Assembly: GCA_964016885.1 (NCBI GenBank) | Contig: OZ024740.1 | Location: 270,072,001-270,136,000 of the forward strand | Length of the DNA stretch: 64,000 nucleotides | From: Eledone cirrhosa | Taxonomy: Eukaryota | Reading direction: 5' to 3' | Notes under the pieces: model-generated | What the model was told of the DNA's origin: nothing | The model's database searches: none | What the model saw: the letters and a program-made list of their open reading frames with translations, nothing else | In this document: positions 1 through 64,000 of the stretch, one piece after another | Position numbering within the stretch: position 1 is the stretch's first letter | Layout of the letters: every line of letters starts with the position of its first letter | Translations under genes and position numbers: made by a program

Positions 1-544
1 ATTTGTTTAATCTGTATTTTCCTCCTCAGATAAAAATGTACTTTTAAAACGAATAAAACGAATGTTTAGTAAATACAAATTGAAAACATGTCCACTCGTT
101 AGTCTTCTACATAGAGGTAAGCGGACGGACTCTGACATTTTCTGATTTATTCTTCTTAATAAAATGATACAATATTTTTATTTTCCATAGAATTAAATGT
201 TATGGAGCCGATTTATTTTTGTCTAGGTACGTTCGTCTCGACCACTCGCAATAAAAATAAATTAATAATAATTATTATCATTAATATTATTTCTTTATTT
301 ACCACAATGATACAAACGTCATTAGTACGGAACAAGAACTAGATAAAACACAGTTTAGGGTGGATATGTGGTCGTGCAAAAGTAAACTTAAACATTGGAT
401 AACAGAAAATAACAAGAAAGAAAATGTCTCCAATCGAGTGAGTTATCTAGAAGCAACGAAATAACCCGCCGAAACATTGTTCATACTGACAACATAGAAC
501 AACTATCTCTTCTTAGCTATTTTTATCTCAGCCTACTGATGTAT

Positions 545-1520
545 ATTCTGAGTAGGTTCACTCAGTCTGGCCAGGATCGCAGTATTCACCCACCTTTCAT
601 TAAACTCCAAACTGTACTTCCTATCCAAGAAAATCTTAAAACAAGTCCATCAGGGTTTGCTCGAAAGAACGTGTCTTCAGTTCTTCCCGCTGTCTCCACC
701 TCCACCTCCTACGTTCTTTCACCATACTCAGGGAAATTGCCTGCACTTGCTGACCAAAGAAAAAGTGGTGGAAGAATGCCCTCGACCGACCTGGCTGATA
801 TCCGGATACGCCCCACATGCGACAACTGCTGTTCACTAAAAGTCTACAGATGAACACTGCACAGTTAATGAATAAGTGGGTGTAAAAATGTTTCGTCGTT
901 TTGTGTGCTTCTAGGATAGCCTCGCTTGTATTACTGGCATGTCAGAGATTATTGAAAATATAAAAGGTTTTCGGCCCCATCAATCAGTTAATATTCGTGG
1001 CGTCCAAATGTGCCCTAAAAAAGTAACACTCTTGTCCCCCAATCGTCCTCTACAGAATGACAACGCGAACCATCCACTGACCACATTACTCGAGTTGTAG
1101 AGAACCTGGCAAAATTCCAGGTGTCTAGGAATTTATGTAGATATGTCACCTTAATGTTGACCTTAGCCATGGAATAATGAGTCCTCTGTGTGTAGAGGAA
1201 GGTGATATCAGATGAATCATGTGACCAGCGGATGTGTCCCATCTAAAGATATGAAAAATAAGATAATCCGTTCACATGGCATCTAGGGAAAAGCACGGGG
1301 CTATGATGGCTATGTATGATGGAAGCAATGCACTTGTTTGCCACCTTTGCCTGATATTTCAGGGAATAGCTTTCATGGTATGATAAACTAATACGTCGTA
1401 CCCTCGTCTCATGTTCTATCCATCTGGAGTTTTGGACGTAACCTGACCACAAGCAACTCAGCAATTCCCTCTATCCAGCTCTTTACAATGCTATCCGATT
1501 GCGTGGATTTTCCTTCAAAA
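545..1520 (-). pseudogene. Highly decayed 3' part of a Tx1-clade LINE ORF2, related to the elements at 45-64 kb
   Basis: Minus-strand peptides match the intact ORF2: YSLKYQAKVANKCIASIIHSHHSPVLFP ~ LSLKGRAEVANTYIASVIYYRLTVVPCP, SMVKE ~ AMAKE, FNERWVNTAILARLSE ~ FYERWVKVARMARVNG. Many stops and frameshifts. Confidence 0.8.
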
Positions 1521-1735
1521 AACGGCAGCTTCACTGATGAATATTTTAATGGTTCAAAGATCATTTGGCCCTAATGGCGAACACGGGTCCCGATTATTAT
1601 GATCGAATACCAAGATGATCAATATCAAAACAATTGTCATATGCAATAAAGTTCATTTATAGTGCAATCTTCACTTCGTTCTTCCTTTTATATATATATA
1701 TATATATAGCATCTTTAATATTACTTTTTCTTGAC

Positions 1736-1781
1736 AGGCTGAATAAGTTGGGGTTCAGAGCCCAACGAAACTTAAGTACCT
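1736..1781 (+). ncRNA. Degenerate minimal type I hammerhead ribozyme in a ~110-bp insert between (TA)n tracts
   Basis: agg-CTGAATAA-gttggg..cccaac-GAAA-cttaag-TA-cct. Stems I and II and a palindromic stem III are present; the core deviates from CUGANGA. Confidence 0.55.
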
Positions 1782-4345
1782 CCTTATGGCAATGTTGTAA
1801 TTATTTTTAAATAAATATATATATATATGAGGGCAGAGAAAAAAGAATGCTCAATACCGGAGTAGAGTTAAAATATTCATTTTACTAAGGCTAAACAGTG
1901 GGTCTTGTTATTCTGGAGTTTCGCCTGTTTATCACAGGGTAATTGATGGCTATGAATATTTCTGTAATAACGATGTATACCTGTAACTTTAAAAATGAAA
2001 AGTATATAGCTAAACAACAGAATTTTACTGGTAAATATTTCAATGTGTTTGAAATTGTCTTGCTGCAGAAGAAAATCCGAAGCAAGTGTAGTTTCAGCTT
2101 GATTTTTATTAAGAGTTATCTTTTTATTTGCAAACCATGAACGGCCTGGAAAGTTATTTTTCTCATTTCACTTTGTAGCAAGACCATATATATTTTAAGT
2201 ATAATGATTTATGATATTGCTCAAGGGCCCAATATAATGTGGACGACAGAAATATGAAATACAAGAATGACAAAAAAATAACAGTGATAGATTCGCATCG
2301 AGTAAAAGGGTTAGAGAAATAATAAGAGTAAAAGCGCGTTAGACAATAGATTGCAATAACGAGTAATATCTTAATAAAGGGAGAAAATGAGGAAGAATCG
2401 TTAAAATAAAAGCACATATAGGGTGATTCGGAGAATGTGACATACAACCACAGTTTACCCTGACACTTCAAAAGTGTCTTCTAAAATTTATTTCCGCGAA
2501 TCGCATATTTAGCCATCTTTCATACGATTTACTAGAGAGTAGCACCCTCGTTATTTCTCTCAACTTCTTAGAGTTTTAATTGAAAACATTGCTCATGGTT
2601 GTATCTAACTGAAAGCTTTTGCTTATCAAACTCTTCAGCCACATCCACTACACGACCACTTCTGCTCTAGCCACAAAGCAACGGAAATCTAATCCCTTTT
2701 CGTTGTCAAATAAATGTATTTGTTGACCTACTAGATAAACTACACCGAGAGTCGAATTTATATCAGTTGTTCGGCATAATTTCACAAATCAGCAGTACAA
2801 ACTAATGTGCGTGTGTATGTTGTTACAAATCACTGTTAGAGTATGTTGTTGAAACTTCAACACAGCCACGTTTCTACAGTTTATCCTGTACATATAAAAC
2901 CACCCAGTAGCATTATCAGGTCAAAGTTTTGTTTTAGTTGTTTACAACCTCCTACATGAAAGTTCGTCAGAGTTACTCCACACTATTTTTTTTGCCGTTC
3001 AATATCGCACTTTGTAGAATGTGGTTTTGATTTTCCACCGATTAAATTGATCAAATATAAGTAGATTACAGTGAGCGAAAGGTAACATTCCAGATGCCAA
3101 AGACTAATCTTCCCTCTGCGCTTAATCCAGGACTGCAGCTTGGTCAAATAGACGGACTGCACAGAAATTTGTCATATGAATTGTGAACATTCTTCATCAT
3201 AGTCCAGAAATCAGAGGTGACAACCTTAGGGTTTGCCAGAGACACACCCGTCGTGACATCTTGAAACAATTTTATGTTAAACGTTGGCACATACTGAACC
3301 TTGGGAGGTTCAGTATGTGCCATTCAGACGTAGACACCCTTCCACAGACAACATCTAATAATCCTTTACAAAGCTTAGGTGAACCCACAATGGTGTTCTG
3401 TTCCCCTCTAGGATGACACCTCTGCTAGGTCATATCCAGACAGAAGCGGTTTTGCTAATTGATTAGGAATTATTCACTAAAACTCTCCAGCCTCTGTATT
3501 CTTCTGCCATTATTAGAATTGTCACTGATCCGTGGGACTTACTGCCTTCATGCCAGTTCCACTCAATCCTTCCAATTCATTCGTCTTTCTCTCATCTAGT
3601 GACGAACGTCTTAAACTCCACAGTAACCACTACAGCCAGTCTTTCTAGCCCGGAACATGGGTTCTGCGAAACGTACATAAACGTCAAATTAGAAACATTT
3701 TAAACTATAGGTAGCCTCAATCTCTAAATTATATCTTTCCTAAATAAACTGACTCGATTCAAAAGTGTTAGAGATGTGAATGTATCTATCATGTTCCCCA
3801 TGTTTAGGTCATCCATAAACGCGTAATCACTCATTGATTCACACGACTTAGAATGTTCGGCGTCTGCTACTAGTTGTATCAGACAGTCGTCAAGACATTA
3901 GTGAACGCGTAACAATAACGTTCGTAAGGCAAAACATTGTGTCGGTGATTTGCCCATTGTACAAACACTGAATACTTCGTTACATCATTTGTGGAAATCA
4001 GTCTGTGGCAGCACACGCTGACCTTGTCATAGAACCGAGACTAACTGTAGACAAGAACATCAAATTTCAGCCTCCAGTTCGTTCTTCCTTGACAAAATTT
4101 AAAACTGAATTAAGTTCAACAGCTGCAAAATCGGTGATTTGAATCCTATTTCCCGCTGCATTACACAGATGTTAAAGATAAATGTAGTTAGGTATACTGA
4201 GAATTTAATTTTTACTATGGAAAAGACAAATGTTTGTTTGATTTTGACTACACACTAGACAAATACTTCTATGCACATATATTTCAAAGGTAGCCACTGT
4301 TGTATAAGCACATAGATTCAAAGTAGTGGTCAATGCATATCAATC

Positions 4346-4426
4346 TCAAATATTTAAAAACCAATATCAGCTCAGGACCGGAATGTACGAGCTGATATTC
4401 GTTTTTCAATATTTGACTGAAAGTTT
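4346..4426. repeat. Small inverted-repeat (MITE-like) element
   Basis: tcaaatatttaaaaaccaatatcagctc ... gagctgatattcgtttttcaatatttga; ~28-bp imperfect arms. Confidence 0.55.
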
Positions 4427-4589
4427 CATAGGCTGACCAATATACTCTCATGGAATGACCAAATGAGGTTTATTTTTACCTTGAAGGAAACAATGCAGCT
4501 ATTAATAAGAAGAATTGAAATTAATGCATGCACAATTTCATAGCTCGGACATCAATCACTCCTTCATAGTCAGCCTATGAACTTTTCAG
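4427..4589. mobile_element. Tc1/mariner-like MITE remnant
   Basis: Terminal inverted repeats ctgaaagtttcataggctgac / gtcagcctatgaacttttcag around ~120 bp of non-coding sequence. The superfamily is inferred. Confidence 0.55.
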
Positions 4590-6364
4590 GCCATCCATGA
4601 AGATGGATGACTCTCAGTAATAAAAGACATTTTTTCGTTCTAGCTCTATACGTTAATATCATCGGAGTTGTGCGAATATCGGCGATTCCAATACATAAAA
4701 CGTATTTGTTCTAAACCAACTGAACAAGAGATGTTATTGATCCGCCAACAAGATTCTGTTAATATACATACTTTGAATATATTTTTTTATATATTTTGTG
4801 AGCAGTTAGAGCATATATGAATTTTCCCTCAAAATCCCTTCTGTGTGAAGGTGGGGTTTTGATGTAGGAGGTGGGGGTTTAACAGATCAAGATTCAATTG
4901 ATTCACAAGAGAAAGTTCATCGGCACTCGAAATATAAAGGAATTAATCTAATACCGCAGTGAATGTTGGCCCACCACTCTATACTTTGTGCCAATGAATC
5001 ACGAATTCGTATTTAAATGTCAACTAAAATTTTCGGGATTTGAACGATCGTTTCAGTTTCATGTCAGTTACCGTCGAGACCTCGGGGATCCTCGATCCAC
5101 GAAATTGCACTTTCATCTACAAAATCGGACGGAGAGTAGTTGAGGATGGGGTACCCTGAGAGAAAGTGGCTGATGTAGTGGTTATTACTAGATGTTCTCC
5201 ACGCCAATGCTTTGCCATTTTGTTTCACGGCTCGCAGCGGAGAATATCGCCTAGACTGCAGTGCTGAGGGTGCCTATCCCTGGCCCTTGTCTCTTAAACT
5301 CACTATTTAATTTACTTTTGTTTCACGTTCAGTTTGTATTTTAAAATTATGCAAACGTTGATGAATTGTGAAATGTTTACATCTTTTAAACCCTAAATTA
5401 AAATGTCACAAAAGAAATAGAATTGAAATTTCAAAACTATTATCAATAAACATTTTGAGCTGTGATTGTTGCTGTCGCAATATTGTCCCTTGTCAGCCTC
5501 AGCTTTTGATCAAAATTAATTCCGTCTCGATCATCGTATTTTTCAGGTATAACTAGGATTTGCTTTGGATGATGTATCCGTCCCATGTTTAAAACAGTAC
5601 GGTTATAATGTGAGAGATATTTGGCTGTTGTTTCTTAATGTGAGAGATATTTGGCTGTTGTTTCTAGTAAGTGAATCGCGTCAGCGCTACTCCTTTGATG
5701 CATTTCGTTTCGTGATTCATAATTCATTTAAACGAAAAGAATTACTTCGTAGGTCATATAATCTATACAAATATCATCACTCGGAACGAATGTCAAGTCA
5801 GTACTCAACTAACAGCATTTTATAAAGTTGCAGATTTAGAGCAAATGTGTCATATTCAATGAGTGATAAATGGTGTGTCCAGTTGAAAGATTTACCCCAT
5901 TTCGATGTAAAGAGTTGATAAATTTATCATTATATCTCTCGACAATAAGATTCCAATTTTAATACGGGATATAACAAAGATTTTACTATAGCATGCAGAA
6001 TTGTAACTACGTTTTTGTAATCATCTTGAATTATGATTATATTAACTTCATTGCGATTTGATGATAAAATCTAAAAAGAAAACAATTATTATTTAGTTCA
6101 AAGATTGTTGTTCTTTCATTTATTTGACAAATATATAACATCAATCAAAAAGTTATATTTTTTAATTTTAATTTTGAACTCAAGCCACTTATCGATTTTA
6201 CGCTTGTATGCACATATACTGAAGTACACGTACAGACATTACTGTGGAAGTACCGTAAGTAATGCTTTTCAAGTACCTATTGCTTTGTTGCTTTTCAATG
6301 TATATATGAAAATGTGTATATGTGCGCGCATACACACATACGCACGCAAATACACCCACCCATA

Positions 6365-6520
6365 GGCGGTGAATTCAATTCATCGACTCGTTAAAATCTT
6401 GGATGGGCTGCTTCACGTTATTCGTTCCGCCTCTCTGTGCTCTGAGTTCAAGCCCTGCCGATGTTAGCTTTGCCTTTCTTTGATCTATGTCCAGAAATAA
6501 AGTACCTGTCCAGTCTTGAG
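6365..6520 (+). mobile_element. Decayed tRNA-derived SINE
   Basis: ggcggtgaatt head; tctgagttcaagccctgccgatgttagctttgccttt...aataaagtacc resembles the SINE family at 23209, 23933 and 28847. Confidence 0.6.
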
Positions 6521-6585
6521 TTCCATTCCGCCTCTCTATGATATTCACACTTCCTCTTCTTTCTTCTTCCTCTATCTATCGCTCT

Positions 6586-6599
6586 CCCCTATCTCTCTC

Positions 6600-6697
<98 letters not shown>

Positions 6698-6712
6698 ATT
6701 CTCACTCTCTCT
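6586..6712. repeat. (CT)n microsatellite
   Basis: Directly visible. Confidence 0.95.
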
Positions 6713-7555
6713 ATCACACCGTCTCGTTCTTTCTGTCTTCATACTAGTATGCATATAAGCTCTGTCAGGTTTAAATGTATAGGTTACGTGATATATGAAA
6801 ACAATTATATTTCATTTGAAACTATTTCTGAAGACAATATTTCGTTTTTTCACTTTCAAAATGTACGGAAGTATCGTATCAGGAATCTAATTATCTATGG
6901 TGATAAAATCATTCTTATGACGTGTGGACCTTGGAATATCCGGCCATATATCCAATTATAAGATATAACCTGATGCAACTTATGAAACAATAAATAAATG
7001 ATATTTAGCATTGCAATGATTCCCAGCTCATATTCTATTAAATAGAAAAAGCAAAACTTATGCTCCACCATTGAAAGATAGATGACTCAAGATGAAGAAA
7101 ATATTAAATTTATACCCATAAAAGCCTTAAATATTCTGAACATTGCCATGTCAGCACCTTAGGATAAACAATGTTTTTTTGTTTTCTTTAATACCAGTAA
7201 GGGCATAAATACATAGACTGTCGGAGCTTAGAACTCATTACTATCTATCTATATACAACTAAAACGCTGTGATTGCTTGCTTGTCTGTAATGTAAGACAG
7301 TCAAAATGGCACATAATGGGAAAATACTTTGAAAAGAAGTTGGCTCTGAAATAGGAATACAAATGGAATAAAACAAGTTTCGGTAAATCGTAGCACGGGT
7401 TCCCGAGATGTGGGGTTTTCTGAGTAACTTCATAATTAGAGAGAGAGAAAGATAGAGAGAAAGAGATAGTGGTTGTGAGAGAGTAGATTGAAATAGAGAC
7501 ATAGAGAGAGGTAGGGGAGACAGAAAAGAGGGAGAGAGCTGGTGGTATTGTTGCG

Positions 7556-7680
<125 letters not shown>

Positions 7681-7734
7681 CTATGACCAGTGTATATAGA
7701 TCACAGACACCCACATATATACATACACACACAC

Positions 7735-8500
7735 AGCCGTTGCTCGCACCAACCTGAGGTATATGGCCTTTAATGCGACGAAATGCCAACGACGGTTGGA
7801 TGGCTACTGATGAGGACAAACTTTTTCATATGTAACCCATTTGCAGCGCCGCAGCTCCATTATTATCATATTTACACATATATATTTTTTCCTCCGCTGC
7901 CACCAGTCTGTTTTGTTCTTTGTGTCTTTACCCTTTCTAGCAGTCTCTCTCTCTCTGTTAGCCTCTTCCTCACCTTTCACTCACTCACTCTCTGTCACTA
8001 CCTCTCCTCCTCCCCTTTCTTCCCGTTTGACCTGTCCGTAATCCTTTTCTCGCGGGCACTTGGCCAAGCCGGTATGAATTTTTTTCTCTCTCTCTCGTCT
8101 GCGACTTCACAGAACTTATGTTTACCGAATTCACAGACCAGACCCCTTCTTCCTCCTGTTAGACCTGTGCGAAATTCCTTCCTTGCTCACATTTCAACCA
8201 GGTTTGATGGTCTTTATTCTCTCGTTCACGATTCCACCGAATTTATATTCATAGAAATCTGGGACTTGTTTCCTTCTTCATCACTTTCTGCTGCTTAAAC
8301 CATTTTGTTTGTTTACCCTAGCGTCCCATTTATTTACTTGTCCCAACGACTTTTTTTTAGCCGTTGCTCGCACCAACCTGAGGTATATGGCCTTTAATGC
8401 GACGAAATTCCTACGACGGTTGGATGGCCACTGATGAGGACAAACTTTTTCATATGTAACCCATTTGCAGCGCTGCAGCTCCATTATTATCATATTTACA
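7735..8500 (+). repeat. ~142-bp direct repeats (7735-7876, 8359-8500) flanking a CT-rich interior; pLTR/LTR-like non-autonomous element
   Basis: Both copies read agccgttgctcgcaccaacctgagg...ctgatgaggac...catatttaca and lie between TA/CA microsatellites. Confidence 0.7.
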
Positions 8501-8697
8501 TGAATATACACACACACATTTATACATATATATATACATACACACGCGTATATATATGGGCCTTCCAGTTTCATTTCACATTATATACATGTCTGTGTAT
8601 ATTTTAATCATTTGCAAATTATTTTAATGTGAACATGATTGTTAAAAATATTTTTAAGTGAACGTGACGCAACGGACGGTTCACGGATGGTCTATTC

Positions 8698-8990
8698 TTA
8701 CATAATATTGGCCGCAAGCAAATAGGATTGCTCAAGATTTATTCTAGCAACTATCAATATTTGCCACTGGGATTTATAGATTGACATATGCATGTTCATG
8801 TGTAATGAAAACTGAAGGTTTGTATATCGAAAGGCACATTTGTTGGTATGAGTGGAATGCTGTGTATTAGTACATCCTTTATTCTGACTAATAGTCGCTT
8901 CAATGAGATATGGCGTAAGCTTTTTGATCATCAATCTCGTGCCAATAAATAGCAGTGGCTGATCTACATTATAAGTCAATTGGTATTAAT
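8698..8990 (-). pseudogene. Helitron Pif1-type helicase C-terminal relic
   Basis: NVDQPLLFIGTRLMIKKLTPYLIEATI ~ Pif1/Helitron RNLDxPxLCNGTRLxVxxLxxxxIEATI. LQFSLHMNMHMSIYKSQWQILIVARINLEQ ~ QFPxxxAFAMTINKSQGQTLxxxGIxL. Confidence 0.75.
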
Positions 8991-9470
8991 TTGGTAAATA
9001 TCCTGTCTTCGTCTACCACGGTAACAAGAAATATTTAAGGGGAAATATTTATAAAGAAACATAAAGAAGATTCCAGCAGTCGCATGAAGGTGTAAGGCGT
9101 TTGGAAATGCACATATCTAAATCAAAGCATCGAAGGTATGGATATGTAAACAAAAACTAAATAACGACGGAAAAGGGAACCTAAAGAAATATGACGTCTT
9201 GTATCCCTGTTTGTTTGTTGTTGATTTGTGTTTTTCTTTTAATAAGACAAAATTCTGAAGTTGCTGGTAAAAGTTTATGAAGAGGAGAAAGTAGTAAGAA
9301 CAGAGAGAGAAAGCAAGAGAAGAAAATGGTTAGATAGTGTATTATGCCAGTTAAGAGGACACTCTCAGTTATTTAGCAGCTGACGGAAGGTATTAATAAA
9401 AAGAATTAAATAAATAGTATGTAAACTAAATGTTTGGTTTACATGGTTAATAAAATTCTGCCTACTTTCA

Positions 9471-9669
<199 letters not shown>

Positions 9670-10460
9670 GGACACGTATCATTTCTTTTATTCTTTACTC
9701 CGATTAAATATATCCGTAGTTATCAATGATTTCTTCTTAGTATATAAGGTCATACAATACAGGCTGCAAATACAATTATGTGATACGCATATTTATCCCT
9801 GAGGAGTTAGTGGTGTGTTGGAAATTAATTCGTTTTAACAGCGAATAAATGAATTAGTAAATTCCAGTTCCAATATATGGTCATCGATGTCAGAATTAGA
9901 GAAATGAACTTCTTGTCAGATTCATATTTGGAAATGAAACACACTAGGACTTGAAAGTCAATTCCACGCTTTGTTGCTTCCAGTTCAAATATACAGTAAC
10001 TACATAAAGAGAGAAACTATAAAAATATATGATAGAAATTTATGAAAAGCACGAAATTTCTGTACTCAATTCCAGTTAATATGTTTCTCTTTGAATCGCC
10101 GTGAAAATAATTTAGCCGTCCAATTGGATTCCTCAAAGAGTAATGAAAATTCCTGTGCAACATTGTATGATACTTTGATGTTTTTTTATAAAGTTCATCC
10201 GGTACTTTCAACGTGTTGACATTTCTTCCTGTATTTCATACATAAGCGTACGATTACTAAAAGACAACATGAATGATGTTTGAAATTGATAAATGAATAT
10301 AATAAGTTTTGGTTATTTAATTCGATTTACTGCGAAATATATGTAATGAAGTAGTATGAAATTATTAAAAACTGCTGTATAAAATAATTCTAAAATATAT
10401 GCGCCATTTAATCATATTTTGTATTCTTTCACAAACTTCATGTATTGAGTTTATATTATA

Positions 10461-11368
10461 CTAGCAGTGGTACCCAGCGTTGCACGGGATAAGGTATTTT
10501 GGAACGCGGGCCGCCTACAGACCTAATCGTGGAAAAACTGCATGACTGGACAATATGTAAAGAAAATAAACCGAATATTGTGATGGCTGGATAATCTTTA
10601 AGATGTTCTTCGATGAAGCAGAAAAAATGCAGGTTTTCACCTAATGCGGGCCCTAGGGGATCAAGAAAATGAATTTGTTTTATGTGCATAATATGCCTTG
10701 AAATTTCGGGAAAGCCGGCTAGACGTAACGCCTCAAAAAAGCCCAAGAAAGTTGAACAAATGAAGTTTTTCACCTAATGCGGGCCCCAGGCCATAAAAAA
10801 GTTGGATTTTCTTTGCTAACGGCATGAAAAAGAGACTGACTAATACATAGTTACAATTTCAAGGAAATCAGTCTGACGTAACGACTCAAAAAATGCCTAA
10901 AAACCTGAAAAACGCAGTTTTTCAACTAATGCGGGCCCTGGAGGATCAAAAAGTTGGATTTTTATGTGCATAACACTCCCTGAAACATAAGAAATACACA
11001 TGTAAAGTTTGAAAAAAGTCGGTTGGGTACTTCTTGAGTTTTAGGGATTCAAACTCACAAACACACACACACACAGACAGACATCCTCAGGGAAGTGACG
11101 TAATGCAGACACACACACACACAGACAGATAGTATAAGGGCGCGTGGTTATATGTTATCTAAAAAGAGAAAGACTAAGAATTATAGAGAGAGATCGCTAA
11201 ATCGCCTAATGCGGTCCGTAGGGCATTGATTGAAAATTCTGTGCTCAGAACACTCCCTGAAACATAAGTATTACATGTGTAAAGTTTGAAAACAGTCGGT
11301 TGGGTGGTTCTCGAGTTTTAGGGATTCAAACTCACACACACAGACATTCTATGTTTTATATATATAGA
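10461..11368 (-). mobile_element. Non-autonomous Helitron
   Basis: The minus strand starts A|TCTATATATATAAAA and ends with the hairpin cccgtgcaacgctggg followed by CTAG|T. Internal repeats: tttca(c/a)ctaatgcgggccc x3, and an ~90-bp duplication at 10973/11250. Confidence 0.85.
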
Positions 11369-11556
11369 TATCCTTATTAAACCAGTGTATCGTGATTACC
11401 TGACCTTGGAGACATATTACGAAATCCTCCATTACGTGCAACTACTGTTCTGAAAAAAATGCGGGTCGGTTTATCATTTTTGTAAATTAAATGAAAATAC
11501 ATATTAGTCAATGAATAACAACCTCGAAAGATTAAATCTATTGCAATTAATAAGCA

Positions 11557-11800
11557 GGCGCGTAGCTTAATGGTTAGAAAATTAGATTCGCAATCGTGAT
11601 GTTGCGAGTTCGATTCCGGCACCAAGTGATGCGTTATCTCATTCAGCGGGCATTTTATTTCATGCTGCTCTTTCTCTGTCAGGAGTTGCGACCGGTAGAT
11701 GGTATCAACAGTAGGGAGACCAATGGGAACATTGTTTCCTTGATCCAATTTGACGAGTCCCCCACCACCAATACCACTACTCGGTAAGCAAATGAGATCT
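11557..11800 (+). mobile_element. tRNA-headed SINE (second family), decayed
   Basis: A-box-like tagcttaatggttag and B-box gagttcgattcc, without a proper cloverleaf. The 3' boundary is approximate. Confidence 0.6.
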
Positions 11801-11917
11801 GGGATCTTGTCAATCGTTCTAAAATATACTTCTATTATAGTGTTTATAGATGATTTTCCTAAAAAAAAAAAAAATGTCAACACTGATAGTACATATTAGT
11901 AGGGGATATTTCAAATC

Positions 11918-12105
11918 AATAATAATTGTTTCTACTTTTGGCACAAGGCCAGCAATTAACCAGTGCATTACTGGTACTTTATTTTATCGACACCATAATA
12001 TAAAAGGCAAAGTTAATCTCTGCGGGATTTGAACTCAGAATAGCAAGGGCCGTAACTCTATGCGTCAAAGCATGGCGCCCGACCCTCTACCGATACTGGC
12101 AAATC
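11918..12105 (-). mobile_element. tRNA-derived SINE
   Basis: Reverse complement of the family consensus gagttcaaatcccgc.gaggttaactttgcc...gtcgataaaataaagtaccagtaatgcactgg..aattgctggccttgtgcc.aaagtagaaacaattatt. Confidence 0.85.
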
Positions 12106-12246
12106 AATAATTGTAATTGGACACCCGATGAACAGGTTTTAGAGTCCAATTTTAATTCGGTTATTCTTTGATTCCCAGTTATTTGACATGGGCTGCTAAC
12201 GCCTTTGAGAGGCACTAGCCCATCTCTCTCTCTCTCTCTCTCTCCC

Positions 12247-12317
<71 letters not shown>

Positions 12318-12391
12318 GAGGTTATATTTAATTTGTTGGGATTCAACAAGCTTAATAAAGTTAACTGATATAGTTTACTGGAGTAAATATT

Positions 12392-12710
12392 CAATATATT
12401 AATAAATGGAAACTATATTTATAAAACCATAATTATTTTATTATATATATTTCATGGGCAACCAAGGTATCCTTGATGCGCTTTCAGCAGATAAAATACA
12501 AGATTTGCTTCATAAATATTGACATACCCTTAGAAAACAACCTTCGACTTTTCAACCGTCAAGGTTGTTTTCTAAGAGTATGTCAATATTTATGAAACAA
12601 ATCTTGTATTTTATCAGATGAAAGCGCACCAAGAATACCATTGGTTGCTCTTGAAATATATATAAGAAAATAATTATGGTTTTATAAATATAGTTTCCAT
12701 TTATTAATAT

Positions 12711-12714
<4 letters not shown>
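12392..12714. repeat. Fold-back palindrome, ~155-bp arms, each carrying a hammerhead motif (12436-12496 -, 12609-12670 +)
   Basis: The arms are near-perfect reverse complements around a ~9-nt loop. Consensus: ttttat-CTGATGA-stem II-GAAA-tatata-TA-ataaaa. A partial third copy lies at 12742-12817. Confidence 0.85.
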
Positions 12715-12746
<32 letters not shown>

Positions 12747-12817
12747 ATATTAATAAATGGAAACTATGTCTATAAAACCATAATTATTTAATTATATATA
12801 TTTCAAGAGCAACCAAT

Positions 12818-27549: not shown

Positions 27550-28134
27550 TATAAATTACAGAATAATCAAAACTATGTTCAAAACATTTTATTGCTGACA
27601 ATCGTTTCTTCCAAACTTTCGTTTGAAATTATCCGAGCACTAGCAAAGTTTAGACATATAATTAACCTCCTATTCCACAGAACAATAGTAAAGATACATA
27701 GATGTTAATATTGTCATTAACAGTGTCATATTTAAAGAGTGAAGATGATGTGATAAGTATCAGTCGATGCGACAAAGATTATAAAAGAAGCGTACAACAA
27801 TTATAGAGGAAATAAAGAAGAAAGTTACTCGCAATATGAGGACATTAGCGGTACATAGGCAAACGTATAGAAAGCGTGCAGAGATATTAGGCACTCTTTC
27901 TATAATCTTTGTCGCATCGACTGATACTGACCACATCATCTTCACTCTTTAAATATGACACTGTTAATGACAACATTGACATCTATGTATTTTTACGATT
28001 GTTCTGTGGAACAGGAGTTTAATTATATGGCTAAACATTGCCAGTGCTCCGATGATTCCAAACGAAAGTTTGGAAGAAACGATTGTCAGCAATAAAATAT
28101 TTTGAACATAGTTTTGATTATTCTGGAATTTATA
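27550..28134. repeat. Fold-back element, ~240-bp arms and ~105-bp spacer, with a hammerhead in each arm
   Basis: 27550-27788 is the reverse complement of 27895-28134. Confidence 0.9.
28045..28091 (+). ncRNA. Type I hammerhead (U4C core variant)
   Basis: tgct-CCGATGA-ttccaaac gaaa gtttggaa-GAAA-cgattg-TC-agca; 8-bp stem II with GNRA loop. The mirror copy at 27593-27639 (-) has a decayed core, CGGATAA. Confidence 0.8.
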
Positions 28135-28684
28135 TATATATATATAATAATTGTAATCTGAGTTTTTCGATTATTAATAATAACATTCGATTCGTTTGCA
28201 ATTATGCAAACAAGCCTCAATTTGATAACCATGTCAGTAGAATGAACACTTCATTCTTGCTCTTGTGTTGGCATACGAACAGAACTACAAACACTAATGT
28301 TTCTGGGTATCACCCTTCATCTGTACAGCTCACTGTTCATCTGCCAAGCTGTCAGAGCTAGTAAAAATATATCCTATTTTCAAAAATACACTGTGACTGA
28401 TCGGCCTGATTTGCATGTTAGCAGACTGGCTGATCAGTCCGATCTGCATATTAGCAGATCCACTGATCAGCCAGATTTGCATACCAGCAAACTGGTCAGT
28501 CAGTTTCCTGTATACGAGCCAGTCTACTGGTATGCAAATCTGGCTGATCAGTGGATCTGCTAATATGCAGATCGGACTGATCAGCCAGTCTGCTAACATG
28601 CAAATCATGCCGATCAGTCACAGTGTATTTTTGAAAATAGCATATATTTTCCCTAGCTCTGTCAGCTTGGCAGGTGAACAGTGA

Positions 28685-28730
28685 GCTGTACTGATGAAGG
28701 GTGATACCCAGAAACATTAGTGTCTGCAGT
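28685..28730 (+). ncRNA. Type I hammerhead ribozyme with intact core
   Basis: gctgta-CTGATGA-a gggt gat accc a-GAAA-cattagtg-TC-tgcagt. The mirror copy at 28284-28329 (-) has CAGATGA. Confidence 0.85.
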
Positions 28731-28846
28731 TTTGTTCGCATGCCAATACAAGAGCAGAAATGAAGTATTCATTCTACTGACATGGCTATAACATTGAGGC
28801 TTGTTTGCATAATTTCAAACGAATCGAATGTTATTATTATTTGTAG

Positions 28847-29038
28847 GGCGGTGAAGTGGCAGTATCAGTAGAGGGTTGGACGCCATGCTTTCTAGCATAG
28901 TTACGTCCCTTTACGGTCTGAGTTCAAATCCCGTCGAGGTTAACTTTGCCTTTAATCCTTACGGGATCGGTAAAATAAAGTACCAGTAATGCACTAGGTA
29001 ATTGCTGGCCTTGTGCCTAAAATAGAAACAATTATTAA
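28847..29038 (+). mobile_element. tRNA-derived SINE inserted in the fold-back arm
   Basis: ggcggtgaagtggcagtatcagtagagg...gagttcaaatcccg...aattattaa. Confidence 0.9.
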
Positions 29039-29093
29039 TATTCGAAAACCTCAGATTACATATATTGTATTCAGCCATGTAGAGGGAAATTTT

Positions 29094-29156
<63 letters not shown>

Positions 29157-30012
29157 TGCGTGTGTGTTTGTGTGAGACAGGGAGAGTGTGTGTGTACGTT
29201 ACTGTGTGTGTGCATGTGTGTATGTATGTTTATATATTTATATACATTATAGGTGGTTATAGTGGAATAATTGATTATTTTGGGTAAGGTGAAAGAAGCT
29301 CTATGCACAGTACAATCCAAGGTTAATCATGTGTTTAAAACGGCCGATGAAGTCTTCTACAATTGAAATTCTTGTTGCTGAGAACAGCGCAGATAGCAGA
29401 GCATTAATATTCTTTCATTTCTACGTCCGTTTCAATACGTTTACAATATTTAATACATATGTAAACAGTCATCGACACCATATATGATATATATAACCAT
29501 AATATCTATAGAAATAATAGCTAAACAATGCTTTTCTTTTAAACCTGATTATTGCTACCTATTAGATAGTTTCCACTCTTGCAAGTCGCACAACAAAGGG
29601 ACTAACTATATGAGAAAAATAATTAATAGCATTGTAAATGACATAAACATTGTACCCCAGCCTATAATTTTGCACTGTCAAAAAACTTCATGTACAAAAT
29701 ATATTTCTTGACTCTTATTGCTTGTTCTACCGTCAGTGCATTGTCTCGATATGTTGTTTTATCTTGTAACCATTTGAAATTGGTGAACTTAGTTGTGTCT
29801 CACATTTTCCTGAAGAGTGGTGTTTATAATTAATAGTTGATAATTGATACATATGCATCTATCATTGTAACCGTATTGGAACGAACGTAGAAATGAAAGA
29901 ATGAATGTAAGTTGTTAACCTTGGTCTTTTGTTAAATGTATATATATACATATATATATAGTAATAATAATAAATTTGAAGACTAAAATCCAAATACATA
30001 TATATATATCTA

Positions 30013-30105
<93 letters not shown>

Positions 30106-30181
30106 CTATATATAAAATCTAATATATATATATATATATATACGTTATACATTGCAGAGTATAAAAGTTTTAATATAGATG

Positions 30182-30232
30182 AGATTCTACAGGACTAGAA
30201 CTGTTTCATTCTTTAGAAATCATCAGGAATCT
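30182..30232 (-). ncRNA. Type I hammerhead ribozyme in a PLE pLTR-like segment
   Basis: agattc-CTGATGA-tttctaaagaat-GAAA-cag ttctagtc ctg-TA-gaatct. Confidence 0.85.
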
Positions 30233-30532
30233 GGGTATCAAAAAATAAGTATGGTATTTATAGGTCTCTTCAAGTGGTAGGAGAGGGTAGGGAGTGGGTT
30301 GGGTGTAGGTCATTGGTTGATAGAAAAGGGAATTCATTAAAAGCTAAATTCTTTAAGGTTCTACTAAGTGACAAAGGCCTAGAGAATTTTGTAGACAAAT
30401 TCAAAATATTGAGTGCATATCATACCATTATCTTCAAGTTTCTCTTAAACTATTCAACTATATGCCAAAAATCAACAGACACATTCACAAACACAATCAC
30501 TCACACACACAAACACCCACACATACATATAT

Positions 30533-30583
<51 letters not shown>

Positions 30584-30599
30584 TATGTATACAACAACT

Positions 30600-31000
30600 G
30601 TCTAAAAAAAGATCTCGTGTATATATGCGATGTACTCTCAGGCCCCGATGAAAAAAGAAACTCGTACATCGGGATGACTTCTAATAGTTTTAAGACTCGC
30701 TGGTACGCCCACACACATTCGTTCCGGTGCCCAGACAAATCTAATCAAACTACACTCGCCGCCCACATCTGGCACCTAAAAAGGAACTCCATCCCCTTCA
30801 AGACCCAATGGAGACTACTCCAGAGAGCGCGATCATACACGGGAGGCCATAATTGCTCTGACCTCTGTATCTCCGAGAGCTATGAGATTCTATTCGCCAA
30901 AGGCCCTCTCCTCAACAAGATCTCGGAACACTCCCCTAATTGCATGCACAAGAACTATGCAAATTACAAAAACTACAGACCCCCCGGCCCCCCGACTGAC
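30600..31000 (+). mobile_element. Penelope-like GIY-YIG endonuclease fragment
   Basis: YICDV..SYIGMTSNSFKTRWYAHTHSF..TTLAAHIWHLK..WRLL..SYTGGH..DLCISE..LLNK..CMH; homologous to 13219-13620. Confidence 0.9.
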
Positions 31001-31244
31001 CCCCCCCCCCTCATAACACCACCCCACCCCATCCCCCCTTCCCATTTCCGTCCCTCCATCTCTCATTATTACCCTCTTTCCTCCCCTCTATCTCTCATTA
31101 TTACCTTCTTTCCTCTCCTCCAGGTCTTATATATTGTGTTGTATGCCTCTGAGTAAAGTTCCGTGGCCGCACACACAAATTCACGTATATACCTGCTCAT
31201 GTTTACATACGTGCAGTTATGAACTGCTGCACGCATACGTTCAT

Positions 31245-31943
31245 GATTTATTTATCTATTTAACTTGTATATTTATTTAGTTATTTATTTATTTATTTAT
31301 TTAGTTACTTTATTTACTTATTTATTTATTTATCCATTCTTATTTAGTTATTTATTTATTTATTTATTTAGTTACTTTATTTACTTATTTATTTATTTAT
31401 TCATTCATTTATTTATTTACTTGTTTATTTATTTACTTATTTACTGGTTTATTCGTTTATCTGCTTGTTTGTTTGTTCGTTTGTTAGTTAACTCTTTCAT
31501 TTATTTATTAATTTATGAGTGAATGATTAGGTATTAGATAAAGGATAAAAGATAGGTAACGAATAGTGAATGGTAAATAGTAAGTAATAAATAATAAATA
31601 GTAATTAATTACTTGATGATACTATTAATAACTTAATAGTGACATTAATTATTTTAATCCTCTATCAGGCCCAGTTTAAAATTTAAAATTTGTCCCACTA
31701 CCTTTATATTATAGACACATGTATGAATGCGAACGAGTGCGAGTTTGTGCATATGCGTTTGTGTACTTATTTGTATGTATGCGTGTTTGCTTGTAAATGT
31801 GTATGCGTGTGTATGTATGTGCGTATATATATATGTATGTGTGTGTGTGTATGTATATGTATGTATGTATGTATGTATATGTATGTATATATATATATAT
31901 ATATGCATATATATATATGTATATATATATGTATATGTATGGG

Positions 31944-31996
<53 letters not shown>

Positions 31997-32163
31997 TTAT
32001 ATATGTATGTGTGTGTGTATGTGTATATATGTATATATATGTGTGAATGTATGTGTTTGTGTGTGTGTGTGTATGTATGTGTATGTATGTGTGTGCAAAT
32101 GTATGTATGTGTATGTATAGTATAGTTTACACGAGAGAGACATACGTACTTGTAGGTGTGTAT

Positions 32164-32201
<38 letters not shown>

Positions 32202-32273
32202 ATGTATGCATATATGTATATATATATATATGTATATGTATATATGTATGTGTATGCGCGCGTGTGTATGTGT

Positions 32274-32328
<55 letters not shown>

Positions 32329-32487
32329 AGTGTGTGTGTATGTGTATGCGTGTGTGTGTGTATATTTGTGTGTTTGTGTTTTTCCTGTGTATATATGTAT
32401 ATATGTGTATATATGTATATATGTGTATGTATGTGTGTGTGTGTGTGTATATGTATGTGTGTGTGTGTGTATGTGTATGCGCACACA

Positions 32488-32522
<35 letters not shown>

Positions 32523-32640
32523 GTGTATGTGTATGTGTATGTGTGTGTGAATGTGTAGGTGTGCCCACACACACACACATATGTATGTGTGCGTGTATAT
32601 ATATGTAAGTATATATGTATGTGTGTAAGTGTTTTTGTAT
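31245..32640. repeat. (TTTA)n followed by complex (TA)/(TG) low-complexity tract
   Basis: Directly visible. Confidence 0.9.
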
Positions 32641-33095
32641 GTGGTTGTGAGTATGTAAATATATTTTATTCTTTCCATCCTACTAAAACACTCTGGCCAC
32701 CTGTGGCTTATATGTTAACTTGACCACTCACCCCAGTCTGTGCCATGATTCGGTCTTGTTAAATGTTTAATTTCTATTACCAACCCACCTAAAAAATTTC
32801 CCTACTATATATCTGTTGAATTACTATTCTTGGGGTCTTTATTTATTTTTTTTTTGTATATTTCTTTCTTTATTTTATTTATTTATTCATTTATCTATTT
32901 ATTTATTCATTTATTTATTTATTTACTTATTTATTTATTTCAAAAAAGCACTCTGGCTAATTGACCACTCCCCATAGAAAAAACGGCCTGTGCCATGAAG
33001 TGGTCCTGTGTATCTAAATACCACCCACCCCCCATCCACCACCCCTCCCTTGCCACTACCTAAATGTATAAATACCAGAACTTAATATGACACCC

Positions 33096-33146
33096 AGCTT
33101 CCTGAAGATTTCATCTGAATGAAACAGTACTAGTCCTGTAGAAGCT
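33096..33146 (+). ncRNA. Type I hammerhead ribozyme with intact core
   Basis: agcttc-CTGAAGA-tttcatctgaat-GAAA-cag tactagtc ctg-TA-gaagct; same family as 30182, with a compensatory stem I change. Confidence 0.85.
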
Positions 33147-33232
33147 CCTTCTATAAAATAAAAAAATTTTACTCTGCCATGTATTGAGTACCTTACTTAC
33201 TGTGGTTATCCCCGACTCAACCCGGGACCTAC

Positions 33233-33861
<629 letters not shown>

Positions 33862-33866
<5 letters not shown>

Positions 33867-35160
33867 TACTTGGGGAGGGTCATATTTTAGTAATATTGCC
33901 AGAATTAATAACAGAACACAGTCACTGTTTGGTTGGTTTTCGCTTCTCGCTTCTGTGTCTTTTATATCGGTAATCTAACTTACTCGGTCCTCAATGTTGC
34001 CATTGACTGACCGACGGTCAAAAATAATACAGATACAATATAGACACAAACACATATATATAGTTTATCATAAATCTTTCGTTGCACATCTGCAACATCG
34101 TCAGTGGTGTTATATCTTCCTCCTGTTGCATTGTATGTCTACGCCATTTTTATTCAGTCTGTCTATATATATATTTATTTATTTGCTTGTTTGTTTATTT
34201 TATTTTGTCTTCTTTGCGCATGCGTTTGCGTGTGTGTATCGTGTTTTGTTGACTAGTGTGTGTTTATGTGCTTGTTGTTATTGTGCTTGTGTATTTATTT
34301 ATTTATTTATTTATTTTATTTTATTTACTTATTTATACTTCTCTTAGGTCAGTGTTGTTTGTTTGGGTGTTGTTGTTATTCCATTCATTTTTTCTGTTTA
34401 GCCTTGGTCTTCTAATTTCTATTTCACTGCCCTCTCTGATTTGCCTATCTGCTGGGTCATTTCTATGTTTAGATATTATTCTAATTTCTATGTTCTCTAT
34501 GTTACCGTCATGTTGTCTAGCATGTTCGTATAGTACTGACCCGTTTTTTCGTCCTTTTAGTTCCCCCCAGTGTTGGTCTATCCTTTCACCTATGCTACGA
34601 GCTGTCTCACCTATGTATGTTGTTGTCATGTTTCTGCAAGTACCCTCTGTACATCTTATGCTATAGACTACGTTTCTAGTTTTACAGTTTATCCGGGGGT
34701 TCACCTTACATATGATACATTTCCTATTGGTACAGTGGGTTTTCTTAAAAGGGTAGGTTTTGCTGATCAGGGATTTTATGGTGGTTCCTGGCTTTTCTAC
34801 CACCTTTATTTTTAAGTGGTTCTTTCTCAGGGCCTTTCTAAACTGGTTAGATAATTTTCCTCCAGGGGTGGCGTCCACAAACATGACACTCTGATATCTC
34901 TGGTTGTCGTACCATGAGGTTGCTTTCCCTATCTTATGTCTAGCCCTATCTAAGCTATTCCATGATTTGCTCCTGTATAATGGGCAAATTCCTTTCATGT
35001 CCAGTTCTATGAGGGTCTTATACTTTTCCATGGCTCCTTCGTATACTCTGACTCTGTCTCTTTGGGTGTAGCCAGAGAACTGCATGCGGTTGATGAAGTG
35101 TTGGATGTGTCTTTCCATTTCTGTTGGGTCGCACATGCGGGACACATTCTTCATCACTCG
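33862..35160 (-). mobile_element. 5'-truncated Penelope-like element of a second type (ORF 34333-35157: RT thumb, Cys linker, GIY-YIG with CCHH)
   Basis: RMQFSGY, PLYR, VMFVDATPGG.L, IKVVEKPG, CTNRKCIIC..C..NVVYSIRC..C..YIGETARS..ER..QH..EH..H..RQIREG..LNRKNEW. Nematis-like (inference). Confidence 0.9.
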
Positions 35161-35223
35161 TAATTAAATTTATTGTCAAGTAGATACATTGTCTAAAGTA
35201 TAATGATTAACGCAGAGTTTTCA

Positions 35224-35380
<157 letters not shown>

Positions 35381-35551
35381 ATATATCGTAATAAAATAAT
35401 ATTTATTATATTATATTAAATCACTATATTAGTTCTACCTTCATGGGAAGAATGAACTCTAAATAATAAATATGTTATTGTACAATATAACTATATTTGC
35501 ACAAACTATATATAGCGTTAAACCGAAACGCTAATTATGATCAAGTTATTA

Positions 35552-36407
35552 TCTATATATATAAAACTGTGGTTGTCTGTCTGTCTATCGATTTTTGGCA
35601 CACATCTCCTCTTAGAATCTCTCACGGAATTGCACCGAAATTGCTATACTTGTACATTGAGCCCTAGCGAAGACATCGGAAAAAAAAATTTCAAATTGAC
35701 CCACCCTATGTGACGAAATCGAATATAATGTATTTTCGAGCGTAAGTTATCAGTTATTTCCCTTTGTTCTGTTTACATTGAGCGTCTTACGTAAAAAATT
35801 ACGCTGGCTTTAACAGTTGTCGAGCCAGCAAAATATTGACCTGCAAAATTCATCAGTTCGAACACTAAGCTTCCGTTTTGCTTCATTTCCATTTAAAAGC
35901 ATTTTAAAACAATATTTTTACTTGAAAACAAGTCTATTTAAAGACTACGTAAAACAAGCAAATATTTCGTCGTTAGGCGTGCAGACAGACAGTCGTGCAG
36001 AGAGGTGATATACGCGTGCAGACAGACAGTCGTGCAGAGAGGTGATATAGGCGTGCAGACAGACAGTCGTGCAGAGAGGTGATATAGGCGTGCAGACAGA
36101 CATAACTGATAATTTGGTTACGCTAATGTTTTTCTCTGCGTTGCAGTGTTTACATTTTCGATCTTTGTTAATAAATAACCAGTGCAGTTTCTATCCCCAG
36201 CATCCTCTTTTGTTATAACATTCGGGTTATCGTTATGTTTTCTTAACTTCATAAGGCATATTGTTGGTTGAGGGAATATTAATCAAAAACACCACATGCA
36301 AGTCTGCACAGTAGACACTACAGTTTTTAAGCCAAGAAAGAAACTTAACATTGTAACTTTAACACAGCTACTGAGCGACCCCGAGCAACGCCGGGCTTTA
36401 CTGCTAG
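35552..36407 (+). mobile_element. Non-autonomous Helitron with internal 37-bp minisatellite (35974-36102)
   Basis: A|TCTATATATATAAAA start; hairpin cccgagcaacgccggg followed by CTAG|T end. Confidence 0.85.
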
Positions 36408-36899
36408 TACATTATAAATATAGATGCAAAAAAAAACAAATGCAGAGATATATGGAACTAATAGTATGATTATGTTATGATACAATATACACATATTTGC
36501 AAAAAATTAGGTATAGAGAGATATACTAAGTATTAATGAGACAGTATACTTTTGGTAAATGATTACGATTATAATCTTATATAATAGATTCAAACATGCA
36601 AAAGTTAAATACATACATATATATAAAAGAATGTAAACGCGTGAATGATTCACAGTTCAAAATAAGGTCCGTAAAAATTTACAGGTTGGATATTTGAACT
36701 ATATTTAAAACATAGATAGAAAAATAAAGATAGAGTAATAATGGTATGGATCAAAGTTAATAATTTTATGTTATTAAACAAGTGTCATTCATTCAAACGT
36801 TATTTCTTTTGTAGATAGTTATAAGATAAAGCAATATTAAAGGCAATTAAGGTTTTCAACTGTTGATTATGTACGTCTAAAAACCAAGTTTAGTTGCTT

Positions 36900-38222
36900 A
36901 GTGTTTTTTCCTGGTCTTATGGGAGGCTTGGAATGTAGACAATGCTTTATGAAGGCAATTAGAGAATAATTCATTCTTTTTGTTAATTAAGGCCTCATAA
37001 TTCTTAATAATCAACAGGGTCTCCATTGTACAAAGCGCGCAGTTACTTGATATACTTGAGTTGCGGTAAACTCCCCTATTCCGAAGTTTCGTCCAAAAAA
37101 TAAAGTATTTTAAATTTTTCTCTTTTAATGACCATATAAGCTGTGATAAAGAAGTGGATGATTTCCTCTTGGAGTTCGAAAATGAGCATTTATGGTTCGC
37201 AAATCTGGCTTTAAATGTAGAAGTCTATCCTATGTAGTTGTATGTGTTGTAATCAGTTTTTACGGTGCATTTATACACCAAATTACTATCTAAACAATTA
37301 TTTTGCAGAGGGCAATCAATTTTATTTCTACAATTACATTTTGGTTTATTATCATTTATGTTAACGCTATTATTAAGATCATTATGCTGATTATGCTTTA
37401 GAATTTTAGTGTTTAATTTAACAATGTTTTGGGCCATATTCATAGTTGTAGAATAAGACAATTTAATGGTGTGTCTATTAAAAATGGAATGGTATTTATG
37501 TTGAGTAGGGAAAGAGGTGTCCAAAGCGTTAAAGAATAATTTTGCAATTGGTGTTCTAACTGCTACCGAAGCAGGGGGAGGGGGGACTATATGACTGATT
37601 TAGTTCCAGTTCTTTTCCTCAATTTGTTTGGCGTATGGGTGTTTGAATTATAATTATTAGAGTTTCGTTTATATATGCCATTATTTTTATCAGGATTAAA
37701 ACTTGGATTATTATTATCTACATATTCTATATTATTCTCATATCCTGCTCGTTTTAACGCATTCTTGTAGTATGCTGCCTTATCATCAAATATAGCTTTA
37801 TTGGCTGATATTCTATTGATGCGTTTTTGCACACAATTTACTATACCCTTTTTTTTACAGATTTAGGGTGATTGGAATGGTTACTAACATAGTTTAAGTT
37901 TTCATTGGGCTTATGAAAAAGGTAATAAAAGCCAGAGTTTAAGTTAAACGTAACGTCTAGGAAATTAACTATTTTGGTACCATTTTCTACTTCTAACTTA
38001 AGGTCATACATTTTAAAGAATTCTATTATACTTTTCTTTACTCTACTTAGTTCAATATTGTTGTGTTTGACCACCGTAAATAAAATGTCGTCCCTATATA
38101 AACCACCGGTAATCTCTGGCGGTTTTCTATTTATCGTATTTAATATAAAAATTCTCAGAAGATCTGTGATTTGCGCAGAATCAGATGCCCCCATAGTAAT
38201 ATCAAAGTTTCTATTTCTATCT
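36900..38222 (-). mobile_element. Decayed Penelope-like element: RT core through GIY-YIG
   Basis: FDITMGASDSA, GGLYRDD, VNFLDVTFNL, SNHP, KRINRIS, ALKRAGY, IKLSYS, CNCRNKIDCPLQNNC, LVY..YIG; several frameshifts and stops. Confidence 0.9.
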
Positions 38223-38224
38223 GA

Positions 38225-38341
<117 letters not shown>

Positions 38342-39968
38342 ACTTCCACTAAACACATATACACATATACATCAACATTCTTAATTTGATAAATAAATAT
38401 TTTTGTTCGTAGAAATCATATTGTTTGCCGTATTCATGTTTAAAACAAAGTAGAAACTCTGCTTTTCATAGTCATTGTACTGGTGAAAGTTAAGAGGATT
38501 TAAATGTGCATCATTGGACTCTAACTGCTTCAGATAAAACATTCAACCCAGTGAAAGTTTTAGAATTAATCATTGTTATAATAATCTTTTATGCACTTTC
38601 AATTGTGTTTGAAACTGTGTAGGCGAATCAGAATTTGTATTCCGTGATCTTGGAGAAAGGTTTAACTAATTAGTTATAAGGAATAATTTAGTATTATCGT
38701 ATTGATTTCAAATACCTTCTGAGTGTGTTAACGCTTTTCTTTGAAGAAAATCTATAATTTAGTATGTTCACTGGTGAAAATCACGAACACTATTATGCTG
38801 CCACATCTAAATCTTTGTTTTGTCGGCGTCCATCTTATCTAAAATTTGATCATCTCAGACGTCTATGTTTGTCACCTGGGAGGTGATAATTTTGAATCAA
38901 AGTAAGACGGGATTTTTGAAAAATACAAACATTTTGGGGGGTTTCTGTTTGTAGATAGCGTGAGATTTTAACAACAAGCTGAAAACCAATTCTAGATTCT
39001 TTCAATGTAATTGTAATGGTGTCTCCATATGGATTTCTCTTTAGTTGTGATGAAATTTCTCCTTTAAGTAATCCATTGTCCGCGTTCAAGCTCTTGAATT
39101 TTTTCTTCTCGTATATCATTGATTCATTTCTATATTGGACACGTTTACTTAGTATACGCAACTTACTGACGCACTTCTATAGATTGCTTCATGTATATTA
39201 TTTAATGGAGTATAACATTTCGGTTAGATTCTTTGTAGTATATCTGAAGTAGGTGATGACAAAAAAACTTACTTATATTACAAATAGATACTCATTGACA
39301 AATATGTAATAGAATAGTAGAATCCTCTTTGCATTTCACTTAGAATTCAGAAGCCTCTTTCTCCAGTAAAATGATATTACGTTAGTAAAGAGTTTCAGAA
39401 TTCAGTAGAAAAAGGACTATTCATTCAATCAACAATACACCATTTATTGGTTTAGACGATGCGCATTCAGTTATTCAATCAACTAATCTAGATGTTACCC
39501 ATTACTTAATATAAACAGGACTGAGAATTCCGCATAACCTTTTATTCCTTAAGTCATTCAAGAATTTCAAGTGCTGGTGCAGTAAGGCGCCCATTTCAGC
39601 ATTCGCTCATCAGAAGAAAAGAGGTAGGTGTAAAAGCAAACCTCATTATGTTCAATTTGGTAATTGTTCCAACATTTACATATCGTCGTGGATCTTGTGT
39701 AATAACTGAAAGAATATGATCGCGAATACAAGCACCCAAAATGACCGATTCTAATGACTAAACACAATAAAAGAGTAAAAGACTATTACATATATCAACA
39801 AATTTATGTTATTTATAAGGTACATAATTATAAGAAAAATGTTTGATTTATCGTATAATTAAACTATAATAAGGGAAGTTTGAAAACCTTTATTTATCTA
39901 ATGCTAAGTGAGCTAACTACCATCCACCCCAACTGTTGATTAAATAGCCTCACCAACCCGCAATCGGC

Positions 39969-40037
39969 CAAACGTGGACCAAAATGAAACGTGACCAAAA
40001 TCAAACGTGACCAAAATCAAACGTGACCAAAATGAAA
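39969..40037. repeat. 16-bp tandem repeat x4 (aaacgtgaccaaaatS)
   Basis: Directly visible; resembles DNA-transposon subterminal repeats. Confidence 0.85.
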
Positions 40038-40522
40038 TAGAAAGCGGTGGAGGTCAACCAGAGAAGGGTTTTTCCAACCAGAGAAAGAAGGCCCTAGATT
40101 GGATTGGATCGAAATTATAGTAGTGCAAAATGGTGAAGGAGTTATTAGAAAGTGTAGAAGGGGAGTAGGAGAGAAGTGTGGAAAATTGAAAAAACGAATA
40201 TGACGTTATGAACTTAAACGCAGTTCAATAATATAAACGGGTGAATACATGCTCGGAATATAAAGAACTTTCAGTGATATAAAATTAATTGAAGATATTT
40301 TATTTTAGACATTTGGCGAAGAAAATATATAACGGAAAATCTAATAATATGTAAATAACATCCCGACCCCTTTAGTAAAAGCACCTACACAATTATTTCA
40401 AATACAAAATTAAAAGTTACTCTCCAACCTAACCCTATAGACGTAATATGCCCAGCATGTTTTACTTTTCCCCATACAGAAGACCAATGCGCATCTTCCG
40501 TACGTAAAGAAATTACATGTGT

Positions 40523-40597
<75 letters not shown>

Positions 40598-40606
<9 letters not shown>

Positions 40607-40923
40607 ATACTTTGGGAGGGTCATGTTGCCAATAAGAAACACACACACCAGTTTAGGAATTTATAAATTTCACTGAAGAGGTCACAGAATGTGTGACGAA
40701 AGAACTTTGACAATATATGAACAATCGTCTGGTTGTGGAACCAACCAACCAACTGGAAATTTATAAATTCCTAAATTTATAAATTTAATTTATAATAAAT
40801 TGAAGTGAAAGCAACTGGTGCGTGTGTTTCTTATTGGCAACATGACCCTCCCAAAGTATAACAATATCGGTTTCAACACACGTTTTCAGATAAAGAATCT
40901 TGCCAAACAAATTCAGAAAAACG

Positions 40924-40927
<4 letters not shown>
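40598..40927 (+). mobile_element. Short pLTR-like element with partial inversion and a hammerhead motif (40670-40710)
   Basis: 40598-40653 is inverted at 40813-40867. HHR reads tca-CTGAAGA-g gtcaca gaatg tgtgac-GAAA-gaac-TT-tga. Flanked by (TA)n. Confidence 0.75.
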
Positions 40928-40963
<36 letters not shown>

Positions 40964-41323
40964 TAAAATAACAGATTAAAGTTTAAGCAAAGAATCGCTG
41001 CTTTCACCCTTAGTATATATATATGGGGGGTTGGGTATACACATATCTCTCCAAAATGACTGACAGAATATGCACATACTTTTTTTCTCATTTTTGTTCC
41101 ATTCCTTCCTCCCCTCACTCTTTATCTTTCTATTTCATCTTTTATTTCTCGTTCTATCTTCTAGAGTACGGCTACTGTCTAGAACGTTAAGACTCCTTTC
41201 CTATTATTTCAAGTGTTAAACAAAAATATTGTTTCATAGTACTGAGTCATTTGCTCTGTTATTTCTGTTTATTTTTTACACACACACACACATATATATA
41301 TATTTATATATATTTAAATATGT

Positions 41324-41402
<79 letters not shown>

Positions 41403-41405
41403 GTT

Positions 41406-41710
41406 ATATTGTTATACTTTCGGAGGGTCATGCTGCCAATAAAAATACACGGACCTCTTAGTTTTCAATTCAACTTATTAAAACCCAGCCACTGAGGAGG
41501 TCATAGAATGTGTGACGAAAGAGCTTTGACATTATATAAACAACCATCCGGTTATCGAGACAACCAACCAACCAACTAGAAATTTATAATAAATTGAAGT
41601 GAAATTGCGTGTGTTTTTATTGCAGCATGATCCTCCCAAAGTATAACAATATCTGTTTCAACACACGTTTTCGGATAAGAAATCTTGACAAACAAATTCA
41701 AAAATGAATA
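41406..41710 (+). mobile_element. Second copy of the pLTR-like inverted element with a hammerhead motif (41490-41529)
   Basis: Homologous to 40598-40927; CTGAGGA-g gtcata gaatg tgtgac-GAAA-gagc-TT-tg. Confidence 0.75.
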
Positions 41711-41749
41711 TATACATATATATACATATATATATGTATATATATAATG

Positions 41750-42070
41750 TTTAGTCCAGGTTCAATCGGAGGTAAGGTACTCAATACATAGCAGAGTATA
41801 AATATTTAATATGGAAATCATCAGGAAGCTGACTGTCCAAGTAATTTGGTTGCATTTATACATTCTCTGGTGGTAGGAGAGGGTGGTGATTGGGATGGGT
41901 GGAGGTCATTTGTTGATGGATTTAAAGAAAGGGGATTCTTTAAAAACTATATTTAGATAAAACTAGTGATACAAGACAGAAACAAGTTCACGCTGATTAC
42001 CTATAGACAAACACGAACACACTTAGAGGCACTCCTAATTTTTAAGGTTCATTTATTCCAAGCAATGAGT
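41750..42070 (-). mobile_element. Decayed pLTR of the 30182/33096 hammerhead family (GAAA half deleted)
   Basis: gtaaggtactcaatacat.gcagagta...tcatcaggaagct...gtggtaggagaggg matches 30155-30330 and, in reverse, 33090-33200. Confidence 0.7.
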
Positions 42071-44423
42071 CTGTAAAAATGGCCATGTGTCTACACTCAC
42101 ACCCACCCATACACACTCACACCCATATATACATATATATATGGTTTCCTTTTTAAACTGAAATGTTTATGGTTAAACTTATATTCTCCTAACTATATTT
42201 TTGTTAATGGTCAGGTTATATTGGCTGTCAGCTAACATCTACCATGTAATTCTAATTAAAAGACCTTCAAAATACCTTTTTCTTTTCAATTTGATGTTTC
42301 TGTTTACACTTCATTGTGTATGAAATGTTAAAATCTGTAAAATGTTTGGCAAGTTCTCATTAAGCAGTAACTGCGGCGAAATTATATTTCCTCTTATCCA
42401 TTTCACTTCAGATAGATGCCCATGTCTCATTTCCGTATCTCGAACATCATGACGCTACGACAGGACAGTAATATATCACGTTGACCGTGTGATTTATATT
42501 CCCAATTATATGCATTCTTTCATGTTTACGAACTTCGGAAAGGCATAATGAAATTCGGTCTACAGTATTGCTTCTCTTGTGGAAACGTATTACTTGGATG
42601 ACTGCATTTAACATCATATAAAATGTCTACATAACTACATGATATATCATTAGTCATTTATATGATTTTCGTATAGAAAAGTATACCTGTTATCAACGCA
42701 GTGGTTTTCCATTGCTCTAAGAATTCTTACATTTATTCGGAGCCTTCTTTCATTCATATTGTCTTTCTTAACCTGAACATGTTTTGCGAGAATTGTGTGT
42801 GAAGTGTTTGAAGCTCGCCTTCACAACTTACTCGTGGATAAGGTCGTTTACACTAGTAATCTGAATTATATCTATCTTATGACAGTCATTTTACAGGCTT
42901 GTGGTTGGGCCAATAAATGTTGAGTATCGGCTATACATACGGTGCGGCGTTGGAGTACAAATGTTGTACGCTTCAGTCGCTTCACCAACATGAGATACTC
43001 CATGCTCTAAAACTTAAACTTTTACTTGCTATCCATGTGAAAGTCTATCAATTAGACTATTTTGTATATTCTTTTCCGAGCTGATACAAACAATGAAATG
43101 TCGAAGTGCTGGTACATTACTCGAGTACCTCCTTGGAATCTGTTCAATTCCAGTTAGGAATCGAATATATATCCGTGCTGTACTATGTCCTAAAATAAAC
43201 CTGCTGTCATAAAAAAAAAAAGATATCGAAAAAATCCACGTTTCCATCAATTTGATGCAGAGTATTTTAGATTCTACTACCTCAGGTTTTTCTGACACCT
43301 GTTTATTAGTTATAACATTATTAAGTCAATGAAATTATCTTGGATTACTATTTATTACGAAACGCCAAATACGTAGAAAACAAATTACCACCAATTACCA
43401 TTATTTATGACGTAGAATTTTACATTAGCCTCAAACAATATTTCGTTTAGATATTCCGAATAACTTGTTGATTATTAAAGCTCCAGGAATTGCTTTGATG
43501 TGTATCTCTGTAAATTACTTTGATGTTAGGCCAATCAAGAAAACCGTTTTAAACCAGACAATTACTAATACTGTTCAACAGATGAAAATATTTGGGTAGC
43601 TTTTAATATTCTTATCTTTCTTTTAGCTACAATCTGGTTTTTATTTATTTGATTCTTCTTTTCTACATCCTTTCGCCGTTTATCTTAGATATAGTGATGT
43701 AGTCTTCCGAAATGCTTATGTGTTTCACAAACGAAGCTTCTTCATATGTTTTTGGAGGTTATTCTTTTGAGAATACTTGATGTAATATTTCTGTTGTCTT
43801 CTATATTATATCTCGCAAATCAAAGTCTTCAAATGTTTAGTGACATCATTATTGTCACCGTCGTCGCTATCTGGGAATTACCATGCAGTAACTTTGGCTA
43901 GTTCTATCAAAAGTGTTTCTTTTTATTTTGAAACTTAAAGGCAAGCTCTTCTCTAGCTACAATTCAGCTTTGCTTCTGATTGATTATATTTTCCTTCTTT
44001 TACAACATAAATGCAAAAGAAATAAGTGTACCACTTGCTCAATAGATTCCATACGAAATACAAACAGATATTTAGCCAATACTGTCAGCTACTCTAACGT
44101 ATATTAACATACATCACTGACTGGGCGGTACTGAGTGCAAATTCCTCGAATGAGAAAAGAAAACAGTATATTCCAGGAATCACATAGCTTCAGAAGGTGT
44201 AATGATTTCTACGTAATTTCCTGCTGAGTTGATGCACAATGATATGTCTTCAGACACCACATACAAGGTTATTGAGGTTATTTGAAAAATTGGTATAAAA
44301 GACAGGCTATAGCCCAAAGCTTAGGGAGTCTATTTGCCGCTCATAGTGTAATCTGTTATACCCACTCCCACACAGCTATGTACAATTTAAAGATTCTATC
44401 CAATAACATATAGATAAATAGAT

Positions 44424-44515
<92 letters not shown>

Positions 44516-44521
<6 letters not shown>

Positions 44522-45433
44522 GACGTAAAATAAGAAAATTTTAAAAATTAAAAATTATCTTACTTACTAAAATTTTCACTCCAACTAATTAGTTCCTGTA
44601 AGGGAATAAATATAGTTACGCAACGCAACTGTAGAAAAGTCCTTACGTCATCGGGGAGTCTTTTCTCAGCTAAGTTTCCAGGCAATGCGCGGACACTAGG
44701 AACCCATATAAAAATAATAATTCAGTGGATGGAATAAAGCTAGCGGGGACTAAATTCCAGGGCACTGAAAAAATTCACTCCTACTTGCTCAGTGGCAAAT
44801 TCTAAAGAATCAATCACGTGACACTGAGGATAATCAGTGAGGAGTGGGGTGGTATTATGACAAGAGTCTAACTACTACCATGAACCATAGCAGTAAATTT
44901 TGGCAAGTTTTGCTCAACAAATAATTTGGAGATAAATATAGAGAATTAGTATATCTACCAACATATGTATGCAGATGTATACCCATGCTAGCAAATATAT
45001 GTTATGTCTTAGTACCTTTGTGGTTCTATGCAGGGGTATGCAGAACAATTATATGAAAGACGTAAAATAAGAAAATTTTAAAAATTAAAAATTAACTTAC
45101 TTACTAAAATTTTCACTCCAACTAATTAGTTTCTGTAAGGGAATAAATATAGTTACGAACTATAGAGAAGTCCTTACATCATCAGGGAGTCTATTCTCAG
45201 CTAAGTTCCCAGGCAATGCGCGGACACTAGGAACCCATATAAAAATAATAATTCAGTGGATGGAATAAAGCTAGCGGGGACTAAATTCGAGGGCACTGAA
45301 AAAATTCACTGCCTACTTGGTCAGTGGCAAATTCAAAAGAATCACGTGACACTGAGGAGTGGGGTGGTATTATGACAAGAGTGGGGTGGTATTATGACAA
45401 GAGCCTAACTACTACCATGAACCATAGCAGTAA
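44516..45433 (-). repeat. 1.7 tandem copies of a ~537-bp unit, each with a hammerhead (pLTR/retrozyme-like)
   Basis: 44516-44896 is repeated at 45052-45433 and abuts a long (TA)n. Confidence 0.85.
45115..45190 (-). ncRNA. Type I hammerhead ribozyme with extended stem II
   Basis: actcc-CTGATGA-tgtaagg...tatagtt cgt aactata...ccttaca-GAAA-ctaattag-TT-ggagt. The copy at 44578-44659 has CCGATGA and GGAA. Confidence 0.85.
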
Positions 45434-45435
45434 CA

Positions 45436-48400
45436 TTGATTAAGTGTGCAACCCTTTTCCTTAGCAGCACAGAGAGGGGGTGCTCCTTTACACTTCCACT
45501 TTTCCACCTACAGGCTGATAAAGAGAGAAGGTCCATTCACACGGGCCATTCTCGCTACTTTCACCCACCTTTCATAAAACTTGCTGGGGTAGAGCACCTC
45601 TCTCTCCATTCTGATCCTTCTCTTAAAATGGTATTTAAAGAAAAGGACCAGTTGTTGGCCGGAGAGAAAAGTGTCCGACCTCAGCCCTTTCAAACGTGTC
45701 CACCATACCACCATACCTCTTTCACCATGGCTATTACACAGAAGAATACCGCCTCTCCTTCATTTTTGAAGGGGGAGGCGGCTTGATCGTTACAATGGAC
45801 TCAGTGGTCAACCGGATTGGTCGCACCCGTGACAGCAGGCGTTCGACGTAGCCTCACAGATCGGCAACGCCCAAGCAGTGTACCAATGCGTGCGCAACGG
45901 TTTTCTCATCGCGCACGCATCTGGGACAGATTTTTTTCGAGGGGTCTTTACCCGGGCGCCCGTGACTGTAGAGCTTTTCTCGAACGGGCAGCGCCTCTCG
46001 GTAGCACTGCCAGGCCAGGGACCTCTGGAAGTTGTCCATAGGTCCCGGGCCAAATGTCCTCCCGAATAGGCTGGCCAGTTCGTCTTTCTCCAGGCCTAGG
46101 GCTTGTCCGAGGGCGTCGTCGCACCTACTAACCACAAGCCCTCTATAGAAGGACGAGGTGGAGTCTCCACCGATAGCCGGGTCCGCCTGCCCGAGAGCCG
46201 TGAGCGCCTGGGCACACTCGGTGTGCCAGGCGCCCAGTTTTATCGGTCTTTGCTTGACCCAGGACTGCAGCTCGGTCTTGGAAAGGCTCGCCTCACAAAC
46301 GGGGCCCACACCGGTTGACAGGTGAGGAATACCTGGAGGTGCCGTAGCCTTAATGTGTGTTTACGCATCAGCAGCCACGGCATCCCCAGCCCTCCTTTCG
46401 AAGGGTGTTGACAGCAGATGGATCTCCTCGCCAATGGAGCCCGCTTTTTCCAAAGGAATTGGAACATTGCGCGCTCCATTTTGGTGAGCGTTTCCCTTGG
46501 GCAAGGCACGACGGTCAGGCGGTAATAGATGACGGACGTTATATAAGCGTTCGCCACCTCCGCCCGACCTTTCAGGGATAGTTTGCACTCAGCCCACTTC
46601 CGCGTCAGCGCAAACATCCTGTTCGATACCTCACCCCAGTTCTTCTCCACCTGGAGGTCTGGCCCGAACCAGACCCCTGAGCAACTTCACCGGGCCCTCC
46701 GTCCAACGTCCGACGACGCCGTTGGAGGCCATCGGTTTGCCCCTCCATTTGCAGTTGCAAACCGACTGCCTTGTCCCGGTTCAGCTTTGCCCCTGTAAAC
46801 GTTTCGTATTCCTCTGTATTCCGAGGCGCTCGACACTATTACTGTCCCGTCATCGGCATAGGCCGACACCGCTTTCCGCAATCCCGGTTCCAAAGGGATG
46901 CCCTGTAACAACTCCAACTTCCGTAGCAGTGGCTCTAGGGCCAATACATACAGAAGGGAGGAGAGAGGGCATCCCTGTCGGATGGACCGCGTGATTTCGA
47001 ACGGCTCCGAGAGGTAGCCGTTCACCTTGACCCTATAGCAGATGCGGCCGCTGTGCATGGTAGTGATCCAGCCCCTGAAATTTTTTCCGAAACCTGCCGC
47101 CTCTAGCACCGCATCCTGGTTACGATGGTTGACCATATCGAACGCTTTAGATTGATCCAAGTTGATCAGGGCCCCGCCAAAGCTGGGTTCGTTCCCAACC
47201 CTCTCTATGATGTATCGCATGAGATGGAGTTTGTCGTGAATGGACCTGGACGAGATGGCGCATGTCTGCGCATCTCCCACCAGGTTGCCCACGACAAGCG
47301 TCAACCTCTTTGCTAGCACCTTGGCCAAAATCTGTAACTCTGTATTTAGCAGAGTCATGGGCCTGAAATTATTTATATCGTCCCCCTTGTTCTCGTCGTT
47401 CCTCACTAGCTAGACTACGCCCTTGGTCAGAGAACAGGGAATTCTCCCGTTCTGTTGCCAGTTGCAGTAGACCGCTTCGAGGAGATCGAAGAACAAGTCC
47501 GGCATACTTAAATACAGTTCGTATGGAAGACCATCGAGTCCCGGAGATTTGCGTCTGCCGCATTGGCTCAGCACGTCCCCTATTTCAGCAGCTGAGATCG
47601 GCCTCTCGCAGGAGTTCGCCTCCTCGTCTGAAAGACGCGGCAGGCCGTCGGGGTATGGACCGAGGTTCAAAACCCCATCTGGCCCCTCGTCCCTTCCGAA
47701 CAATCGGGCAAAGTGCCTTTGAAAGGCCTCGCACATCTGCTTAGGTTCAAGGATCACCCGTCATACTGGTTTCGCAAAGACCGGATAGTGGATCTAGTCC
47801 CACTTTTGGCGTCTGTCGCGCGGGCCCAGCTAACAGCTTTGTTCCCTGGTTTCTCAGAGCACGTATTTTGCTTCGGACAACGCAGCCTTCGTGTTTCGCG
47901 TCGAAGAACTGGCCCAAGGCCTTTTTCGATGCTAGCACTCTGGCTACGTCGCCGCTTCTAATTGCCTCTTCTACACTATCGACCAACTCCCTTTCCTTCC
48001 TATTTCTAACTGAGACTGACTCCTTACTAACTCCTATTAAAGCTACTCTAATCTCTCTTATAAGAGAGCCCCACTACCAACTGTTGACGATGGCGCCCGT
48101 GAACCGCTCCTTAATTAATGTATTAATCCGGTTCCTGTAAGCTTTACTTGCCGGTAAGGACAAGTTAAGCTTCCAGTAACCGGGTCCCTGTCTATGCGTT
48201 CTATCAAGGTTGACCATGGAGGTCACTAACTTGTGGTCCGAATAGCCAACCATGAGCATTTTTGGACAACTTAAACAGTCCCTATCCTTATTTCTAACTA
48301 AGAACCTATCTAGGTACGATCTAGATTGACCGCTATGGTTTCTCCAAGTCTAGGTTGGCACAGTCGGAAACTCTAGTCGATATCTATCGGCCAGGTCGAA

Positions 48401-51080
48401 TCGGCCGATTAACCCCTTGAGGCAGTTACAACCTCCTCTATCAGGACATCCCCCTACATAGTCCCAACGAGCATCTAGGATACCATTCCAGTGCCCCACT
48501 AAAAGCAAGGAGAGGGACGTCCCTAGAAAAGTCTCCAGACGATGGAAGAAGACCTGCCGCGTTGACCCAAAAGGGCCGTAGACGGCGACCAGCCTAAAAG
48601 CTCCGCCTTCACCACTGCCAATGTCCAGAACCACTAGTCGACCCTCCGGGTCCAAGTGTACCGTCTGTGTAACGAGACCCAGTTGTTTTTACAGCAGAAC
48701 GACAAACCCACCCCCACCTTCGGGCTGACAGAGAGATGCGTGCATCTTAAAGTCATGAAAGGTGGAGGCCAGCTGTCGCACGCTGCTGATCCGGGCCTCG
48801 CAAATAACCATCACATTTATACATCGTGACCTGAGGTCAATTAGAAGCATCGCTTGCTTCCAAGGTGAGCCAAGGCCACGCGCATTTAGACAACATATTC
48901 AAACACAGCCATGTTGGTAGTAAAGAGAAAGGCACTTACCTTTCTGCGTCTCGGGGACCGGGCCGCACAACTTCCATGGGGATGGGGGATGGGTTGTTGG
49001 GTGGGGTGGTGGCTTGTCGAAGTGTAGGGGCATCAGTGTGTGGTGGGGTTGGGGTATTTGGAATTGTGCGGGTGTCTGGGGGAAAAAGTTTTAGGAGGAC
49101 ACGGTTAATGGGTCTGACGCAGGGGGGCCCCACGTCCTCTTTAAAAGTGTCTTTTAACGTTTTGTAAATGTCCATTGGGGCGTTTATCATTTTTAGATGG
49201 GGAAGCCCCGTTGCTTGTGCGTAATTCGAACCTTCAGTTTTTATTAAGTTGTTATTATAAATAACGTTTAACAGTTTTTTGTTTATTGTATTTATGTAAG
49301 TGTATGCATATTTTTCTTTTGGAGTGATGTTTTTTTGTTTGCTGTTGTGTTTTTTTGTGTTGATGTCTGTGTTATGTATTGGGCAGGGGTTGTTTGTATT
49401 TGTGTTCCTGTGGTGTGTTTTCTTTTTTTTCTTTTAACTTTATGAAAGTCCCCCCCCCCTCGTCTGACGACGAAAGGGGGTGGTCTTCCGTATTCGAGGG
49501 GAGGGGTTCATTTTCGGCTCGTGTTTGTGGTGTGGGTGTTATTGTATTTGTTTTCTGTGTGGGGGGATGGGGGGATTGTTTTCAGTTGTGTTTTAACTTG
49601 TGGTGTTAGTTGTTTTTGTGGTGGTGGTGGAGGTTGTTTGGTAGTGTTGTAGTTGTTGGTGGGGGCAGAATTGGTGTTTTTTGTTTGCTTGGGAACAGGC
49701 AGCCTTCGGGTGACCTCTGCCACCACAGAGGTAACAAGCGGGTCGTCTACCCTCCACTGTGATGTGCAAGTAGGCAAGCCCATCCAGCAATATGCGGTCG
49801 GGGATCCTAGCAATTTGTTCTGGCTGCATTTGCACCAGAACTTGCAGGCTAGTTCCACCGAGCACGTTGCTGGAAGACTTACCTACCGAATTTACTGCAT
49901 CCTCTTTCAAGTCGAAGAGGCCACGCAGTACCGCCCAGAAATCAATATCTGGATCGATACTGTGTATGGTCAATCTTTTTGTTCTTCTTCCCAAATAAGT
50001 GGGGAAGAAGGTAAATAAGGGGGACACAATTGGGGCCAGGGATTGTTTTTCGGCCGTCAATTTATCTTTCATTCGGATGGATAGACTACCGTAGAGTCTA
50101 TCCTTCCGAATGAATAAAATGTTTTTCAGATGATCTTTTAAAGCCAGTTCAATCTCTGTTTATGTGAGTTGTACTGGCTTACGGGTTTTGTTGGATATTG
50201 TCCTATAAATAATATTTTTTAATCTATATTCCTTTTTTAGCTCTGGGGGAGAATTTAAAGAAAATAGACCATTCTCCTCCAAAGTTATATACTTCCGTGC
50301 ATTTTCCATTTGCTGGGCCATGTTTGAAATGTCAATAGAAGTATATAACTGTTTTTTTGGTAGTTTGAGCGAACGTCATTTTGTTCGCCCCCTCTGTGTT
50401 TACATTTGTCGACATGTGGTTGTTTTCTTGTTTTTTGTTGATTTTTCGTTGTGTTTGTGTTATTTATGTTGGTGTATGCGTTCACATTTTTTTTCCCGTT
50501 GGGGTTAGACTCCATTTTTACAAAAAGTTCACTTATATTTTCAGTATCCGAGAGACTTGTAGTCACAGCTACTACTTCTCTTTCACCTTTGCTGGTGGGC
50601 TTGGCACCGTGATAAGTCGAAACGGCATCCATTAATGTTGGCAATTTCTCCGAGTCAACTTTTTTCACATTTTTTTCATTAGGGTTAGGCTCCATTTTTT
50701 CAATGTTTCTAATAATAATTATTCTCTCACGGGGTCGATAAAATAAAGTACCAATAATGCACTGGGTAATTGCTGGCCCTGTGTCTAAAGTAGAAACAAT
50801 TATTCTTTCAGTAGGGATGCTTGTTGCCTCCGCTACCCGCTCTCCTTCAGTTTGTTTAATGGCTTCCATTACCACTAGAGTAGAGACAATTACAAGATTT
50901 TTAGGATGGAAGAATTTCACCCCGAAAAGGTGTGAAATAAATTAACCCTAATGTCCGAAGACCCAGGCAAGGGGGTTAATTAACACAATAACGCAAGAAT
51001 ACAGACAAACACTTACTGTTAACACGTAATATATCCAATAATCGAGGAGCCGATGTGAAGCACGTCTATACCATCCGGAG
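45436..51080 (-). mobile_element. Tx1-clade LINE copy 1, nearly full length and decayed (ORF1 ~48936-50869, ORF2 ~45508-48912); 3'UTR truncated
   Basis: Fragments with CYLCGGRGHPKAAC, YSDHKLV, GPGYWKLN, LDQSKAFD, QGCPLS, AYADD, CPRC..H..C; many frameshifts. The 5' end abuts a GATA tract at 51079-51095. Confidence 0.95.
50730..50802 (+). mobile_element. 5'-truncated SINE inserted in ORF1 of LINE copy 1
   Basis: cggggtcgataaaataaagtacc...agtagaaac with a 13-bp TSD aattattctYtca (50717-50729 / 50798-50810). Confidence 0.85.
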
Positions 51081-51421
51081 ATAGACAGATAGATATTACG
51101 GGCGAGCATAGAATCTACGTGGACCTCTTATAATATAATAAAATGACGACGAATAAGATTAGAAGTATTGCAAATGATTAGAAGTATTGCAATCTGATTA
51201 ATAGTGTTCCGGTGAGGACGTGGCGGCATCTGTTAAACATTGTGTATTTAGAACAACATTATCCAATTAAAGACATCAAGTAGTCATTTGGCTCCTATTT
51301 TTATCTGATCGTGTGACTGCGTAGCCGCTCTCATTCTAGTATCTATTACGACAAATTTTAGCAAGAATGTGTTATATAATTCGAAGCGTCAATCTGTGTG
51401 TTTGTCAGTACTTATATTTAG

Positions 51422-51556
51422 GGCGAAGTTCCTCATCAGATGAAGAATGTCGAAGTAGGAGGACACGTGTTTTGTATCAATCACATTATATCGACAATTA
51501 TGTATGTTTTAATTGCATTAAGCTGTTTCATGGAACCTGTTCTAAATGCACTGCAG
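51422..51556 (+). CDS. Candidate host exon, 135 nt, phase 1-1, Cys-rich extracellular-type module
   Basis: cttatatttag acceptor and CAG|gtaagt donor; open frame (G)RSSSSDEECRSRRTRVLYQSHYIDNYVCFNCIKLFHGTCSKCTA(G). Confidence 0.4.
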
Positions 51557-52067
51557 GTAAGTTCCCTGAAATATAACTCTGTAACGCAGGCTTGATATTT
51601 ATGATTAGGCAATATCAGATTAAAACAAGGTATAGTTGAATACAATTAGAAATGGTACCAGAGATAATCAGGTGAGGGCAGACTAACATTTACCATGTAG
51701 CGTTCCAAATAGAAGACATATCAAATTCCATTTCACTTGTAATTATATGAAAAAACATTAGCCTTAATGAAAATTCCTCTCACGAAATGCAGGAGTGAGA
51801 TATCTGAAATTTAAATTGATTAAATATTAAATGTAGTTGCAGAGCAGGGAGGCTGATGATCGGTTTAATTATTCAACATGTACCCAACACAACATAAAGA
51901 GGATATTGTTTGCAGTGTCATTTAAAATAACTTTGTAAACTTCACGCTATATACTATACGAAGATGATGTCCTAAATACACTCTATGGAGTATATGTATA
52001 TATATATACACCCCCCCCCCTCACACCCACACACATATATAGAGATAGATAGGTAGATAGATAGATA

Positions 52068-55000
52068 ACTTTCTATTTATTTGCCAGCAGGGCATAAAAG
52101 ATTGGGACAAATACAAGGGGGCTACATACATTTAAAGGACGTGTATAAAAAATAACAAATCAAATTCAACAATCGAAGTCCTCAATAGGGTGGCGGCGTT
52201 GACACACCCCTGAAAAAATATGCAACCCTTCTCCTCAGGAGCACAAAGAGTGGGTGCTCCCTTCCTCTCTTCCTTCTCCTCCTCTCTCACCTACAGGCTG
52301 ATATAGAGAGAAGGCCCATTCACTCGGGCCATTCTCGCCAATATCAACACCTTTCATAAAACTTGCTGGGGTAGAGCACCTCTCTCTCCATTCTGATCCT
52401 TCTTCTAAAATGGTATTTGAAAAAAAGGACCAGTTGTTGGCCGGAGAGAAAGGTGTCTGACCTCAGCCCTTTCAACCTCGTCCACCATACAACCGCTTTT
52501 GCCATAGCTATCACACAGAGGAAAACCGCGTCTCCTTCGTTTTTGAAGGAGGGGGGGGGCGGTTTGATCGTGACAATGTACTCGGTGGTCAACCAGATTG
52601 GTCCCACCCACGACAGTAGTCGTTCCACATAACTCCACAGGTCAGCAACGCCCGGGCAGTGTACTAATGCGTGCGCAACGGTTTCCTCGTCACGCACGCA
52701 TCTCGGACAGATCTTTTTTGCAGGGTCCCTACCCGGGCGCCCGTGTCTGTAGAGCTTGTCGCGAACGGGTAGAGCTCCTCGGTAGCACTGCCAAGCCAGG
52801 GACTTTTGGAAGTTGTCGATCGGTCCCGGGGAAAACGTCCTACCGAACAGACTGGCTAGTTCGTCTTCCTCCATGCCCAGGGCTTCAGCGAGAGCGGCGA
52901 CGCACTTGCTCCGCACCAACCCTCTATAGAATGTTGAGGTGGAGTCTCCACTGATTGCCGAATCCGCTTGCCACTTTTCTCAGTCTTTGCTTGACCCAGG
53001 ATTGAAGCTCGGTGAGTGAGACGAGTCTCGGAAAGGCTCGCCTCACAAAAGAGGCCCACACCGGTTGACCAGTGAGGAATACCTGGAGGTGCCGTAGCCT
53101 TAATGCGTGTCTACGCATCGTTAGCCACGGCATCCCCACCCTCCGTTCGAAGGGTGTTGACAGCAGATGGATTTTCTCACCAAAGGGGCCCGCTTCTTCC
53201 AAAGGAATCGGAAGAGCACGCGCTCCATTTTGGCGAGCGCTTTCGCTGGGCAAGTCACGACGGTGAAGCGGTAGTAGATGAAGGACACTATATAAGTGTT
53301 CGCCACCTCCGCTCGACCTTTCAGGGATAGTTTGCACTCGGCCCACTTCTGGACGAGTGCAAACACCCTGCCCGTTACCTCGTCCCAGTTTTTCTCCACC
53401 TGGAGGTCCGATCCGAACCAGATCCCGAGCAGCTTCACCGGTTCCTCCGTTCAGCGTCTAACGACGCCGTTGGAGGGCATCAGTTTGCCTCTCAACGTTC
53501 CGAGTTGCAAACTGACGGATTTGTCCCGGTTAAGCTTGGATCCTGTAAACCTTTCGTATTCCTCCAGTAAAGTGCCGATCTGCCCGATTTCCGAGGCGCA
53601 CGACACCATTACTGTCACGTCATCGGCGTAGGACGACACCGCTTTCCTCAATCCCGGTTCCAAGTCGATGCCCTGCAACAGCTCCAACTTCTGCAGTAGT
53701 GGCTCGAGAGCCAGCACATACAGAAGGGAGGAGAGAGGGCAACCTTGTCGGATGGATCGCGTGATTTGGAACGGCTCCGAGAGGTAGCCGTTTACCTTGA
53801 CCCTCAAGCAGGTGTTGCTGCTGTGCATTGCAGCAATCCAGCTCCTGAAAAAGGGCCGAAGCCTGCCGCCGCGAGCATCGCATCCAAGTACCGATGGTTG
53901 ACCCTATCGAACGCCTTAGATTGATCCAAGTTGATCAGGGCCCCACCAAAGCGGGGTTCATTCCCTTCCCTCTCTACGATGTATCGCATGAGGTGGAGGT
54001 TATCGTGTATGGACCTGGATGGGATTGCGCATGTCTGCGCTTCTCCCACCAGGTTCCCGACGACAAGCGCCAAACTTTTCGCCAAAACCCTTAACTCTGT
54101 ATTTAGCAGAGTTATGGGCCTGAAGTTATCTATGTCATCCCCCTTGTTCTCGTCTTTCCTCACTAGCGTGAATACGCCCTTAGTCACAGGACTGGGAATT
54201 CTCCCGTTCTGTTGCCAGTTGCAGTAGACCGCCTCAAGGAGATCGGAGAACAAGTCCGGCATCGCTACATAAAGTTCGTATGGTAGACCATCGAGACCCG
54301 GAGATTTGAGTTTGCCGCATTGGCTCAGCGCTTCCCCTATTTCAGCGGCTGAAATCGGCCTTTCGCAGGACTTCGCCTCTTCTTCCGAGAGCCGCGGCAG
54401 ACCGTCGAGGTATGGACCGAAATCCATGGCCTCCCCCGGCCCACCACCCCTCCCGAACATTCGTGCAAAGCGCCGCTGAAAGGCTGCGCTCATCCGCTCA
54501 GGTTCAAGGATCACACGTCCATCCTGGTCCTTCAAAGACCGAATCGTGGACTTGTTTCCCCTTTTTGCCTCTGTCACTCGGGCGCAGCTAACAGCTTTGG
54601 CTCTCTCCTTACCCAGAGCACGTATTTTACTCCTGACAACGCAGCCCTCGTAATTCGCGTTAAAGAACTGGTCTAGGGCCGTTCTTGACGCCAGCACGCC
54701 GGTCACTTTGCCACTCCTAATCGCCTCTTCTACTCTATCTATCAATTCCCTTTCAGTTCTATTCCTATCTAATGCTAATTCCTGACTAAAACCTATCGAT
54801 TCTATTCTAATGCTCTCGAGAGAGAGCCCCACCACCTGCTGTTGAAACTTTCCCCCCGCCAACCGCTGCTTAACTAAAATGCTAATCCGCTTACTGTAAG
54901 CTTTGTTTATCGGTAAGGATAAGTTTAGCTTCCAGTAACCGGATCCTTGTCTATGGGTTCTATCAAGGTTGACTACCCGGTCACTAACTTGTGATCCGAA

Positions 55001-57650
55001 TAGTCAACCATGAACATTCGTGGACAGCTTAATATGTTCCTATCCTTATTTTTAACTAAGAACCTATCTAGGTACGACCTAGATGTTCTGCTAAGATTAG
55101 TCCACGTCCACAGTAGCACAGTCGAAAAATCTAGTCGATATCTATCGGCCAGATCAAATCGGCCGATTAACTGTTTAAGGTTGTTACACCCCCCTCTATT
55201 GGGACATGCCCCTACATAGTCCCAACGTGCATCCAGGATACCATTCCAGTCCCCCACTAAAAGCACGTCTAGACCCACCAGTCAACCCTCCCGGTCCAGG
55301 TGTACCTTCCGTGTTGTGAGGCCCAGGTGTCTTCGCAGCAGAACGACAACCCCGCCCCCACCCCCGACTGACAGAGAGATGCATAGATCTCAAAGTCGTC
55401 GAAGATGGGAGCCAGTTGGTGCTCGCTGCTGATCCTGGACTCCATTCTGTGCGACCTGCGGTAATTAAGAGTTTGCCCTGCTTCCAGGACATCCCCAGGC
55501 CGCGCATATTTAAACATCCAACTCTTATAACAGCCATGTAGGTGGTGAATTGTTAAAGTGGAGAAAAAGGAAAAGACACCTACCTCTCCTTCTCCTGGGA
55601 ACCAGGCTGCACAATTTCCATGGGGGTGTCGGAGGGGTGTTTGGTGGTGGTTTTGGATGTGGTGGGGACATCAGTGTGTGGTGGAGTGGGGGTGTTTGGT
55701 GGGGGAGGATTGTCTGGGGTGGTGGTGGGGAAACATTTCAAAGGACGCAGTTGATAGGTCTAGTACAGAGGTTCCCCACGTCCTCGGGAAAGTTTTGTTT
55801 GAGCATTGCGCAGGTGTCCCTTGGGACCCTAATCATTTTTAAATGCGATTTATTCGCCGCGTTGGTGAACATTTTCCCTTCTGTTTCCACCGAAGGGTCT
55901 TTGTCCATTGTTTGTACAAGTGTTTTGTTGTTTGTGTTGATGTATGTATACTGTTTTTGTTGTGTTGTGTTTGTTTTTGTTTGTTCTTGTGTGTTTGCGT
56001 TTTGTAGTATGTGTTATGTTTTCGGGATGGGTGTTTTTTTTTGTTTGTGATGTTTGTGATGTTTGTGCTGGTGGTTGTGTGTTTGTGCATTTTTGTGAAT
56101 GTGGTGTCTTCTTTTCTTTCTTTTACTGGTTGAAAGGGTTCTCCCTCGTCGTCACTGGGTGACGTTCATACGGGGTCCTCGTCCGTGTTGTTGGGGAGGG
56201 GTATATTTTGGGGTTTTGTTGTGGTTGCTTTTGAATTTGTTTTAGGTGGGGGGGTTGGGTGGGACAGTGTCTTGTGTTGTTATTTTTTCTTGTTGTTGTT
56301 GTTGTTGTTGTGGGGGTGGTGGTGGTGGTGGTGGTGGTGGCGGTGGTTGTGTTGTTGTGTTTGGAGTGGACAGAAGCGTCCTTTTTTTTGGGGGGGGGGG
56401 GCATTTAAACGACAGGAAGCCCTCAGGTGACCACTTCTTAAACAGTGGTAGCATGAAGGCCGCCTGCCCTCAACAGAAATGTTTATGAAGGCGACTCCAT
56501 GCAGGGACACACGCTTCGGTATTCTTGCTATCCGTTCTGGTCTCATTTGGACCAGAACTTCAAGGCTATTGCCGCCGAATACGCCCCCGGTGGATTCGCC
56601 TATCGAAAGGATTGTGTCCTCATCTTCTAAGAATGCCATTAGCACCCACCAAATGCTCGCATTTGGCCTGATGCCTGAGATTCTTAACGTTTGAGTTCTT
56701 TTCCCCAAATATGTGGGGAAAAAGATGTATGCTTTGGATACAATTGGCGACACAGAATATTTCCGTGCCGCCAATTGGTCTTTCATTAACACAGATATGC
56801 TTCCATATAGTTTCCCTTTCTGTATGAAAGCGATATCTTTCCATGCACTATTTAGGACCCGCTCAATTTCGCTTTGGGATAAATGAGCCGGTTTCCTAGT
56901 TATGTGGGAAATTGTTCTAAAGATTATTGTCCTCAGGACTGTGTCTCTTCCAATTTCTTCTCTTCGGGGGAGGTAATTGTAAATTCCCCACCTACTCCGA
57001 AAGTTACACAATTTCTTGCTTCTTTTAGCAATTTCTTGGCATTTGTGATATCCAGTGCCTTGTATGTCTGCGTTTCTCGGACCGCATGTGCAAAACGGAC
57101 TCCAGTTGTGGGTCCGTTTTCTTTCGTGTTGTTGTTGTTATCATTGTTGTTGTTGTTATTCGTGTTGACTTCCTTTTTTCCTTTGTTGGTGTTGTCATTA
57201 TTGCTGTTGTTGGTTGTGTTGTTATTGTCATTGTTGCTGTTGTTGGTTGTGTTGTTATTGTCATTGTTGTTCTTGTTTGTGTAATTGTAACTTTTGGGGT
57301 TTTCACCCATTTCCACAAATGTTTCTTTTAATTCCGTGTTCATGGTGTCTTTTTCGGGAGTTAGGAGAGAATGCTTAGAGCGTTGTGCTGCTACCTTCTC
57401 TCTAACACTTTCCTTGGGGGCCTGGTATGTGTCGTATGCGATGTATTAATGGCGACTTTTCATAGACAAATTATAACTATTAAATTTCGCCCCAAAAAGG
57501 GGCGAAATTTATTTTAACCAACGTCTGCAGGCCCAGGCGAGGGGTTAAATAAAACAAATAACAAGTTACTTAACAAACCTACCGCTTCTCGTAACAAATA
57601 TCCGACAAAATGCAGGAGCGAAACAAAAACACGTCTATCGTCTCCGAAGA
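52068..57650 (-). mobile_element. Tx1-clade LINE copy 2, full length and decayed (ORF1 ~55580-57343, ORF2 ~52291-55537)
   Basis: Same domain series with frameshifts and deletions; GATA tracts at both ends (52043-52067, 57657-57678). Confidence 0.95.
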
Positions 57651-57678
57651 TATATATAGATAGATAGATAGATAGATA

Positions 57679-58530
57679 TATTTCTTTATTAGCCACAGGG
57701 GCACAAAAGAAGGGGACAAATACAAAGGGGGAAGTTTACATACAATAAAAACGTGTAAAATGTTATCACAGATGGAATTTAAAAGTTAGTCGATTTTCCC
57801 CAATAGAGGGAGACAGTTTATATGGGTAACACAGACCCCCGAAAAAAATGTGCAACCCTCATCTCCAGGAGTACGAAGAGCTTGTACTCCTTTCCTCTCC
57901 TCCTCCTTTTCCTCAACCTACAGGCTGATATAGAGAGAAGGCCCATTCACTCGGGCCATTCTCGCCACTTTCACCCACCTTTCATAAAACTTGCTGGGGT
58001 ACAGCACCTCTCTCTCCATCCTGATTCTTCTTCCAAAGTGGTATTTGAAAAAAAGAATCAGTTGTTGGCCGGAGAGAAAGGTGTCTGACCTCAGCCCTTT
58101 CAACCTTGTCCACCATACAACCTCTTTCGCCATAGCTATCACACAAAGGAAAACCGCCTCTCCTTCGTTGTTGAAGGAGGGTGGCGGTTTGATCATGACA
58201 ATGGACTCGGTGGTCAACTGGATTGGTCCCACCCGCGACAATAGTCGTTCTACATAGCACCACAGGTCAGTGACGCCCGGGCAGTGTATGAATGCGTGCG
58301 CGACGGTTTCTTCGTCTCGCACGCACCTCGGACAGATCTTTTTTGCAGGGTCCCTGCCCGGGCGCCCATGTCTGTAGAGCTTGTCTCGAACTGGTAGAGC
58401 TCCTCGGTAGCACTGCCAGGCCAGGGACTTTTGGAAGTTGTCCATCGGTCCCGGGCGGAAGGTCCTACCGAACAGACTGGCCAGTTCATCTTCCTCCACG
58501 CCTAGAGTTTCACCGAGCGCGTCGTCGCAC
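57679..58530 (-). mobile_element. Tx1-clade LINE copy 3, 5'-truncated (ORF2 C-terminus plus 3'UTR)
   Basis: The open ORF2 C-terminal frame includes CPRCVRDEETVAHAFIHC; GATA tracts on both sides. Confidence 0.95.
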
Positions 58531-58568
<38 letters not shown>

Positions 58569-58832
58569 TATTTCTTTTATTTGCCACTAGGGCATCAAAA
58601 GTGGGACAAGTACAAAGGGGGGAGTTTACACAAAAAGGCGTCCTCAATAAGGAGGAGGCAATAACAAAATATAAAAATAAAATAAGATATAACAAAAAAT
58701 AAAATTTTTAACAAAATCCTCAATAGAGAGGAGGCGCCTTGGGGGGTCGCACATCCCCCCGAAAAAAGTGTGCAACCCTTCTCCTCAGGAGCACAGAGAA
58801 GGGGTGCTCCCTTGGTCTTTCATCTTCCTCAC

Positions 58833-61800
58833 CTATAGTCTGATGTAGAGTGAAGGCCCATTCACACGGGCCATTCTCGCCACTTTCACCCATCTTTCAT
58901 AGAAACGGCTGGGGTGCAGCACCTCTCTCTCCATCCTGATCCTTCTTCCGAAATGATATCGGAAGAAACGGACCAGTTGTTGGCCAGAGAGAAAGGTACC
59001 CGACCTCAGTCCTTTCAGACGCGTCCACCATACAACCTCTTTCGCCATGGCTATTACGCACAGAAACACCGCCTCTGCTTCATCTTTGAAGGGGGGAGGC
59101 GGCTTGATCATTACAATAGACTCGGTGGTCAACCGGATCGGTCCCACCCTTGACAGCAGTTGTTCGACATAGCCCCACAGATCGGCTACGCCCGAGCAGT
59201 GTACTAATGCGTGTGCAACGGTTTCCTCGTCGCACACGCATCTGGGACAGATCTTTTTGGCGGGGTCCCTACCCGGGCGCCCGTGTCTGTAGAGCCTTTC
59301 TCGAACGGGTAAAGCCCCTCGGTAGCACTGCCAGGCCAGGGACTTCTGGAAGTTGTCCATAGGTCCCGGGCTGAATGTCCTACCGAACAGGCTGGCCAGT
59401 TCGTCCTCCTCCATGTCTAGGGCTTCTCCGAGGGCGTCGTCGCACCTGCTGCGTACCAGCCCTCTATAGAATGTTGCGGTGGAGTCTCCACTGACAACCG
59501 GATCCGCCTGCCAGAGGGCGGTGAGCGCCTGGGCACACTCAGTGTGCCAGGCGCCCAGTTTTCTCGGTCTTTGCTTGACCCAGGATTGCAGCTCGGTGAG
59601 TGAGACGAGTCTGGGAAAGGTTCGTCTCACAAACGAGGCCCACACCGGTTGTCCGGTGAGGAATACGTAGAGGTGCCGTAGCCTTAATGCGTGTTTACGC
59701 ATCATTAGCCACGGCATCCCCAGCCCTCCTTTCGAAGGGTGTTGACAGCAGATGGATCTCCTCACCATAGGAGCCCGCCTCTTCCAAAGGAATTGGAAGA
59801 GCGCGCGCTCCATCTTGGTGAGGGTTTCCCTTGGGCAGGGCACTACGGTCAGGCGGTAGTAGATGACGGACGCTATGTAGGTGTTCGCCACCTCCGCCCG
59901 ACCTTTCAGGGATAGTTTGCAACTGGCCCACTTCTGGGTCAGTGCAAACACCCTGTTCGTAACCTCCGCCCAGTTTTTCTCCACCTGGAGGTCCGGTCCG
60001 AACCAGACACCGAGCAACTTCACCGGGCCCTCCGTCCAGCGTCCGACGACGCTATCGGAGGGCATCGGTCTGCCCCTCCACGTGCCGAGTTGCAAACCGA
60101 TCGACTTGTCCCGGTTCAGCTTAGCCCCTGTGAACTTTTCGTACTCCTCCAGTAAGGTGCCGACCGCCTCGATTTCGGAGGCCGTCGACACCATTACTGT
60201 CACGTCATCGGCGTAGGCCGACACCGCTTTCCGCAATCCCGGTTCCAAAGGGATGCCCTGCAACAACTCCAACTTCCGCAGTAGTGGCTCGAGAGTCAAC
60301 ACATACAGAAGGGAGGAGAGAGGGCACCCTTGTCGGATGGACCGCGCGATTTTGAACGGCTCCGAGAGGTAGCCGTTCACCTTGACCCTAGAGCAGATGC
60401 GGCTGCTGTGCATAGCAGTGATCCAGCCCCTGAAAACGGGTCCGAAGCCTGCCGCCGCTAGCACCGCATCCAGGTAACCATGGTCGACCCTATCGAACGC
60501 CTTAGATTGATCCAAGTTGATCAGAGCCCCACCAAAGCCGGGTTCGTTCCCAACCCTCTCTATGATGTATCGCATGAGGTGGAGGTTGTCATGGATGGAC
60601 CTGGACGGGATAGCGCATGTCTGCGCATCTCCCACCAGGTTGCCCACGTCAAGCGCCAACCTCTTTGCTAGCACCTTGGCCAAAATCTGTAACTCTGTAT
60701 TTAGCAGTGTTATGGGCCTGAAGTTACTTATTTCGTCCCCCTTGTTCTCGTCCTTCCTCACTAGCGTGACTACGCCCTTGGTCACAGTACAGGGAATTCT
60801 CCCGTTCTGTTGCCAGTTGCAGTAGACCGCCTCGAGGAGATCGGGGAACAAGTCCGGCATAGCTAGATATAATTCGTAAGGAAGACCATCGAGACCCGTG
60901 GATTTGCGTTTGCCGCATTGGCTCAGCACGTCCTCTATCTCAGCGGCCGAAATCGGCTCCTCGCAGGACTTCGCCTCCCTGTCCGAGAGGCGCGGCAGGC
61001 CGTCGAGGTATGGACCGAAGTCCACGTTCCTAACCGGCTCCCCGCCCCTCCCGAACAGTCGGGCAAAGTGCCTTTGAAAGGCCTCACACATCTGCTTAGG
61101 CTCAAGAATCGCCCGTCCATCCAGGTCTCGCAAAGACCGGATGGTGGATTTAGTTCCACTGTTGGCCTCTGTCACGCGGGCCCAGCTAACAGCTTTGGTC
61201 CCCTCGTTCCCTAGAGCACGTATTTTACTTCGGACAACGCAGCCTTCGTGCTTCGCGTCGAAAAACTGGCTCAAAGCCGTTCTCGACGCTAGCACTCTGG
61301 CCACGTCGCCGCTTCTAATTGCCTCTTCTACTCTATCTATTAGCTCCCTTTCCTTCCTATTCCTATCCGCAGCTAGAACCTTACTAAATTCTATCGAGAC
61401 TACTCTAATCTCTCTCTTTAGAGATACCCACCACCTGCTGTTGACGATCGCTCCAGTCAACCGTTCCTTAACTAACGTACTAATCCGAATCCTGTAGGCT
61501 CTACTTGCCGGCAAGGACAAGTTGAGCTTCCAGTAACCGGGGCCCTGTCTATGAGTTCTGTCAAGGTTGACCATGCAGGTCACTAATTTGTGGTCTGAAT
61601 AGCCAACCATGCGCATTTTTGGACAACTTAAAAAGTCCTTATCCTTAATTCTAACTAAGAACCTATCTAGGTACGACCTAGATGATCCGCTACGATTTGC
61701 CCAAGTCCAGGTTGGCGCAGTCGGAAAATCTAGTCGATATCTATCGGCCAGGTCAAATCGACCGATTAACCCTTTGAGGCTATTACACCCCTCTCTATCG

Positions 61801-62270
61801 GGGCAGGCCCCTACGTAGTCCCAGCGTGCATCTAGGATACCATTCCAGTCCCCCACTAATAGCAAGGAGCGGGACGTCCCTAGAAAAGTCTCCAGACGAT
61901 GGAAGAAGTCCGGCCGCATTGACCCGAAAGGGCCGTAGGCGGCTACCAACCTAAACGCTCCGCCTTTACCACTGCCAAGGTCCAGAACCACTAGTCGACC
62001 CTCCGGGTCCAAATGTACCATCTGTGTTGCGAGACCCAGATGTTTTTGCAGCAGAACGACAACTCCACCCCCACCTCCGGGCTGACAGAGAGATGCGTGC
62101 ATCTCAAAGTCATCAAAGGTGGGGGACAGCTGTCGCACGTTGCTGATCCGGGCCTCGCAAATAACCATCACATCTATACGTTGTGACCTGAGGTCATTTA
62201 GAAGCATTGCTTGCTTCCAAGTTGAGCCCAGGCCACGCGCATTTAAACAGCCTACTCTTAGCATAGCCAT
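58833..62270 (-). CDS. LINE ORF2p: APE endonuclease, reverse transcriptase, C-terminal CCHC (1145 aa from the first ATG)
   Basis: CLNARGL, ICEAR, VGDWN, SYLDRF, SDH, GPGYWKLN; NFRPITLLN, LDQSKAFDRV, QGCPLS, AYADDV, KLLGV; CPRC..ETVAHALVHC. Confidence 0.95.
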   Translation of the reverse strand: MAMLRVGCLNARGLGSTWKQAMLLNDLRSQRIDVMVICEARISNVRQLSPTFDDFEMHASLCQPGGGGGVVVLLQKHLGLATQMVHLDPEGRLVVLDLGSGKGGAFRLVAAYGPFGSMRPDFFHRLETFLGTSRSLLLVGDWNGILDARWDYVGACPDREGCNSLKGLIGRFDLADRYRLDFPTAPTWTWANRSGSSRSYLDRFLVRIKDKDFLSCPKMRMVGYSDHKLVTCMVNLDRTHRQGPGYWKLNLSLPASRAYRIRISTLVKERLTGAIVNSRWWVSLKREIRVVSIEFSKVLAADRNRKERELIDRVEEAIRSGDVARVLASRTALSQFFDAKHEGCVVRSKIRALGNEGTKAVSWARVTEANSGTKSTIRSLRDLDGRAILEPKQMCEAFQRHFARLFGRGGEPVRNVDFGPYLDGLPRLSDREAKSCEEPISAAEIEDVLSQCGKRKSTGLDGLPYELYLAMPDLFPDLLEAVYCNWQQNGRIPCTVTKGVVTLVRKDENKGDEISNFRPITLLNTELQILAKVLAKRLALDVGNLVGDAQTCAIPSRSIHDNLHLMRYIIERVGNEPGFGGALINLDQSKAFDRVDHGYLDAVLAAAGFGPVFRGWITAMHSSRICSRVKVNGYLSEPFKIARSIRQGCPLSSLLYVLTLEPLLRKLELLQGIPLEPGLRKAVSAYADDVTVMVSTASEIEAVGTLLEEYEKFTGAKLNRDKSIGLQLGTWRGRPMPSDSVVGRWTEGPVKLLGVWFGPDLQVEKNWAEVTNRVFALTQKWASCKLSLKGRAEVANTYIASVIYYRLTVVPCPRETLTKMERALFQFLWKRRAPMVRRSICCQHPSKGGLGMPWLMMRKHALRLRHLYVFLTGQPVWASFVRRTFPRLVSLTELQSWVKQRPRKLGAWHTECAQALTALWQADPVVSGDSTATFYRGLVRSRCDDALGEALDMEEDELASLFGRTFSPGPMDNFQKSLAWQCYRGALPVRERLYRHGRPGRDPAKKICPRCVCDEETVAHALVHCSGVADLWGYVEQLLSRVGPIRLTTESIVMIKPPPPFKDEAEAVFLCVIAMAKEVVWWTRLKGLRSGTFLSGQQLVRFFRYHFGRRIRMEREVLHPSRFYERWVKVARMARVNGPSLYIRL

Positions 62271-62294
62271 GTTGGTGGTGAAGAGAAAAGGCAC

Positions 62295-64000
62295 TTACCT
62301 CTCTGCGTCCCGGGTATCGGGCTGCACAATTTCCATTAGGGTGGGGGATGGGTTGTTGGGTGGGGTGGTGGTTTGTGGAAGTGTGGGGGCATCAGTGTGT
62401 TGTGTGGTTGGGGAGCTTGGAGTTGTGAGGGTGTTTGGGGAGGGGGTGGGATAGTTTTTTAGGAGGACGCGGTTAATGGGCCCGACGCAGGGGGGACCCA
62501 CGTCCTCTTTAAAATTGTTTTTTAAAGTTTTATAGGTGTCCTGTGGGGCCTTAATCATTTTGAGGTGGGGGAAATCCCCTGCCTGGGTGAAGTTAGGCCC
62601 TTGTGTTTTTATTAGATTGTTGTTGTACACAATGTTTAACAGTTTTTTGTTTCTTGTATTTATGTATGTGTATGCATGTTTTTGTTTTTGTGTGGTGTTT
62701 TTTGTTTGCTGTTGTGAGCTCTTTTGTGTTGGTGTCAGTGTTATGTTTTGGGGAGGGTTTTTTTTCATTTGTGTGTCTGAGGTGTGTTTTCTTTTTTTTC
62801 TTTTGATTGTGTGGAAGTGCTCCTCCTCTTCTGACGACGAACTAGGGTCATCTTCCGCGTTGGAGGGGAGGGGTATATTTTCGGGTTGTGTTTGCGGTAC
62901 GGGTGTTTTGGAAATTGTTTTTGTTTTTTGAGTGGAGGGGATGGGTTGGACATTGTTTTGTTTTGGTTTGAGCTGTGGTGGTTGTTTTTGTAGTGGTAGT
63001 TGTGGTGATTGTGTTGGTTGTGCAGTTGTTGGTGGTGTAGGCAGGATTGGGGTTTTCTTATTAAGTTGGGGACAGACAGCCCTCAGGTGACCTCTGGTTC
63101 CGCAGAGGTAACACGAGGGCCGTCTACCCTCAACGGTAATGTTGATGAAGGTTAGATCATCCAGTATGACGCGTTCAGGGATCTGGGCGATCCTTTCGGG
63201 CCTCATTTGAACTACAAGTTCGAGGCTCGTTCCACTGAACGCGTCACCCGATGCCTTTCCCATGGACACCAGCATGTCATCCTCCAGGTCCAGAAAACCT
63301 GTCAAAACCCACCATATGTCCATAATCGGCAGGATGGTGTGGATTTTTATTTTTTGTGTTCTTCTACCCATGTACGTAGGGTAGAAGGTGTATGCGGTGG
63401 ATGTGATTGGTTTGATGGACAGTTTCACTGCTGTGTCCCTGTCCTTCATGAGAATGGATAGACTCCCGTAGAGTCTATCCTTCTGAATGAAGGTGATGTC
63501 CTTCATGACGTCTTTTAAAACCAGCTCTATCTCGCTCTGTGATGGTTGAGCTGGTTTTTTACTTTTGTTCGAGATTGTCCTAAACATGACCGTGTTTAGG
63601 AGTCTCTGGCTTTTTAGTTCCGGGGGGGAATGGATTGTGAATGAACCATTTTCCCCGTACACTATATATTTTTTCGCATCCGCCAGTAGCTCCTTCGCTT
63701 TTGTTATATCTACTGGCAGATAGTCGAGGGTTTTCCTTGTCGTCTCGGCGAAGGAGAAATTTTGTTTGTTTGTGTTGTTGTTGTCGTTGGTGGTGTTGTT
63801 GTTATCATTGTTGTTGTTGTCACCGTTATTGGTCTTGTTGTTGTTATTGTTATTGTTATTGGTGTTGTTTTCGTCCGTCGCATTGTTGTTGTTGTTGCTG
63901 TTGCTGCTGGTTCTTTGGGTTGTTTCCATGGCAACGTCAAGTTGTCTGTTAACAGGTGGAGAGAATTCTTCCTCTGGCTGACCTATCTTCTTGACCTCTG
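62295..64000 (-). CDS. LINE ORF1p: Asn-rich N-terminus, central domain with CCHC zinc knuckle, P/T/Q-rich linker, conserved C-terminal domain
   Basis: CYLCGTRGHLRAVC; acidic patch plus KRKKRK. The frame remains open upstream of the ATG at 63929 to the window edge. Confidence 0.9.
   Translation of the reverse strand, partial: EVKKIGQPEEEFSPPVNRQLDVAMETTQRTSSNSNNNNNATDENNTNNNNNNNNKTNNGDNNNNDNNNTTNDNNNTNKQNFSFAETTRKTLDYLPVDITKAKELLADAKKYIVYGENGSFTIHSPPELKSQRLLNTVMFRTISNKSKKPAQPSQSEIELVLKDVMKDITFIQKDRLYGSLSILMKDRDTAVKLSIKPITSTAYTFYPTYMGRRTQKIKIHTILPIMDIWWVLTGFLDLEDDMLVSMGKASGDAFSGTSLELVVQMRPERIAQIPERVILDDLTFINITVEGRRPSCYLCGTRGHLRAVCPQLNKKTPILPTPPTTAQPTQSPQLPLQKQPPQLKPKQNNVQPIPSTQKTKTISKTPVPQTQPENIPLPSNAEDDPSSSSEEEEHFHTIKRKKRKHTSDTQMKKNPPQNITLTPTQKSSQQQTKNTTQKQKHAYTYINTRNKKLLNIVYNNNLIKTQGPNFTQAGDFPHLKMIKAPQDTYKTLKNNFKEDVGPPCVGPINRVLLKNYPTPSPNTLTTPSSPTTQHTDAPTLPQTTTPPNNPSPTLMEIVQPDTRDAER

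Follow-up and report, generated by a model that had tools for sequence, protein, structure and literature searches.

The window, a stretch of 64,000 nucleotides of Eledone cirrhosa DNA, holds on its minus strand four copies of a 5.8-kb retrotransposon whose copies are arranged head to tail in arrays. The features of copy 1, followed by the three remaining copies, are listed below, with a slash marking a splice boundary.

62295..64000, minus strand: ORF1 (595 aa when complete) of copy 1, a subfamily A element, with its start 82 nt past the window end; N-terminus rich in Asn, a CCHC knuckle and a Pro/Thr-rich tail; stop TAA at 62297-62295
62293..62300, minus strand: 5' splice donor AG/GTAAGT over the ORF1 stop, exon end 62299
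62265..62292, minus strand: pyrimidine-rich spacer and ORF2 ATG context, predicted to form the 5' arm of a long-range helix
58833..62270, minus strand: intact ORF2, 1145 aa from its ATG, with APE endonuclease, reverse transcriptase (RT) and zinc-binding domains
58840..62298, minus strand: candidate intron body, 3459 nt
58840..58857, minus strand: acceptor proposed in an earlier note on this DNA, pyrimidine-rich Pro-Ser-Leu-Tyr-Ile codons and CAG (58842-58840), first exon base A
58810..58839, minus strand: last ORF2 codons and TAG/G stop, a second candidate acceptor and the purine-rich 3' arm of the predicted helix
58788..58811, minus strand: local 3'UTR hairpin, in both MFE and centroid structures (whole 171-nt fold z = -1.4)
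58531..58590, minus strand: 3' end of copy 1, with AATAAA at 58581, (TATC)n tail and target
58586, minus strand: would-be exon start of a TAG/T candidate acceptor in the 3' end of copy 1
57652..58530, minus strand: copy 2, 5'-truncated, CAG at 57925, abutting the tail of copy 1
52037..57650, minus strand: copy 3, decayed, near full length, 5' end approximate; donor 55583 (TAG), CAG 52298, strongest predicted helix (-47 kcal/mol)
45442..51150, minus strand: copy 4, decayed, near full length, 5' end approximate; donor 48939, CAG 45515, 3'UTR shortened

The TAA that closes the ORF1 frame lies within the donor; the frame of ORF2 spans 62294 to 58833, with its ATG at 62270. Readthrough of the ORF1 stop as a general feature of the family was rejected, because the spacer of copy 3 contains an in-frame stop and that of copy 4 is out of frame. 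The TAG/G stop region also holds a donor-like AG/GTGAGG (7/8 match).

A young L1/Tx1-type family

The element is a young and abundant L1/Tx1-type LINE, with the exact 20-mer at the end of ORF1 present in 885 genomic copies of the assembly. As in the L1/Tx1 group, ORF2 combines by Pfam an APE endonuclease (PF03372), an RT (PF00078) and a C-terminal zinc-binding domain (PF13966, below its curated cut-off); among solved chains human L1 ORF2p comes nearest (E 1e-46), with R2 reaching only 5e-18. The separate ORF1 bears the CCHC motif that likewise accords with the group, and while it returned no Pfam matches, its look-alikes in the Atlas are zf-CCHC (0.92) and RBD_ZCCHC3 (0.90). Further group features are 5'-truncated copies, a simple-repeat tail and the absence of LTRs, and (TATC)n stands immediately 5' of the 10 fetched copies whose 5' end is intact as well as at the tails, in keeping with a target-sequence preference. 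The label of Tx1 clade proper is tentative and drawn from architecture and target preference, the relatives returned including no named Tx1 reference. ORF2 amino-acid identity is 67-96% among the subfamilies compared, and 14 of 20 fetched copies retain the full 1153-residue ORF2 frame. A search of the species' own genome with distant proteins returned mainly subfamily D and reached no Tx1 family below 67% identity; ORF2 relatives of roughly 50% identity exist among protein matches. The family shares with the Tx1-clade elements Kibi and Koshi two ORFs, an APE-RT-zinc ORF2, microsatellite insertion and tandem arrays, and differs from them in its (TATC)n target (PMC4494074). Young L1-Tx1 families have also been reported in Octopus vulgaris (PMC13282606); that report makes no mention of their splicing, and the splicing passages seen in PMC4494074 concern snRNAs rather than Kibi or Koshi.

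Candidate splice signals at the two ends of ORF2

The earlier note had described consensus donors over the ORF1 stop, and all three are present as claimed (GAGAG/GTAAGT at 62298, GAAAG/GTAAGT at 48939 and GAGAG/GTAGGT at 55583), the first being the sole 8/8 match to AG/GTRAGT across the element. Its observation that the donor is kept while the stop changes from TAA to TAG recurs in the wider family: GT[AG][AG]GT is conserved in 13 of 14 junction clusters, the fourteenth being a point variant deliberately selected for, and in the 13 donor-bearing clusters the overlapping triplet is TAA (9), TAG (3) or TGA (1), the exon ends in AG (12) or CG (1), and the spacer that follows, about 20-40 nt, changes length from cluster to cluster. 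Because it is kept although the triplet varies and the spacer length shifts, the donor is, as judged from these alignments, under selection across subfamilies and beyond chance; it lies at the end of the structural ORF, where copia-type elements also have a conserved donor. It is accordingly very improbable that this is an ordinary LINE whose donor-like stop and CAG are chance inheritances and in which any cryptic splicing is incidental. Ancestry common to the subfamilies, the known cryptic splice sites of L1 (PMC5860796) and the distant metagenome relatives, mostly 21-29% identical to ORF2, none of which has a donor above 6/8 before ORF2 in the 20 of 41 loci taken as reaching the ORF2 start, would all suit such an account. 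Persistence of the donor through three stop triplets and spacer indels, where only 101 of 305 fourfold ORF2 sites agree in all five subfamilies compared and distant subfamilies are only 52-58% identical at such sites, largely refutes it as far as the donor is concerned.

The same comparison of many copies gave the opposite outcome for the acceptor. The four pyrimidine-rich CAG sites (58840, 57925, 52298 and 45515) and the 3459-nt interval they imply in copy 1 are as claimed, but the idea of the CAG as a conserved acceptor does not hold: it is present in just 8 of 29 well-anchored 3'-end clusters and absent in 21, its position lacking any AG in 15 (four of the original 33 clusters were dropped as mis-anchored through local deletions or duplications). 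The tract in copy 1, with 11/15 pyrimidines, is equalled by eight other sites and exceeded by one among 67 YAG sites, and the CAG can be read, as the chance account would have it, as a by-product of Ile-Ser/Arg codons; on the sequence evidence it is not beyond chance. TAG/G at the ORF2 stop, on the other hand, is near-invariant (26/29 clusters), subfamily E having a TAA stop and a poor pyrimidine tract. The proposed phase match stands in subfamilies A and B, where joining adds 0-1 residue, and falls in A2, D and E, where joining at TAG or the next AG adds 61 to 133 extra residues. No clear branch point was identified, branch points not being scored.

Conservation of TAG/G is no proof of an acceptor, because a predicted start-stop helix could account for it. 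In this helix the ORF2 start region (post-donor spacer and AUG context) would pair with the ORF2 stop and the start of the 3'UTR. Among arm pairs from 11 subfamilies, cognate pairs average -33.4 vs. -28.2 kcal/mol for non-cognate ones (permutation p 6e-5, kinship ignored), though the cognate pair tops its row for only 3 of the 11, and in 7 of 9 elements the cognate arm is best, tied-best or second among about 760 windows. The predicted pairing is strong in most subfamilies but weak in copy 1 (-22 kcal/mol), where it falls outside the top four windows. Such a helix could explain the conserved ORF2 stop context without any acceptor and would mask both AGs.

Probable use of the donor in RNA and the search for spliced copies

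Of six runs, all of unrecorded type, one, X4, is probably RNA, and its contig graph is interrupted precisely at the donor: contig 6 stops at 62299, and contig 4 runs unspliced from 62328. A single additional footprint, 62299-62328, at a depth of 17.7 fits the bin residuals, and the overlap of this extra contig is confined to the final 30 bases of the exon with no alignment below 62299. A SNP or 1-nt insertion as its source is rejected by the bin fit, as such a variant would align into the intron; it is possible that the 30-nt footprint is an unrelated contig merging at 62328. Read as a branch, the break between 62299 and 62298 requires a non-G next base, as CAG/A predicts, and contig 4 is not split by any G-starting branch. 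A non-G next base occurs in 6 of the 885 genomic copies, and since all 6 run on into the intron, the assembly has no copy able to yield the extra contig. The 58840-62299 joint is absent among the 15 of 230 joints listed, the shallowest of which has a depth of 17.3, below that of the footprint, while two deeper joints fall outside those 15. The contigs show a break at the donor and no joined ORF1-3'UTR sequence, and we infer from this one, probably RNA, run that the donor is probably used in RNA. An apparent enrichment of ORF1 and 3'UTR in the summed contig depth of X4 vs. X1 was discarded, because overlapping short contigs also inflate the DNA run and contig depth cannot rank gene parts; X5 and X6, from other organisms and mostly of low depth, gave no signal on the junction.

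That this donor is instead joined to an AG just within ORF2, removing a short intron and yielding an in-frame ORF1-ORF2 fusion, is scarcely credible: the pyrimidine-rich spacer directly after the donor and the AG soon after the ATG in copy 1 would permit it, but the X4 joints listed include none within 62120-62620, the extra contig does not align past the donor, all but one of the 13 clusters with a donor retain the ATG, and the spacer lengths differ in phase. Unlikely, though a serious contender, is use of the donor with acceptors elsewhere, be it a 5'UTR AG of the next tandem copy or of the same RNA (the latter a back-splice producing circular ORF1 RNA), the 3'-end TAG/T or host exons, so that ORF1-only RNA would still result and ORF2 would not be a defined intron. 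The 5'UTR TAG/A and 3'UTR TAG/T both begin with a non-G and score equal to the CAG (11/15), the head-to-tail arrays would supply neighboring copies, and the 5'UTR lay beyond the stretch compared with X4, which would account for the missing joint. Scattered host acceptors should, however, yield G-starting branches too, and contig 4 is unbroken; the 3'UTR TAG/T is moreover missing in copies 2 and 3, and the conservation of TAG/G would be left to the helix alone.

We also consider it rather improbable that the donor mainly serves to bind U1 snRNP and thereby to protect or mark full-length RNA, with little splicing and with the helix serving ORF2 translation control or RNA compaction. In the Arabidopsis Ty1/copia element EVD, U1 prevents premature termination (PMC5580714); in the present family a second GT[AG][AG]GT lies no more than about 80 nt from the 5' end in 5/5 newly fetched copies whose 5' end is defined, and also in subfamily A and in copies 3 and 4, with 0 genomic copies spliced at that site, and the AUG context is predicted to pair with the ORF2 stop region. 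Against such a role, no AATAAA or ATTAAA occurs from the donor to the true 3' signal at 58581, leaving little for U1 to suppress, and the X4 contig breaks exactly at the donor.

The earlier note had further predicted ORF1-only genomic copies, and none was found in six probe searches of the assembly: spliced copies numbered 0/6, 0/21, 0/7 and 0/26 among the probe matches with denominators and 0 in each of two further searches (one without an exact denominator), the probes for the subfamily A donor covering G-starting joins only to TAG. A protein search for spliced ORF1 C-termini likewise gave 0 matches among 7059 candidates, and no spliced or ORF1-only genomic copies of HAL1 or SpIRE type that lack exactly the intron emerged from these searches.

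A possible splicing control of ORF1p and ORF2p

With somewhat less than even confidence, we favor the reading in which ORF2 as a whole is an intron, a fraction of transcripts being spliced from the ORF1-stop donor to a candidate acceptor at the ORF2 end. The selected donor and the X4 break speak for it; the poor conservation of the CAG and the lack of genomic ORF1-only copies speak against it. In some transcripts the spliceosome would join the donor to whichever usable AG comes first at the ORF2 end. For subfamily A this AG is predicted to be the CAG, and for subfamilies without the CAG the TAG that stops ORF2. The product would be an ORF1-only mRNA retaining the 3'UTR and polyadenylation signal. 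The predicted helix would loop ORF2 out and tune the frequency of its removal, unspliced RNA would stay the retrotransposition template, and spliced RNA, without ORF2 in cis, would not be copied back; the purpose would be an excess of ORF1p over ORF2p, comparable to the gag-only RNA of Ty1/copia. A more speculative and, to us, doubtful extension is that of an octopod LINE clade carrying its entire RT gene in one regulated spliceosomal intron, the ends of which are clamped by a co-varying ORF2 start-stop RNA helix, with splicing setting the ORF1p:ORF2p ratio and with the youngest and most expanded subfamily having a weakened clamp and an exposed CAG.

EVD has a conserved U1-type donor close to where its structural gene ends, splicing from which gives rise to a structural-protein-only gag RNA, and the donor matters more than the acceptor (PMC5580714). 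The Eledone LINE resembles EVD in its conserved donor at the structural-gene end and in the structural-protein-only RNA proposed for it, but EVD is an LTR element whose intron is short and its splicing coupled to premature termination (PMC5580714), whereas here the element is non-LTR, the candidate 3.46-kb intron is the whole of ORF2, the 3'UTR would be retained and a start-stop helix is predicted. Human L1 SpORF2 and SpIREs likewise involve functional splice sites within a LINE, including a 5'UTR donor, and their splicing removes 5'UTR or ORF1 sequence, some of the products retrotransposing (PMC2896524, PMC5860796); here ORF2 would go instead, and the probe searches gave no spliced genomic copy. 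HAL1 (half-L1), an ORF1-only LINE derivative of the kind predicted in the earlier note, forms genomic non-autonomous families (PMC5753468), none of which has a counterpart in our probe searches. Our literature search, with subscription papers and supplements outside its scope, returned no description of ORF2-as-intron splicing for a LINE.

Far more ORF1p than ORF2p is made from one bicistronic LINE RNA, a disparity usually explained at the level of translation. If the splicing proposed here is true, it would represent a retrovirus- or copia-like solution to the ORF1p/ORF2p ratio in a non-LTR element, and the host would gain a single splice event through which to silence an element whose young copies number in the hundreds, many of them ORF2-intact.

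The donor at the ORF1 stop

Four copies of one LINE family lie in the window in the same orientation; one is intact, one is 5'-truncated and two are decayed. The earlier note built its ORF2 intron on donors in three of the copies and CAG sites in all four, and every one of these reads there exactly as it had reported. The sites used below are:

58840-62298, - strand: candidate intron of copy 1 (3459 nt, nearly all of ORF2)
62298, - strand: donor of copy 1 (subfamily A)
55583 and 48939, - strand: donors of copies 3 and 4
58840, - strand: CAG of copy 1, the candidate acceptor just before the ORF2 end

In copy 1 the ORF1 frame stops at a TAA lying within AG/GTAAGT, and the intact ORF2 comprises APE, RT and zinc-binding domains, with human L1 ORF2p as its closest solved relative and an Argonauta hians protein as its nearest named one (67% identity across the RT region), which makes an octopod the probable host. 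The label Tx1 rests on architecture and the (TATC)n target. Full-length copies (~5.8 kb) are ~99% identical, the full ORF2 frame is retained in 14 of the 20 copies fetched (counting the window's own), and the copy 1 junction has 1255 genome candidates, the best 40 of which are identical to it. Since the four copies in the window are related to one another, sampling was extended to other subfamilies (195 loci, 1.23 Mb, partly redundant); five intact subfamily ORF2s share 67-96% protein identity and 52-94% identity at fourfold sites.

Of 14 junction clusters, 13 carry the donor, the single exception being a point variant itself selected by a probe for a non-G next base, whereas only 101 of 305 fourfold ORF2 sites are the same in all five subfamilies. 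The triplet at +2 to +4, checked to be the in-frame ORF1 stop in copies 1 and 4 and assumed so for the remaining clusters, is TAA in 9 clusters, TAG in 3 and TGA in 1; the last two bases of the preceding exon are AG in 12 clusters and CG in 1. Between clusters, the spacer that leads to the ORF2 ATG ranges from ~20 to 40 nt in length. Across the element this is the sole 8/8 donor match. Judged by sequence comparison, the donor is real and under selection, and its presence by chance is very improbable; since 20 distant metagenome relatives lack this donor, it is shown for the present clade only. The second-best donor in the element (7/8) is the ORF2 stop context AG/GTGAGG at 58826-58834.

In all copies whose 5' end is defined, a further donor-like site, GT[AG][AG]GT, occurs 18-81 nt from that end:

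Second donor-like site: 5'UTR of locus L050 (~270 nt past the window end); fetched loci L240, L241, L242, L245 and L246; copies 3 and 4

The 5'UTRs bearing it differ strongly from one another, and in subfamily A a U-rich TAG acceptor follows ~67 nt downstream. Probe searches of the genome found no copy carrying its spliced form, which would favour a reading in which the ORF1-stop donor mainly binds U1 with little splicing; that reading is unlikely in our judgment, and ORF2 contains no AATAAA or ATTAAA for U1 to suppress.

Probable donor use in sequencing run X4

The contigs of run X4 total 88 million letters, far below the ~1,400 million of runs X1-X3 from the same organism and study, which suggests that X4 is RNA, although none of the runs is recorded as such. 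On 62120-62620 two of its contigs align with zero mismatches (contig 6 at 62299-62384, contig 4 at 62208-62328), their 30-nt overlap therefore marking an assembly graph node, and X4 residuals in three bins (8 of 19 contigs subtracted) fit one footprint, 62299-62328, at depth 17.7. A point or 1-nt variant behind the extra contig is ruled out, as such a contig would align on into the intron. We read the footprint as a branch: molecules leave at the donor and their next base is not G, which fits CAG/A and not the ORF2 stop context TAG/G. In the genome the last 20 exon bases are followed by G in 879 cases and by non-G in 6, and because all 6 of the latter run on into the intron, the assembly gives no DNA source for the branching contig. 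A merger with an unrelated contig at 62328 would produce an identical footprint, but no AG precedes that position, and with three main-path nodes in 501 nt a chance node boundary at the donor has a probability of ~0.6%; on both grounds we favour the branch. A second X4 graph node, 62355-62384, has no GT at its boundary.

As regards the junction proposed earlier, the X4 contig graph breaks at the donor, but the CAG-donor joint is absent among the 15 listed of 230 joints (X4, 58560-63680), a selection not ranked by depth alone, in which the lowest depth, 17.3, is below that of the footprint. A known variant 19 nt inside the 3' exon could shorten that side of the joint. Going by this single run, itself taken as RNA from its contig total, the donor is probably used in RNA. 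It may instead splice to acceptors outside the ORF2 end, which we consider rather unlikely; 5'UTR TAG/A and 3'UTR TAG/T are both non-G and score equal to CAG, and the former lies outside the stretch examined for joints.

The ORF2 end and a predicted helix

Conservation of the CAG acceptor, as first claimed, does not extend to the wider family. Among 29 3'-end clusters (33 minus 4 mis-anchored, a few loci deriving from AAG-favouring probes) its position holds CAG in just 8, AAG in 5, GAG in 1 and no AG in 15; the stop context TAG/G is kept in 26, and subfamily E ends in TAA. The claimed phase match of the join holds in subfamilies A and B, where a stop follows within 0-1 residue, but not in A2, D and E, where joins at TAG or the next AG add 61-133 residues. 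An ORF1-ORF2 fusion made by splicing is barely credible. An acceptor at the ORF2 end, unseen and less conserved than claimed, is plausible. At 58854, 13 X4 contigs exit the element into a differing, subfamily D-like ORF2 end; subfamily D has no CAG.

A helix is predicted in 11 subfamilies: the spacer with the AUG context would pair with a stretch made up of the final ORF2 codons, the stop and the start of the 3'UTR. In every case its energy is reached by at most 4 of 200 shuffles. Cognate arms pair at a mean of -33.4 vs. -28.2 kcal/mol for non-cognate ones (11 subfamilies; p 6e-5, kinship not corrected), the cognate pair being best within its own row in just 3 of 11. Scanned along nine elements, the cognate arm ranked first in 5, tied first in 1, second in 1 and, in the 2 others (copy 1 included), was not among the top four. 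As modeled, the helix would hide both candidate AGs (CAG and TAG), and it can by itself account for the conserved ORF2 stop context, without any acceptor. The helix is weakest in the youngest subfamily, A (arms 62265-62292 and 58810-58839), whose 5' arm is predicted to pair at -32.9 with the 3' arm of sister subfamily A2 vs. -22.2 with its own, hinting at a recent change of the 3' end. Locus L034 joins a subfamily A 5' part to an A2-type 3' end.

Genomic copies and related systems

The suggestion that splicing spawns ORF1-only non-autonomous copies is refuted for the probed subfamilies, as probe searches of the genome found no joined ORF1-3'UTR copy (0/6, 0/21, 0/7, 0/26 and two further searches with 0). 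Splicing itself is not thereby refuted, since L1 proteins favour their own RNA in cis, according to the available text of PMC5860796, and ORF1-only RNA has no ORF2. Some 300-600 nt upstream of the copy 1 5' end, L050 holds a 3'UTR-only copy starting right at the ORF2 stop and flanked by two (TATC)n tracts; a similar copy at L265 starts a few bases ahead of where the CAG lies, and at L252 an internal deletion links ORF1 at 62607 with the late part of ORF2 at 59336, positions that do not coincide with the proposed splice sites. Weak ORF2 matches at L106 and L119 (24-26% identity) represent a different LINE family. The window also has open frames resembling GIY-YIG and RT pieces at 12991-13620, 30449-31156, 34333-35163 and 37841-38371, which may belong to Penelope-like elements.

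The literature searched, comprising openly accessible main texts, yielded no description of a LINE with ORF2 as an intron, and Tx1 targets and octopus L1-Tx1 families are described without splicing of these elements in the available portions of PMC4494074 and PMC13282606. As far as the accessible text of the respective sources goes, human L1 splicing takes out 5'UTR or ORF1 sequence (PMC2896524, PMC5860796), whereas here ORF2 would be removed; HAL1 is ORF1-only, but genomic (PMC5753468); and TART introns are antisense (PMC1636488). The most likely reading, put forward tentatively and with slightly less than even confidence, is that a fraction of the element RNA would be spliced from the ORF1-stop donor to a predicted acceptor, the earliest AG near the end of ORF2 that can serve as one, yielding an ORF1-only mRNA, and that the helix would tune the split between spliced and unspliced forms. 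If this reading holds, the working principle would be like that of Ty1/copia gag-only RNA, as portrayed in the available part of PMC5580714, in a LINE that is not a member of the Ty1/copia group.
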